From Candidatus Eiseniibacteriota bacterium (GTDB lineage Bacteria; Eisenbacteria; RBG-16-71-46; CAVPCR01), in assembly GCA_963823555.1 (NCBI GenBank), contig CAWGMA010000004.1, positions 352,001 through 416,000 on the forward strand: 64,000 bases of DNA. The letters are read 5' to 3'. Below, in pieces: positions 1 to 64,000 of the stretch (the first letter of the stretch is position 1; each line of letters begins with the position of its first letter). Both the position numbers and the translations under genes were made by a program. The notes beneath the pieces are model-generated. The model saw only the letters and a program-made list of their open reading frames with translations, was not told the DNA's origin and searched no databases.

Positions 1-2
1 GA

Positions 3-902
3 GAAGGTCTTGACCGGCTGGGGCGACAGCGATTGCATCAGGGCCACGATGGTGGAGGAATCGATGCCGCCGGAGAGGAAGGCGCCCAGGGGCACGTCGG
101 CGATCATCTGTCCCCGCAGAGACTGCACGAGCAGGTGCTCGAGCTCATCGGCCGCTTCCTGCTCGCTCCCACGGAAGGTGCGTTCCTGGGCTCCCAGCGC
201 TGCTTCCCGCGCGTTCCAGTAGCTATGGGACTCGCTTCGCCTTCCCCCTTCGCGTACCTCCATCCAGTGGCCGGGAGCCAGCTTGGCGATGTGCTTGAAG
301 ATGGAATAGGGAGTCGGAATGTAGCCGTCACGCAGGAGCAGGGTCAGGGCTCCGCGATCGATCTCCGGATCGAAGCTCGGGTACCGGTGCAGGGCCTTGA
401 GCTCGGAGGCGAAGACGAAGGAGTCGCCGAGCCGCCCGTAGTACAGGGGCTTCTCGCCGGTCCGGTCACGGGCGAGGATCAGGCGGCGTTCGGCGTGATC
501 CCACATCGCGAAGGCGAACATGCCGACGCATTTCCTGAGCGCGGGTTCGATTCCCCACCGCTCGCAGGCCTCGAGCAGGACCTCCGTGTCGGAGTGGCCG
601 CGAAAGGTCGCGCCCTCGGCCTCGAGATCTCGTCGCAGCTCCCGGAAGTTGTAGATCTCGCCGTTGAAGACGATGGTGAATCGTCCCGCGGCCGAGCTCA
701 TCGGCTGGTGACCTTCCCGGGACAGATCGATGATCGAGAGCCGGCGATGACCGAGCGCGACGCCGGCACCGGGATCCAGCCAGATGCCCTGATCATCGGG
801 ACCGCGGTGGGCCAGGGTGTCGGTCATCGCCTCGACCACCCTGCGAGCTTCCTCCCGCGCCCCTGAGTCCGCAGACTGGAAGAACCCGCAGATCCCGCAC
901 AT
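3..902 (-). CDS. asnB: Asparagine synthase (glutamine-hydrolysing) family amidotransferase, N-terminal part; runs off the window edge
   Basis: Minus strand from the ATG at 902 reads MCGICGFF..., then HRGPDDQG, GHRRLSIIDL, FNGEIYNF and SDTEV, the Ntn class II glutamine amidotransferase signatures. Not in the ORF track because it is truncated. Confidence 0.92.
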   Translation of the reverse strand, partial: MCGICGFFQSADSGAREEARRVVEAMTDTLAHRGPDDQGIWLDPGAGVALGHRRLSIIDLSREGHQPMSSAAGRFTIVFNGEIYNFRELRRDLEAEGATFRGHSDTEVLLEACERWGIEPALRKCVGMFAFAMWDHAERRLILARDRTGEKPLYYGRLGDSFVFASELKALHRYPSFDPEIDRGALTLLLRDGYIPTPYSIFKHIAKLAPGHWMEVREGGRRSESHSYWNAREAALGAQERTFRGSEQEAADELEHLLVQSLRGQMIADVPLGAFLSGGIDSSTIVALMQSLSPQPVKTF

Positions 903-1037
903 GCAGCTCAGACTAGCACTTTTGCGCTTGAAGAGTCAGGGGAAGAGGAACCACACTCTCCCCGATGTCGGAGTTGGATGTCGAGAGAGTCGAGCAAGAG
1001 CCAGGGTGGAACCAGGGCGGGTGAAAACCGAAGCGTC

Positions 1038-2351
1038 ATGCGGATCCTCATCGTCAATCACCGCTTCTTCGTCTCCGGAGGACCCGAGCGCTACCTGTTC
1101 TCGATCACCCGGGCGCTGGAGAGCCGTGGCCACCAGGTCGTGCACTTCTCCATCCGCTACAACCGCAATCTGCCCAGCCCGTTTTCCGCGGACTTCGCCG
1201 CGCCGCCAGTCAGCGCCGATCATGTCTACTTCGCCGACAGCAAGCTCGACACGCGCCAGAAGCTCAGCTTGTTCGGGAGGCTCCTCTTCAACCGGGATGC
1301 CTACGGCCGGTTACGCAGGGTGATCGCGCGCGAGAAGATCGACGTCGTCTACGTGCTCCAGGGGATCCACTTCCTCTACGCTCCCGCCGTGCTTGCCGCC
1401 CACAGGGAGAACGTGCCGGTCCTCTGCCGGATGAGCGATTTCCAGCTCCTGTGTCCGGCCTACGTGTTCTTTCGTGACGATCACACTTGCGAGGAATGTC
1501 GTGGCGGGCGGCACCATGCCATCCGCTATGCCTGTGTCCAGGGGTCCAGGGCCGTGAGCGCCGCGCGGGTGGCGGCCATGGGATTCCAGGACCTGCTCGG
1601 CATCAACCACAAGGTCTCCGCCTTCGTTTGCCCCAGCCGCTTCATGGTCGAGAAGATGATCGCGTTCGGGTTCGCTCCGGAGCAGGTCCATTACCTGCCC
1701 ACATTCAGCGACCCGACGGCGTCCCCGGTGAGGGAGAGCGGAGGCTTCGCGCCGGCGGGTGGATCCGCCGGTGCTCCCTACATGCTCTACGTCGGGACCT
1801 GGTACCGGTACAAGGGAGTCCACACGCTGGTGCAGTCCTTCGCGCGGATGCCGCACACGGTCGGGCTCAAGGTCGTGGGTGGGGCCGGTGAAACGGAGGC
1901 GAGGGATCTGGCCCGGATCGCCGCCGGGACCGGTCATCCTGGGATCGAGTTCCTGGGGTTCGTCCACGGGCCCCGGTTGGAGGAGCTGTACGCGAATTGC
2001 CTGGCCGTGGTCCTGCCCTCGATCTGCTATGACAACTTCCCCAATGTGATCCTCGAGGCCATGGAGCACGCCAAGCCGGTGATCGCGAGCAACCTCGGGA
2101 GCCTTCCCGAACTGGTTGAGGATGGGGCCACGGGGCTCCTCTTCGCTCCCGGCGACACGAACGATCTGGCCCGGCAGATGCAGCGGCTACTGGCGGACCC
2201 CGATCTCGCCCTGGCCCTGGGCCGCGCCGGCAAGAAGCGCGTGGATGGCGAGTTCACTCCCGACCCGCACCTCGAGGCGTTGCTCGCGTTGATGGAGACG
2301 GTGGTGAGGGAGAGAGGCGCCGGCCAGTCGCCGGCGCCAGGTCAGCGGTAG
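1038..2351 (+). CDS. Glycosyltransferase family 4 (GT-B)
   Basis: MRILIVNHRFFVSGGPERY N-terminus; KGVHTL; PSICYDNFPNVILEAM...PVIASNLGSLPELV GT4 motif. ATG at 1038 preferred over 978. Confidence 0.92.
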   Translation: MRILIVNHRFFVSGGPERYLFSITRALESRGHQVVHFSIRYNRNLPSPFSADFAAPPVSADHVYFADSKLDTRQKLSLFGRLLFNRDAYGRLRRVIAREKIDVVYVLQGIHFLYAPAVLAAHRENVPVLCRMSDFQLLCPAYVFFRDDHTCEECRGGRHHAIRYACVQGSRAVSAARVAAMGFQDLLGINHKVSAFVCPSRFMVEKMIAFGFAPEQVHYLPTFSDPTASPVRESGGFAPAGGSAGAPYMLYVGTWYRYKGVHTLVQSFARMPHTVGLKVVGGAGETEARDLARIAAGTGHPGIEFLGFVHGPRLEELYANCLAVVLPSICYDNFPNVILEAMEHAKPVIASNLGSLPELVEDGATGLLFAPGDTNDLARQMQRLLADPDLALALGRAGKKRVDGEFTPDPHLEALLALMETVVRERGAGQSPAPGQR

Positions 2352-3007
2352 GTTGCCTTGATCGTGCCCCAGGTCGCGGGCTCGGTGGCCGTCGTCTGGG
2401 CGGGATCACAGGCATCACGCCCCCCGGAACCGACGCAGATCCTTCCCAGTCTCTGCTGGCCCTCGGGCGTATTGGCATCGATGTAGTCGAGCTGCGCGTT
2501 CGTGCAATCGAGAACCGCGGTGCCGTCCGGGTAGGTCGATTCGACTTGCCGCAGACACCCGTTCGCTCCGCTCAGAAAGAACATCCGTCCGATCACGGCC
2601 AGCGCCGGCCCGTTGATGCAATTGAACGCCGTGGCGATGGTCCCGGCGGTTGGACCGCCGGGATCGTGCGGTTGCACGGCGAAGATCTGGTTCACCTGGC
2701 AGTCCCACGCCCCGCCCATGAACACCCATCCCGCATCCCACGCGAACGCCGTTTCCAGCGCGTGGACATTGTCGTAGTTCATGAGGAGGAGATAGACGGT
2801 GACGGGCGAGTCGGCCGCGACATTCACGGCCGGACGATGGCCGAGACAGTCGACAGGTAGGTAGCCGGAGCAGGGATTCCCGGTCCCTTCGGCGGCGTGC
2901 AAGGGAAGGGTGAAGTCCGGGTTGGGTCCGGAGACCGCGGCCTGCGGCCCGATCAGGAGCAGGGCCGAAATCAGTAGCCCGAGGACGAAGAAGGACTTCG
3001 TGTCCAT
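2342..3007 (-). CDS. Secreted Cys-containing hypothetical protein with C-terminal TWGTIKATYR tail
   Basis: GGAGG RBS before the ATG at 3007; signal-peptide-like MDTKSFFVLGLLISALLLIG; several Cys; ends TATEPATWGTIKATYR. Confidence 0.75.
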   Translation of the reverse strand: MDTKSFFVLGLLISALLLIGPQAAVSGPNPDFTLPLHAAEGTGNPCSGYLPVDCLGHRPAVNVAADSPVTVYLLLMNYDNVHALETAFAWDAGWVFMGGAWDCQVNQIFAVQPHDPGGPTAGTIATAFNCINGPALAVIGRMFFLSGANGCLRQVESTYPDGTAVLDCTNAQLDYIDANTPEGQQRLGRICVGSGGRDACDPAQTTATEPATWGTIKATYR

Positions 3008-3313
3008 GGCAACACCTCCCGCGCAGGGCCCCGCGCGGGCGATCTGCACGGCACGGAGCCTGTGCGCCACCGATAAGCCTAGCGCCGCCCAACGGCGGTC
3101 GTCAATCCGGCTGTCGTTGATGGGTAGGATCCCCCGGGTCGGTGTATCAAAGCCAGGGTTGCCCCGTCCCATCTATGGTGAAGCGAGCCGCGCGCCCCCG
3201 GTCCGCCCGCGTAGCCGTCGATGCCGTCAGATGCAACTCCCCCGTTCCCCTCAGCGGTCGTGGCCATGGGCGCTGGTCGCCGATGCACCGTCCGAGCTGC
3301 AGGATGAGGAAGG

Positions 3314-6300
3314 ATGCTGATCATGTACGCTACGCGCACAGCTCAAGCCCCGGACCGATGCCCTGAGCTGGCAGGACTCGCCTGGCTGGCCATGGCCGCC
3401 CTGCTACTCCTCGCGGCGTCTCCGGCCGCCGCGCAGTGGAGCCCCCAGAGTCCCGTTCCCACCTTCCTGGATGTCCGTGGCGTCGCCGCGCCCACAGCGC
3501 AACGGGTATTCCTCGCGACCGACGACGATTCGTTCGATGAGGGGGGAGCGCTCTTCGAGTCGGCCGATGGCGGGTCGAGCTGGACGCAGCGCGATGTGCC
3601 CTTCAGTCTGAACGATCCACTGAACGGGATCTTCTTCCTCGACAGCCAGAACGGCTGGACCTTCGGCAATGCCAACTACCGCACGACCGATGGCGGCACG
3701 ACGTGGATCGAGCTCCCGTTCCTGGGCTCGACCTACTTCATGGAGTTCTACACACCGACCTTCGGTCTGGCCACCGGGAACTTCGGTCGCTACGTGAGCC
3801 GTGACGGCGGCCTCACGTGGGAGATCTCCCCCGACGGCGTGTTCGCCTTCGACTTCGTGGATGCTCAGAATGGGCTCGGTGTCTCGAGCCTTGGCATCCA
3901 TCGGACGACCGATGGCGGTGCCAGCTTTGCCCTCGTGGCGCCCGGGGACGGTCTCGCCGTGGCCTATCTCTCGACCAGCGTCGCCGCCGGCATCGTGGAT
4001 GGCACCTTCATGCGGTCGACCGACGGCGGGGCGTCATGGACGGCCGGGGTGAGCGCCGAGGGTCGCAGCCGGCTTCTGGCGCTGTCCGCCGATGTCGTCA
4101 TGGCGTGGGGCCGGAGCGGGGTGTTCCCCGACCATGACGACCGTTTCTTCCGCTCCGCTGACGGTGGCCAGACCTGGACCGACCTCGGTGAGGTGATGAC
4201 GGAGGGCGCGGGGGGCTTCGCCGTGGCGGATCCCCAGGTCGTCGTCGGGTCCGATCTCCTCGGCAATGTGTTCCGTTCCGGCGATGCCGGTCTGAGCTGG
4301 ACTCAGGCCTTCACCTCTCCCGGACCCCGGCCCAGCTTCCTCGGCAGCACGCGCCCGGTGTTCGCGGATGCCCAGGCCGGCTATTTCGCCTTCGGTGCCG
4401 GCTACGTGATCAAGACGACCGATGGCGGCGCCACCTGGACGCAGGTCTCGAGCGGGACTGGACGGGCCCTCGATGACATCGACCGTTTCCCGAGCGGTGA
4501 TCTGATCGCGGTCGGCGAGAACGGGACCCTCCTGACCAGCAGCGGCGTGACTCCATGGCTTCTCCAGGAGGCGCCGACGGCGCTGAACCTCCGCGCGGTG
4601 CAGGTCGTGGGCCCGACCGACGTCGTCGTCCTGGATGAGGATGCCCGCGTCTACCGGAGCGCCGATGGTGGGTCGACCTGGACCGCCGCGGCCGCAACAC
4701 CTCCCGGTCTCGATGGTGCCGATCTCTACTTCACCGGTCTCCTCGACGGGTGGGTGACAGGCACCGGCTTCTCTGGCGCGGCGCTGTTCCACACGACGGA
4801 TGGGGGCGACTCGTGGACTCCCGTTCCCGACTTCGCGGGGGTCTACGTCGCCGTCGACTTCGCGGGCGAGAGCGGCTGGGCGGCGAATGTCGGAGGGCGC
4901 CACTACCGCACGACCGACGGGGGTGCCACCTGGACGCAGGGCGACCTTCCCGGATCCCCGCTTCAGATCAGCGACATGGACTTCTTCGATGTCAGCATCG
5001 GCTATGCGGTCGGCTCCTGGGGCTACGCGGCTCGCAGCGATGATGGGGGCATGACGTGGGAGATCCTGCCCACCCCCAACGGCAACGACCGGCTGACCGA
5101 CATCTACTTGCTCGGTCCCAACGAGCTGTGGGTGAGCACCGCCAATGACGCCGCCTACTACACGGCCACGGGCGGTCAGACCTGGGCTCTTCTCGATATC
5201 GGTGCGGCGGGCTTCGGTTCCTTCGCGGCGATCGCCGCCACGCCGCAGGGTGACGCCTGGACGGTGGGCGATCGGGGGGCCATCGAGCACTTCGTCGGGC
5301 CGCCGCCCCCGCCGCTGAATCAGCCCCCGGCGGCGTCCTTCACCTTCCTCACGACAAGGTTGACGGTCGCCTTCACCGATACCAGCATCGATCCCGACGG
5401 CACGATCATCAGCTGGGCCTGGGATTTCGGTGACAGCACGACATCGGCGGAGCAGCACCCGACCCACACCTACCTGGAGGCGGGCACCTACATCGTGCGC
5501 CTGACCGTGACCGACGACGACGGGGACGCCGGCACCGCCGGGAGAATCGTCGTCGTCCAGCCCGGCCCTGGCGGTACGTTCGGCGACTTCACCGAGGTGA
5601 CCCCCTTCGATCCGCTGTTCGTGACGCCGCAGGACGAGGACTTCTGGGTGGCCACGACCTCGGCCGCCGACTTCGACAACGACAACGATCTGGACATTGC
5701 GGTTCTCGGTTACTACGTGGTCTACAACACGAGTGTCGAGGAGCGCCTCGTTCTCCTCCGCAACGACGGTCTGGCGGGCCCCGATGAGTGGGAGTTCGCC
5801 TACATCGACGTGCCTCTCGGGGACCTCAGCTCGGGCGCTTCCGATCTGGCCTGGGGCGACGTGGACGGCGACGCCGATCAGGACCTCGTGGTCGGCACGG
5901 ACGGCGAGACGGTGATCTATCGCAATGACGCCGGCACCCTGGTCCTCACTGACACCATCCTCCCCGGGTACTACGAGGAGAACTTCCAGGCCTACTTCGA
6001 CCTGCGTTCCATCACCTGGGCCGATGTCGACAACGACAGCGACCTCGACCTCCTGCTTCCATCCGTTTTCGACTTCAACACGTTCAGATACCGCACCGCG
6101 CTGATGCTCAACCAGGGTCCCAACGGGACCGGAGGCTGGGTCTTCACCGAGACCGATTCCGTCTTCGCGGCCACCGCCCACGCCCAGAGCGCATGGGCGG
6201 ACTTCGACGACGATCAGGATCTCGATCTGTTGCTCATCAACCAGGCGCCGCTGACCAGCGGTGGGTTCATCCGTCGCTACCGCAACGATGGTGGCGGCAC

Positions 6301-7441
6301 CTTCGTCGGCGAGGACATCCTGGGTACGGTCACCATCGAGCGCGGCGAGGCGCAGTGGGGCGACGTCGACGCCGACGGGGATTTCGACGTTCTGGTGGCG
6401 GGAAACATCCGCGAGCCCGACGGGTCCTTCAACGAAGTGCTACGCATCTACCGCAATGAAGCCGACGTGTTCACGCCCTTCGAGGTGATCGACTGCGTTC
6501 CTTGCGAGGGCTGGTTCGACCTGACGGCGGCCACCTGGGCCGACTACGACTCGGACGGCGACATCGACATCCTCCTGACCGGTACCTACAACAGCGGCTC
6601 GCAGATCGAGGGCCGGGCCAAGATCTATGTCAACGACGGCGGCGTGTTCGTCGACTCGGGCAACGATCTCCCGGCGCCGCGGGCCAGCGGGACGCGTGGC
6701 GGCACCTTCACCTGGCTCGATATCGACGGGGAACAGGACCTCGACTACTTCATCGCCGGGGAGTACTTCGTGCCGGGCGGCAACGGCCTCATCGAGGCGC
6801 AGATGCATCTGTACCGCAACGATTCCGGCGGGATGAACGCGGCGCCGTCAGCACCCTCGAACCTGGCCGCCATCGTCGGGGAAGGCGGCGTGGTTCGCCT
6901 GACCTGGGATCCGGCCGGCGATGATCATACGCCGAGCACCGCGCTGACCTATGATCTCGATCTCTACCGGAACGGAGTGCCGGTAGCCAGTCCTCACCGT
7001 CTGCCGGAGCCAGGCAGTGTGAGCGCCGTCCAGGAGTGGGTTCTGACCGGGCTGTCCGACGGTGCCTATGCCTGGACGCTGCGCGCCGTCGACAGCGCCT
7101 ACAACGGCGGCCCCCTGGCCCAGGGCCTGTTCAACGTGGGTACTGCCGCATCCGTGGAGGAATCCGCCGAGCTGCCGCGCGCCTACGCCTTCGATCGCAA
7201 CTACCCGAACCCGTTCAACCCAGCGACCACCTTCCGCTTCGCCCTCCCCGAGCGCGCGGATGTCGAGCTCGCGGTCTTCGATCTCGCCGGACGACTCGTG
7301 GCCCGGGTCGTCAACGAGACGCTGCCGCCTGGAGTTCATGAGATCCGCTGGAATGCGGGCGATCTGGCGAGCGGAGCCTACTTCGTTCGCCTGTCGACCG
7401 CGGAGTTCACCAGGACCCGGCGCGTGCTGCTCCTCAAGTAG
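3314..7441 (+). CDS. Large secreted mosaic protein: Asp-box/BNR (YCF48-like) propellers, PKD, FG-GAP/VCBS repeats, FN3-like, T9SS-A-type C-terminal domain
   Basis: Signal peptide ending AAA-Q; many (S/T)xDGGx(T/S)W repeats; PKD motif WDFGD...HTY...GTY.V.LTVTD; repeated D.D.D.DLD; ends NYPNPFNP...LASGAYFVRL...RRVLLLK. The start could be 3323. Confidence 0.85.
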   Translation: MLIMYATRTAQAPDRCPELAGLAWLAMAALLLLAASPAAAQWSPQSPVPTFLDVRGVAAPTAQRVFLATDDDSFDEGGALFESADGGSSWTQRDVPFSLNDPLNGIFFLDSQNGWTFGNANYRTTDGGTTWIELPFLGSTYFMEFYTPTFGLATGNFGRYVSRDGGLTWEISPDGVFAFDFVDAQNGLGVSSLGIHRTTDGGASFALVAPGDGLAVAYLSTSVAAGIVDGTFMRSTDGGASWTAGVSAEGRSRLLALSADVVMAWGRSGVFPDHDDRFFRSADGGQTWTDLGEVMTEGAGGFAVADPQVVVGSDLLGNVFRSGDAGLSWTQAFTSPGPRPSFLGSTRPVFADAQAGYFAFGAGYVIKTTDGGATWTQVSSGTGRALDDIDRFPSGDLIAVGENGTLLTSSGVTPWLLQEAPTALNLRAVQVVGPTDVVVLDEDARVYRSADGGSTWTAAAATPPGLDGADLYFTGLLDGWVTGTGFSGAALFHTTDGGDSWTPVPDFAGVYVAVDFAGESGWAANVGGRHYRTTDGGATWTQGDLPGSPLQISDMDFFDVSIGYAVGSWGYAARSDDGGMTWEILPTPNGNDRLTDIYLLGPNELWVSTANDAAYYTATGGQTWALLDIGAAGFGSFAAIAATPQGDAWTVGDRGAIEHFVGPPPPPLNQPPAASFTFLTTRLTVAFTDTSIDPDGTIISWAWDFGDSTTSAEQHPTHTYLEAGTYIVRLTVTDDDGDAGTAGRIVVVQPGPGGTFGDFTEVTPFDPLFVTPQDEDFWVATTSAADFDNDNDLDIAVLGYYVVYNTSVEERLVLLRNDGLAGPDEWEFAYIDVPLGDLSSGASDLAWGDVDGDADQDLVVGTDGETVIYRNDAGTLVLTDTILPGYYEENFQAYFDLRSITWADVDNDSDLDLLLPSVFDFNTFRYRTALMLNQGPNGTGGWVFTETDSVFAATAHAQSAWADFDDDQDLDLLLINQAPLTSGGFIRRYRNDGGGTFVGEDILGTVTIERGEAQWGDVDADGDFDVLVAGNIREPDGSFNEVLRIYRNEADVFTPFEVIDCVPCEGWFDLTAATWADYDSDGDIDILLTGTYNSGSQIEGRAKIYVNDGGVFVDSGNDLPAPRASGTRGGTFTWLDIDGEQDLDYFIAGEYFVPGGNGLIEAQMHLYRNDSGGMNAAPSAPSNLAAIVGEGGVVRLTWDPAGDDHTPSTALTYDLDLYRNGVPVASPHRLPEPGSVSAVQEWVLTGLSDGAYAWTLRAVDSAYNGGPLAQGLFNVGTAASVEESAELPRAYAFDRNYPNPFNPATTFRFALPERADVELAVFDLAGRLVARVVNETLPPGVHEIRWNAGDLASGAYFVRLSTAEFTRTRRVLLLK

Positions 7442-7460
7442 CGGCCAGCCGCGGACGATG

Positions 7461-9161
7461 CTACGGCGCCCCGGGCTGCGGTTCGCGGTCCGGGGCCGGG
7501 CTTCCCGCCGGAAGCCCGAGCAGCTGGCGGGCCCGGTCGAGCGCCTGGTCGATGTTGCTGACCATGTTCTCCTCGCCGATCTTCTTCCACAGCTCGGTGC
7601 GCTGAAGGGCCAGAAGCGGTTGGGCGTGCACGCCGGAGAGCACGACCCGAGTGCCGTCCCGCCGGCACTGGTTGTAGAGCTCCTCGAGGAGATGGAGCCC
7701 GGTGGCGTCGATCGCGGGGACCTGGCGCAGGCGCACGATGAGAACGCCCGGGCGCGACTTGATTGTGCGCATCGTGTCGCGGAAGGTCTCGGCTGCTCCG
7801 AAGAAGAACGGGCCGTTGATCTCGAAGACTTCCACGCCGGGAGGGATCTGGCGCCGGGTGATGGCATAGAGGTCCGGAGCGTCCTCGGCGTCCCGGAACT
7901 CCCGCGTCACCACCCCGATGTTCGCGACCTCGCTCATGCGCCGGATGAAGAGGAGCGAGGCCATGACCACCCCCACTTGCACCGCGATCGTGAGGTCGAT
8001 CACCACCGTCAGTACGAAGGTCGACAGCAGGACCACGACATCGCTTCGCGGGGCGCGCAGGAGGGCGCGGAACTGATCGATCTCGCTCATGTTGTAGGCG
8101 ACGATCATGAGGATCCCGGAGAGTGCGGCCAGCGGGATGTGGCGCGCGAGTGGAGCGAAGAGGAGGAGCACAACGAGGAGCGTTGCCGCGTGAATCATGC
8201 CGGCGACCGGTGTGCGCCCACCACTCTTCACGTTGGTGGCGGTGCGGGCGATGGCGCCGGTGGCCGGAAGGCCGCCGAAGGCGACCGCGCCGATGTTGGC
8301 AACACCCTGGGCGACGAGTTCCATGTTCGACTTGTGCCGCGAGCCGATCATGCCGTCGGCGACCGTGGCCGACAGCAGGGACTCGATCCCGGCGAGGAGC
8401 GCGATGGTGAACGCCGGCGAGATCATCTGGCGGATCGTTACCCAGTCGAGATGGGGAACCGCGGGCGCGGGCAGCACGCGCGGCAGATCGCCGAAGCGCG
8501 TGCCGATCGTCGCGACCGGGAGGTCGAGGAGCGAGGCGGCAACGGCCGCCACGATCAAGGCGATGAGCATGCGAGGGATGCGCGCGCTCACGCGCCGGAG
8601 GAGCTCGATCAGGAGGATGGTCCCGGCCCCGACGGCGAAGGCGGCGACGCTGATCGAATCGAGATGGGTGGCGTATAGGGCCCAGCGGGCGAAGAACTCG
8701 CCTGGTACCTCGGGCAGACTGAGGCCGAGGAAGTCCGGGATCTGAGTCGTGAAGATGACGACCGCGATCCCGGCCGTGAATCCGGTGACCACCGGGTACG
8801 GGATGAACTTGATCATCGCGCCGAAGCGCGCCAGGCCCATCGCGATCAGGAGCCCCCCGGCCAGGAGGGTGGCGATGGCGAGCCCATTGTAACCGTGCTG
8901 CGCGCTGATGGTGCCGACGAGGACGACGAAGGCGCCGGTCGGACCGCCGATCTGCACCCGGCTGCCGCCGAGCGCCGAGATCAGGAACCCGGCGACGATC
9001 GCGGTGAACAGGCCGCGCTCGGGGGGCAGTCCCGAGGCGATGGCGAAGGCCATGGCGAGCGGCAGGGCCACCACTCCGACGGTCAATCCAGCGAAGAGGT
9101 CGCCGGCGAAGGTGCGGCGGTTGTAGTCGCGGAGGCAGAGGATGGACTTGGGGATGAACAT
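7461..9161 (-). CDS. SulP family inorganic anion transporter with STAS domain
   Basis: GDLFAGLTVGVVALPLAMAFA, QIGGPTGAF, ESLLSA.VADG, STAS INGPFFFGAA...IDATG. Start at MFIPK (9161). Confidence 0.95.
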   Translation of the reverse strand: MFIPKSILCLRDYNRRTFAGDLFAGLTVGVVALPLAMAFAIASGLPPERGLFTAIVAGFLISALGGSRVQIGGPTGAFVVLVGTISAQHGYNGLAIATLLAGGLLIAMGLARFGAMIKFIPYPVVTGFTAGIAVVIFTTQIPDFLGLSLPEVPGEFFARWALYATHLDSISVAAFAVGAGTILLIELLRRVSARIPRMLIALIVAAVAASLLDLPVATIGTRFGDLPRVLPAPAVPHLDWVTIRQMISPAFTIALLAGIESLLSATVADGMIGSRHKSNMELVAQGVANIGAVAFGGLPATGAIARTATNVKSGGRTPVAGMIHAATLLVVLLLFAPLARHIPLAALSGILMIVAYNMSEIDQFRALLRAPRSDVVVLLSTFVLTVVIDLTIAVQVGVVMASLLFIRRMSEVANIGVVTREFRDAEDAPDLYAITRRQIPPGVEVFEINGPFFFGAAETFRDTMRTIKSRPGVLIVRLRQVPAIDATGLHLLEELYNQCRRDGTRVVLSGVHAQPLLALQRTELWKKIGEENMVSNIDQALDRARQLLGLPAGSPAPDREPQPGAP

Positions 9162-9192
9162 GAACGCGTCTTTCGAGTTCCTGTGATTCTTG

Positions 9193-10617
9193 CTAGAGAG
9201 CGGCTCGGAGGCGGGCGAGCACGGCGGGACGCGTGCGGAGGCGGATGTCCGTGCCATGGGGGCCGAACGTCTCCTCGAGCACGTGGCAGGAGCGGTGGAT
9301 CTCGGCAACCACGCGCTGCAGCGTGTAAGGCACATGGAGCGTCGCATCCACCATGTCCCGCTCGAAGAAGCGGATGATGAGCTCGCGGAGCCGGGTCAGG
9401 TCCGCCGGGCGCCTGGCCGAGAGCTGAATGGCCTCGGGATAGGCTGCGGCGAGCTCCGCCTGCCGCCCGTCATCCACGCGATCGATCTTGTTGAGGAGGA
9501 GGAGCTCGGGGGCATCCGCGGCGCCGATCTCGCCCAGGACCTCGCGCGTCACCGCGATCTGGGCCGGGAAGGCCGGGCTCGACGCGTCCACGACGTGGAG
9601 CTTGAGATCGGCATCGGCCGCCTCCTCCAGGGTCGAACGGAACGAGGCCACGAGATCGTGCGGGAGCTTCTTCAGAAAGCCCACCGTGTCGGAGATGAGG
9701 ATGCGGGGTCGGGTCGGCGGGGAGAGGGCGCGCACGGTGGTGTCGAGCGTGGCGAAGAGCTTGTCGGCGATATAGACCTCGTTGCCGGTGAGGCCGCGCA
9801 TGAGCGAGGACTTGCCGGCGTTGGTGTAACCGACCAGCGCCACCGTGTCGTGGTCGGCGCGCCGCTGACGCCGCGTTCCGGCCTCGCGCTCGATCGCGCC
9901 GAGCTCCGCGCGGAGCTCGGCGATGCGATCGCGGACCTTGCGCCGCTCGAGCTGGGCCGCCGACTCTCCGGCGCCCTTGGCGCCGATGCCGCCGCCCTGG
10001 CGGTCGGCTCCACCGCCCGACTCGCGGAGGCGCGGCGCGAGATAGGCAAGCCGCGCGATCTCGACCTGGAGCCGCGCCTCGCGGGTGTGGGCGTGGCGCT
10101 GGAAGATGGCGAGGATCACCGAGGTGCGGTCTAGCACCTCGGCGCCGGTCGCTCGTTCGAGGTTCCGGAGCTGCGTCGGCGTCAGATCGTGGTCGACGAT
10201 GACGATGGTCGCGGGCGCCTCGCCGGCCGGTCTCGCCGTGGGGCTCTCGTCCGCGTCGTCGCTCTCGACCTCGTCCGGCGCATCGGCCTCTTCGTCATCG
10301 TCACCTACCGCTTCGCCCTCGACTTCGGCCGCCGCATCCACCTTGCGGCCGCCCTTCCGCCGCTGGGATGGTCCACGCGGGACCACGCCCTCGCCCCCGG
10401 TGAACGCCGCTAGCTCGTGGAGCTTGCCGGCGCCGAGGACAGCCCCCGGGGCGAGCGCGGTCCGCTTCTGCGTGACGCGTCCCACAACGGTGAGACCGAG
10501 CGTCTTGGCGAGCTGGGCGAGCTCGTCGAGCGAGGCGGAGAAGTCGCCGTCATCCATCCCGGGAAGCTGGACACCGGCCAGGACGGCGCGCGGCGGTATG
10601 TGGCGTGCTTCGTGCAT
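9193..10617 (-). CDS. hflX: GTPase HflX
   Basis: LDRTSVILAIF, EARLQVEIARLAY, GAGES, GYTNAGKSSL, LFATLDTT, DTVGF, NKID. Confidence 0.95.
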   Translation of the reverse strand: MHEARHIPPRAVLAGVQLPGMDDGDFSASLDELAQLAKTLGLTVVGRVTQKRTALAPGAVLGAGKLHELAAFTGGEGVVPRGPSQRRKGGRKVDAAAEVEGEAVGDDDEEADAPDEVESDDADESPTARPAGEAPATIVIVDHDLTPTQLRNLERATGAEVLDRTSVILAIFQRHAHTREARLQVEIARLAYLAPRLRESGGGADRQGGGIGAKGAGESAAQLERRKVRDRIAELRAELGAIEREAGTRRQRRADHDTVALVGYTNAGKSSLMRGLTGNEVYIADKLFATLDTTVRALSPPTRPRILISDTVGFLKKLPHDLVASFRSTLEEAADADLKLHVVDASSPAFPAQIAVTREVLGEIGAADAPELLLLNKIDRVDDGRQAELAAAYPEAIQLSARRPADLTRLRELIIRFFERDMVDATLHVPYTLQRVVAEIHRSCHVLEETFGPHGTDIRLRTRPAVLARLRAAL

Positions 10618-10781
10618 GGGGGCGCGGATTCTACTGAGTCGTGGATCCTATCGACAAGAGGTGCTTTGTTGCCCGAGGTCCCGTCCTGAGGCGGCATGCG
10701 GCAGGGAAGCATCAAGCGAACGGGGCCTGCCGGAAGGCAGGCCCCGCCCATGCGAGCACTCTCTCGCGCAGCGAATGCGCG

Positions 10782-12246
10782 CTACTTCGTCGGTGGTGGC
10801 GCCTGCGGCGTCCACCGCTTCCGATGCACCTGCTTCATGGCATCGCTCAGGCGATTGAGGCCTTCGTCCATCTCCTCGTCGGTGATGGCCAGCGACGGCC
10901 TGAAACGCACCCCGGTGGGCCCGGTGGGGATGATGAGCAGATCGCGCTCGAAGGTCGCCTCGAGAAGCTGGTCCCGCGTGGTCCCATCCAGGAGGTCGAA
11001 GGCGCACATGAGACCCCGCCCTCGCGTGTTCATCATGAGGTCGGGGTACTTGCCCTGCAGAGCGAAGAACCCATCCATGAGTTTCTTGCCCTTGACCTCG
11101 GCGTTGGCAACCAGGTTCTCGTCGCGAATGATGCGCAGATATTCGGAGGCGCGGACCATGTCGACGAGGTTGCCGCCCCAGGTCGAGTTGATCCGGCTCG
11201 ACTCGCTGAAGACGTTGTTCTTCACCTCGTCGATGCGGCGCGAGACCATGCATGCCGCAGATCTGCATCTTCTTGCCGAAGCAGATGATGTCCGGCACGA
11301 CGCCGAGGTGCTGGTAGGCCCACATCCTTCCGGTGAGCCCGACGCCGGTCTGGACCTCGTCGAAGATGAGCATCGCCTCGTTCTCGTCGGCGAGGCGCCG
11401 CAGCTCGGCGAAGAACTCGGGCCGGAAGTGGTTGTCGCCGCCCTCGCCCTGGATGGGCTCGATGATGATGGCGGCGATGTCGTCCCGGTGCTCGACGAAC
11501 GCGTGCTCCATCTGGGCGATCGCCAGCTTCTCCGCGTCGATCACCGCATCGAGGTTCTTGCCCTCGAGCGGGAAGGTGATCTTCGGGTTCACCATGCGCG
11601 GCCAGTCGAACTTCGGGAAGTACTTGGTCTTCCTCGGGTCCGCCGTGTTGGTCAGGGAAAGCGTGTAGCCGGTCCGCCCGTGGAAGGCCTGCTCGAAGTG
11701 CATGACCCGGGTGCCGCGTTCCTTGCGGTAACCGTCCGCGAAGTTCTTGCGCACCTTCCAGTCGAAGGCGGCCTTGAGCGCGTTCTCGACGCCGAGCGCT
11801 CCGCCCGAGATCAGGAACAGGTGCGGGAGCTCGGCGGGCATGGCGGTCTTCTCGAGAGTGTCGACGAACTCCGCCATCTCGACCGTGTAGAAGTCGGAGT
11901 TCGACGGCTTCATGAGGGCGCTGCGCGCGAGCTTGGCGATGACGCGAGGTTCGATGAGACGGGGATGATTGAAGCCGATCGGAGCCGAGGCGAAGAACAT
12001 GAAGAGATCGAGGTACTTCTTCCCGGTCGCGGCATCATGGAGCCAGCTGCCGCGGCTCCGATCGATGTCGACCACGATCGGAAAGCCGTCAACGAGGAGG
12101 TGCCGCTTGAGCGTGCCGAGCACCTCGCTCGGATGAATGCCGGGGGGCGTGACCAGTTCCGACGCCGCGCCGGTTGAGATACCGGGAGCGGCTGCCGTCT
12201 TGTCGGTTGCCGACGGCCGCGTGAACGTCGCCGCGTTCTGATTCAT
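10782..12246 (-). CDS. lat: L-lysine 6-transaminase (class III PLP aminotransferase); one apparent frameshift near 11250
   Basis: YLDLFMFFAS, KPSNSDFY, GALGVENALKAAFDWKVRKN, EPIQGEGGDNHF, FDEVQTG, FGKK; the C-terminal half (SRINSTWGGNLVDMVR, RGRGL) continues in ORF 10782..11249. Confidence 0.9.
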
Positions 12247-12821
12247 GACTTGTGCTCCTCTCGCTCCGCGCGGATGGTGTTCCCCACCATCTCGTTGTCG
12301 CGGGCACCAGCGGATGCCGCTCGCGATGCTCCGGCGGAGTTCTCTCCCCCTGCCGGTTGCGCCGCGAGCGGAATCCGGAAGTCCTCCTTGGACGTCGACA
12401 GTGCGATCACGGTGCGCGTCTGTCGCACTCCAGGGAGGCTGTTGATCTCATCGAGCAGCAGGCGCTGCAGGGCCTGCCGATCCCAGACCTTGAGCTTCAC
12501 CAGACAGGAGAATTCCCCCGTCACGTGGTGGACTTCTTGCACCTCGGGGATCCCTTGCATCCGGGAGACGAATTCGTTCTCGTAGCGCGGATCCTCGATG
12601 AACACCTCGACGAAGGCGGTGATGTCGCAGCCGATCTTTTCGGCGTCGACGATCGCTGCGAAGCCCACGATCACGCCGCGCTGCTCGAGCTTCTTGAGCC
12701 GCTCGTTGACGGCTGCCGCTGATAGCCCGATGCGCCGCCCGATTTCGGCCTGCGCTAGCCGGGCATCCTGCTGGACCAGCTCGAGGATCTGAATGTCCTT
12801 ATCGTCAAGCTTCATGATCAC
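12243..12821 (-). CDS. Lrp/AsnC family transcriptional regulator
   Basis: LDDKDIQILELVQQDAR...IGLSAAAVNERLKKLE HTH; RAM domain EVHHVTGEF; 4-nt overlap with lat. Confidence 0.95.
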   Translation of the reverse strand: MIMKLDDKDIQILELVQQDARLAQAEIGRRIGLSAAAVNERLKKLEQRGVIVGFAAIVDAEKIGCDITAFVEVFIEDPRYENEFVSRMQGIPEVQEVHHVTGEFSCLVKLKVWDRQALQRLLLDEINSLPGVRQTRTVIALSTSKEDFRIPLAAQPAGGENSAGASRAASAGARDNEMVGNTIRAEREEHKS

Positions 12822-13021
12822 CGTATTATTATCGGCAGATCGACTCTTTCACCAAATATGATACGGAATCGGAGCTTTCATGTTCAACTGGGATCGCAAG
12901 CGGGAACCGCGAATCCGGCGCTAGATCATAAACAATTATAAATTCATCACTTATGGTTTCTGAGGGGATGGCGCAGGAGGGTGGTTGGGACCGGTCCGAT
13001 CCTGTAACTCCAAGAAACCGC

Positions 13022-13052
13022 TTGACCTGCGGGCGATGGATGATGGTAGTCT
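13022..13052 (+). promoter_or_regulatory. Possible sigma70 promoter for the RRM gene
   Basis: TTGACC-N19-TAGTCT with an extended -10 TG; the spacer is long. Confidence 0.35.
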
Positions 13053-13363
13053 GCGATCCAACGCCTGGCTGGAGGATCTCCCGCCAGGGGGGAGCCGCTG
13101 CCAGACTACCGGCTACGGATCAAGGACATTGCCTACCGGTTGAAAGTCCCGCTCCGGGCCCTACCGCCACCTTAGGCCACTTTCAGATGCCAGCCGCCCG
13201 AATCCCCTTCCCGGCCCACATCTCGCCACGAACGGGTTCGGGCGACTTGACTGAATGGCAGCCAAGCGCTGGGGGGCGTTCCGCGTCCGGCAGCATGGAG
13301 CAGATCAAGGTCGAGCGTCAGCGCCGTCTGCGACCGGCAACTTGGTTGGAGATTCGAGAGACG

Positions 13364-13660
13364 ATGAACACGAACCTCTACGTGGGTAACCTCCCTTACA
13401 ACACGAGTGAACAGGACCTGATCGATCTCTTCGGTCAGGTGGGGGAGGTCGTGAGCGCCCAGGTCATCAGCGATCGCGAGACCGGACGGTCCCGCGGCTT
13501 TGGCTTTGTCAAGATGGCCTCGGCTCAGGATGCCCAGACGGCCATCGAGCAGTTCAACGAGCACGAGTTCATGGGCCGCCGGCTCCTGGTCAACGAGGCT
13601 CGACCCCGAGGTGAAGGCATGGGGTCCGGGGCGTCGCGGTCCAGTGGTGGGTATCGCTAG
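13364..13660 (+). CDS. RRM (RNP-1) RNA-binding protein
   Basis: NLYVGNLPY (RNP2), RSRGFGFVKM (RNP1), LLVNEARPR, Gly-rich tail. Confidence 0.95.
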   Translation: MNTNLYVGNLPYNTSEQDLIDLFGQVGEVVSAQVISDRETGRSRGFGFVKMASAQDAQTAIEQFNEHEFMGRRLLVNEARPRGEGMGSGASRSSGGYR

Positions 13661-13936
13661 CACGGGCAGTTGGCCCGACCCGCTTCCAGGCCGTCGCCCG
13701 ATCGGGTATGCCGGCATCGACCCTCCGGGTCGGTGCCGGCAACCGGCTTGTGGGGGCGGAGCCGCGCCTCCGGGCGATGCTTTTCCCCGATCTCTTGATC
13801 CGTTAGGATGGTTCAGGCCCGATCGTGAGCGCATCGCCCCCACCGCTCAGAACCCCCCCGCTCCAGCGTCGCGGTCCGGTATCACCGTCTGCGCAAGTGG
13901 TTGTACTTCTGAGCTTTGCCTCGAGGAGCCCGGCCC

Positions 13937-15385
13937 ATGTCCATGAAGTGGTCATTCCAGCGGATTTCCCTTTACCTCGTCACGGCGGGAGCCGTTCTGG
14001 CCGGCGGGTGCACCGACAAGCCAACCGACCCGGGCGACGGCGGTCCCGGCGATGGCACCTACTCCAGCACGGTGCAGCGCATCTTCAATCGAAGCTGCGC
14101 CCTCAGCGGCTGCCACGGGGCGGGCACTCCTGCGGCGGGGCTCGAGCTCACCTCCTGGGAGGACCTGTTCCGGGGGAGCGAGCATGGTGAGGTGGTGGTC
14201 GCCTTCCGGCCCGAGGAGAGCCATCTCGTCGATCACCTGACCGGCGCCGCCGAGCCGCAGATGCCCTACGGTCGCGACCCGCTCCCTGCAGAAGAGATCG
14301 ATCTGATCCGCGACTGGATCGCCGCCGGCGCCCGCAACGACCTGGGGGCTGTTCCATTTGCCGATTCGCGCCAGAAGATCTTCGTCACCAACCAGGGAAG
14401 CGATCAGGTCACCGTGCTCGATGCGGAGGCGCTGGTCACGAGCCGGATCATCGATGTCGGTGTGCTCCCGGATGCCGACTACCCGCACAATGTCTTCGCC
14501 GACCCGCAGGGCGAGCACTACTACCTGAGCCTCATCAATTCGGCACGCATCCTCAAGTTCGACGCCCGGACGGATTCGCTCCTCGGTATCGCTGAGGTCG
14601 GCGAGTCGCCGGCGAACCCGGTCACCTCGCCCGATGGCAAGACGCTCTACGTCACCAACTGGCGGCCCGACAACCCGACGCTGCATGTGCTCGATGCGAC
14701 GACGCTGGAGGAAAGATACATGCTCCGGTTCCCGCTCGCCCTCGGGGCCAGCCCTCACGGTCTGTGCGTCAACGCTGACGGTTCGACCTTGTATACGACC
14801 CACGAGCAGGCAGGGAGCGTCTTCAAGATCCTCCTCGGCGAGACGGCACAGGATGCCGAGCTCAGGTTCATCCCGCTCGATGGCCGGGATACGCAGCTCC
14901 TGCAGCCCCTTCAGGTCGTGCTCGACGCGGACGAGCGGTACGCCTACGTGACGTGCTTGAACTCGGGCCAGGTGCAGGTCATCGACACCGATCTCGAACA
15001 GGTGGTGAATGTGATCGAGATCGGCGGCAATCCTTGGCTGGCTGCGCTGACGCCAGACGGGAGCCGCGTCTACGTGGCCAACTGGGGCAAGAACGCCGTC
15101 GATGTCATCGATACCGGGACGCGGAGTCTGGTCATGACGATCGACAACAGCATGGCCGGCGATCACGGTCCCGTGTTCGCCCGGCCCCACGGCGTCGCGA
15201 TGAGCCACGACGGGCGCTTCGCCTTCGTGTCGAACGAGAACACGAACGGCGAGTACCCCCCGCACCACGGCGGCGAGACGAGCGGGAACGGGAACCTGGT
15301 CGTCATCGAGCTGGCAACCAATCACGTCATGAAGACGATCGAGCTGGAGGTGGATCCCACCGGTGTCGCCTTTGCCGCTCACTAG
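13937..15385 (+). CDS. Lipoprotein: c-type cytochrome domain (CX4CH) plus YVTN/YncE beta-propeller
   Basis: Lipobox LAGGC; IFNRSCALSGCHG...QMP...LIRDWIAAGA (planctomycete-type cytochrome c); repeated FVTN/YVTN/YVAN blades. Confidence 0.8.
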   Translation: MSMKWSFQRISLYLVTAGAVLAGGCTDKPTDPGDGGPGDGTYSSTVQRIFNRSCALSGCHGAGTPAAGLELTSWEDLFRGSEHGEVVVAFRPEESHLVDHLTGAAEPQMPYGRDPLPAEEIDLIRDWIAAGARNDLGAVPFADSRQKIFVTNQGSDQVTVLDAEALVTSRIIDVGVLPDADYPHNVFADPQGEHYYLSLINSARILKFDARTDSLLGIAEVGESPANPVTSPDGKTLYVTNWRPDNPTLHVLDATTLEERYMLRFPLALGASPHGLCVNADGSTLYTTHEQAGSVFKILLGETAQDAELRFIPLDGRDTQLLQPLQVVLDADERYAYVTCLNSGQVQVIDTDLEQVVNVIEIGGNPWLAALTPDGSRVYVANWGKNAVDVIDTGTRSLVMTIDNSMAGDHGPVFARPHGVAMSHDGRFAFVSNENTNGEYPPHHGGETSGNGNLVVIELATNHVMKTIELEVDPTGVAFAAH

Positions 15386-15392
15386 CGCATCG

Positions 15393-16730
15393 ATGAGATG
15401 CGCCGTCATATCGGTGCGGGCGACCGCTTGGGCGCTCTTGCTGCTCGTTGTCGTTGCTGGCTGCGGCGATGACGGCACCTCGCCTCCACCGCCCGAGGGG
15501 CCGCCGTTTCAGCTCACGGATTTCTCCCCGCCTTCGACCTGCGCCGGCTGCCATCCCAATCACTATGCCGAGTGGTCGTCCTCGATGCATGCCTACGCGT
15601 TCAAGGATCCGGTCTTCTTTGCGTTGAACTTCGCAGAGCTCGAGCGGACGAACGGCGACCTCGGCCAGTTCTGCATCGGCTGCCACAGCCCGATAGGCAC
15701 CCTCACCGGCACCACTCCCGATACCCGCTTCGACCCGTCGACCATGCCCGAGGTGGTCCAGGCGGGCATTTCCTGCGATGTCTGCCACTCCATGGTGGCG
15801 GCGGCCCCGAGCGCCACCGAGGATGGCGTGCCTCTCGTGCTCAACCCCGGCAACGTCAAGTACGGGCCTTTACCGGCCATCGACACTGGGCCCGGAGTGC
15901 ACGATACCGAGCAGAAGCTCGAGCTCTTCTCCAGCTCCACCGCCTGCCGTGCCTGCCACAACCTCACCGTGCGCGGCATCGGCATGGAGAACACGTTCGA
16001 CGAATGGGAGAACTCGATCTACGCCTCGCGCGGTGACTCGCACTGCCAGGGCTGCCACATGCCGACCTACGCCGGGCGGGCGGCACTCGGGGGCCCCGAG
16101 CGGCCCAACCTTCACCGGCATTGGTTCGCCGGCGTGGATGTGGCTCTCACCGACTTTCCCGATCACGAGGGCAACGTGGACCGCGTGCGCCAGCTGCTGC
16201 GTGGCGCGGCAAGCCTTGCGGTCCGGGCCCCGGCGGCGGTGGCTCCCGGGGATACCGCCCTGGTCGGGGTCACGGTGACCAACGACCGCACCGGTCACGC
16301 CATCCCCTCGGGAACGAGCTTCTCGCGTCAGATGTGGGTCGAGCTGATCGCCACCGCAGGCGGCGACACGCTCGCCCGTTCGGGGCACCTCGATGCCAAC
16401 GGCGATCTCAGGGATGCGAACTCGGAGCTCGATCCCGACGGCGACCCCGATCTCTTCCTGTTCACGAGCGTGCTCGAGGGGGGTGAGGATGTCACCGTCT
16501 TCACGGCCACCGGCATCCAGGAGTCCTTGCTCCAGCCCTTCGAGAGCCGTACGCGGATCTACCGGGTGGCCGTGCCCGAGACTCAGGCCGGACCGGTCGA
16601 CGTGTCGGTCCGCCTTCGGTTCCGTCCGCTACCACCCTACAAGGTGCGTGCCGCCGGTGCCCCGGAGCTGGTGGCGAGGATCCCGATCTTCGACATGACC
16701 GAGTCCGAGCTCGCGATCGACGTGCGCTGA
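15393..16730 (+). CDS. Pentaheme c-type cytochrome lipoprotein (c554-like)
   Basis: Lipobox VAGC; five CxxCH motifs (CAGCH, CIGCH, CDVCH, CRACH, CQGCH); EWSSSMHA; C-terminal TGHAIPSG domain. Confidence 0.88.
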   Translation: MRCAVISVRATAWALLLLVVVAGCGDDGTSPPPPEGPPFQLTDFSPPSTCAGCHPNHYAEWSSSMHAYAFKDPVFFALNFAELERTNGDLGQFCIGCHSPIGTLTGTTPDTRFDPSTMPEVVQAGISCDVCHSMVAAAPSATEDGVPLVLNPGNVKYGPLPAIDTGPGVHDTEQKLELFSSSTACRACHNLTVRGIGMENTFDEWENSIYASRGDSHCQGCHMPTYAGRAALGGPERPNLHRHWFAGVDVALTDFPDHEGNVDRVRQLLRGAASLAVRAPAAVAPGDTALVGVTVTNDRTGHAIPSGTSFSRQMWVELIATAGGDTLARSGHLDANGDLRDANSELDPDGDPDLFLFTSVLEGGEDVTVFTATGIQESLLQPFESRTRIYRVAVPETQAGPVDVSVRLRFRPLPPYKVRAAGAPELVARIPIFDMTESELAIDVR

Positions 16731-16915
16731 CCTGACCGTCGCTCACCCCGCCCCCCGCGCTCTATCCCCGCTTGCTCCCGCCTTGACCTGCCTCCCGGTC
16801 GGACGTAGCGTATCCGGCCGCAAGGCAGAGCCGCCCCCGCTGCGGCCGCCCGGCGGCCGGCGAGTGTCGTCTGCCGTCGTCGGCGCAAGCCGGCGACGCT
16901 CCTGGGGAGGGTTGC

Positions 16916-18287
16916 ATGGACTATCCAGTCTGGGATGTGGCGATGGGCGGCTCGGTCCTCATGGCGGTCGTCGCCATCACCCATGTCATCGTCTCGCATT
17001 TCGCCGTCGGCGGCGGTCTGCTGATCGCCGTGACCGAGACCCTGGCCGTGCGCCGCGGCGACTCGGCCTTCCGCGATCTGGCCCGGCGTTCTTCGCTCGT
17101 CCTGATCCTGGTCTCGACCGTGTTCGGTGCCATCAGCGGCGTCGGTGATCTGGGTCGTGGCCGGCCTCATCTCGCCCGCGGCCATCGCCGCGCTCATCCG
17201 CAATTACGTCTGGGGCTGGGCCATCGAGTGGGTCTTCTTCATCGTCGAGCTCGTCGCGGCGCTGCTCTACTTCGCGACCTGGGACAAGATCACGAAGCGG
17301 CCCACCTGCACTGATCTGGATCTACTTCATCGCCGCCTATGCTCTCGCTGGTCGTCATCAACGGCATCATCACCTTCATGCTGACCCCGGGCCAGTGGCT
17401 CGAGACGCGGGCCTTCTGGGACGGGTTCTTCAACCCGACCTACTGGCCGGCGATCGTTCTGCGCACCGGGATCACCCTTCTCATGGCCACTGCGTTCATG
17501 GGTCTGGTCGCCACTCGCGCCGAGGCGACGGCGCGGCCGCGGCTCGCCCGTTACCTCGGCTTCTGGCTCGTCGCCGGCGTGCTCGTCGCGTACGCCGGTT
17601 TCCGCTGGTGGGAAGGCGCGCTTCCAGAGGCGGTGCGCGCGCTGTTCCTCGGTGACGCCCCCAAGCTCTGGCCACCCTGGCCGCAACTCGCCACTTCCTG
17701 CTGTGGGCGCTGACCGCCACGCTCGGGTTCGGTGTCATCTTCTTCGTTCTTGCCCCCCGGACCGCGCGTGTGGTGCCCGCTGTTCTCGTCATGATCGCCG
17801 CATTCGCTTTCTTCGGTGGCTACGAACGGCTCCGGGAGGGCGCGCGCAAGCCGTTTCTGATCCACGACTACATGTTCTCCAACGGGATACGCATCGACGA
17901 GATCACGAGCCTCAACGACCTCGGGGATTCTGTCGCGCGCCGGCTTCGGTGCGGCTGCGGTGGCGGCCGACCCGGCGGTGCGCGGGCGTGCAGGTCTTCC
18001 GCGCCCAGTGCGCTAGCTGTCACACGATCGACGGCTACCAGGGGATCCGCGCGCTCCTGCCGGAGGATGCCGGACATGATCGAGGGTGTGCTCGGCATCA
18101 TGCGCAGCAGGGCGAGACGATAGCCGCCTTGCCGCGTACCGAGCCCATCGACACGAGCCAGCTCGACTACCCCTTCATGCCGCCATTCGTCGGCACCGAG
18201 GAGGAGATGCAGGCGCTCGCCCAGTACCTCGCGAGCGTCGCGGCGAGTTCCGGGCCGGCAGTGGCCGAGAGAGGAGGTGCGCATTGA
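16916..18287 (+). CDS. CydA-like (cytochrome bd superfamily) membrane subunit with C-terminal heme c; several frameshifts
   Basis: Pieces in ORFs 16916, 17127, 17339, 17770 and 17652 join as MDYPVW...HVIVSHFAVGGG...GVG.W...WAIEWVFF...INGIITFMLTPG...FFNPTYWP...ERLREGARKPFLIHDYMFSNG...CASCH...MPPF. Confidence 0.72.
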
Positions 18288-19393
18288 ACCCGAATCTGAT
18301 CCCGGCGCTCGATCCGACGCCGATCCCGGGACCGACCTGGCTCTTCCATGTGCTGCTCGTGTTCACCTTCTTCCTGCATGCCCTCTTCATGAATCTGGCG
18401 CTCGGTGGCACGCTGCTCGCCGCCTCAGCGCAACTCGGCGGTCAGTCGCCGATGAGAATGACGCTCGCGCGGCGGCTCATGGGGGTCAATGGCTACGGTA
18501 TCTCCTTCGCCATCACCACGGGGATCGCCCCGCTGCTCTTCGTTCAGCTCCTCTACCAGCAGTACTTCTACGCGGCGACCATCTTGATCGGGGAGGCCTG
18601 GCTCCTGCTGGTGGCCCTGCTCATGGTCGGCTACTACGCCGTCTACGTGTACAAGTTCAAGGGTGCTCCCGCCCGCGGCACCGGTGGCACGGGATGGCTC
18701 CTGATCGCCGCGGTGCTCTTTCTCATCATCGCCATGGTGCACGTGGCCGTCCATCTGATCCATGTCCAGCCCGGCAAGTGGGCGGCCATGGCCGCTTCCC
18801 CGTGGTCGGTGCTCGGCGATCCGACGTATGTCGCGCGACTCCTGCACTTCGTCCTGGCCGCGCTCGGGTTCAGCGCGCTCGTGATGGCCTGGTGGGCCGT
18901 GCGTGAGGCGGGCCGGGGTCGGGATGTGGAGCTCAACACGGCGATCGCGCGCTACGCCTGGAAGTGGGCGCTGTGGACCACGCTCCTCCAGGTGCTCGAT
19001 GGCTTCGTGCTCGTCTTCGTCCTCCCGCGCGAGGTGTTGCTCGGATTGATGCGTGCGGGAGCGCCGACGCTGGTGCCGTTGACGGCTTCCATCCTTCTCG
19101 GACTCGGACTCCTGATGATGCTGGCCCGGGTCTCGAACCCGGTCGAGAAGCCGGGGCTCGTCACCGGCACCCTCGGTGCCATGGTCCTCACCATCGGGGT
19201 CATGGCCATCACCCGGCACCAGGTGCGGGAGCTCTATCTGGCGCCGTTCACCACGGGGGTGACCATCCCGGCGGCGCCGCAGTGGGGTAACTTCCTCCTC
19301 TTCGTGCTCCTGTTGCTGGCCGGACTCGCGACCGTGGCCTACATGATCCGCCTCGTCAACACGTCCCGGGCGACGGGTGGGGAGGCGGCGTAG
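18284..19393 (+). CDS. Polytopic membrane partner subunit of the CydA-like protein
   Basis: GGAGG RBS, TTG start overlapping the upstream TGA; about 9 hydrophobic helices; TFFLHALFMN, GIAPLLFVQ, RLLHFVL, RHQVRE. Confidence 0.7.
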   Translation: MNPNLIPALDPTPIPGPTWLFHVLLVFTFFLHALFMNLALGGTLLAASAQLGGQSPMRMTLARRLMGVNGYGISFAITTGIAPLLFVQLLYQQYFYAATILIGEAWLLLVALLMVGYYAVYVYKFKGAPARGTGGTGWLLIAAVLFLIIAMVHVAVHLIHVQPGKWAAMAASPWSVLGDPTYVARLLHFVLAALGFSALVMAWWAVREAGRGRDVELNTAIARYAWKWALWTTLLQVLDGFVLVFVLPREVLLGLMRAGAPTLVPLTASILLGLGLLMMLARVSNPVEKPGLVTGTLGAMVLTIGVMAITRHQVRELYLAPFTTGVTIPAAPQWGNFLLFVLLLLAGLATVAYMIRLVNTSRATGGEAA

Positions 19394-19400
19394 CCCGGCG

Positions 19401-20606
19401 ATGCCGACGATGGTCCTCAGCGAGCTACACACGATCATCCTTGGTCTGCTCGCACTCATGCTCGGTCAGTTCGTCGCCGGGCGGGTGGCGGTCCTGCGCC
19501 GCCTCAACGTGCCGGTGCCGGTGGTCGGCGGTATCCTGGCTTCGCTTGCGCTCACCGCCTTTCGTGCCGCCACCGGGATCGAGGTGACCGTGGCGGGTGA
19601 GTTTCGCGACATCCTGCTTCTCGTCTTCTTCACCACCATCGGGCTCTCGGCCAAGCTCTCGTCGCTCAAGACCGGTGGCAAGCCGCTCCTCATCATCTGC
19701 GGCGTGACGTTGATCCTGCTCGTCTTGCAGAATGTCGTGGGCATCGCCATCGCCCTGGCGCGAGGCGCGCATCCCTTCTACGGTCTCCTGCTCGGCAGCA
19801 TCTCGTTCGTCGGGGGCCCAGGGACGGCGCTGGCCTGGGCCCGGGAGGGGCAGGCGATGGGACTCCGCTATGCCCCCGAGGTCGCCTTGGGTACGGCCAC
19901 GCTGGCCGTGGTCAGCGGCGCCGTCGTGGCCGGCCCCATCACCGGGTGGCTGATCGGCCGGCACCGCCTTCGGTCATCGGCCGCTCCCTCCGATATCGCC
20001 TGGGCCGGTGCGGCCAAGGAAGCGCCGGCGCCCGCCGCGTCCCTCGAGCAGATCATGCGCACCATGCTGCTCGTCGCCGTCGCGGTTGCCATCGGCGAGT
20101 GGCTCAACGAATGGGCCCAGCGGGCCCATTTCGTCCTGCCAGGTTTCCTCACGGCCATGCTGGGCGGCGTGCTCATCTCGAACGTGTCCGATCTTCTTGG
20201 CAGGCGTCTCGACTTCGGCCCCATCGAGCGCGGGGGCGAATGGGCGCTGCAGCTGTTCCTGGTCATCAGCTTGATGGGTCTCAAGCTGTGGACTCTCGCC
20301 ATTGCCGCCGGCCCGCTCCTGTTCAATGTGTTGGCGCAGATCGCCATCACCACGCTCGTGGCGGTGGGATTGCTCTTCCGCCTTCTCGGGAGGGATTACG
20401 ACGCGGCGGTCGCCAGCGGGGGGTTCCTCGGATTCGGCCTGAGCTCGATGCCGGTCGCGCTCGCGACGATGGATCAGGTCAGTCTCCGCTTCGGTCCCGC
20501 CCCCCGGGCGTTCCTGCTCATCACGCTCGCCGGATCGTTCTTCGTCGATCTCGCCAATGCGCTCGTGACCAAGGCTTTCCTGCTCTTGCCGATCTTCGCG
20601 CGGTAG
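19401..20606 (+). CDS. gltS: Sodium/glutamate symporter
   Basis: VPVPVVGG, LLVFFTTIGLSAK, GSISFVGGPGT, GRDYDAAV...GFGL, GSFFVDLANA. Confidence 0.85.
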   Translation: MPTMVLSELHTIILGLLALMLGQFVAGRVAVLRRLNVPVPVVGGILASLALTAFRAATGIEVTVAGEFRDILLLVFFTTIGLSAKLSSLKTGGKPLLIICGVTLILLVLQNVVGIAIALARGAHPFYGLLLGSISFVGGPGTALAWAREGQAMGLRYAPEVALGTATLAVVSGAVVAGPITGWLIGRHRLRSSAAPSDIAWAGAAKEAPAPAASLEQIMRTMLLVAVAVAIGEWLNEWAQRAHFVLPGFLTAMLGGVLISNVSDLLGRRLDFGPIERGGEWALQLFLVISLMGLKLWTLAIAAGPLLFNVLAQIAITTLVAVGLLFRLLGRDYDAAVASGGFLGFGLSSMPVALATMDQVSLRFGPAPRAFLLITLAGSFFVDLANALVTKAFLLLPIFAR

Positions 20607-20613
20607 CGCTTGT

Positions 20614-23600
20614 TCAACCGGCCTCGGATCGGAACCGACGGTGACGGAGGAAGGGGTCGAGCACGCCTTCGAGCACGCGGTCGAGGCGGCCGCTCCTGAG
20701 CCCGGAGTCGATGTCCCGGACCTCCGGCGAGGGACCGAGGATGTAGCGGCGGACCATGCGATCGGCGGCCGGCTCGATCTCGGCCGCGCGACCGGCGGCG
20801 ATGGCGGCGCGCACCGTGACCAGCTCGATGAGATGGCGTTCGAGGCGTTCGGGCGTGAGGGCGCTCGTGCCGGCAGCGAGCGTGAGCGTCGGACCGTGGG
20901 CCACCTCGACCCGGGCCACGGGCTCGGGCACCAGGAGTCCGTGGCGCTCTTCCGGCGGACGCCGGCGGCAGGTGATCTCACCCGGTGCCACATCGAAGTC
21001 GATCATCTCGGGGGTCGGGAGGACGATGGCACGGACGAGATCGGTGTGGGCGGGCCGATCCCCGACGCGCCTCTCGACGAAGGCGTGGAGGCCGGACTCG
21101 CCGTTCAGGAGCCCGTAGACGCAAGTGCCCTCGATGAGGAGCATGGCCGATCGCATCTCCTCGCCATCCATCTCCTCATCGAGGACATGGACGGTGAAGC
21201 GCCAGCGCTCGGCCCAGGCCATGAACATGCGCGCGAGCCGATGGGCCGAGTTCCCGTCGCCGGTCCCGAGCGCGGTCACCTTGATGAAGGCATCGCTCGC
21301 CTCGTGCGGAGCGCGGAGCCCGAGCGCCATCCCCGCCAGATCGGCTTCGAGGCGGATCTCGGCGTAACGCTCCGCGGCCTCATGACTGCGCTCGCCGTCC
21401 AGAGGCCTGGCCTCCAGATAGGCGCAGAGGTCGTGGGCTCGCTTCTGTGCCCGCCTGAGCATCGTCTCGATGCGATCGACTCGCTCGAGAGCCGCGAAGG
21501 TCCGGCGCGCCGTCCCCGGTCGGTCCCACAGCCCGGGCGCGCGCGCCGCTACCGAGAGCTCGGCCTTCTCTCCCGCCAGCTCCCGCTCGAAGATCGCCGC
21601 CGCCTGGTCGACCTCGGCCGCCATCTCCGTCGCCCGCGCCCTGAGCTCATCGGCGGTCAGGCGCTCGCGCGCTCCGAGCAGGCGGTCCGTGATCTCGACC
21701 GCACTTTCCTCGACCACGGGCCTCTCGAGATCACGCTCGGTGAAGAGCAGAACCTGCACTTCACCGCGTTCCAGCTTGAGGAAGGCCAGGGCTCCGGACG
21801 CTTCCTCGCCGCGGTCGACGATGGCCCGGGCCAGAGGAGTCAACACCTTCTGCTCGATGACGCGCTTGAGCGGGCGGGCGCCGTATTCCGGGGAGAATCC
21901 CTGCTCGATGAGGAAGCGGAGCACCTCGGGGTCGACCTCGACCATGAGGCCGCGCCGGAGGATCCCGTGGCGTTCGAGGTGGGCGGCGAGCTCCTTCTCG
22001 GCGATGCGCTGCATGACGCCGAGATCCAGCGGGGAGAAGGTGATGACGCGGTCGATCCGGTTCAGGAACTCGGGGCGGAAGAAGCGCTCGACTTCCCGCC
22101 TGGTGCCGGCATCGATGGGGGCGGGCGCGAATCCGGCGCGCGGCGCGCCGCCGGAGCCGAGGTTGGAGGTCATGATGATGAGCGTGCCATGGAAGTCCGC
22201 GCCCTGACCGCGCGCATCGGTCAAGTGGCCGGCATCGAAGACCTGGAGGAAGAGATCGAACACGTCAGGGTGCGCCTTCTCGAACTCGTCGAGCAGGACG
22301 ACCGCGAAGGGTGCGGCCCGCACCCGCGCGGCCAGGGTCACGGCGCCCTTGTCCGCCCACGGTCCCTGGCTCCCGATCAGTCGCTCCAGGCTCTGGGGCG
22401 ACTGGAACTCGCTCATGTCGAAGCGGAGGAGGCGTTCGTCGCTGCCGAAGAGCGCGGCGGCCAGGGCCCGCGCCAGCTCCGTCTTGCCGACCCCGGTCGG
22501 GCCGGCGAAGAGAAAGACGCCGAGCGGTCGTCCGGGATCGGTGAGACCGGCCTTGAACAGCGCAATGCGGTCGACGAGGACCTCGATGGCTTCATCCTGG
22601 CCGAGCACGCGCCGCCGGAGAGCTTGCCGGAGCTCCCGGCGGTCGAGATGCGCGCGGTCGTCGACGAGGACGGGGGGAATGCCGGTTCGCCGCGCCACCG
22701 TCTCGATGACCGCCGAACGATCGAGCTCGAGCGCCGCGCCCGGCGGCAGGCTGTCGACTTCCGCCGCGGCGCGCGCCGCCACTTCGCGGAGGAGCGATAA
22801 GCTGCGCCCGGGAGCGGACATTCCCGGGGCGAACATGCGGCCCGAGGAGAGGATCGTGGGCACGAATTCCGTATCCACCCGCACCTCACGGCCGACCCCC
22901 TGCGCAAGCTCCGCGGTCAGGTCGGCGAGCACGGACTCGACGATCGCTCGCTCGGCATCGGCGGCGGGGGCCTCGAGGCGAATCGGCTCGAAGAGGTCGA
23001 GGATGCGCGGATCGCGGCGCAACCCCCGCTCGAGCTCCTCGGGAGTGGACTCGGCGAGAATCGCGATGTCCCCCCGGGCGATGCGCGGTGCGAGCAGGCT
23101 TCCGAAGTGCTCGTCGGGCTGATCCCAGGCCCGTCCCGCGTCGAGCAGGTTGTTGGCATCGGGCAGGAGCCACAGCACGGGCTTCGGTCGAGAGATCTCG
23201 TCGACGAAGGCCAGGAGCCGCGTTTGCCACTGACCGATGGCGAACGTGCCGCGGAGGAGATCGCCGGTCGCCACCTCGACCACGACCGGCGGATCGGGAT
23301 CCCGCGCGACGAGGCGCGCCGCCAGGAGCAGGGCGGTCGTCTTTCCCGAGCCATGCGGGCCGATGACGAGAACGCTGCGTCGTCCGCCGCGCTCGAGGAC
23401 CTCGGCGATCAAGCGGGCCGTGTCCTCGACACCGTGCGCCGCGGGCAGGCGGTCGAGATCGAGAACCCGTCCGAACTCGGCGAGGAGGTCCGCTGCCGGG
23501 CTCGTGGCCACCCGGCGCGCCAGGACCGTCTTGAGCCGGGCGAGGCCCGGGTCTCGCTCCCGCACGCCGAGCGCGGTCACGAGCTCGCGCGCCCGGGCCA

Positions 23601-24225
23601 GGGGGATCGCGGTCACGATCTCCTCGATCTCGTGCTCCGCCGCGGTGGCGAGCGCTGGGCCGGCGCTCTCGTTGATCTCTCCGAGCATGAACTCGATGAG
23701 CATCGGATCGTCGGTGCGGGCGCGGGTGAGGATGCGCCCCAGCCGGACGCCGCCGGCTTTCGCGATCGGTCGGATCGAGATCATGTCGGTCCAGCTCGCC
23801 GCCCCATCGAATCGTTCCCCGAGGAGATCGAGGTCCGCCGGTTCGGCTCGGCGCGCCAGCGCGATCGTGGCCAGGGTCTTGAGCCCCCAGTCCTCGCCGG
23901 CGAAGGCCTCGGCGATCAGCGCGGTGGGCGCCTCGGCCACGAGCAAGTTCGCGAGGCGGACCATGATGGGCGCGGCCGCCAACTGCTGGTAGCTCTCTGC
24001 CTCGCCGTACACCTTGGCCAGTTCCTCGCGATCCCCGGCGCTGATGAGATCGGAGAGGGAGGCGGGAGCTGCGGGCACTGCGCTGGGCGGCGGCTCCGGT
24101 GGGCGGGGGAAAGGACGTCTGGGCTCCCTCGGCGTCGGCGGCGGCAGGGGCTCATCCCAGTCGATTGTGCCCCCGGTGAGCCGGTTCCACGCGGCGCTCA
24201 GGAGAGAGATCAATGCCCAGAACAT
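20614..24225 (-). CDS. ClpA/ClpB-type double AAA+ ATPase fused to a release-factor-2-like (PCRF) C-terminus
   Basis: Walker A GPHGSGKT and GPTGVGKTELA; RFDMSEF, VVLLDEFEKAH, FRPEFLNRID, YGARPLKR; then LWDRP, LARMFMAWAE, YGLLNGESGLH, VRRYILGP...VLEGVLDPFL. Start at 24225 or 24270. Confidence 0.85.
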   Translation of the reverse strand: MFWALISLLSAAWNRLTGGTIDWDEPLPPPTPREPRRPFPRPPEPPPSAVPAAPASLSDLISAGDREELAKVYGEAESYQQLAAAPIMVRLANLLVAEAPTALIAEAFAGEDWGLKTLATIALARRAEPADLDLLGERFDGAASWTDMISIRPIAKAGGVRLGRILTRARTDDPMLIEFMLGEINESAGPALATAAEHEIEEIVTAIPLARARELVTALGVRERDPGLARLKTVLARRVATSPAADLLAEFGRVLDLDRLPAAHGVEDTARLIAEVLERGGRRSVLVIGPHGSGKTTALLLAARLVARDPDPPVVVEVATGDLLRGTFAIGQWQTRLLAFVDEISRPKPVLWLLPDANNLLDAGRAWDQPDEHFGSLLAPRIARGDIAILAESTPEELERGLRRDPRILDLFEPIRLEAPAADAERAIVESVLADLTAELAQGVGREVRVDTEFVPTILSSGRMFAPGMSAPGRSLSLLREVAARAAAEVDSLPPGAALELDRSAVIETVARRTGIPPVLVDDRAHLDRRELRQALRRRVLGQDEAIEVLVDRIALFKAGLTDPGRPLGVFLFAGPTGVGKTELARALAAALFGSDERLLRFDMSEFQSPQSLERLIGSQGPWADKGAVTLAARVRAAPFAVVLLDEFEKAHPDVFDLFLQVFDAGHLTDARGQGADFHGTLIIMTSNLGSGGAPRAGFAPAPIDAGTRREVERFFRPEFLNRIDRVITFSPLDLGVMQRIAEKELAAHLERHGILRRGLMVEVDPEVLRFLIEQGFSPEYGARPLKRVIEQKVLTPLARAIVDRGEEASGALAFLKLERGEVQVLLFTERDLERPVVEESAVEITDRLLGARERLTADELRARATEMAAEVDQAAAIFERELAGEKAELSVAARAPGLWDRPGTARRTFAALERVDRIETMLRRAQKRAHDLCAYLEARPLDGERSHEAAERYAEIRLEADLAGMALGLRAPHEASDAFIKVTALGTGDGNSAHRLARMFMAWAERWRFTVHVLDEEMDGEEMRSAMLLIEGTCVYGLLNGESGLHAFVERRVGDRPAHTDLVRAIVLPTPEMIDFDVAPGEITCRRRPPEERHGLLVPEPVARVEVAHGPTLTLAAGTSALTPERLERHLIELVTVRAAIAAGRAAEIEPAADRMVRRYILGPSPEVRDIDSGLRSGRLDRVLEGVLDPFLRHRRFRSEAG

Positions 24226-24330
24226 CGGCGGCCCTCGCGCGCTCCATCGAATGACCAGGGCAAGACACACTCGACTCTATGCCGCCGCCCGGCAAAAGAC
24301 AAGAAGATGAGATTCAAGGAGGTCGGGCTG

Positions 24331-25695
24331 TCAACGCAGGTACGGCAAGAAGAGACTGGCCAGGCTCAAGAGAATGAAGAAGCCGCTCATGTCGGTGATC
24401 GTGGTCAGGATCGGTCCCGAGGCCAGGGCGGGGTCCTTGCCCAGCCGGCGCAAGAGGAGCGGGACCGTGCCGCCGATCGAGACCGCGATCATGGTGTTGA
24501 CCGCCATGGACACGCCGACCAGGACCCCGAGGAGAGGGTTGCCCTTCCAGGCCAGGGCCACGATTCCCAGGAGGATGCCGAGGACGATGCCGTTGATCAC
24601 GCCCACCGAGATCTCCCGCCACCAGACGTGGGCCACTTCCCGCGGACCGACGAGGCCCAGCGAGAGCTCGCGCATGCTCACGGCGACCGCCTGGTTGCCC
24701 GAACAACCGCTCATATCGGAGATGATCGGGAGGAAGACCGCGAGCGCGATGACCGCGGACAGCGTGTCCTGGTGCATGGCGATCACGCTCGCTGCCAGCA
24801 CGTTGAGGAGGATATTGACGCTCAGCCAGGAGAGCCGGCGGCCCGAGCGGACGTGAACCGGCATGCTGCGCAGCTCCTCGCCGCCGACGATACCCTGGGA
24901 TTTGCGGTAGTCGCTGTCGCTGCGATCGGCGAGAGCTTCCTCGAGATCCGCCCGCTGCACGACTCCCAGCAGGTGGCCTTGCGGATCGACGACCGGGACG
25001 CCGACGAAGGGATGGCTGTCGAAGAAGTCGCGCACCTCGTCGAGGGTCGCATCGACCGCGACGGTGAGCGGCTGGTCGATCATCAGCGCCCGGAGCGGAC
25101 TCTCCTTCGGGGCGAGCAGCAGGTCCCGCATCTTGAGCACGCCGACCAGGCGGCCGTCCGCCGCCGTCACGTAGGCGTACTGAACGTCATAATCGCGATA
25201 TTCATCAGCCCGCTCCCGCAGATCGTGGATGACATGGGAAGCGGTGGCTGTCTCCGCGTAGCTCAGGTACTCGGTGACCATGAGCCCGCCGGCGGTGTCA
25301 TCGGGGTAGCGGGCGAGTAGGCTGGCTTCCCGCGCTTCCTCGGGATCCATGGCCGAGAGGATCGCCTGCGCCTCGCTTGCGCCGAGATCGCCGAGCAGGT
25401 CGGCCCGCTCGTCGCTTGGCAGCTCCTCGATGATGGCCGCTGCATGCTCGGGGCCGACGCGTTCGAGGATCTCGACGGCCTCGGACTCCGGCATCTGCTC
25501 GACCAGATCGGCGGCATCGGTGGGATCGATGGTCGTGAGCAGGCGTTGCTGCTGCTCCCGGTCGAGACGCAGGACGGCTCGCACCGCTTCGTGGACCGGC
25601 AACGAATCCAGGAACGCGGCCGCGGACCTTTCGCCCTCTTCGTGCAACAGGTGCTCGAGCTCGTCCCATGGGCGCTGATCGTGGACATCCGCCAT
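24331..25695 (-). CDS. mgtE: Magnesium transporter MgtE
   Basis: YPDDTAGGLM, two CBS domains, RRLSWL, DMSGCSGNQA, DPALASGPILTTITD. Confidence 0.95.
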   Translation of the reverse strand: MADVHDQRPWDELEHLLHEEGERSAAAFLDSLPVHEAVRAVLRLDREQQQRLLTTIDPTDAADLVEQMPESEAVEILERVGPEHAAAIIEELPSDERADLLGDLGASEAQAILSAMDPEEAREASLLARYPDDTAGGLMVTEYLSYAETATASHVIHDLRERADEYRDYDVQYAYVTAADGRLVGVLKMRDLLLAPKESPLRALMIDQPLTVAVDATLDEVRDFFDSHPFVGVPVVDPQGHLLGVVQRADLEEALADRSDSDYRKSQGIVGGEELRSMPVHVRSGRRLSWLSVNILLNVLAASVIAMHQDTLSAVIALAVFLPIISDMSGCSGNQAVAVSMRELSLGLVGPREVAHVWWREISVGVINGIVLGILLGIVALAWKGNPLLGVLVGVSMAVNTMIAVSIGGTVPLLLRRLGKDPALASGPILTTITDMSGFFILLSLASLFLPYLR

Positions 25696-25806
25696 GCCTG
25701 GCCTCCTCGGTTGACACAAAGCGTCAAGACGGCACGATCCTAGCAGGAGGCGCCAGCGGCAGGGCTGATGGTTGGCGGAAAGAAGGGACGGCGGAGGTAG
25801 GAAGGA

Positions 25807-26382
25807 TCAGCGGACGGGCCGGGCATCCTCCGTTCGCGCCATCTCGGCCCCCATCTCGAGGCCGAGCGCGAACGCCTTTAGATTCAACTCCTCGGTGCCC
25901 TTGGGCACGCGATCACGGATCGCCTGCCGCACAGCATCCTCGCTCACCAGGTGCGCCGCGCGCGCAATCACGCCGAGCGCGACGATGTTGCCGACGATGG
26001 CTCGCCCGAGCTTCTCCTTTGCGCTCGAGATGATCGGCAGGCTCCATACCCGTTCGTGCGCGGGCGGCAGGTTGGTCACGGCCGCCGAGTCGACGAGCAG
26101 GATCCCGCCGGGCTTCAGATCCCGCGCGTAGCGGTTGCACGCTTCCTGGGTCAGGGCGAGGAGGAGATCGATCGCGGTGGCTTTGGGGAAATCGATCTCC
26201 TGATCTGAGAGGATGACCTCCGAGCGGCTGGCGCCGCCACGGGCCTCGGGCCCGTAGGACTGGCTCTGCGTGGCGTTGATCCCGTCGTAGATCGCGGCGG
26301 CTTCGGCCAGGATCTTGCCGGCGAGAACCAGGCCCTGGCCACCCTCACCGCTCAGCCGAATCTCGTAGCGAAATCCCATCAT
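25807..26382 (-). CDS. korC: 2-oxoacid:ferredoxin oxidoreductase gamma subunit
   Basis: EIRLSGEGGQG, QSQSYGPEARGGASRSEV, NIVALG; ATGA overlap with the beta-subunit stop. Confidence 0.92.
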   Translation of the reverse strand: MMGFRYEIRLSGEGGQGLVLAGKILAEAAAIYDGINATQSQSYGPEARGGASRSEVILSDQEIDFPKATAIDLLLALTQEACNRYARDLKPGGILLVDSAAVTNLPPAHERVWSLPIISSAKEKLGRAIVGNIVALGVIARAAHLVSEDAVRQAIRDRVPKGTEELNLKAFALGLEMGAEMARTEDARPVR

Positions 26383-27311
26383 CGTTCCCAGGCCAGGGCC
26401 CCGTACAGGCTCTGGCTCGACTCGCTGCCCACTCCGGCGATGGCGGTGCCGACATCCCGTGCCGGGAGTTCCGGCATCGCCTTGCCGTCGTTCTTCAAGC
26501 GCTCGACGATCTGCTCGTAGAGCTCCGTGTACTCGGGCTTTTCGATATCGGCGAGGATCCCGGTGATGAACTTCCCGGCCAGCTCCTCGGACTTCATGGT
26601 CTTCGCCCGCTGGATGTCGATCGAACGGTCCTTGATCCACATCATCTGGTCGATCGGCTGGCCCATCTTGTTCTGCCGGCCAAAGGCAGTCGGGCAGGGG
26701 GAGATGGCCTCGATCAGGGAGAAGCCCTTCTTCTGGATCCCCTTCTCGATCATCTGGCGAGAGCTTGACCGGGTTGGTGACCGTGCCGCGGGCGACGAAC
26801 GAGGCGCCGGCGGCGATCGCCAGTCCCGAGATGTCGAACGACGGCTCGAGGTTGCCGTAGGGCGCGGTGGTGGCCGGCTCGCCGAGCGGTGTCGTCGGCG
26901 ACACCTGGCCGCCGGTCATGCCGTAGATCCAGTTGTTGAACAGGATGACCGTCAGGTCGATGTTGCGGCGGGCGGCGTGGATGAAGTGGTTGCCGCCGAT
27001 CGCCGTGGCGTCGCCGTCGCCGGTGACCACGATCACCGTCAGGTCCGGGCTGCGCCATCTTGACGCCGGTGGCGAAGGCGATCGCCCGGCCGTGGGTGGT
27101 GTGCAGCGTGTTGAAGTCGACGTAGCCCGGGGCGCGGCTCGAGCAGCCGATGCCCGATACCATCGCCACCTCGTCCTTCGGTCGAGCCCAGATCGCTCGA
27201 TGGCGCCGCAGCATCGCCTTGAGCACGATGCCGTGACCGCAGCCCGGGCACCAGATGAGCGGGAACTGCTCGAGTCTGCAGGTACTGGTCGTAGTCGATC
27301 ATCTCCGGCAT
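26379..27311 (-). CDS. korB: 2-oxoacid:ferredoxin oxidoreductase beta subunit (frameshifted in this assembly)
   Basis: WCPGCG, SGIGCSSR, HTTHGRA, TPP motif GDGDA...NN, YGMTGGQ.SPTT, SPCPT spread over four ORF fragments. Confidence 0.88.
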
Positions 27312-27326
27312 GGCAGCTTCACCTCG

Positions 27327-28524
27327 CTAGCGAGCCGCGATCTCGCGGATCTGGTCCAGCACCTGTGCGGGCGGATCGGCTCGCCGTCGACCCGGGTCAG
27401 GCGATTGCACCTCGGGCCTGGCGCCCCACCGCCCACTCCACCTCGTGGGCCATCTGCCCGAGGTTCATCTCCGGCACGAGGATGTGGTCGACCCGCTCGC
27501 CCATCCGCGCGCACCTGCGACCTCAGGGAAGGGCCAGAGGGTGAGCGGGGCGCAGGAAGTCGACCGGGATCCCCTCCTCGCGGGCCATGCGCACCGCCTG
27601 CAGGGCCGAACGCGCGCGTCGAGCCGTAGGCGAAGACGCCGATCTTGGCGCCCGGGCACGAGCTGCTCGTCGACCTCGATGATCTCCTCGCGTAGCGCTC
27701 GATCTTGCGGTCGAGCCGGCGCAGGAGGCCGTCGATCTCCGCCGGATCGTTGGTCGGGAAGCCGGTCTCGTCGTGGACGAGCCCGGTGACGTGGAAGCGG
27801 TAGCCGCGTGCCGAAGGTGGCCATCGGCGGGCATGTCGGTCGTCGGTGTGCGCGTAGGGCAGGTAGCTCTCCGGCGGCACCTCGGGCTGGGCCCGCTCGA
27901 GAACCGTCACGCGCTCGGGCAGGACCACCTTCTCGTTCACGTGCCCGACGATCTCGTCGAGCAGCAGGATGACCGGCGTCCGGTAGATCTCGGTCAGGTT
28001 GAAGGCGCGCACCGTCAGGTCGAAGGTCTCGCGCACGCCCCGCGGGCAGAGCGCGATGATCGGATGGTCGCCGTGCGTCCCCCAGCGCGCCTGCATCACG
28101 TCGCCCTGTGCCGGGCAGGGTCGGCAGTCCGGTGCTCGGGACCGCCGCGCTGGACGTTGACGATGACGCAGGGGACCTCGGCCATGCAGGCGTAGCCGAT
28201 GTTCTCCTGCTTGAGCGAGAAGCCCGGACCGCTGGTGGCGGTCATGGCCTTGGCGCCGGCGAGCGACGCCCCGATGACCGCGCCCATGGCGCCGATCTCG
28301 TCCTCCATCTGGATGAAGCTGCCGCCGACGCGGGGCAGGGCTCCGGAGAGCATCTCGGCGATCTCGGAAGAGGGTGTGATGGGATAGCCGGCGAAGAAGC
28401 GGAGGCCGGCGGCAAGCGCCGCCTCGGCGCAGGCCTCGTTGCCGGTCATCACGCGAACCCGGCCCTGTGCGCGTTCGGATTTGGCCTTCGGGTTTGACTC
28501 TGCGTTCACCTCGGTCAGCGCCAT
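27327..28524 (-). CDS. korA: 2-oxoacid:ferredoxin oxidoreductase alpha subunit (frameshifted in this assembly)
   Basis: GNEACA, AGYPITPSSE, QMEDEI, TATSGPGFSL, WGTHGDH, FHVTGL.HDETG; TAG at 27327-27329 followed by the korB RBS. Confidence 0.88.
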
Positions 28525-28581
28525 GGGTGCGCTCCTCTCATGATCGTGCCTCTGGTCGTTTGCAAGCGAACGGCGCTCTTG

Positions 28582-28770
28582 TCATTCCACCTTGATGGCG
28601 AAGTCGGGGCACACGTACACGCAGAGGAGGCAACGGGTGCACTCTTCCGGGTTGGTGGCGACGGGGAGCGGCCCCGCCATGGTGAGGACGTGCTTCGGGC
28701 AGAAGGCGACGCAATAGGTGCATCCCTTGCACCAGCCGTCACGGATGGTGATCTGCGGGACTTTTTCCAT
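28582..28770 (-). CDS. korD: 2x[4Fe-4S] ferredoxin, delta subunit
   Basis: CKGCTYCVAFCP and CTRCLLCVYVCPDFAI; an alternative GTG start lies at 28809. Confidence 0.88.
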   Translation of the reverse strand: MEKVPQITIRDGWCKGCTYCVAFCPKHVLTMAGPLPVATNPEECTRCLLCVYVCPDFAIKVE

Positions 28771-29293
28771 GGTTTCGGTGGATTGGGTTCGGGTCTTGGG
28801 ATGGTTCACGGCGCGATCGGCGGTTCCTCTTACTCCTCGGCGGACCGGTCGATCCGGCCCGGCCCGGTTCCGCAGACCGCCTGCGGGGGGATCCCCGGCT
28901 CTGAGTAGCAAGGAGGTCGCCAAATCGCCAAGCTCCCTTTCCACCCGGGACCGCAGGTGGATCGCCGCGGGATACCTCATCCCGTTCGTTGCTGAAGCCA
29001 TATCCTATTGTCCTTGAATGACTTATATGTATCGGTCGAGATGCGGTGCGGCGGAGAGAGGAATCTCGGGAGGACAAGGCCGTCCGCCGATGGGCCGCCG
29101 GGCCATCCACGCCGGATGAGTCCGCCAGAATGTCATCCTTTTCTTTCCTGTCCATGACGCCATGGCGGTGTCTGATCGATTATGGTCCGAATCGGGGTCG
29201 AGCGGCGCTAGGATAGGCGCGCCCGACTCTCTGAAGTCCCGGAGCCATGGGGAGAAGCCGGATCGCCGGCTTGCCCGGTTGGGATCGGACGAG

Positions 29294-29308
29294 TGGCCTA
29301 TCTCTTGC
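29294..29308 (+). promoter_or_regulatory. Candidate sigma54 -24/-12 promoter upstream of gdhA
   Basis: TGGC-CTATCTC-TTGC (GG-N10-GC) about 300 nt before the gdhA start. Confidence 0.35.
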
Positions 29309-29441
29309 CGAGGATCATGGCGATAGGGGGTCGGCCTGTCGGTCCATTGCCGGCAGACCTGGATCCCCAGCCGAACGGATCTGTCCACCTGATCTCGGCG
29401 CAGGAAGCGTGGCCCGATTCCGTCAGGCGGGAACCCTGTAA

Positions 29442-30974
<1,533 letters not shown>

Positions 30975-31158
30975 GACGCGCCAGCCGTTGCGCTGGGGCG
31001 GGGTTCGGCCCGCCTTCAAGATGCTCGTCGGCGGGGTCGCGAGCCGGTAGAATGCGGCGCGGGAGGGCAAACGCCCATCCCGCGCCGTTCGCTTTCCCTC
31101 TCCCCGCGGACGCTGGGGCAGGGAGCGCGACCACCCGGGGTCGACCCTTGAGTGTGCG

Positions 31159-34140
31159 ATGACCGAAAACGAGTCCGAATCGACGACCGTCGTCCGCTCC
31201 ACCCGGTTTGCGGGCTTTCAAGAGCTCATGCGCAACCGGATCGAGAACGTCCTCCTGGTTTCGAGCCTCTACGACTCGTTCATCCTGGCCGAGGACGGCC
31301 AGCTGAGCGAGGTCATCCTGAGCAAGTTCCTCGATATGAACCTGCGTCACACGCCCGGGATCACCCGCGTCTCATCCGGAACGGAAGCTCTGGCCATCGC
31401 TCGCGCCGAACGTCGCTTCAACCTGATCATCACCTCGATGCATGTCGGAGACATGGATGCTCCGACCCTGGCAACCCGGGTGCGGGAGGAGGGGCTCGGC
31501 ATCCCCGTCGTCTTGCTCGCCTATGATTCGCGCGAGCTGACCGATGTCATCAGCCGGCGCGATGTGTCCTCGCTTGAACGCATCTTCCTCTGGCAGGGCG
31601 ACGTGCGGATCCTTCTGGCCATCGTCAAGTACGTCGAGGACCGTCTCAACGTGGCCCACGACACCGGCGAGATGGGTGTGCAAGCCATCATCGTCATCGA
31701 GGACTCCATTCGCCAGTATTCCTCCTTCCTGCCGACGATCTACTCCGAACTGATGCGGCACTCTCATAGCCTGGTGCCGGAGGGCATCAACCTCTCGCAC
31801 AAGCTGATGCGCATCCAGGCCCGCCCGAAGATTCTCCTGTGCTCGACCTACGAAGAGGCCTGGGCCTATTTCGATCGCTATCGCGAGGACATTCTCGGCG
31901 TCATCACCGATGTCGAGTTCCCGCGCAACGGCGAACGATGCCCGGACGCGGGCGCCGAATTCGCCCGCGAGGTGCGCCGCCAACAGCCGGACATTCCTGT
32001 CCTCATCCAGTCGAGCTTCACCGCCAACCGGGGGGTCGCGCAGTCCGTGGGCGCTTCCTTCCTGCTCAAGGGGTCGCCGACGTACTTGCATCGGCTCAGC
32101 CGGTTCATGATGCAGAACTTCAGCTTCGGAGACTTCATCTTCCGGCTCCAAGACGGCACCGAAGTCGGCCGCGCCACCGATCTCAAGACGCTCGAGGAAC
32201 TTCTGGGCAAGGTGCCCGCGGAGAGCCTGGGCTTTCACGGCGAACGAAATCACTTCTCGAACTGGCTCAAGGCGCGCACCGAGTTCACGCTTGCTGACAA
32301 GCTCCGGCCGCGCAAGGTCTCGGACTTCGCCTCGCTCGAGGACCTCCGGCGGGACCTCATTCGCTCGATTCAGGAGTATCGCGAGGAACGGAACCGCGGC
32401 ATTGTCGCCGACTTCGACCGCCATACCTTCGATGGCAGCGCGAGGTTTCTGCGCATCGGAGCCGGATCGCTCGGCGGGAAGGCGCGGGGACTCGCTTTCG
32501 TCAACCGATTGCTCAACGACCACAACGTTGCGGCGCGCTTTCCCGACGTGGAGATCTCGGTGCCGCCGTCCGTCGTTCTCGGTACCGATGTCTTCGACGA
32601 GTTCCTCGCCGCGAACGATCTCCGCGATTTCGCCATCGACAGCCCCGACCACGAGGAGGTGCTGGCTCGGTTTCTCGCCGCCAAGTTTCCTGCGGCCTAT
32701 CGCGACGATCTCCGTGCTTTCCTCAAGCTCGCCCGCTACCCGCTCGCCGTGCGGTCGTCGAGCCTGCTCGAGGACTCGCCGTACCAGCCGTTCGCCGGGA
32801 TCTACGCCACCTACATGCTGCCCAACAGCCATCCCGACCTCCAGGTCCGGCTGCGGCACTTGATCGATGCGATCAAGCGCGTCTACGCCTCGACCTTCTC
32901 CGAGCAAGCCAAGTCCTATCTGCAGGCCACTCCCTATCGGCTCGAGGAAGAGAAGATGGCCGTCATATTGCAGAAGGTCGTGGGAGCGGCGCACGAGGAT
33001 CGCTTCTATCCCGATTTCGCCGGGGTGGCGCGTTCCCACAACTTCTATCCGACCCCGCCGATGACGACGGACGACGGGGTCGCCGCCGTGGCGCTCGGGC
33101 TCGGTGAGACCGTGGTGGACGGTGGGCTCTGCATCCGTTTCTGCCCGCGTTACCCGCAGCACCTGGTCCAGTTCTCATCGGTGAAGGACATTCTCCGCAA
33201 CTCGCAGCGTGAGTTCTATGCGCTCGCCCTGCGCGAGTCGTCCGGCAGCGCCCCCTCGCACGAAGCGTTCGAGCTCCGCCAGTTCGGGCTCGAGGCTGCC
33301 GAGTCCGACGGGGCGCTGGTCTGGGTCGGCTCGACCTATTCGCCGGAGAACCATGCTGTCTACGACGGCCTGTCACGAAGCGGCGTTCGCCTGGTCAGCT
33401 TCGCGCCGATCCTCAAGCATGGCTTGTTCCCCCTGGCCGAGATCCTCGATCTCATGCTCGAGATCGGCCGCGCCGGCACCAGCGGTCCGGTCGAGATCGA
33501 GTTCGCGGCGAATCTGTCGAAAGGCCAGGGGGAGCGCCCGGAGTTCGGCTTCCTCCAGCTGCGCCCCCTCGCCCTCAGCCGCGAGATGGCGGATGTCGAG
33601 ATCGGAGATGTCGATGCCACGGAACTCATCTGCCGGAGCTCCACCGTCCTCGGGCATGGCAAGATCGAGGATCTGCGCGACCTGGTCCTGGTCGACATCC
33701 ATCGCTTCGAGCGCGCGCGCTCGCAGGAGGTGGCTCAGGAGGTGGCTCGGTTCAACGCCGAGTTGACCGCGCGCGGTACGAACTACGCGCTGATCGGCGT
33801 CGGCCGCTGGGGTTCCGCCGATCCTTTCCTCGGGATTCCGGTGACCTGGGACCAGATCGCCGCAGCGCGAGTCATCGTCGAGGCCGGCTTTCACGATTTC
33901 AAGGTGACTCCGTCGCAGGGAACGCACTTCTTCCAGAACCTGACCACATCGCGCGTGGGCTACTTCACCGTCAATCCCGACGAGGGAGAGGGGTTTGTCG
34001 ACTGGGAGTGGCTGTCCAAGCAGCCGGCGGTTCGTGAGACGGACTTCGTTCGCCATCTCAAGTTCGCCGAGGCGATCGTGGTCAAGATGGACGGCAAGCA
34101 GAATGCGGGCGTGATCTTGAAGCCCAAGAGCCGGTCGTGA
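31159..34140 (+). CDS. PEP/pyruvate-binding (PPDK_N ATP-grasp) domain protein with N-terminal receiver-like domains
   Basis: Receiver-like segments (AIIVIEDS, ILGVITDVEFP); [20 protein letters not shown]...FAGIY, MAVILQ, GLGETVV, VEIEFA, LQLRP; C-terminal GRWGS and SQGTHFF. Confidence 0.88.
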   Translation: MTENESESTTVVRSTRFAGFQELMRNRIENVLLVSSLYDSFILAEDGQLSEVILSKFLDMNLRHTPGITRVSSGTEALAIARAERRFNLIITSMHVGDMDAPTLATRVREEGLGIPVVLLAYDSRELTDVISRRDVSSLERIFLWQGDVRILLAIVKYVEDRLNVAHDTGEMGVQAIIVIEDSIRQYSSFLPTIYSELMRHSHSLVPEGINLSHKLMRIQARPKILLCSTYEEAWAYFDRYREDILGVITDVEFPRNGERCPDAGAEFAREVRRQQPDIPVLIQSSFTANRGVAQSVGASFLLKGSPTYLHRLSRFMMQNFSFGDFIFRLQDGTEVGRATDLKTLEELLGKVPAESLGFHGERNHFSNWLKARTEFTLADKLRPRKVSDFASLEDLRRDLIRSIQEYREERNRGIVADFDRHTFDGSARFLRIGAGSLGGKARGLAFVNRLLNDHNVAARFPDVEISVPPSVVLGTDVFDEFLAANDLRDFAIDSPDHEEVLARFLAAKFPAAYRDDLRAFLKLARYPLAVRSSSLLEDSPYQPFAGIYATYMLPNSHPDLQVRLRHLIDAIKRVYASTFSEQAKSYLQATPYRLEEEKMAVILQKVVGAAHEDRFYPDFAGVARSHNFYPTPPMTTDDGVAAVALGLGETVVDGGLCIRFCPRYPQHLVQFSSVKDILRNSQREFYALALRESSGSAPSHEAFELRQFGLEAAESDGALVWVGSTYSPENHAVYDGLSRSGVRLVSFAPILKHGLFPLAEILDLMLEIGRAGTSGPVEIEFAANLSKGQGERPEFGFLQLRPLALSREMADVEIGDVDATELICRSSTVLGHGKIEDLRDLVLVDIHRFERARSQEVAQEVARFNAELTARGTNYALIGVGRWGSADPFLGIPVTWDQIAAARVIVEAGFHDFKVTPSQGTHFFQNLTTSRVGYFTVNPDEGEGFVDWEWLSKQPAVRETDFVRHLKFAEAIVVKMDGKQNAGVILKPKSRS

Positions 34141-35000
34141 CCGACCGCTGCTACTTCGTTTCGGATCTGCATGGCCGGCGGGATCGCTACGAGAAGCTGT
34201 TTGCCGCCATCCGCGGCCGGCGGCCCGCGGGCGTGTTCCTCGGCGGGGACCTCCTGCCGTCAGGCGTCTTCCTCGCCGGAGGGGGCGCCGACCCCGAGGA
34301 CTTCGTCTCCGGCTTTCTCGCCGCCGAGTTCAGGAGCCTGCGCGCCGAGCTCGGCGCCGGCGCGCCGCGGGTATTCGTCATCCTCGGCAACGATGATCCG
34401 CGCCGCGAGGAGGAGGGGGTCCTGGCGGCCGCCGCCGCCGGGGTCTGGGAGTACGCGCACCAGCGCCGGACCCAGTTCGGGAGCCACCTCGTCCTCGGCT
34501 ATGCCTGCATCCCGCCGACTCCGTTCCTGCTCAAGGACTGGGAACGCTACGATGTGTCCCGGCACGTGGATCCTGGCAGCGTGTCGCCGGAAGAAGGATG
34601 GCGGACGACTCCCGCCGAGGCGCACGAGCTCAGATACGGCACCATCCAGAAGGACCTCGAGGCCCTCGCCGGCGCCGAGGATCTGTCACGAGCCGTGTGT
34701 CTCTTTCACTCGCCGCCCTACCAGACGCCGCTCGACCGCGCCGCCCTCGACGGCATGATGGTGGAGCACGTCCCGCTGGATGTGCACATCGGGAGCATCG
34801 CGATCCGCCGCTTCATCGAGTCGCGGCAGCCGCTCCTCACGCTGCACGGCCATGTGCACGAGTCGGCGCGCCTGAGCGGGGCCTGGATGGCACGCCTGGG
34901 CCGGACCGTTTGCCTCTCCGCGGCCCACGACGGCCCCGAGCTCGCCCTCGTCGAGTTCGACCTCGACGATCCGGCCGGGGCCGAGCGTCACCTGCTCTAG
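34137..35000 (+). CDS. Metallophosphoesterase (calcineurin-like, Icc-related)
   Basis: SDLHG, GGDL, GNDD, HSPP, LHGHVHE; GTGA overlap with the upstream gene. Confidence 0.9.
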   Translation: MTDRCYFVSDLHGRRDRYEKLFAAIRGRRPAGVFLGGDLLPSGVFLAGGGADPEDFVSGFLAAEFRSLRAELGAGAPRVFVILGNDDPRREEEGVLAAAAAGVWEYAHQRRTQFGSHLVLGYACIPPTPFLLKDWERYDVSRHVDPGSVSPEEGWRTTPAEAHELRYGTIQKDLEALAGAEDLSRAVCLFHSPPYQTPLDRAALDGMMVEHVPLDVHIGSIAIRRFIESRQPLLTLHGHVHESARLSGAWMARLGRTVCLSAAHDGPELALVEFDLDDPAGAERHLL

Positions 35001-38000
35001 GTCGCGGGGCGGGCACCTGCGGGGCGCAGCGGCAGGAGCCGCGCCGGATCGGTCACGGCCCCGATCTTGGCGGCGTAGGAGTTGTGCTCGGCGATGTCCT
35101 CATCGGTGACGATATGGACATCGAGAATCCCGTCCACGCGGCAGCCGGTACGCAGGAAGTTGAACTCGGACAGGCACAGGCTCCAGCCGTCGAGCCAGGA
35201 GAGGAGGTCCTGTCTCTGCTCCTCCGTCCCGTCGAAGTGGACGAGGAGATCGATATCGCTCGCCGGTCCGGCGCTGGCGTTCTTGGTGCTGCCAAAGACG
35301 TACAGCGCCTTGACCCCGAAGCGGTCCGGATCCAGCCGCCCGGCGAGCCGCTCGGCGAACTGCATCCGCCACTTCCAGTGATTATCGGCCCGTGTCCGTT
35401 CCTCCTCCGCCCGGGCGTCGGTCTCCTCGGGGACTTCGGCGCGCGGCGCCAGGAAGGCGATGGCCTCGTCGAGGTTCGCGTTCATGAGGACGTGCATCAC
35501 CATCCCTTTCGTGACCCGCGAGACGTCGATCACACGTATGGTGTCGGCGAGAGCCGCGTACTCCGGGAGCAACTCGGCTAGGATGTTCGGCGAGCGGCCG
35601 AGGAAGGCCTCGTTGAAAACGATGCCAGGATCATCGGGATACAACGGTAGATAGCGGATCTCGGCCTCGACGAGATCCTGGAAGAAGTGGGTGCCGAAGG
35701 AGAGATCAGGCAGGTAGTTGCCCTTCTTGCGCGCCACCTCGATCAGGACGGATGTGTTGTTGATGTCCGAGTAGGTGACGTTGACCCCCATCTTGATGTC
35801 GCCCCGGCTCCCCCAGCGCCCCGGTCCGATCAGCACGAACTGGCGCTTGGGCAGGATCTTGTTGAGCCGCCCCACGGCCCGCCCTACGGCGCGCAGCTCC
35901 TCGATGGTTTCGAGCTCGTTGTAGTGATCGGGGTCGACATAGACGACGTGGGTGATGTTGTTGGCGCTTCCGTTCGAGATGAAGCGGCGGGCGGTGAAGA
36001 TGACCTGTTCGGGTAGCGTGTCGTGCGGGATCACCGCCGCCTTGGCCATGCGGCCCGAGCTCTGCGGCCGGCACTGGAGAAGATAGAGATCCTGCCCGTC
36101 CGAGGCGAACTCGATGTCGACCGGGGTCCCCATCTCGCGTTCGAGGATCTCGAGCATGGCCCGGATCTGGCGTACGAACGGGGTGGCGGTGGCGAGCCCC
36201 TCGAAGGTGAAGACCACGCGCTTGGGATCGAGATCCATCTCGCGCCCGAGCGGCCGGCGCACCCGGTCCTCCTCGAGGATCGAGATCATGTTGGCGAGCT
36301 GCGGGAGATCGGAGCCGACCTCGGCCAGGAACTCGTGCAGGGGCACGGTCTCGAAGGTCCCGTTCTCCATGTCGATGACGTCGATCTTGCTCGGTGAGTA
36401 TCGGACGATCTCGTCGAGGGTGACATTGACGCGGAGGTTCGGCTGTCCGGGAGCCATCAGCACCGGGTAGTCATCCCGCAGCCGGTCGACAGCACGGGTG
36501 CCCAGCCCCGGAACCAGGCGCAGGAGCCCATCGTCGCGCTGGATGCGGGCCGACCACCGGAACTCGTTGTGGCTGAACGCCACCCCGGAGAACGTGGGCA
36601 GGAAGTAGCGCCCGAGCCGCGTCCCCACCACCTCCTGCACCATGATCCCCATCTCCTCGTAGACATCGAGGAGGCCTCGTTCCATGCGGTACTCGATGGG
36701 GTCCGGGCCGAAGACCGAGGCGTACACCTCCGCGATGGCATCCATCAGAGCGGCCAGCCGCTCCTGCTTGGTGCCGATGTTGGCCAGGAAGAGGCTCTTG
36801 TACTTGCCGGAGAAGGCAGCATCGAAGCGGTCCTCGAGCAGGCTCGACGACCGGACGATGAGCGGACGACCCTCGAGATCGTCGAGGATCACCGCCAGGC
36901 CCTTGATCACTTCGGGCGAGAACATCGAGCTCTTGAAGATCTGGATGATGTGCGGGTACTCGTGCCGCACCTGATCCAGATCGGCGTACTTCTGGTTGTA
37001 GACGTCTTCCAGGTTGTTGTACTGGATGAAATCGATGACCCCGTCGGTGGTGAGGTACCAGCTGCGCGGGGTCTTGATCTCTCCCAGCTCGGGCGGCGGG
37101 TCTTTCAGGTTGCGCAAGATGGCCATGGCCAGGACGAGCCCGGATGCCTTCCCACCCAGCTTGCCCCGGCTCTTGGCCGGGAAGATCATGTGCTGAACGA
37201 TGTCGTAGTAGTCGCTGATATCGATGTGTCGCTTGGCGATGTTGACGTAACGAAGGTGATTGGTGAAGAAGTGGGAGATCAGGGACACGCGCAGGCCCTT
37301 CTGCACCGCTGGAGGGAACTCGATCTCCTCGGCCGGGATGTGGTGCAGGCGCCGGATGGCCTCGGTGACCTCGTCGAGGGAGGAATCGGGGTTGCCGACG
37401 GCATTGGCGAAGAAGCGGGCGCGGTCCTGGCGGATCCATTGCTGGATGCTGGAGAGGATGTCGTCCTCGCTCAAGTGGTTGGCCGCGATGGCGAAGGTAT
37501 CGTCCGTCATGTCGAGGAGTCGCAGCTTGCCAAATGACTCGCTCGGGCGATTGTCGTCGCCGGTCTCGACGTCGATGTCCTCCTCGGGTTCATAGACGAC
37601 CTGATGCAGCAGGTCGATGGCCTCAGGGATGCCGATCCAGCACAGGTGGTTGAGCATCTTGCGCGTGATGCGCAGCAGCAGTGTCTGATCGGTGCGCTTC
37701 AGGAAGTCGAGGATGATGCGCCATTGGCCGCGGGAGGTGGGTGATAGCTCGTGGCGGGCGGTTTCCAGGCTCTCGAAGGCGGTCTGCAGCTTCTTGTGGG
37801 TGAGGAAGTGACCCAGCCGATCGGCAATGGTGTCGATGAGCTTGCGCTCCTCCTTGAGGAAGGGCCCTTCATCAGCCTTCAAGGGCATCTCCCGGTAGTA
37901 GACCTCGAGGGAACCATGGCGTTCGCCGTCAACGGCGATGGGGGCCGACTGCACCCAGGGCGTCACCTGGAAATCCGGCGACTCGTGGGTCTGCCCGCCG

Positions 38001-38197
38001 TAGGTGATTCGCACCTGGCATATCTGCGAAAACTGGTAACCAGGGGGGATGGCCTGGATCACTCCGGAGAAGACCTCGGGGAGGGGAGTCTCGGTGTGTT
38101 TCAGGAACTCATCGATGCGATACAGGCAGTCGAGCTCCTTGGCCCTCTCCTGAAGTGCCTTGAGGACTCTCTCGATGGGGGTTTCCTGGGAAGTCAT
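34997..38197 (-). CDS. PEP/pyruvate-binding domain protein with N-terminal GAF-like module and C-terminal nucleotidyltransferase domain
   Basis: ERAKELDCLY...IPPGYQ...[70 protein letters not shown]...SDIDLLVH (pol-beta-like NTase). Confidence 0.88.
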   Translation of the reverse strand: MTSQETPIERVLKALQERAKELDCLYRIDEFLKHTETPLPEVFSGVIQAIPPGYQFSQICQVRITYGGQTHESPDFQVTPWVQSAPIAVDGERHGSLEVYYREMPLKADEGPFLKEERKLIDTIADRLGHFLTHKKLQTAFESLETARHELSPTSRGQWRIILDFLKRTDQTLLLRITRKMLNHLCWIGIPEAIDLLHQVVYEPEEDIDVETGDDNRPSESFGKLRLLDMTDDTFAIAANHLSEDDILSSIQQWIRQDRARFFANAVGNPDSSLDEVTEAIRRLHHIPAEEIEFPPAVQKGLRVSLISHFFTNHLRYVNIAKRHIDISDYYDIVQHMIFPAKSRGKLGGKASGLVLAMAILRNLKDPPPELGEIKTPRSWYLTTDGVIDFIQYNNLEDVYNQKYADLDQVRHEYPHIIQIFKSSMFSPEVIKGLAVILDDLEGRPLIVRSSSLLEDRFDAAFSGKYKSLFLANIGTKQERLAALMDAIAEVYASVFGPDPIEYRMERGLLDVYEEMGIMVQEVVGTRLGRYFLPTFSGVAFSHNEFRWSARIQRDDGLLRLVPGLGTRAVDRLRDDYPVLMAPGQPNLRVNVTLDEIVRYSPSKIDVIDMENGTFETVPLHEFLAEVGSDLPQLANMISILEEDRVRRPLGREMDLDPKRVVFTFEGLATATPFVRQIRAMLEILEREMGTPVDIEFASDGQDLYLLQCRPQSSGRMAKAAVIPHDTLPEQVIFTARRFISNGSANNITHVVYVDPDHYNELETIEELRAVGRAVGRLNKILPKRQFVLIGPGRWGSRGDIKMGVNVTYSDINNTSVLIEVARKKGNYLPDLSFGTHFFQDLVEAEIRYLPLYPDDPGIVFNEAFLGRSPNILAELLPEYAALADTIRVIDVSRVTKGMVMHVLMNANLDEAIAFLAPRAEVPEETDARAEEERTRADNHWKWRMQFAERLAGRLDPDRFGVKALYVFGSTKNASAGPASDIDLLVHFDGTEEQRQDLLSWLDGWSLCLSEFNFLRTGCRVDGILDVHIVTDEDIAEHNSYAAKIGAVTDPARLLPLRPAGARPAT

Positions 38198-38243
38198 GGT
38201 CCCTCGCTCGCTCTGCCGGGGGTGCCGGCGGCATCGCCGGGCC

Positions 38244-40058
38244 TCACCCGGGCAGGAGGATCACACCGCGGCTCGTCCGGCCGTCCACACGGACTCGGAG
38301 CGGTGCCGGGAGCCGAACATGCCGCACCAGCTCGGTCTCCTTCACCGCGGGCTGGCGGGCGAGCCATGCCCAGTTGATGCCGAAGGCGCCGGTGTGTCGC
38401 ACGGTGAAGTAGCAGACACGGAAACTGGTCAAATTGTGGAAGAAGTGTGTTCCCTGGCTCGGGTCGGGGCTGGCCTCGGGCAGCGAGGATTCGATGATGA
38501 CCTTGGCTCCCGAGATCTGACTCCAGGCGACCGGCACCCCGAGCCAGGGGTCCGTGGATCCCCAGCGGCCGAAGCCGATGAGGAGATAGGGTCGCTTCTC
38601 CTCGCTCAAGTCGCGATCGATCTCCTCGATCTCGGCGGCGATCCGCTGCGTGTGCGTCATGGCGAAGGCCTCGGGGCGCAGGTAGACGACATCGCAGATG
38701 TTATCGACGGTGCCGTTTCCCAGAGCCGACTCCGAAGCGGTGAGGACATCGCCGCCGCTCATCTCCTCCTCCGTCACGGTCACGGTCTCGTCAGAGACCA
38801 CGAGCGGGCGTACCTGCAGGAATCCGAATCGCGCCGGCTCGGATGTGGAGTCAGGAAGCGTCACCGCGAATTCGATCTCCACCTCCGCGCCGAGCGCCCG
38901 CTCGCATTCTTCGAGGAGATGGCGCACGAGCGCGTTGAGCGGGTAGACCTCGACCGCGAGGAGCGGAGCGAAGGTGATCACTCGTGGCCCCGAGGGGCCG
39001 GTGCCGATCGAGAGTCGATCCGACTGCAGATCATAGGTCGAGGCGATGTGGCGTAGCGTATCGTCGCTTTCGGCGTCGGCCAGGGAGGCGTGGACCAGGT
39101 ACTCCACCTCGGTGGTCGGATCGTAGGCCGGCGGCTTGCCCATGTTCACGGCCCAGAACTCGCGCTGGGTCTGCCACATGAGCTCGCGGACCGTGGCGTA
39201 GGGCGGGTTCGCGCGCGGGTGGGCTGGCGAGTAGTTCCAGCCGATGCCGTCGTCGACGATCGTTCGCCCGAGCCCGAGGGCGAGGCTCACCACCCCGTCC
39301 CGGGGCCTGGCATGTCCGATCGGGTAGAAATTGAAAGAGCGCGCGACACCGGCGACCTCCGGATAGAAGCGCTCCTCATGGCGACGGCCCACCACCTCCT
39401 GGATGATCACGGCCATCTTCTCGTCGCGTACCGTGCTTGCGGTGGAACGGATGTAGGCCTTGGCATCGTGAAAGAAGGTGGATGCCCAGACGAACTTGAT
39501 CGCCTCGACCAGCTTGCGGAAGCGGGTGTCCGCGTCGATCTGGTTGTTGGGGATCATCTTGGTGGCATAGACGCCGGCGAACGGGCGGAACATCGCATCC
39601 TCGAGCAAACTCGAGGAGCGGATGGCGAGCGGTTGGTGCACGCTCTCGACCATGGCTCGCAGATCGCCGGCGATCTCGACCGGCAGGCTCGCTCGCTGGA
39701 AGGCGTGAGCGATGTGCGAGTCCGACTCGTTGGAGTAGGCGAGTTCCCGGAGCTTGTTGCCGTCGAGGAAGAGATCGAAGAGGTCGGTGGCGAGGACCGT
39801 CAGGCGGGGGATCGAGACCGTGAAGCCGGGCACATCCTGCCAGGCGCCGGGTGCGGCCAGGATTCGCTTGATGAAGGCGAGCCCTTGCGCCTTGCCCCCG
39901 ATCGACCCCGAGCCGATCACGGTGAAGTCCTCGCTCGAGCTGAAGAACTCCCGGTCGAACTGGGGGAAGTGCCGGGCTGCCGCCGGGGCCATGGGCTCCG
40001 GCGGGCTCGATCGGCGCGGATCGGGAGGCGATCCCGTTCCGTTCATGGCGCGCTCCAT
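38244..40058 (-). CDS. PEP/pyruvate-binding domain protein (minimal paralogue)
   Basis: [58 protein letters not shown]. Start uncertain (40058, 40046 or 39992). Confidence 0.88.
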
Positions 40059-40072
40059 CGCGGCCGGACCGT

Positions 40073-41363
40073 CTAGATCCAGCCGCGGTCCTTGCAGGCC
40101 TGGGCGACACGGCCGATGGCGATGACGTAGGCGGCGTCGCGCATGAAGATCTTCTGCTTCCTGGCCACTTCACTGAACGGCGAGGAAGGCCGAGGTCATC
40201 TTGACGTCGAGCTCGACCCAGGACCTCGTCCTTCTCCCAGAAGTAGTTCATGTTGCTCTGCACCTGCTCGAAGTAGCTGCAGGTAACCCCTCCGGCATTG
40301 GCGAGGAAGTCGGGGATCAGGAAGATGCCCCGCTCCTGGATCACGCGGTCGGCATCGGGGGTGGTGGGACCGTTGGCGCCCTCGGCGATGAGCTTCACTT
40401 TGGGGCCGATGCGGTCGACGTTCTCGCTCGTGATCTGGTTCTCGAGGGCAGCCGGGATCAGGATATCGACATCCTGGGCGATCCAATCGTCGCCCGGCAG
40501 CACCTCGTAGCCCAGTGCGGCGGCCTTGGTCTTGTCGATGCCGCCGAAGCGGTCGCGTGATGCCGAGGAGCTGGTCGAGGTCGATGCCATCCTTGCGGGT
40601 GAACGAGTAGGACGTCTGGTCCTGCTGATCCCAGCAGGAGACGCAGGTCACCTTGCCGCCGATCTGCTCGTAGAGGCGTATCGCATACTGGGCCACGTTC
40701 CCGAAGCCCTGGACGCTGGCCCGCGTCGCGGCGGGGGCGATGCCGAGCTCCTTGAGCGCCTCGCGGATCGTGAAGACGACTCCGAATCCGGTCGCCTCGG
40801 CGCGTCCCAGCGAGCCGCCCATCCCCACCGGTTTCCCGGTGATGACGCCGGGATAGCGCCCGCGATGGATCGCACTCGTACTCATCGAGCATCCACAGCA
40901 TGTGCTGGGCGGATGTCATGACATCTGGCGCCGGCACGTCGATGACGGGGCCGATATCGCGCGAAATCTGCCGCACCCAGCCCCGGCAGATGAACTCCTG
41001 CTCATGGGCGCTCAGGTGATGCGGATCGCACACCACGCCGCCCTTGCTGCCGCCGAGCGGAATGTCGACAACGGCACACTTCCAGGTCATCCACATGGCC
41101 AGGGCGCGTACGGTGTCGATGGTCTCCTGCGGGTGGAAGCGCACGCCGCCCTTGCCGGGGCCGCGGGCGTCGTTGTGCTGGACGCGGAAGCCGCGGAACA
41201 CGTGCACGTTGCCGTCGTCCATGCGGACCGGGATGGAGAACGCATACTCCCGCATGGGAACACGCAGGAGTTCCCGCGAGGAGGCGTCGAGACCGATGGT
41301 CTCCGCCACCTTGTCGAACTGCGCCTGGGCAACCTGGAATGAGTTGTAAGCTTTCTCTCTCAC
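40073..41363 (-). CDS. Glu/Leu/Phe/Val dehydrogenase (second GDH); frameshifted in this assembly
   Basis: GGAGG RBS and GTG at 41363; [66 protein letters not shown]; ends RGWI then TAG at 40073. Confidence 0.9.
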
Positions 41364-41761
41364 GTCATCCTCCCTTCCACACCCCCGTCCCCGAGCGAGA
41401 AGCTTCAAGGCGAGCGAGGAAGGCGACTCGAATGGTCGTCGACCGGCGAAGGCCCTGGCCGGGCGCCCCCGGTGCGCCGCGCGGCGGAGCCGCCGCTGAC
41501 ATATCCATGCTCTTGTGATGAAACGACTTAGCGATGCCGCCCGGTTCCCGGAGGGGAGCCCAGAGCGGCCCCTGCCCCGGACCCGTTCAGCGCACCCGAG
41601 ATTAGCGCATCCGGGCTCGTCCAGGTGAACCGCTCGCGGGGCGGCCGGTACGGAAAGGGGCGGGCAAGCCCCCTGGCCTGCCCGCCCCCACCCTGATTGG
41701 GCCCGAGCCCCGGGAACGCCGGTGGAGCGCATCGCCGGTGGCCGGTAACCGGTAGCCGGCG

Positions 41762-42775
41762 CTACTTGAGCTTCTTCGCCATCATCGCCGCCAGGTCGGC
41801 CGTGCGGCACGCATACCCCCATTCGTTGTCGTACCAGGCGACCAGCTTGACCATGTTGCCGAGGACGAGGGTGTCGGGGGCGCTGAAGGTCGACGATGCC
41901 GTGCTGCCGCGGAGGTCCGTCGAGACCAGGGGCTCATCGGTGACTTCGAGGATTCCCTTCATCGGGCCGTTGGCATACTCGAGCATCGCCTGCCGGATCT
42001 CGTCCGCGGTCGCCTCGCGCCTCAGGATGGCGGTGAAGTCGATGACCGACACCGTCGGCGTGGGAATCCGGAAGGCCATCCCCCCGAACTTGCCCTTCAG
42101 CTCCGGGATGACGAGGCCGACGGCCTTGGCGGCGCCGGTCGAGGACGGGACGATGTTCTGCGCCGCGGCGCGCGCGTCGCGCAGATCCTTGGCGCCGACG
42201 TCTTGCAGCTTCTGCGAGTTGGTGTAGGCATGGACGGTGGTGAGGAGCCCCTTCTCGATGCCAAAGCGGTCGTTCAGGACCTTGGCGACCGGAGCCAGGC
42301 CATTGGTGGTGCACGAGGCGTTCGACACCACATGGTGCTTGGCCGAGTCGTACATCTGATCATTGACGCCGAGGACCATCGTCAGATCCTCGTTCTTCCC
42401 CGGGGCGGAGATGATGACCTTCCTGGCGCCGCCGGAATCGATGTGGGCCCGGGACTTGGTGGCATCGGTGAACAGGCCCGTGGACTCGATGACGACCTCG
42501 ACTCCCATCTCCTTCCACTTGATGGCACCCGGATCGCGCTCCGCGGTCACCGTGATCGTCTTGCCGTCGATGACGATGTGGCCGTCCTTGGTCCCCACCT
42601 TTCCGGCGAAGGGGCCGTAGGTCGAGTCGTACTTGAACAGGTGGGCATTGGTCGCGGCATCGAAGAGATCGTTGACCGCAACGACCTGGAGCTCCTTGGG
42701 ATAGCGCTCGCTCATGGCGCGGAGCACGAGGCGTCCGATGCGACCGAACCCGTTGATCCCGATCTTGGCGGGCAT
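41762..42775 (-). CDS. gap: Type I glyceraldehyde-3-phosphate dehydrogenase
   Basis: [35 protein letters not shown]. Confidence 0.98.
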
Positions 42776-42898
42776 GGGCCTAACCTCCTGTTTGGCGGCT
42801 TGTGTCCATTGAGACGCTGTGGCTGGGCGGATCCTTCCCTGGCGGCCCCGCTCGAGCCCCGCCGGCGAGCGGGGCGCACGACTTCACAAGGGGCGGCC

Positions 42899-42927
42899 AG
42901 TATAGGTCAAGCGGCCCGGATTCCCAA
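42899..42927 (-). promoter_or_regulatory. Candidate sigma70 promoter of gap
   Basis: Minus strand TTGGGA-N17-TATACT. Confidence 0.5.
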
Positions 42928-43042
42928 TCTGCTAAGATCGACAAGTCTCGGTCCCTCTTCCCGGCTTGGCGGAGACACGCCGCGGTGCTCCCCTCCTCCC
43001 AGGAAGTCCCGGTTCGCAAACAGCAGCACATCCGGAGGTCTC

Positions 43043-43474
43043 ATGTTCAGGGCGATTCGCCATGCGGTCGTTTTGCTGGGCATTGTCGGTCTCGTCGGTT
43101 CCCTCGCCGCCCTCGCGGCGGTGGATTCCCCCTCTGATCCCGAACCCGCTACAAAGGTCGAGCATTCGACCATCGTCCCGGCTCCCGCCGGACTGACGGC
43201 GCAGGAAGTCCTCAAGACGCAGTCGGTGCCTCAAGCCCCCGCTGCCGCCGCGCAGGGAGTGCCTGCCCCGGGCCTGGTGCTAGGGACGAAAGAACGCGAC
43301 GTGTCGACCATCGAGATCCGCACCGCCGTCGGTCCGAGCCCCGAGGATCTGGCAAAGCTCGCCGCGGTCCGTTCCGCGGCTCCCCCAGACGCCCCGGTCG
43401 CATCCCCGTCTACCGCAGCCGCTCCGACCCCGACGGCTCCGGCCGCCCCAACCGACAACGCCAGCGGCGAATAG
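43043..43474 (+). CDS. Small secreted Pro/Ala-rich hypothetical protein
   Basis: GGAGG RBS, ATG at 43043, signal-peptide-like N-terminus; stops 14 nt before the protease gene. Confidence 0.65.
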   Translation: MFRAIRHAVVLLGIVGLVGSLAALAAVDSPSDPEPATKVEHSTIVPAPAGLTAQEVLKTQSVPQAPAAAAQGVPAPGLVLGTKERDVSTIEIRTAVGPSPEDLAKLAAVRSAAPPDAPVASPSTAAAPTPTAPAAPTDNASGE

Positions 43475-43488
43475 GAGAGGAACACACC

Positions 43489-46400
43489 ATGCGTGCCATC
43501 TCCCATGTTGTAGCGCGCCTTGGCGCCGGTGTCGTCGTGTCTCTCCTCGCCCTGGTTCTGATCCTCGCCGCTCCCGCGGCGACCGCCGGCATCATCGATC
43601 CTGCGTTCGATGATCATCTCGATACCTTGCCTGCGGATGCCAAGGTCTCGGTTCTCATCTACCTTGCCGATCAGGTTCCGATCGCCAGTCTCGATGCGGA
43701 GCTCAGGGCCGAAGAGGCCACACTCCCCGAGCGGCACGAACGCGTGATCACCGATCTCCGCGCCGTGGCCGAGGCGACGCAGGGCCCGCTCCGCGCCGAG
43801 CTCGAGGCTCGAAGGAGCACGGCCGCGGTCACCGACTACACGCCCTACTGGATCGCCAACCTGATCGTGGCCGAGATGACGGTCGCTGCGGTGCGCGAGA
43901 TCGCCGCCCGTCCCGACGTCGGCATCGTCTACGCCAACTTCACCGCCTCGCTCATCGAGCCGGTGGGCGGCACTCCCAAGGCCGACGATCCGGCCGGTGC
44001 CGGGCCTCAGGGCATCGGTGTCACGCCGGGTCTGCGTGCCATCAACGCGACACGGGTGTGGTACGAGCTCGGCATCAACGGCAGCGGCCGCCTCGTCGGC
44101 GGGCTGGACACGGGCGTCATGGGCACGCACGTCGCCCTTGCCTCGCGCTGGCGCGGCAATCAGGGTGGTATCCCCTGGCAGTGGGCCTGGCGGGACCTGA
44201 TCGGGACCAACACCACGACCCCCATCGACACCAACGGCCACGGCACCCACACCATGGGCACCATGGTCGGGCTCGGCGCCACCACCCAGGACACGGTCGG
44301 CGTGGCCTGGGCCGCGCAGTGGATCGCCTGCAACGCCATCAACCAGGGCGTCGGCAGCGCGTTCGACAATGACATCATCAATGCCTTCCAGTGGTTCGCC
44401 GATCCTGACGGCAATCCGCAGACCTCGAACGACGTGCCCGATGTGTTGCAGAACTCGTGGCGGATCAACGAGAACTTCCCGGGCGGCTACACGGACTGCG
44501 ATCCCCGCTGGTGGGCGGTGATGGATGCCCTCGAGGCCGCCGGCTGCGCGGTCGTGTTCTCGGCGGGCAACGAGGGGCCCTCCGCCCAGACCATCGGTTC
44601 ACCGCCCGATCGCATCACGACCCTCACCAACGCCTATGCGGTGGGTGCCGTCGACGCCACCAGCTTCCCGTTCCCGTATCCGATCGCGAGCTTCTCGAGC
44701 CGCGGACCCTCGGGATGCGCGGGGTCGACGCAGCAGCGCATCAAGCCGGAGGTGGTGGCTCCTGGCGTCACGGTCTACTCATCCACCAACAACGGCGGGT
44801 ACCAGCAGAGCGGCTGGAACGGCACATCGATGGCCGGCCCGCACGTGTCGGGCGTGATGGCCCTGATGCGGCAAGCCAATCCGAACATCGACGTCGTGAC
44901 CATGAAGAACATCGTCATGAGCACGGCGCGCGATCTCGGCACGGCGGGCGAGGACAACACGTACGGTTGGGGCGTCATCGACGCCTACGCCGCGGTGCGC
45001 CAGGCGCTCCTGTGTGGCACTCCGGTCGAGCTCGCCTCCGGGGTCAGCGCGCCGACGACCGCGCCGGCCAGCTACCACCGGTTCAACCAGCCGACGATCT
45101 ACTGGTCGGCGGCGGCGGTTCGCGGGGACGATCCGGCGGCTGACTACGACATCGGTGTCTACCAGAACGGGACCGGCGGCCCGGGCGATTTCTGCTTCAG
45201 CGGTCCCCTCGCCTCCTCGACCTACGTGGCCGGGACCACTGATTTCGTGATCGGGGACTTCAACCACAACCCGCTCGGCAACTACTACGTGCACTCCTAC
45301 CGTTACTCGGGGACCGGCAATGCCCGCACCGAGTGGGACAACGGCGCGGATCAGCTCGTCGTGAACGGGGCCTGGCCCCAGCGGACGACTGACGCCTCGG
45401 ATCTCATCGAGGTCTGGGATGTGTTCCTCGAGGCGGGGAAGACCTACTCCGTCTACTTCAACGGCTACGGTGCCAGCATGAAGCTGCTTCTGTACCGCAA
45501 TTCGGGGAGCACCTATTGGGTCTCGCGCAGCCTGCGGGAACTGGAGATGTCCTTCGGGGTGTCCACCTACACCCCGCCGGTGAGCGACTGGCACGGTTTG
45601 GTCGTGGCGAACGACGACGGCGGGACCGGCGCCTACGAGCTCGGTATCGGCGCCTGTGAAGCGCCGGTGGCCCTCGCGAGCGGGGTCAGCGTGCCGACAC
45701 CGCAGATCGCCGGTCTCTACAGCTTCAATCAGCAGGCCGGTTACTGGTCGGCGGTCGGTGTGCGGTCGGTGGGTTCCGACTGGGATCTCGGCGTCTATCA
45801 GAATCCGTCGGGCGGGAACTGGCCGGTCTGTCTCAGCGGCACTCTCGGGACGTCGACTCGGGTCGCGGGCGTCGACTTCGTGATCGGCGACTTCAACTCC
45901 GGGCAGAATCCGCTCGGCACCTACTATGCGAGCGCATATCGCTTCTCGGGGCCCGATGATGCGGTCACGGAGTGGGACGACGGCGTCGATGCGATCGGGG
46001 TGGGGAATCCTCCTCTCATCCGTACCACCGGTCCCGGCGATGTGCTCGAGGTCTGGGACGTGTTCCTCCTGCAGGGAACCGACTACGACTTCTTCTTCGA
46101 ACGGATCGGCGGCGGCGATACCAAGCTCCTCCTGTTCCAGAGCTTTGGCGGTGCCTACTGGACCGGACGCAACAGCGCTGTGTTCGAGACCGCGAGCCTG
46201 CACACGCCGTTCACCGCACCGGCGACCGACTGGTACGGGGTCGTCGTCGTCAACGACGATGGACAGAACGGGCAGTACCGCCTCGGCATCTCGCCGGCCT
46301 CGGCGGCGGTGGCCGACGGTGGCGCCGGCGCTCCGCCGGCGGCCACACGGCTGCGTCCCGTGGTGCCCAACCCGAGCTCGGGCGAGGTCCAGATCGGCTT

Positions 46401-46620
46401 CGATCTGGCGGAACCGGGTGAGGTGGATCTGACGATTCACGACGTCACCGGCCGCGCCGTGGTCTCACTGCCGGCGCGCACCTGGGGGGCGGGGAGCTGG
46501 GAGATGCGCTGGAACGGCAAGGACGCCGGCGGTCGCCCGTTGCCGGCCGGCGTCTACTGGGTGCGGATGGCGATTGGCTCCCGCGAGGTCGGGCAGTCGA
46601 AGCTCCTCCTCGTGCGCTGA
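43489..46620 (+). CDS. Secreted S8 (subtilisin/bacillopeptidase F-like) serine protease with tandem repeat and FlgD-Ig-like C-terminal domain
   Basis: Triad GLDTG, HGTHTMG, GTSMAGPHV; SAGN; propeptide; ends PNPS...WNGKD.GG...AGVYWVR...KLLLVR. Confidence 0.93.
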   Translation: MRAISHVVARLGAGVVVSLLALVLILAAPAATAGIIDPAFDDHLDTLPADAKVSVLIYLADQVPIASLDAELRAEEATLPERHERVITDLRAVAEATQGPLRAELEARRSTAAVTDYTPYWIANLIVAEMTVAAVREIAARPDVGIVYANFTASLIEPVGGTPKADDPAGAGPQGIGVTPGLRAINATRVWYELGINGSGRLVGGLDTGVMGTHVALASRWRGNQGGIPWQWAWRDLIGTNTTTPIDTNGHGTHTMGTMVGLGATTQDTVGVAWAAQWIACNAINQGVGSAFDNDIINAFQWFADPDGNPQTSNDVPDVLQNSWRINENFPGGYTDCDPRWWAVMDALEAAGCAVVFSAGNEGPSAQTIGSPPDRITTLTNAYAVGAVDATSFPFPYPIASFSSRGPSGCAGSTQQRIKPEVVAPGVTVYSSTNNGGYQQSGWNGTSMAGPHVSGVMALMRQANPNIDVVTMKNIVMSTARDLGTAGEDNTYGWGVIDAYAAVRQALLCGTPVELASGVSAPTTAPASYHRFNQPTIYWSAAAVRGDDPAADYDIGVYQNGTGGPGDFCFSGPLASSTYVAGTTDFVIGDFNHNPLGNYYVHSYRYSGTGNARTEWDNGADQLVVNGAWPQRTTDASDLIEVWDVFLEAGKTYSVYFNGYGASMKLLLYRNSGSTYWVSRSLRELEMSFGVSTYTPPVSDWHGLVVANDDGGTGAYELGIGACEAPVALASGVSVPTPQIAGLYSFNQQAGYWSAVGVRSVGSDWDLGVYQNPSGGNWPVCLSGTLGTSTRVAGVDFVIGDFNSGQNPLGTYYASAYRFSGPDDAVTEWDDGVDAIGVGNPPLIRTTGPGDVLEVWDVFLLQGTDYDFFFERIGGGDTKLLLFQSFGGAYWTGRNSAVFETASLHTPFTAPATDWYGVVVVNDDGQNGQYRLGISPASAAVADGGAGAPPAATRLRPVVPNPSSGEVQIGFDLAEPGEVDLTIHDVTGRAVVSLPARTWGAGSWEMRWNGKDAGGRPLPAGVYWVRMAIGSREVGQSKLLLVR
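45013..46290 (+). repeat. Two tandem copies of a ~214-aa domain inside the protease
   Basis: Copies start at Cys codons 45013 and 45655 (642 nt apart); they share LASGVS, FNQ...YWSA, DFVIGDFN, TEWD.G.D, EVWDVFL, NDDG..G.Y.LGI. Confidence 0.85.
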
Positions 46621-46661
46621 TCGGACGCGAGGTCCCGATGGTCGCCGTCGGGGCGTGAATG

Positions 46662-46698
46662 AGGGCCGGTGTCCGCCTGGACGCCGGCCCTTTTTTCT
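46662..46698 (+). terminator. Rho-independent terminator after the protease
   Basis: AGGGCCGGTGTCC-GCCT-GGACGCCGGCCCT hairpin followed by a T run. Confidence 0.85.
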
Positions 46699-46814
46699 CT
46701 CTCATGCGGGTGGCGCAATCCGCGGCTCGATCGCTATACTACGCCGGCCACGGAGCCGACCGGTTTCCGGCCAGTGGCCGCCGCCGAGCGCGGCCCGAGC
46801 GGAAGGGAGGGAGG

Positions 46815-47599
46815 TTGGAGTACTTCGATGCGTCACGTTTGAACGCACTTCTGCTGTTCATCTTCTTCTGCGTGGTCGTGACTCGGCTTCATCCTCAAGG
46901 CCCATGGCGGCCAGCACCTCTTCATCCGCCGCATCGCCGGCCTCAACGCCATCGACGAGGCGGTCGGCCGCGCCACCGAGCTGGGCAAGAAGGTCCTCTA
47001 CGTCCCCGGCATCATGTCGATCGACGAGAACCAGACGATCGCCTCCCTCGCGGTTCTCACCCACGTCGCCCGCATGACGGCCCGCTACGGCACCGATCTC
47101 GACGTTCCCAACAAGGACCCGCTCACCTTCGCCTCCGCCCGCGAGACGGTCAAGGAGGCCTACATGCAGGAGGGGCGGCCCGACCTCTACAACGAGTCGA
47201 TGGTCCACTACGTGACCTACGACCAGTTCGCCTACACCGCCGCGGTCTCGGGCATCATGGTGCGCGAGAACGCCCGGCGGCGAACTTCCTGATCGGCTCC
47301 TTCTACGCCGAATCGCTGCTCCTGGCCGAGACCGGACAGGCGAGCGGCGCCATCCAGATCGCCGGCACCGCCGAGGTCGCGCAGCTCCCGTTCTTCGTCT
47401 GCGCCTGCGACTACACGCTGATCGGCGAGGAGCTCTACGCCGCCGGCGCCTACCTCTCGCGGCGAGCCGGCCATGCTCGGCAGCATCAAGGGGCAGGACT
47501 GGACCAAGGCGGCGGTCGGCGCCGCCATCATCCTCGGTGCCATCCTCCAGACCCTTCACGTGTGGCCTTCTTTCCAGCGCTTCTTCTCCGTTTCAATAG
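46815..47599 (+). CDS. DUF6754-like membrane protein (frameshifted in this assembly)
   Basis: GGAGG RBS and TTG at 46815; fragments read FIRRIAGLNAIDEAVGRATELGK, QFAYTAAVSG, G.FYAESLLLAETG, GAIQIAGT, QLPFFV.ACDYTLIGEELYAAGAYLS. Confidence 0.65.
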
Positions 47600-47612
47600 G
47601 CGGAGGACACCG

Positions 47613-48291
47613 ATGTTCTTGCGACTGCAGGCTCCCGCTGGTCTTGACGTTCATCGCCGGCCTGATCCCGATCGTCGCCTTCTTCTTCAAGGACGAGGCG
47701 ACCGTGATCAAGGGGCCCGCCAACTGGCTCGAGCAGGACATGGTGATCATCGCCGGGTTCGCCCTCTTGCTCGGCGTCGTCAACGTCGATCCAGAGCAAC
47801 TCGCGAAAGATCGAGCGGCGGGAGAAGGGATGGCTCTACGCCGCCGTGCTGCTGGCCGGGATGGTCGATCATCGGCTTCGCCGGGATCCTGGGCGCCTTC
47901 CGCGCCTTCGGCCTGCCCGGGGATCGGCAACTACCCGGACGGCACGCCGACCCCCTTCGGCTGGGCGGCGAACTACCTCTTCACGCCGCTCCAGGCGACC
48001 ATGTTCAGCCTCCTCGCCTTCTACATTGCCTCCGCCGCCTTCCGCGCCTTCCGCGTGCGCAACGTCGAGGCGACGATTCTCCTGATCGCGGCGGTGGTCG
48101 TCATGCTGGGCCGGATTCCGCTCGGGGAGCGGCGCTCGTTCGGCCGCTTCACCGAATGGCTGATGCAGGTGCCGAACGGGGCGGCGCAGCGCGGCATCAT
48201 CATCGGGGCGGCGCTGGGGGCGGCCTCGCTCTCGCTCCGTGTCATCCTCGGGATCGAGCGCTCCTACCTGGGCCTCGAGAAGAGCGAGTAG
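47613..48291 (+). CDS. Hypothetical integral membrane protein (frameshifted)
   Basis: GGAGG RBS; PLQATMFSLLAFYIASAAFRAFRVRN.EA..LL, VPNGAAQRGIIIGAALG. Confidence 0.7.
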
Positions 48292-48300
48292 GGGGCGACC

Positions 48301-49197
48301 ATGGCAAACGCATGGTCTACGCGACTTGCAGACGATCGATCGGCGCTGGATCTTCCTCCTGATCGCCCTCGGCACGCTGGTCCCGATCGTCTGTCCCATC
48401 GGCTTCCCGGTGCGCGATCACGCCTCCGGTCAAGAGCGTCTACGACAAGATCGAGACCCTGGGGCCCGACGACGTGGTCATCCTCTCCTACGACTACGGC
48501 CCGACCACGGCTCCGGAGAACGATCCCGATGGCCGACGGCATCCTCCGCCACTGCTTCCTGCGCCGGGTGAAGGTGATCGCACTCGCCCTCTACCCGCTC
48601 GGCGGTCTCACCACGCTCAACAACTCGCTCAACCGGGTCCTCGGCGAGTTTCCCGGATCTCGAGTACGGGATCGACTACGTCAATCTCGGCTACAAGGAC
48701 GGCGGCCAGGCCTCGATGAAGCTCCTGGCCGAGAACTTCTCCGACGCCTTCCCCGCCGATACCAACGGCCGGCCGCTCGCGGAGCTCCCGCTGATGCAAC
48801 GGATCGCGGGTGCGCAGGAGGCCAAGCTCGCCGTTTCGGTCGCAACCGGGATCATCGGCGAGTGGTGGGCCAACCTGATCAACGCCCAGTTCGGTCTGCC
48901 GGTGGCCGTGGGCTGCACGGCGGTCTCGGCGCCCAAGTACTACGCCTATCTCGAGGCCGGTCAGATGATCGGTCTGATCGGCGGACTCAAGGGGGCCTCG
49001 GAGTACGAGAAGCTGCTCAAGGACAACTATCCACAGACGCGTGAGGCCTACGCCAACCCGTTGCTCCAGACGGCGAGCAAGGGGATGGACGCCCAGACCA
49101 TCGACCACGTGATCGTGATCGTGTTCATCGTGATCGGCAACATCGCTTACTTCTGGGACGCCGCGCCAGGTCGAGCGCCGGCGGAACCCGGGTGTAG
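48301..49197 (+). CDS. Hypothetical membrane-anchored protein (frameshifted)
   Basis: DRRWIFLL, SYDYGP, DYVNLGYKDG, GLIGGLKGASEYEKL, MDAQT..H..I; probable TAG at 49195-49197. Confidence 0.65.
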
Positions 49198-49211
49198 GGG
49201 AGGGGAAGTCG

Positions 49212-49876
49212 ATGCCAGCCTACCAACTGATCGGAACCTGGGTGGCGGCGCTCCTCACGCTCTGCCTGATGAGCTTCCTCTACCGGGACAATCCGATTCT
49301 TCCGCTTCGCGGAGGCTCTCTTCGCCGGGGTCTCGCTCGGCTACTACATCGGCATCACGCTCGACCAGACGCTGCGCCCGAACCTGGTCGAGCCCCTGAT
49401 GCAGCAGGGACTCACGCCCTCGAACTTCCATCTCCTCTTCGCCGGCCTGGTGGGGCTCAACCTCTACACGCGCTACATCCGCAAGATCGCCTGGTTCGCA
49501 CGATCGTCGCTGGCCATCTACGTCGGCTACTACGTCGGCGATCAACATGGTGCAGAAGCTCCAGGGCGAGGTGCTGCCCCAGAGCGCGGCCACCATGCTC
49601 GATCTCGCCGGGGGCGGCGCGGGAGGGCTCGCCGCCTTCAACAACATCGTGGTGTTCGTCGGCGTGCTCTCCGTTCTCGTCTACTTCTTCTTCTCGGTGG
49701 AACACAACGGGGGTGTGGGGAAGGTGAGCCGGCTCGGAATCTGGTTTCTCATGCTCGGATTCGGCGCCGCCTTCGGCTACACGGTCATGGGCCGCATCTC
49801 GCTCCTCATCGGGCGGTTCAACTTCCTCGTGATCGACTGGATCGGCGGGACGATGCGGGGACTCGGCGGAGGTTAG
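49212..49876 (+). CDS. Hypothetical integral membrane protein (frameshifted)
   Basis: TLCLMSFLYRDNP.FRFAE, LVYFFFSVEH, GIWFLMLGFGAAFGYTVMGRISLLIGR. Confidence 0.7.
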
Positions 49877-49885
49877 GAGGGGGTC

Positions 49886-52800
49886 GTGAACGGAACGTCG
49901 CTGGGTCGGCGCTCGGCGGGGGCCGTGTGCATCCTGTTGCTGATGGCCTTTGCAGCTCAGGGCATCGTGCTTGCGGACGAGGGCTGGGTGCCACCGGAGG
50001 AGCCTGATACCAAGTCCATGGGCTTTCCGCGCCACTGGCGGCCGAGCGTGGGTGCCATGCTCGACTGGGAGCGGCGCGGCCCGGGGAGCGAGCTGGGCGG
50101 CGAGATCCATGGCGCCATCTACAAGGATCTGATCAATCCCGCCACCAACGTCGCCGGAATCACTGGCGAGGGCTATGCAACCTGGGTGGATGACGACACG
50201 GATGGCGGGCTGCGTCTCTTCCTCTCGAGCCCGGCGGCCATGTTCCATCTCGGGCTCGACTACTCGTTCGGCAACGATCAGGTCGACTTCGTCTTCTCCC
50301 TGACTCCCGCCTTCCGCCGCGGCGGGCTCTTCGGTCTGGGCGATCACCTCAGGATCGACTGGTATCCCGAGCGCGACCACTCCTTCATGTTCGGGTTCGG
50401 CATTCCGCTCGAGAAGAACATGGGGAAGACCCGCCCCAAGGCGAAGAAGGTCACGCTGCCAAAGAAGTCGGGAAGCCCCTCCGATGAGATCGAGCTAGCA
50501 GCGGATGTGCAGAACGCCCTCGAGAATCTGGACCATGCCGCGAGATGGGTGCAGGTCTACACCGCTCCCTTCCTCGATCTGGAAATGGGCACCGATGAGA
50601 AGCGCCTCGCCGCGATCCAGGAGCGCATCGACGCGGCCAAGGCCCACTACCATCAGCAGGGCGACCTCTACCCGGCGGGGCACACGGCGGCTGCCGAGCG
50701 CGCGGTCTACCACCAGGAGCTCGAACGAGCGTTCGCGCTCGCCGGCGCCGGTGATGCAGCGGCCCATGTTGCCGCGGAAGCGCGGGCGATCCTCCTCGAT
50801 CAAGTCTTCGTGCCCTACAACCGCCTCCTCGGTCAGCGGAAGGAGCGGGACTCGCTCCTCGGCTATGCGGCCGACGCCGAGCGGGATTTCGCTGCCTGGC
50901 TCGAGACGACGCCGGAGATCGCTGCCAACAAGCGTCCCGCGCTGGCGCAGGTCTTCCATCAGGTGGTGCGGATTCTCGATGACTGCCGGGAACTGACCCA
51001 CAAGCGCTGGGAGGACTCGCGCCTGGTGTGGATGTCGCTCGACCTCGTGCTCCAGCCCGAGGATCACGACAGCCAGGGCGAGCTCGATGCCCTGCTGGCC
51101 AAGGTGGTCGACGAGCCCTTCTCGGACGCCAACGACATCCTCTATCTCAAGAACGAGCTCTTCCAGATCGAGCTCGCCAAGGGGGTGCTCGCCGCTCGCG
51201 ACTATCACGTCCTCTGGATTCACGACTACCGCGGCCTCAATGCAATCAAGGAGCCGGATCGCGTCGCCTTCTTGCAGACCGTGCAGGTCTACCTGCGCGC
51301 GCTGACGGAGAGGGTCCGCGAGTTCGACCAGACCAAGCAGCTCGCGAGTTACTTCATCTTTCTCGACCAGATGTACTACGAGGCCAACCAGGGCCAGCTG
51401 TGGCTCGCGCTGCTGGCCGATCCGCTCCATCATGAGGTCGATCTGCCCGAGGGATACGAGGACTGGGAAGCGGAGATCGAGAGCGCCCAGGAGAGTCTCC
51501 GTGCCGCCGTCGACAGCTCGGCCGCGCTCAGCGCGGGACGGGAGCTCTACGGCGACGATTGGCTCCGCAATCGGGTCTCGGTCCACGTCAACATCACCAA
51601 TCCCGCCGACGTCTCCTTCCGCAGTGATGACCTCGCCAAGTACATCAACTTCGCGCCCGATCTCGTCATGCGGGATCACCGCAAGATCGCCTTCTACGAC
51701 ATCAGCGAGCTCGATCCGGGGCGCGGCGCGGCGATCTTCACCGGCGAGGGAGTGGGGGAACACTACGCCGGCCCCACCTGGGACGACCGGGCCATGCTCG
51801 TGCGCGGCCCGGCGATCCTGGGCCTCAAGGAGGCGGCGCGGGATCTCCTTCGGTCTCAGGGATTCAAGGCGGAGGAGATCCCGGCCCCGTTCCGGGCGCA
51901 GGCCTTGCCCGATGACTACGACCTCAAGCTCGTCGCCTTGCGCGAGAAGGGCTGGCGGGCGACCGCGCTCCAGGTGCACAACGTGACGGGCTTCGGGCCC
52001 AAGGCCGCCACCGTGGCCAAGGCGGCGCAGTACAACCTGATGCCGGCCGGATCCTTCCTCATGATCCCGGATTCGCTGTGGAACTCGACGCTGTGGGGTT
52101 CGATGCTCTGCGGCGCCGCGCTTCGTGGCTGCCAGGTCGCGGTCGTCTGTCCGTCCCTCACCAACGCGCCGAGCGACGGTCTGCCGCAGATGTCGCGCAC
52201 GACCGAGCTGTATACACGATTCCTTCTGATCAACCGCGAGTTCGGCGACGAGCTCAGGGCCGCCGGCGGCTCGCTGCACACAGGCATCTACGATCACGAC
52301 GTGGCGTCCGGCGATCACGCTCGTAGCATGCGTATGCTGAGCGAGAACCTGGCCCGGAACGCCTTCCTGCGCCAGGCCTTCCCATTCGACGACGAGGTGA
52401 TCGCGGGCCTCGCCGCGATGGCGGACACGCTCGACGCAATGGGCTATTCAGAGCGACATCTGGCCGAGGATGTGCTCGAGCGCAAGCCCAAGCTCCATCT
52501 CAAGGTCCAGTTCATGGCCACGCGCGAAGTGATCCCCAATCTCGCTCCCCGCCCGGAGTGGCTGGACTTCCTCCGCGAATACACCATGGTCCACGTCCAG
52601 CAAGTTGAGGAGCGGGGCATGCCGGTCGACGCCCGCGGGATCCGGGAGGCGATCCGGGAGCCGGCGACGGCGCTCATCGAAAACTGGTGGCAGGGGTTGA
52701 CGAACGAGGAACGCGAGCACGCGGCCCTCTACATGACCATCGGCTCGCACAACCAGAACTACCGCTCCGTGATCATGGACGGCGAGGTGCTGGTGGCGGT

Positions 52801-52942
52801 CTCCGGCTATCGTGCGCTGTGGGCCTACGTCGATTTCGTGCGCACGTTCGGGCTCTCGACCTGGGTCACGGATCAGGATCAGCTCGAGCAGCTCCTCCCC
52901 AAGCCGACCGGAATCGGGCGCTGGATGCGGAACGCGATCTAG
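49886..52942 (+). CDS. Large exported phospholipase D superfamily protein
   Basis: GGAGG RBS, signal peptide; HRKIAFYD (HxKx4D), second HLK plus GSHN...DGE; beta-strand-rich N-terminus. Confidence 0.65.
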   Translation: MNGTSLGRRSAGAVCILLLMAFAAQGIVLADEGWVPPEEPDTKSMGFPRHWRPSVGAMLDWERRGPGSELGGEIHGAIYKDLINPATNVAGITGEGYATWVDDDTDGGLRLFLSSPAAMFHLGLDYSFGNDQVDFVFSLTPAFRRGGLFGLGDHLRIDWYPERDHSFMFGFGIPLEKNMGKTRPKAKKVTLPKKSGSPSDEIELAADVQNALENLDHAARWVQVYTAPFLDLEMGTDEKRLAAIQERIDAAKAHYHQQGDLYPAGHTAAAERAVYHQELERAFALAGAGDAAAHVAAEARAILLDQVFVPYNRLLGQRKERDSLLGYAADAERDFAAWLETTPEIAANKRPALAQVFHQVVRILDDCRELTHKRWEDSRLVWMSLDLVLQPEDHDSQGELDALLAKVVDEPFSDANDILYLKNELFQIELAKGVLAARDYHVLWIHDYRGLNAIKEPDRVAFLQTVQVYLRALTERVREFDQTKQLASYFIFLDQMYYEANQGQLWLALLADPLHHEVDLPEGYEDWEAEIESAQESLRAAVDSSAALSAGRELYGDDWLRNRVSVHVNITNPADVSFRSDDLAKYINFAPDLVMRDHRKIAFYDISELDPGRGAAIFTGEGVGEHYAGPTWDDRAMLVRGPAILGLKEAARDLLRSQGFKAEEIPAPFRAQALPDDYDLKLVALREKGWRATALQVHNVTGFGPKAATVAKAAQYNLMPAGSFLMIPDSLWNSTLWGSMLCGAALRGCQVAVVCPSLTNAPSDGLPQMSRTTELYTRFLLINREFGDELRAAGGSLHTGIYDHDVASGDHARSMRMLSENLARNAFLRQAFPFDDEVIAGLAAMADTLDAMGYSERHLAEDVLERKPKLHLKVQFMATREVIPNLAPRPEWLDFLREYTMVHVQQVEERGMPVDARGIREAIREPATALIENWWQGLTNEEREHAALYMTIGSHNQNYRSVIMDGEVLVAVSGYRALWAYVDFVRTFGLSTWVTDQDQLEQLLPKPTGIGRWMRNAI

Positions 52943-52964
52943 GTCGGGCCAGGAGCGAAGGCCG

Positions 52965-54284
52965 ATGTACTCATTCCCGCGGCGCCTCATCCTGCCCGCT
53001 GCGTTCCTCGCGGGTCTCCTCCTCGGCGCACTCCCTGCGCCGCCGGCGGCAGGCGGTGCGGGGTGGACCACGCTGCCCAATGCCCCGCCGGTGGGGGGGC
53101 ATGAGGACATCTTCTTCGTCAACCCCGATGTCGGCTGGGTGGTGAACGGGGCGGGAATGATCAATCGGACTACCGACGGCGGCGACAGCTGGGAGCTGCA
53201 GGATGACAAGCCGTCCTATCTGCGGAGCGTCGGCTTTGCGGACACGCTCACCGGCTGGGTGGGGAGCCTCGATGGCGTGCCGCTTCTCTATGCCACGACC
53301 GATGGCGGGGTGGCGTGGTCCCCGGTGCTCGATATCCCGGAACCCCAACCCACCGGGATCTGCGGTATCTGGGTCGTCAATCGATCGGTCGTCTATGCTT
53401 GCGGGAAATATAACGGCTCGTCGGCGCGCGTGATCAAAACCACGGACGGCGGATCGAGCTGGACATCCCAGGACCTGGTCCCGCTCGCCAACAGCCTCAT
53501 CGATTGCTTCTTCTTCGACGAGAATCACGGCTTCGTGGTGGGGGGGATCGGCCTCGGAGATGCCCGCCGGGCTGTGATCCTGGGCACCACCGATGGCGGC
53601 GCCACCTGGACCACGCGCCACACGACCGACCGCACCGCCGAGTGGTGCTGGAAGATCTCCTTTCCCACGGCGAGCGTGGGTTACGTCTCGATCGAGCGCT
53701 TCAACGGACCGACCTATTTCCTCAAGACCACTGACGGCGGCGAGACCTGGGAAGACCACCTCTTCAACAGCGCCTACATCGTGCAGGGCATCGGTTTCTC
53801 GACCCCCGACCTGGGCTGGATCGGTGGGCCGACCGGCCCCACCTACGAGAGCACCGACGGCGGCGAGACCTGGCAGCTGGCGGGGTTCGGCGTCCACATC
53901 AACCGCTTCCGCTTTCTCGGACCCTCGATCGGCTACGCCGCGGGCTCGACGGTGTACAAGTACACGACGAGCACCGGGATCGCCGGAGCGGCACCGCCGC
54001 CGCCGGAGCCCATCGAGCTCGCCCCGAACCATCCCAACCCGTTTCGGGGCTCGACCACGCTCTCCTACACGCTCCCTCGCGAGGCCGACGTCCGGATGAG
54101 CCTGGTCGACGTGCAGGGAAGATGGATCGCCACCCTGGTCGATGCCCATCGACAGGCGGGCACGCACGATGTGCGCTGGGACGGGCGGGACTCGAGCGGC
54201 CGTCCGGTAGGCGCCGGGATCTACTGGTACCGTCTGGAATCGGGTCGCCAGGTCGAGGCCCGGAAGCTGATGATCGTCAAGTAG
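52965..54284 (+). CDS. Secreted YCF48-like Asp-box propeller protein with FlgD-Ig/T9SS-like C-terminal domain
   Basis: Repeated TTDGG..W; NHPNPF...WDGRDSSG..VGAGIYWYRL...RKLMIVK. Confidence 0.85.
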   Translation: MYSFPRRLILPAAFLAGLLLGALPAPPAAGGAGWTTLPNAPPVGGHEDIFFVNPDVGWVVNGAGMINRTTDGGDSWELQDDKPSYLRSVGFADTLTGWVGSLDGVPLLYATTDGGVAWSPVLDIPEPQPTGICGIWVVNRSVVYACGKYNGSSARVIKTTDGGSSWTSQDLVPLANSLIDCFFFDENHGFVVGGIGLGDARRAVILGTTDGGATWTTRHTTDRTAEWCWKISFPTASVGYVSIERFNGPTYFLKTTDGGETWEDHLFNSAYIVQGIGFSTPDLGWIGGPTGPTYESTDGGETWQLAGFGVHINRFRFLGPSIGYAAGSTVYKYTTSTGIAGAAPPPPEPIELAPNHPNPFRGSTTLSYTLPREADVRMSLVDVQGRWIATLVDAHRQAGTHDVRWDGRDSSGRPVGAGIYWYRLESGRQVEARKLMIVK

Positions 54285-54442
54285 CCGAGCCGGCCTCGCG
54301 CGATGATCACCCGCCGCGGGCGTCCCTGGAGCACGGGGGAGCCTTGTTCGACCAGGTTCGTCCTCATCGGGTGAGATTGGACGCTCCGGAGAGGGCCAGG
54401 ATCCATGGCTCCGCCCCTGCCGGCTGGCACCCGGCGGCGATA

Positions 54443-54492
54443 TGTTTCCGCGGAAACACCTGACTCCCGCGTCACCTGTTTCCGCGGAAGCG
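54443..54492. repeat. Two tandem 16-bp palindromes, parS-like
   Basis: TGTTTCCGCGGAAACA at 54443-54458 (perfect palindrome) and TGTTTCCGCGGAAGCG at 54477-54492. Confidence 0.6.
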
Positions 54493-54520
54493 AGTTCCCG
54501 TAGCCAATCCGACCCTTGGC

Positions 54521-54576
54521 GAAAAGAAAGATCCCGGCCTGACGGGGCTGTGCCCAATCCGTTCAGGCCGGGATCT
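54521..54576 (-). terminator. Terminator hairpin downstream of tRNA-fMet
   Basis: AGATCCCGGCCTGA...TCAGGCCGGGATCT inverted repeat followed on the minus strand by TTCTTTTC. Confidence 0.75.
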
Positions 54577-54583
54577 CTTCTGT

Positions 54584-54660
<77 letters not shown>

Positions 54661-54676
54661 TCAAGTAGGGAAACGG

Positions 54677-54705
54677 ACCCTACCGGGGGGCCCAGCTGGT
54701 GTCAA
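54677..54705 (-). promoter_or_regulatory. Sigma70 promoter for tRNA-fMet
   Basis: TTGACA-N17-TAGGGT just upstream of the tRNA. Confidence 0.65.
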
Positions 54706-54768
54706 GGTGTGTTGCGGGACCGGGCCCCGAGCTCACCTTGATCGTCTTCCCTGGCAGTAAGTTAGTGC

Positions 54769-54858
54769 TGGCGGAGGGGGTGGGATTCGAACCCACGGTC
54801 CGCTTACGCGGACAACGGTTTTCGAGACCGCCCCGTTCGACCTCTCCGGCACCCCTCC
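54769..54858 (-). tRNA. tRNA-Ser(CGA)
   Basis: GGAGGGGTGCCGGAGAGG...GCGGT-CTCGAAA-ACCGT, long variable arm, GTTCGAATCC, CCA end; 90 nt. Confidence 0.97.
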
Positions 54859-55130
54859 AAGTGCGGATTGTATAACCGATTGCGCTCTCCGGTGCAATCG
54901 CCTGCACGGGCCGACCTATCTCCATGCGGGGCGAAGCCGGACGGTCCCCTCCTTTCGCCTGTGGCTCATCCAAGGTCCCGGCCGGCCGATAAGTCGAAGG
55001 GGTCCGGGCTCGCCCGGCCCCGAACCGCCGCCGGCGACCCGGGACCTGGGGCAGAGTTCTCCCCGCCGCACCTGCCCGCCGCTTTCGCCGGCCCACCTAG
55101 GGCACCCACTTGCGAGGCAGGGCAAGAACC

Positions 55131-56444
55131 ATGGCTCGTCCTCAGCCATCCCCTTGGGTTCCGATCCAGCAAGCCACCGAGACCGCCCGCGAGGCGATCG
55201 ATTCCGCCGCCCGCAGTCTCGCCGCGGGGCATCCCCGCGATGCGCTGCGTGCCGCCGGCTGGGCCTGGCACGAGCAGCGCTACCTGCGGGAGGCCTACGA
55301 GGTGGCCACCCGCGCCGCCAACGAGGTGGGGGAGGAGGAGATCGCCCGCGCGCTGAACGCGGTCCTCGGCCAGCCCCTGAGCGCCGGCATGTGGCTCCAG
55401 GCCGGATGGGCGCTCATCGATCAGGGCGCCAGCGATCTCGCCGTGCCGCTCCTCGAGGAGGCCTACCGCCTCGATCCGGAAAACCCGGAAGTGCGCGAGT
55501 CCCTCGTCATCGCCTACTCGGACGAGGGGCGCCATCATGATGTCGTGACGCTCGCGACCAGCATGACGCTTGCCGAGCGGCCGTCGCTCGCCTTCCCGCT
55601 GGCCTGGTCGGCGCTCATGACACGCCGCGCGGAAACCGCGGAACGCGCGCTCGCCATGCTCACCAAGGTGGCCGAGAAGACGCCCGAGCTCCGGGGCATC
55701 CAGGGCAAGGCATCCGCTGCGCTGGAGCGCTATCGCGCCTTTCCCCCGGCCGATGATGTTCGCCACTGGCACTACATTCAATATGGGGGGGTCACGCTCG
55801 ACGTGGCCTCCGATCTGGACCTGGCCGGGGGTCGCTACAATCTCATGAGCTTCACGCAGCCGCATGTGGCGAGCATTCTCCTGCGCCTGATCCGGGTCTG
55901 CGAGGTGCTGGAAGTGCCGCTCGGGCCCTGGGGCTTCGTCTCGCGCGATGGTGAGGTGATCGCGCGCACGCTGGGCCTCCTCACCAACACCCCGATCGTC
56001 TACGGCATTCCGGCCGAGGGCTGGCTTGTTCTCGGCGACCCACGCGAAGTCGATCCCAAGCGTCACCAGGGATTCAGCCCATCCGATCCGGCGCTACGCA
56101 CGTTCGCGCTCAGCTTTCCCTGGACCCACTGGGGACCGCGCGTGACCGACGTGACCGGGGCCTGGACGGAGCTGGCCGTGTTCCCGTGGAACGGTGGCTG
56201 GCGAAGCGCGGCCGGAGGGCGGATCGTTCGCGACGTCCCCATGGACCGGCGCCCGCCGGCGGAGATCGCCATCGATCTGGCCGCCGTGGCCGGGACCGTG
56301 CCTCCACTCGGCCAGGAGCTGGCCGACTTCGTCCTACCGCGGCGGAGCCTCCTCGTTCTGACACAGCGGAACGTGCTCCGCGGGTTGCCCTACGTGCCCG
56401 ACGCACCGCTTCCGGCGGCGTCGATGAACGGGATGCTCGAGTAG
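55131..56444 (+). CDS. TPR-containing hypothetical protein
   Basis: A.PLLEEAYRLDPENPEVRESL TPR-like helices; C-terminal half not recognised. Confidence 0.65.
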   Translation: MARPQPSPWVPIQQATETAREAIDSAARSLAAGHPRDALRAAGWAWHEQRYLREAYEVATRAANEVGEEEIARALNAVLGQPLSAGMWLQAGWALIDQGASDLAVPLLEEAYRLDPENPEVRESLVIAYSDEGRHHDVVTLATSMTLAERPSLAFPLAWSALMTRRAETAERALAMLTKVAEKTPELRGIQGKASAALERYRAFPPADDVRHWHYIQYGGVTLDVASDLDLAGGRYNLMSFTQPHVASILLRLIRVCEVLEVPLGPWGFVSRDGEVIARTLGLLTNTPIVYGIPAEGWLVLGDPREVDPKRHQGFSPSDPALRTFALSFPWTHWGPRVTDVTGAWTELAVFPWNGGWRSAAGGRIVRDVPMDRRPPAEIAIDLAAVAGTVPPLGQELADFVLPRRSLLVLTQRNVLRGLPYVPDAPLPAASMNGMLE

Positions 56445-56462
56445 GGGACGAGCGCCCCCTCC

Positions 56463-57407
56463 CTAGAAGGTGAGGTACGCGCGCGCCGGCGGAGGCGTGG
56501 AGCGGATTCCGGTCAGCTCATGAGCAAAGGAGGCGAACGATACGTTCGTCACTCCTGCTGTTCCGGGCTCCGCGTGCTCAGCCTCGATCCTGGCCGTGTC
56601 CCCGTAGCGGACCATGTGCCCGGCCAGATCCGCGATATGCACGGCGCGGTTGGATGGAACCCCCGCCCTTTCGAGACGCTGTGCGTACTCCCGCTCGCTG
56701 ACCTCGACCGCTTCCACTTCGTGCCCCAGCGCCTCGGCCAGCACGAGGGCCATTTCCCCTGGAGTGAGCACTTCGGGGGCGACCAGGTTCATCGACTCGG
56801 CCCCGGTCGGTCCCCGCGCCAGCGCCATGAGCGCGGCGCTGGCCACATCGGAGGCGGCGACCAGGGGGAAGGGTGCGTCCACGGGGGCGGGAAGAGCGAG
56901 CGTGCCGCCCTCGATCTCCCCCCACAGGAGGGACAGGTTCTCCATGAGGAACGCCGTGCGCAGGAAGCTGTAATCGATCCCGGTGTCCGCCAGCTGTTGC
57001 TCGAACTCGGCCTTGGCGGAGACCACCGCACGGCGCGCCGCCGGCCCATGCTCCGCCCTGCCCGATGTCTCCTTCGCGCCGCCGGCCACTCCGAGCACGG
57101 AGAGGTAGACCACATGGTCGATGGTCGATCCGAGGTGAGCTTCGGCCACGGTCCGGCCCAGCTTCACCTCATCGGCGGGGTTCTCCAGGAGCGGTGTGGC
57201 AATGAAGCTCGCCAGTGCTTCGCGCAGGAAGAGGGCGAGACGATCGGATTCGAAGAGGCTGCCCTTGATGACCTGGACGCCGAGATCGATCAGGTGGTCG
57301 GCACGGAAGGGGGAGCGGCAGAGCACGCGCACAGGGTGGCCGCGGCGGCACAGGCGCGGCACCAGGAGGCCTGCGATCCGCCCGGCGGGGCACGTAACGG
57401 CAATCAT
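56463..57407 (-). CDS. NmrA-like NAD(P)-binding protein
   Basis: MIAVTCPAGRIAG (degenerate Rossmann loop), HVVYLS, K..FEQ.L, LRTAFLMEN, VAASDVA. Confidence 0.8.
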   Translation of the reverse strand: MIAVTCPAGRIAGLLVPRLCRRGHPVRVLCRSPFRADHLIDLGVQVIKGSLFESDRLALFLREALASFIATPLLENPADEVKLGRTVAEAHLGSTIDHVVYLSVLGVAGGAKETSGRAEHGPAARRAVVSAKAEFEQQLADTGIDYSFLRTAFLMENLSLLWGEIEGGTLALPAPVDAPFPLVAASDVASAALMALARGPTGAESMNLVAPEVLTPGEMALVLAEALGHEVEAVEVSEREYAQRLERAGVPSNRAVHIADLAGHMVRYGDTARIEAEHAEPGTAGVTNVSFASFAHELTGIRSTPPPARAYLTF

Positions 57408-57636
57408 GCGTCCCCCCGTTCCGACTGCTCCCTGCAGTCGCGAGAGGCGAGCGGGCGCGCACCGCGGCCGGGATGGCCTTTTCAGGACGGCGGCACCCGT
57501 CCCGATCGAGAGCATGAAGTCCCGGGCAGGGCGTGGACTTCGATTCCACGCTACGCCCGCGGGCAGGGCTTGTCCAGCGGATTGGGGTTCCGCTGACCAT
57601 GAGGTGCGGGCTACCTCGGAGTCGATGACGTCGCGG

Positions 57637-58005
57637 CTACTTCTTCTTGCTGGCCGGCTGTAGCTCGCTGTAGATGTAGATCTCCTCGCCCTCGCGCGAG
57701 TACCCGTGGACCTCGCGCGCCACTTCCTCGACGGCCTCGCCGGATTCGAGCCGTTGGCGTTGGGTCTTCGATTGCTCGTGTTCGGCCTCGAGAGCGGCGA
57801 GCTCGGCCTCGAGCTGCGTCTTCTTGTGCTCGAGGCGCCAGACCGAGAAGAAGCCGCGCGGCGAGAAGACGAGTTCCCAGGCGAGGACACCGAGCACGAG
57901 CAGGAGGAGCCACTTGCGGATGGGGATGGGGGCCCGCCGGCGGTCCTCCGGGTGCCAGTAGTTGTTCTCACCCGGGAAGGAGCCCTGGTTGATCGGCTGT
58001 CCCAT
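57637..58005 (-). CDS. ftsB: Septum formation initiator (FtsB/DivIC family)
   Basis: One TM helix, coiled coil, VEEVARE.HGY.REGEEIY; canonical position after eno. Confidence 0.85.
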   Translation of the reverse strand: MGQPINQGSFPGENNYWHPEDRRRAPIPIRKWLLLLVLGVLAWELVFSPRGFFSVWRLEHKKTQLEAELAALEAEHEQSKTQRQRLESGEAVEEVAREVHGYSREGEEIYIYSELQPASKKK

Positions 58006-58065
58006 CGCGTTGCCCCTCTCTGCCGGTCGGGCCGCCCGCCGGCCTTCAAGTCGAAAGACGCGGTT

Positions 58066-59448
<1,383 letters not shown>

Positions 59449-59571
59449 TCATCCGATCATGCGGCGGACTGCCGGGGACCGGCAATGCTCGTCGGCTGCT
59501 TGTTGGGAAACGGTCGGCTCGCGCTGGCGAGCAGGTGGGGCACGGGCGGCGAGGTTGCTTGCCGCGACGGC

Positions 59572-59600
59572 ACGCTAGCGCGCTGGCCGGGCGGTGTCAA
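59572..59600 (-). promoter_or_regulatory. Sigma70 promoter for eno-ftsB
   Basis: TTGACA-N17-TAGCGT. Confidence 0.6.
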
Positions 59601-59778
59601 GGTGAGCGCCACTCCCTGGCAGACGGCATGTCGAGGTCCGTCACGATGGGATAGAGCAGAGGGCGGCGAGACACCTGTTCCTTGGTTCCCGCCGCCCTCT
59701 CGTGCCGGTGGCGCGCGCTCGGTTGCCGGCGCTCGAGTCCCCCGGCAGGGGCGATGATCTCGCCTCGCTGGAGCCCTG

Positions 59779-60771
59779 CTAGCGCATCAGCTGGCGGCGC
59801 TCCGAGCGGGTCGGGATCCCGTACTTCTTGAGCTTGCGATACAGGGTCGCGCGGCCAATCCGGAGCTCGCGCGCCGCCCGCACCAGATTTCCGTTGTTGC
59901 CGTCGATGGCGGCCCGGATCGCTTCGTCTTCGATCTCCGACATGGTCCGTGGCCGGTGCCCGGCCGACGGCGTCTCGCGCAGCGGCGGCTGGAGAGCCAG
60001 TGGCAGGTTGTCCGAGTCGATCTCGACCTGGTCCGGCGGGGAGAGAAGACAGGCTCGCTCCAGAAGCGAGTGGAGCTCGGTCAGGTTCCCGGGCCAGTGG
60101 TAGGCGCGTAGCGCCGAGAGCGCATCGGGAGTCAATCGCCTGACCGTGAGGCCTTCGTGCGACGCGATTTCCTCGAGGATGGCCTGGGCGAACGCGTCGA
60201 GGGACTCGCGCTGCGCACGCAGCGGCGGGATCGCCACCTGCATCCTCCCCAGGGCTTGCCCGAGTGCCGGCAAGACGAGACCGCCGCGGACCAGGGCGGT
60301 GACGCCACTCTGGGACCAGGCCATGACGCGGGGGAAGGGAGTCACCGTCCGCAGCCCTTCGAGATGACGCAGATCGGTGCGCTGCAGGTAGGCGAGGATC
60401 TCCTCCTGATGCTCCGGCAAGAGGCGCTCGGGAGAGCAGAAGAACAGGGTGCCGCGGCCCTGGATGAGCTTCGGCGATCGGCCCGGCGCGCAGTCCTCGC
60501 GCTGAAAGGAACCGCTCTCGGTCGCCGCGTCGTGAATGACCTGTGCCAGCCAGGCCGCTCCCGTGCCGATCTCCCCGGTGATCCATAGCGGCTCGTGCGA
60601 TCGCGCGACCTTCTCGATCGCCTCCATCGCCCGCACCTCACGCGGCTCATTCTGGCCGGGAAGCGTCAGCATGACATGGAGCGGTCCCAGGAGACGGTAG
60701 AGATCCTGGTTCGACTCCTTGCGGCCCGGGTTGGCTCTCGTCTCCTTCTCGGTCAGTCCGGAAATCAGCAT
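59779..60771 (-). CDS. Degenerate sigma54-activator-like protein with Fis-type HTH
   Basis: ITGEIGTGAA (Walker A lacking Lys), IPPLR, YHWPGNLTEL, GNLVRAARELRIGRATLYRKLKKY; no GAFTGA. Confidence 0.8.
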   Translation of the reverse strand: MLISGLTEKETRANPGRKESNQDLYRLLGPLHVMLTLPGQNEPREVRAMEAIEKVARSHEPLWITGEIGTGAAWLAQVIHDAATESGSFQREDCAPGRSPKLIQGRGTLFFCSPERLLPEHQEEILAYLQRTDLRHLEGLRTVTPFPRVMAWSQSGVTALVRGGLVLPALGQALGRMQVAIPPLRAQRESLDAFAQAILEEIASHEGLTVRRLTPDALSALRAYHWPGNLTELHSLLERACLLSPPDQVEIDSDNLPLALQPPLRETPSAGHRPRTMSEIEDEAIRAAIDGNNGNLVRAARELRIGRATLYRKLKKYGIPTRSERRQLMR

Positions 60772-61219
60772 GGTTCCCTCCCAGGGCCGCTCCTCACCCG
60801 CGCCCCGGCCCACAGGCTGGGGGGGCTCGCCTGGCCCCGATCCTCAGGGTTCAATGTTCGGTTCTGGTCAAGCGGCAAGCCTGGTGAGGCCCAGGGCCGG
60901 CCCATGCCTCCGCCTCGCGTGGCCGCACCGGTCAGGCATTCCCAAGGGCGCAAGGAGGGAGGGCTGTGGATGGATCCCCCGCGGAAGCCTCGACGGTGCA
61001 GCGGGTCGGGTCACCGGCAGCCGGTCACCTGACCCAACTCATGTTTCGACCGGTGTGGAGATGTCCCTTAGGGAAACGTTCTTGATATGAGGCGGCACGA
61101 CTCGATTGGAGGCAGCTCGCGGAACCCCGGGCGGAGGGAGGATGCGGGGGAAAAACTGCGAGCGGCCGGGCCTGGGCACCGACCGCTCGCTCCGGGGGGA
61201 GAACCGGATGAAGGCGAAG

Positions 61220-61555
61220 TTAACGGAGGGAGTGTTTCGAGAGCTTGTAGCGCAGCGTGGCCTCCGGCACCTTCAGCGTGTCGGCCGCGACGGCGATGTT
61301 TCCCTTGGCCTGCTGCATGGCGGCCTGAATGAAGTACGACTCGACATGATCGAGGACTTCTCTCAGGCCGTAGCGCGGGCTTCCGGCCTCGATATCCAAT
61401 CGGTACTGCTCGAGGAGTCCGGCCAGCGAAGTGCGGAACGTCATCTCGCTGGTCACTTCGTCGACGAGGCGAAGTAGACGCTGATTGGTGTCGAGGGCAT
61501 CGCGGCTGGCCTTGTGCAGTTCCGCCGCCACTGATTGCAACGAACGTCGTTTCAT
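61220..61555 (-). CDS. Small Fis-family HTH protein
   Basis: LREVLDHVESYFIQAAMQQAKGNIAVAADTLKVPEATLRYKL. Confidence 0.75.
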   Translation of the reverse strand: MKRRSLQSVAAELHKASRDALDTNQRLLRLVDEVTSEMTFRTSLAGLLEQYRLDIEAGSPRYGLREVLDHVESYFIQAAMQQAKGNIAVAADTLKVPEATLRYKLSKHSLR

Positions 61556-62075
61556 TTTCTCTCAGCTCGATTCTTCAGCGGGAATGTGGATTGTTCGTGC
61601 CGGCCAGCCGGCTCTCAACTGGTATATGGTAGCGCCGGATGGCGCCGGCCGCAAACCTGAAAATCCTGCGCCTGGGAGCCAACAGTGGCAGTCGGCGGTT
61701 GGCAGCAAGGATTTGAGGGCGGGGTGCTGGGCCCGGTCTGGGGGCCCGGCCTCGGGTCGTGCCGGGCCTCGGCGGTTGGCCCGTTTGGGGGGCCGCCCGG
61801 AACGCTCCTCGCGGCTCTCACCGGGCTCGACTGCCCCCTGGCTCGGGCGCCGGCCCGCCGGCCCGCGGGCGGGCCGGCCGCGGGTCGGCGGGTCCGGCAG
61901 CCGCCCCGCGGCCTCACCGCGGATCCCGCCGCGAGAGGAGCCATCCGAGCTGAGGGCCTTGGGAGGCACGGTAGCCGGCGGCCAACGCTTGACGCCTCCC
62001 CCTGGTATCGGGTTCTCTCCACCTCGTGCAGCGCATGCTATCGGCCTTTCATGGCCGGCGGTCGGCTCCCAGTCC

Positions 62076-62675
62076 ATGAGCGCATCTCAATCACCCTCCT
62101 CTCAGGATGATGCCCGTTTCATCGCGCGCGCCCTGGCCGGCGATGAAGCGGCATACAGCGAGCTTCTGACTCGCTATCGCGCCCGTGTCATGGGGCTGGC
62201 TCTGCGGATGGTGCAGAACTCCGATGACGCCGCCGATATCGCCCAGGAGGCATTCGTCCGGGCGTTTCAGTCCCTTGCGAACTTCGATGTCACCAAGTCG
62301 TTCGGAGCCTGGATCGCCAAGATCACGGCGAATCTGTGCATCGATCACTTCAGGCGGCGGCGCGTGCCGATCGTCTCCATGGATATGCCGTTCGACACAG
62401 AACGTGGTGAGCGCCCGCGCGAGTATCCCGATGAGCGCCCGATCGCCGACGAGATCGTCAGTCGCCACGAGGCCGAGCAACGACTCGATGCGATCATCGC
62501 CGCGCTCCCTCCCCGCTATCGCGTCGTGGTGCTGCTGCGCTACAAGCAAGACCTGGCCTATGAGGAGATCGCCGAGACCCTCGGCATCCCCCTCGGTACG
62601 GTGAAGGCGCGGCTCCACCGCGCCCATCACCTGCTCAAGCGGCGCCTGGCCGGGGTCCGGGAGGAAACGCCATGA
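62076..62675 (+). CDS. ECF RNA polymerase sigma factor (SigW/RpoE-like)
   Basis: DAADIAQEAFVRAF, F.AWIAKITANLCIDH.R, LAYEEIAETLGIPLGTVKARLHRA. Confidence 0.95.
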   Translation: MSASQSPSSQDDARFIARALAGDEAAYSELLTRYRARVMGLALRMVQNSDDAADIAQEAFVRAFQSLANFDVTKSFGAWIAKITANLCIDHFRRRRVPIVSMDMPFDTERGERPREYPDERPIADEIVSRHEAEQRLDAIIAALPPRYRVVVLLRYKQDLAYEEIAETLGIPLGTVKARLHRAHHLLKRRLAGVREETP

Positions 62676-62747
62676 CGCTCCGGAGCCCCGCGGCGTCCCG
62701 TTTCCAGGCAGGGGAACCGGGTGATTGGGGTCCGGCGTCGCGGCACC

Positions 62748-62774
62748 TGCAACCCGGGTCCCGGCCCCGGCGTA
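62748..62774 (+). promoter_or_regulatory. ECF-type promoter upstream of the anti-sigma gene
   Basis: TGCAAC-N17-CGTA, close to the SigW-type TGAAAC-N16/17-CGTA consensus. Confidence 0.5.
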
Positions 62775-62838
62775 TGGTGATGGTAGAAACGATGTTGATA
62801 GCCCCCAGGCTTCATAAGGGTGGAACCGAGCGTCGAAG

Positions 62839-63627
62839 ATGAGCTGTAAGTTGTGGAAAGAGAAGGCATTCGCCTACACTGAAGGCCTCCTGAGCGCCTC
62901 CGAGGCAAAGGCCTACCGCGAGCACATGGCCGGATGCGCCATTTGCAGCGCCGAGGTGACAGCCAGCCTGGGTCTCAGCCGGTCGCTCCGGGCCCTGCCT
63001 GATCCCGCTCTGAGCCGTGAGGCCGCGCGAGCCTTTGACGACGCCGTTCTGGCTCGAGTCAACACCTCCGCGTCCAGTTTGCCGGCGGCTGCCGCGGTGT
63101 CGCCTGAGAGCCGGGTGGCTCAGGTCCTGGCTCTGGCCGCTGCCAGGCGCGCTCGCCCTCGGGTTCCCATCGCGCCCGATGTGCGCTCGGAGGCTGCCCG
63201 CACCATTGCCGCTCGCAGTCGCCTGGCGGTGCGTCCGGCCTCGCCACCGGCTCCTTCCTTCATGCTGGCCTCGCTGGCCCTGGCTGCTCTCTCCATCGCC
63301 GTCACGGTCTTCTTCGGGGAGTGGATGGTCAGCACGATCGGCACCAGCCTCACCCTGGCGCTGGGTGCCCTGGGTGAGGGCGGCGGCTGGTTGGCCGAGG
63401 GAGTGGGAGCCCGGGTCATTGAACTCGTCGCCGTGTTTCGGGTCGTCCGTGTCCTGGCCGATGACGTCGGGCCTGTCTTCGATGGTGTACGTCAGCTGGC
63501 CAGTGTGCGGGGCTCCGAACTCATGGTGGTCTCCGTCCTCGCTGCTCTCTTGCTTGGCCTTGCCGGTTTCATCGTGCGCCGAGATCGATCGGTGGCGCGT
63601 GAGCGGACGCGTGGCGGCATGTCCTGA
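62839..63627 (+). CDS. Zinc-binding (ZAS, zf-HC2) transmembrane anti-sigma factor
   Basis: N-terminal Cys plus HMAGCAIC (Hx3Cx2C); C-terminal hydrophobic helices; follows the ECF gene. Confidence 0.85.
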   Translation: MSCKLWKEKAFAYTEGLLSASEAKAYREHMAGCAICSAEVTASLGLSRSLRALPDPALSREAARAFDDAVLARVNTSASSLPAAAAVSPESRVAQVLALAAARRARPRVPIAPDVRSEAARTIAARSRLAVRPASPPAPSFMLASLALAALSIAVTVFFGEWMVSTIGTSLTLALGALGEGGGWLAEGVGARVIELVAVFRVVRVLADDVGPVFDGVRQLASVRGSELMVVSVLAALLLGLAGFIVRRDRSVARERTRGGMS

Positions 63628-63661
63628 TGCCCGAGGTGATTGTCAGCCGTCGAGGGTCATC

Positions 63662-64000
63662 ATGAAACGAATGTGCATCACCCGACTCCAAGTTGCCGCG
63701 ATCGTGACATTCATGGTCCTTGCTCTCATCCCGTGGGCGACCACAGTGGAGGCGGCTCGGCCATCGTCACAGGCTCCTTCGGGCGAGCCCGGCATCGAGA
63801 TCGGGCCGGATCCCGATGCGCCACCACCCAAGCCCAGGCCACCCCAGGAGAGGACGCCGGAGACGCCCGCGACCCCGAGCACTCCTGTGCCCCCGCTCGA
63901 CGAGACCAAGGAGGCGCTGGAGCGTACCCAGGCAGATGTCGAGAGGATGCGCGAGGAAGTCGAGGCGGAGCGACGCAGGGCCGAAGAGGTGCTGCGGGCC
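63662..64000 (+). CDS. Exported Pro-rich hypothetical protein, partial
   Basis: MKRMCITRLQVAAIVTFMVLALIPWATTVEA signal-like start; frame is open to the window end. Confidence 0.6.
   Translation, partial: MKRMCITRLQVAAIVTFMVLALIPWATTVEAARPSSQAPSGEPGIEIGPDPDAPPPKPRPPQERTPETPATPSTPVPPLDETKEALERTQADVERMREEVEAERRRAEEVLRA

Follow-up and report, generated by a model that had tools for sequence, protein, structure and literature searches.

A Clp-type ATPase with a degenerate release factor 2 tail from a Candidatus Eiseniibacteriota bacterium and its relatives in other bacteria

Gene organization

The DNA analysed in this study (the window) is a stretch of 64,000 nucleotides of contig CAWGMA010000004.1 (positions 352,001-416,000; assembly GCA_963823555.1) of a Candidatus Eiseniibacteriota bacterium. 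It carries a gene whose product consists of an N-terminal region, two Clp-type AAA+ modules (D1 and D2) and a C-terminal homologue of release factor 2 (RF2). The open reading frame, located on the minus strand, starts with ATG at position 24225 and ends with a stop codon at 20614-20616; an alternative GTG start at 24270, upstream of the ATG, would give a protein of 1218 aa. The features of the locus are (window positions):

19377..20606, plus strand: gltS (sodium/glutamate symporter), convergent neighbour, not conserved beside the gene
20614..24225, minus strand: whole ORF (P0001), 1203 aa, with full-length homologues in independent assemblies
20641..20760, minus strand: RF2-like domain 4 (approx. 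aa 1156-1195), with RRY, VRD, GR and VLEG
20791..21009, minus strand: degenerate RF2 domain 3 (approx. aa 1073-1145), GGQ replaced by HGL (20935-20943)
21010..21300, minus strand: RF2-like domain 2 (approx. aa 976-1072), core residues M1000 and E1043-G1045-H1047 kept
21301..21648, minus strand: RF2-like domain 1, helical (approx. aa 860-975), with an (F/L)W motif of RF2 type
21811..22640, minus strand: AAA+ module D2 with ClpB_D2-small (approx. aa 529-805), catalytic motifs intact
22726..23463, minus strand: AAA+ module D1 (approx. aa 255-500), Walker A kept, Walker B replaced
23461..24225, minus strand: N-terminal region (approx. aa 1-255), short hydrophobic/amphipathic helix, Pro-rich linker and probably helical domain
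24331..25719, minus strand: mgtE (magnesium transporter), upstream neighbour, adjacency not conserved in a same-genus genome

The end of gltS lies 7 bases from the stop of the ATPase-RF2 gene, no synteny around the gene was found in the same-genus genome, and neither a sigma-70 promoter nor a terminator was detected at 24150-24450. No RNA data set was listed for this sequence, which is no evidence for or against its expression. The N-terminal helix (top 19-aa hydropathy of 0.89) forms no clear membrane span, and a Pfam search of positions 23500-24270 returned zero families, so the Clp_N repeat domain was not found there.

The assembly shows indel breaks in clpP, clpC and rplK, which might point to a chimeric assembly or to a pseudogene in decay. 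This explanation is hardly credible here, as three homologues with the same architecture (63-66% tail identity) come from other assemblies, and among the 162 collected homologues 100 are at least 850 aa long, 96 of these with a D2 Walker A motif. Moreover, short public contigs (from a run that may be the source sample itself) cover 21616-21795 and 21390-21570, i.e. the ATPase-tail junction, without a difference. The chimera without homologues, considered in a preliminary description of this DNA, is thereby contradicted, and the Clp/Hsp100-RF2 fusion proposed there is real and conserved, as the Pfam, phmmer and profile matches given below also indicate.

The two AAA+ modules

Within the ATPase part, Pfam matches were obtained for AAA_2 (566-726) and ClpB_D2-small (734-805). 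The D2 Walker A (GPTGVGKT, 22480-22503) and Walker B (VVLLDE, 22285-22302) motifs, sensor 1 (N688), the arginine finger (R723) and sensor 2 (GAR) are all intact, and across 109 proteins of the family the D2 Walker A, Walker B DE, sensor 1, arginine finger and sensor 2 positions are conserved in 98-100%. Module D1 retains Walker A (GPHGSGKT, 23338-23361) and reads VLWLLPDA at the Walker B position (23155-23178); family-wide, this region follows a W-x-x-P-D/N/E pattern (Pro in 88%, n=109 proteins) and a catalytic Walker B was not found. As judged from these motifs, D2 is catalytically intact and D1 is hydrolysis-dead, in agreement with the preliminary description, which had also correctly reported the loss of the GYVG pore loop.

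This loop is replaced in D2 of the window protein (22336-22371), and GYVG occurs in none of the 81 D2 loops that could be parsed (28 of the 109 were unparsed), while it was found in the ClpA, ClpB and ClpC controls. The D1 pore loop (GTFAIG, 23233-23250) has Ala where an aromatic residue is expected. An aromatic D1 loop is absent from all four members of the window's branch, and among the other 105 proteins it is present in 78 of the 89 parsed. Clp ATPases dock on ClpP through a loop with the motif [LIVM]-G-[FL]. The window protein has AGF at this position (22129-22137), in a loop two residues shorter, as do all four members of its branch, whereas 88 of the 105 relatives outside the branch have the canonical form; of the controls from the same genome, its own ClpC has LGF and its own ClpB has no such loop. 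IGL loops in ClpP docking are described in PMC7112952. With neither aromatic pore loop nor the canonical ClpP loop, classical unfoldase activity is doubtful and polypeptide threading is unlikely in the window's branch, which weakens the ATP-driven "remodeller" put forward earlier; for this branch, switching or remodelling that involves no threading is a likelier role than unfolding.

The family shares with ClpA and ClpC (class-I Hsp100 proteins that dock on ClpP) two AAA+ modules, D2-small and an intact D2, as well as the lack of a ClpB middle domain: the coiled-coil families PF17871/PF23569 are absent from the precomputed domains and present in ClpB matches. It differs from them in a dead D1 Walker B and the missing GYVG, and in that no Clp_N domain was found. 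The window protein reaches less than one third of the cut-off score for either ClpA or ClpB (315 bits against 1232 for the ClpB equivalog). Members of the family are routinely mislabelled as ClpA, ClpB or ClpC.

The RF2-like tail

Of the PCRF and RF-1 models suggested for the HMM search, PCRF matched residues 887-1048 (49.2 bits, cut-off 24), while RF-1 (PF00472) was not among the best 25 Pfam families for the protein; the tail alone matched only PCRF. NCBIfam scores favoured prfB (77 bits) over prfA (28 bits), each far below its own cut-off (370 for prfB, TIGR00020). A phmmer search of the PDB with the last 378 aa recovered E. coli RF2 (1gqe), with an alignment covering residues 64-369 of the tail (E 9.9e-14), and a profile of 19 tails matched RF2 with an E-value of 9e-43, spanning RF2 residues 5-358. 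In the 1gqe alignment the G-G-Q of RF2 falls on H1095-G1096-L1097 and S-P-F on R1053-V1054-G1055 (21061-21069), so that the description of the tail as a GGQ-less and SPF-less RF2 homologue holds.

For a broader comparison, 175 complete tails from many phyla, taken from 209 motif-matched stretches, were aligned. This analysis revealed that the alpha5 tip, SPF and RRHTS of domain 2 are unconserved, with indels in the alpha5 tip and SPF regions and variable insertions at the former; the HT noted earlier is present in the window protein and reads QRT or QRS in its three closest homologues. The Trp switch loop, situated just before domain 4, is deleted (alignment columns 366-375 gapped in 99-100% of tails); it corresponds to aa 315-323 of E. 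coli RF2, its role being covered in PMC5378476. Catalytic domain 3 is deleted in 138 of the 175 tails, usually in membrane-anchored members, and retained in the window's branch. GGQ is unconserved: Gln is outside the three commonest letters of its column in these 175 tails, counting the 138 without domain 3. The window's domain 3 alone scored -0.6 bits against the canonical domain-3 profile (71 of 385 scored shuffles did as well); its homology is based on position, on ungapped length and on a profile built from the 37 members that have domain 3 (88.7% probability in hhalign, E 2.6e-6). The loop at the GGQ position has kept its length.

Of the 106 columns conserved in RF2, at least 80% of tails retain only 21, while 76 persist in fewer than 30% of them. 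Judged from the alignment, the kept columns look like the fold core; the lost ones include the known contacts with the decoding centre. Newly conserved positions comprise K887, R905 and D917-R918 in domain 1 and the gained arginines of RRY, VRD and GR; W900, R1159-R1160, R1170 and R1180 also count among the conserved residues of the tail. In domain 1, 95% of tails retain the RF2-type Trp, against 0 of 11 RF1 proteins. Domain 1 of RF2 contacts the L11 stalk according to PMC5378476; since no literature found names this Trp as an L11 contact, such a link is not claimed. Mean identity within type A is 41% in domain 1, 38-44% in domain 2 and 69% in domain 4, against 28%, 61-70% and 64% within 12 RF2 proteins, which indicates that domains 1 and 4 have become relatively more constrained and the decoding face less so. 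Compared with RF2 (charge -1.9), types A and B have a more basic domain 4 (+2.6 and +3.6), with no basic shift in the window's branch (-0.2), and domain 1 has lost the acidity of RF2 (approx. 0 against -10.9).

As far as its sequence allows, the tail is a descendant of RF2 that has lost the motifs for stop-codon reading and peptidyl-tRNA cutting, and sequence profiles support a predicted RF2-like fold. Like RF2 (PrfB; TIGR00020; PF03462 + PF00472; PDB 1gqe), it has domains 1-4 in order and shares the 21 core columns; it differs by the missing GGQ, SPF, alpha5 tip and Trp switch loop, and by its position behind two AAA+ modules. Of the earlier proposal of a non-hydrolytic A-site mimic, the inability to hydrolyse peptidyl-tRNA is supported; as the alpha5 tip, SPF loop, RRHT and Trp switch loop are also lost, the tail would at best be a loose, codon-independent mimic.

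A GGQ-less and SPF-less RF2 paralogue is already known, the chloroplast PrfB3, which the preliminary description overlooked. It is a plant protein that stands alone, has no ATPase and, instead of serving in termination, binds the petB 3' UTR (PMC5897788 and PMC3555233); the two presumably lost their motifs independently. By analogy, the tail could be an RNA-binding module acting off the ribosome and bringing the ATPase to a specific mRNA, tRNA, small RNA or ribonucleoprotein for its remodelling or turnover, which would make it the second case, after PrfB3, of the RF2 fold leaving the ribosome. PrfB3 is the top feature-based Atlas match of the tail (a borderline score of 0.90, which may reflect shared degeneration only), and the loss of all decoding-site contacts with a gain of conserved arginines would fit. 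However, domain 4 of the window's branch is no more basic than that of RF2 and no conserved neighbour in 106 loci indicates a target RNA, and we regard this explanation as unlikely.

Family distribution and phylogeny

Tail carriers are patchily distributed in the phylum (40 of 206 genomes), and all 10 genomes checked also encode canonical RF1 and RF2; the window protein, too, is additional to an intact RF1 and an intact RF2. In the tail tree the family is a single clade branching off RF2, not RF1 (support 100/100), and in the ATPase tree it forms a clade apart from ClpA, ClpB and ClpC (SH-aLRT 99-100). The tail tree places the window's branch as sister to types A and B together (99/95). An earliest divergence of this branch is not upheld, as AU tests rejected neither its grouping with B (p 0.161) nor with A (p 0.262) and in the D2 tree it groups with A (89, unstarred). 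Metagenome scans for further members of the branch gave 0 of 236 and then 4 matches among the 597 listed, all of type A, which leaves the branch at four proteins.

No conserved translation-linked neighbour gene was found in 106 loci, and clustering of their 4860 ORFs revealed only lineage-level synteny. One apparent partner gene proved to be frameshifted pieces of the ATPase-RF2 gene itself.

Patchy occurrence without a fixed neighbourhood would suit a decoy, i.e. a tail that captures phage proteins, toxins or peptides targeting RF2, which the ring then destroys (in most members with ClpP) or answers by triggering defence. N-terminal modules that resemble sensors (a membrane anchor or HEAT repeats) and a pseudo-enzyme that retains shape, not chemistry, are in line with this. 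On the other hand, the RF2 surfaces that a decoy should keep are lost, PADLOC gave generic, partial AAA matches over D2 only and no full-length match to a system protein, no defence gene recurred among the neighbour clusters listed, and the 133 pattern matches obtained from viral contigs included no relative. A decoy role is thus rather improbable.

No description of a Clp-ATPase/RF2-tail family was found in the literature, and this widespread bacterial family with a dead RF2 tail appears to be undescribed, as was supposed at the outset.

A remote relative in Myxococcus xanthus

MXAN_4823 of M. xanthus (ABF91057.1), annotated as a "ClpB family protein", falls in the same ATPase clade (SH-aLRT 100) and has the same D1/D2 signature. 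Its tail is RF2-like by profile-profile comparison (probability 89% against RF2 and 95% against the family; reversed controls 3.7% and 0.4%, respectively), while single-sequence comparisons of myxobacterial tails with the family profile were non-significant. It is a remote member, with 36% identity over the ATPase part, a different N-terminus, a location in a three-gene operon and, as in its myxobacterial group, a more decayed tail without domain 3. The RF2-like tail is not recognised in the available parts of the literature on this protein. According to PMC6617876, chloramphenicol raises MXAN_4823 expression (log2FC 3.57 after 8 h, and 1.47 in cells adapted to the drug), in a data set in which 625 genes were up, among them ordinary ClpC (log2FC 1.19).

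In at least one member of the ATPase clade (L190) an unrelated tail takes the place of the RF2-like one, the myxobacterial tails are further decayed, and the N-terminal modules vary across the family between a membrane anchor, HEAT repeats and other domains. The RF2 fold might have been recruited for internal regulation or protein binding, as an arm similar to the middle domain of ClpB or to a domain that binds adaptors, which packs on the ring or a client without involvement in translation; the resemblance of the retained RF2 residues to the fold core and the family-specific character of the newly conserved ones would agree with this. Nevertheless, a 350-residue multi-domain RF2 shape, including the domain 1 Trp, is kept across many phyla, and chloramphenicol induction suits translation stress, so that an internal arm seems an improbable explanation.

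Possible function

It is quite possible, if short of probable, that these proteins are codon-independent, ribosome-docking ring ATPases for translation stress, with the dead RF2 tail as the targeting arm, probably acting on stalled ribosomes. The protein would form a hexamer, and its tail would bind the A-site entrance in a compact, RF2-like shape, without reading the codon, using domain 1 (which in RF2 contacts the L11 stalk) together with the conserved core of domains 2 and 4. ATP turnover in D2 could then switch the protein on and off the ribosome or exert a pull on a factor bound to it; most family members would, by their [LIVM]G[FL] loop, also bring in ClpP for proteolysis.

In favour of ribosome docking are the RF2-wide homology of the tail and its clade off RF2, its retention across phyla beside two canonical factors, D2 conservation, the constraint on domains 1 and 4, the domain 1 Trp, the basic domain 4 of types A and B, the PrfH precedent (see below) and the chloramphenicol induction of MXAN_4823, the last weakened by the remoteness of this member, the 625 genes up and the parallel rise of ClpC. 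Against it count the few RF2 columns kept, the alpha5 insertions, the lost acidity of domain 1, the non-basic domain 4 of the window's branch, the missing translation neighbour and same-genus synteny, the unrelated tail of L190 and the off-ribosome precedent of PrfB3.

More tentatively, the family may constitute an undescribed ATP-driven machine of ribosome quality control or hibernation, in which the pseudo-RF2 attaches the Clp-type ring to ribosomes that are stalled or damaged, joined by ClpP in most members and located at the membrane in type A. The window's branch, with all four RF2 domains, would be its conservative form. If so, a fold kept, its chemistry discarded and an AAA+ motor attached would amount to a novel mode of action on the ribosome.

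To our knowledge, every bacterial rescue factor with an RF2 fold retains GGQ and releases the peptide. PrfH-RtcB and ArfA-RF2 / ArfB likewise use an RF2-type domain without stop-codon reading and, in contrast to the family described here, keep GGQ, release peptide and have no AAA+ motor. In PrfH, the RF2-type domain is reworked into an rRNA-recognition domain (bioRxiv 2021.09.22.461353). PMC6514570 describes a homologue of release factors that works with an AAA+ ATPase (Vms1/ANKZF1 with Cdc48), of which the quality-control machine would be a single-chain bacterial counterpart, and Gln-less homologues proposed as A-site blockers (inactive baeRF-1 and Dom34). Their fold is that of aeRF-1, which is unrelated, and they are encoded as separate chains, so that the analogy is functional only.

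M. xanthus is genetically tractable, and MXAN_4823 makes the family testable now. Cultured hosts of family members include Lysobacter silvisoli and Solirubrobacter species.

The fusion gene and the ancestry of its tail

The fusion gene and its neighbours in the window are as follows:

24225 (ATG) to 20614 (stop), minus strand: fusion ORF, 1203 aa, in a single frame
flanking the fusion gene: mgtE and gltS

The preliminary description had presented this gene as a Clp/Hsp100 ATPase fused to a release factor 2 (RF2) homologue lacking GGQ and SPF, to be checked by an HMM search for PCRF. AAA_2, ClpB_D2-small and PCRF (887-1048, 49.2 bits, cut-off 24) were all matched in the one ORF, its final 378 aa aligned with E. 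coli RF2 over nearly the whole length of the latter (E 9.9e-14), and a profile of 19 tails matched RF2 with an E-value of 9e-43, which bears out the fusion. In the alignment of the window tail with E. coli RF2, GGQ lies opposite H1095-G1096-L1097 and SPF opposite R1053-V1054-G1055, and the absence of both motifs is upheld. At the level of sequence, these comparisons establish the tail as a derivative of RF2 that has lost the codon-reading and hydrolysis motifs. The window's own genome encodes RF1 and RF2, both with intact motifs, and therefore the fusion gene is an extra paralogue; an ArfB-sized RF-1 domain protein and an NFACT/RqcH gene are also present, while no RF3 match reached the cut-off. 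The fusion gene is retained alongside RF1 and RF2: two canonical PCRF genes accompany it in 10/10 genomes checked (by motif typing, RF1 in all ten and RF2 in eight).

Distribution and sub-types

Three homologues of identical layout (63-66% tail identity) were found in other assemblies, together with 9 more distant ones from the same search. This disposes of the case of an assembly chimera without homologues, and the fusion is a real family rather than an artefact. A tail profile, whose seeds include 7 of the matching genomes, scored >160 bits in 40 of the 206 genomes of the phylum (canonical RF2, at most 141 bits); genome G053, which contributes its RF2 to the 29 canonical rows of the tail alignment, is among the 206 and gave no match. 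The 26 matches excised from these 40 genomes all lay in frames of 867-1743 codons, 23 of which matched the D2 Walker A pattern. A profile search of a 50%-identity library returned 526 proteins at E ≤1e-30, which may include true RF2 and of which the best 150 were inspected. The survey of distribution suggested earlier was extended by a one-motif scan of species genomes, which gave 175 confirmed relatives in 209 stretches across several phyla. The 80 matches listed include Acidobacteriota, Ca. Eisenbacteria, Actinomycetota, Planctomycetota, Alpha- and Gammaproteobacteria, Gemmatimonadota and Spirochaetales.

Tails were complete in 175 of 187 family sequences. Domain 3 is deleted in 138 of them (type A) and kept in degenerate form in 37 (33 type B and the 4 proteins of the window's branch). 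An N-terminal 19-residue hydropathy of at least 1.6 was recorded for 54 of 70 full-length type A database proteins, 0/17 type B proteins, which bear HEAT repeats, and 1/4 of the window's branch; the window protein has the hydrophobic helix and Pro-rich linker of the type A layout, joined to a type B-like full tail. In a tree of 59 rows (16/138 type A and 20/37 domain-3 members), all tails formed one clade off RF2 with support 100/100. The D2 modules formed one clade separate from ClpA, ClpB and ClpC in quick trees, from one of which two long outgroup rows were left out. On the simplest reading, GGQ would have been lost first and domain 3 deleted afterwards. The D2 module of a planctomycete ATPase (L190, G208:C1:158983-162480) nests within type B, and an unrelated basic tail of ~200 aa replaces its RF2 module.

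The motor

Motifs were surveyed in 109 de-duplicated proteins, each of at least 1000 aa. Walker A, Walker B, sensor 1, Arg finger and sensor 2 of D2 are 98-100% conserved, Walker A of D1 is retained (Lys 96%), a W-x-x-P motif occupies the D1 Walker B position and GYVG occurs in 0/81 parsed D2 loops, in agreement with the motor initially described (D2 Walker motifs intact, D1 Walker B degenerate, GYVG replaced). Judged by these motifs, one AAA+ module is catalytically complete. The D1 pore aromatic was found in 78/89 parsed relatives versus 0/4 in the window's branch; the ClpP-docking position reads [LIVM]G[FL] in 88/105 relatives and AGF in 4/4 of that branch. This pattern of pore and ClpP-loop motifs suggests that most family members probably couple to ClpP, with an unusual pore, and that polypeptide threading is improbable for the window's form.

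Tail surface and possible function

The 12 diverse RF2s taken as reference share 106 conserved columns; 21 of these persist in ≥80% of tails and 76 persist in <30%. Lost are the alpha5 tip, SPF, RRHT, the GGQ loop and the Trp319 switch loop, the stacking site for A1492 (sections of PMC5378476, PMC6561943); W900, M-Y, E-G-H, R-Y, V-x-D and V-x-x-G are kept. Relative constraint has moved to domains 1 and 4, where K887, R905 and D917-R918, and RRY, VRD and GWRTGR, respectively, are newly conserved. RF domain 1 contacts the L11 stalk and bL12 (sections of PMC5378476, PMC6076264), and PrfH exemplifies an RF fold re-surfaced for rRNA recognition without mRNA (part of bioRxiv 2021.09.22.461353).

We tentatively propose, at somewhat less than an even chance, that the protein would assemble as a hexamer whose compact RF2-like arm docks at the entrance to the A site on ribosomes that are stalled, vacant or damaged, ATP driving switching or remodelling and ClpP joining in in most relatives. 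The loss from the tails of the known RF2 contacts and of the acidic charge of domain 1 argues against a ribosomal role, as does the example of PrfB3, a chloroplast RF2 paralogue. The tail might instead bind RNA in the manner of PrfB3, which is unlikely in our view; PrfB3 is its top Atlas match, shares with it the loss of SPF and GGQ, and binds an mRNA 3' end (sections of PMC5897788, PMC3555233). It is likewise improbable that the tail is an internal regulatory arm, and very unlikely that it is a decoy sensor.

The fusion, built from known parts, lacks defining features of RF2 as well as of ClpA/B/C, and so belongs to neither. An RF2-Clp ATPase fusion, Myxococcus genes included, was not found described in the literature searched, which covered few subscription journals. 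It goes unmentioned in the available text portions, section 2.4 and figure legends of the release-factor survey PMC6514570; 'Clp', 'PCRF' and 'ATPase' are absent from the accessible part of that survey's supplement, and 'AAA' and 'Clp' from the available text portions of PMC12829566. If action on ribosomes were shown, the fusion would be categorically new.

Myxobacterial relatives

A D1 search led to myxobacterial ATPases in the same clade. In profile-profile comparisons, which within the sister group covered the P0171/P0201 group, their tails matched RF2 with 89% probability (E 2.2e-6) and the family tail with 95% (E 2.5e-8); the reversed controls reached 3.7% and 0.4%, respectively. The 90% cluster of protein P0201 contains ABF91057.1, which is MXAN_4823 in Table S1 of PMC11423568. 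According to sections of PMC6617876, the MXAN_4823-4825 operon is among 101 genes up-regulated both after 8 h of chloramphenicol (log2FC 3.57, 2.67, 2.61) and in chloramphenicol-adapted cells (1.47, 2.17, 1.92); 625 genes were up at 8 h, and ClpC also rose (1.19). As a functional clue for the family, this induction lends weak, indirect support. Proteins P0168, P0171, P0174, P0176 and P0200-P0240 represent this myxobacterial and wider sister group, including M. xanthus MXAN_4823; their N-terminus differs, and their RF2-like tail has decayed further.

Genomic context and other features of the window

No neighbour was conserved across phyla in 106 loci, and the fusion gene itself was the sole match between the window and a same-genus locus. 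PADLOC gave only generic AAA matches for the fusion protein, and no relatives were found in viral contigs. By eye, one family gene (L040:5276-8720, genome G079) lies near a serine-recombinase-like ORF and a tRNA-like sequence, and is possibly on an integrated element. Another gene lies 10 kb from the fusion gene:

9193-10617, minus strand: GTPase HflX

HflX splits ribosomes; among the clusters listed, it did not recur as a neighbour.

Indel breaks occur elsewhere in the window's assembly. The housekeeping genes clpP, clpC and rplK are frameshift-split (G000:C1:1585667-1586208, C1:1069025-1070053, C3:540704-541090), as are, in the window (10648-12246, 16916-18287, 25807-28524), genes that were named by eye: an aminotransferase, cytochrome-like genes and a cluster for 2-oxoacid:ferredoxin oxidoreductase. 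Indel errors are probably present in the assembly, and genes broken in it should therefore not be taken as pseudogenes. The RF2 frame of the same genome (L002:1399-2505) opens near residue 25 without a start codon, as would be expected from a programmed prfB frameshift or an assembly slip. Further features of the window are:

15363-16730, plus strand: multiheme cytochrome c-like lipoprotein, matching ExtKL weakly (43.5 bits, cut-off 250); a beta-propeller/cytochrome-like gene lies upstream
29502-30974, plus strand: NADP-glutamate dehydrogenase
31159-34140, plus strand, and 34997-38197, minus strand: two long proteins (993 and 1066 aa) with partial PEP-synthase-like domains, far below cut-offs
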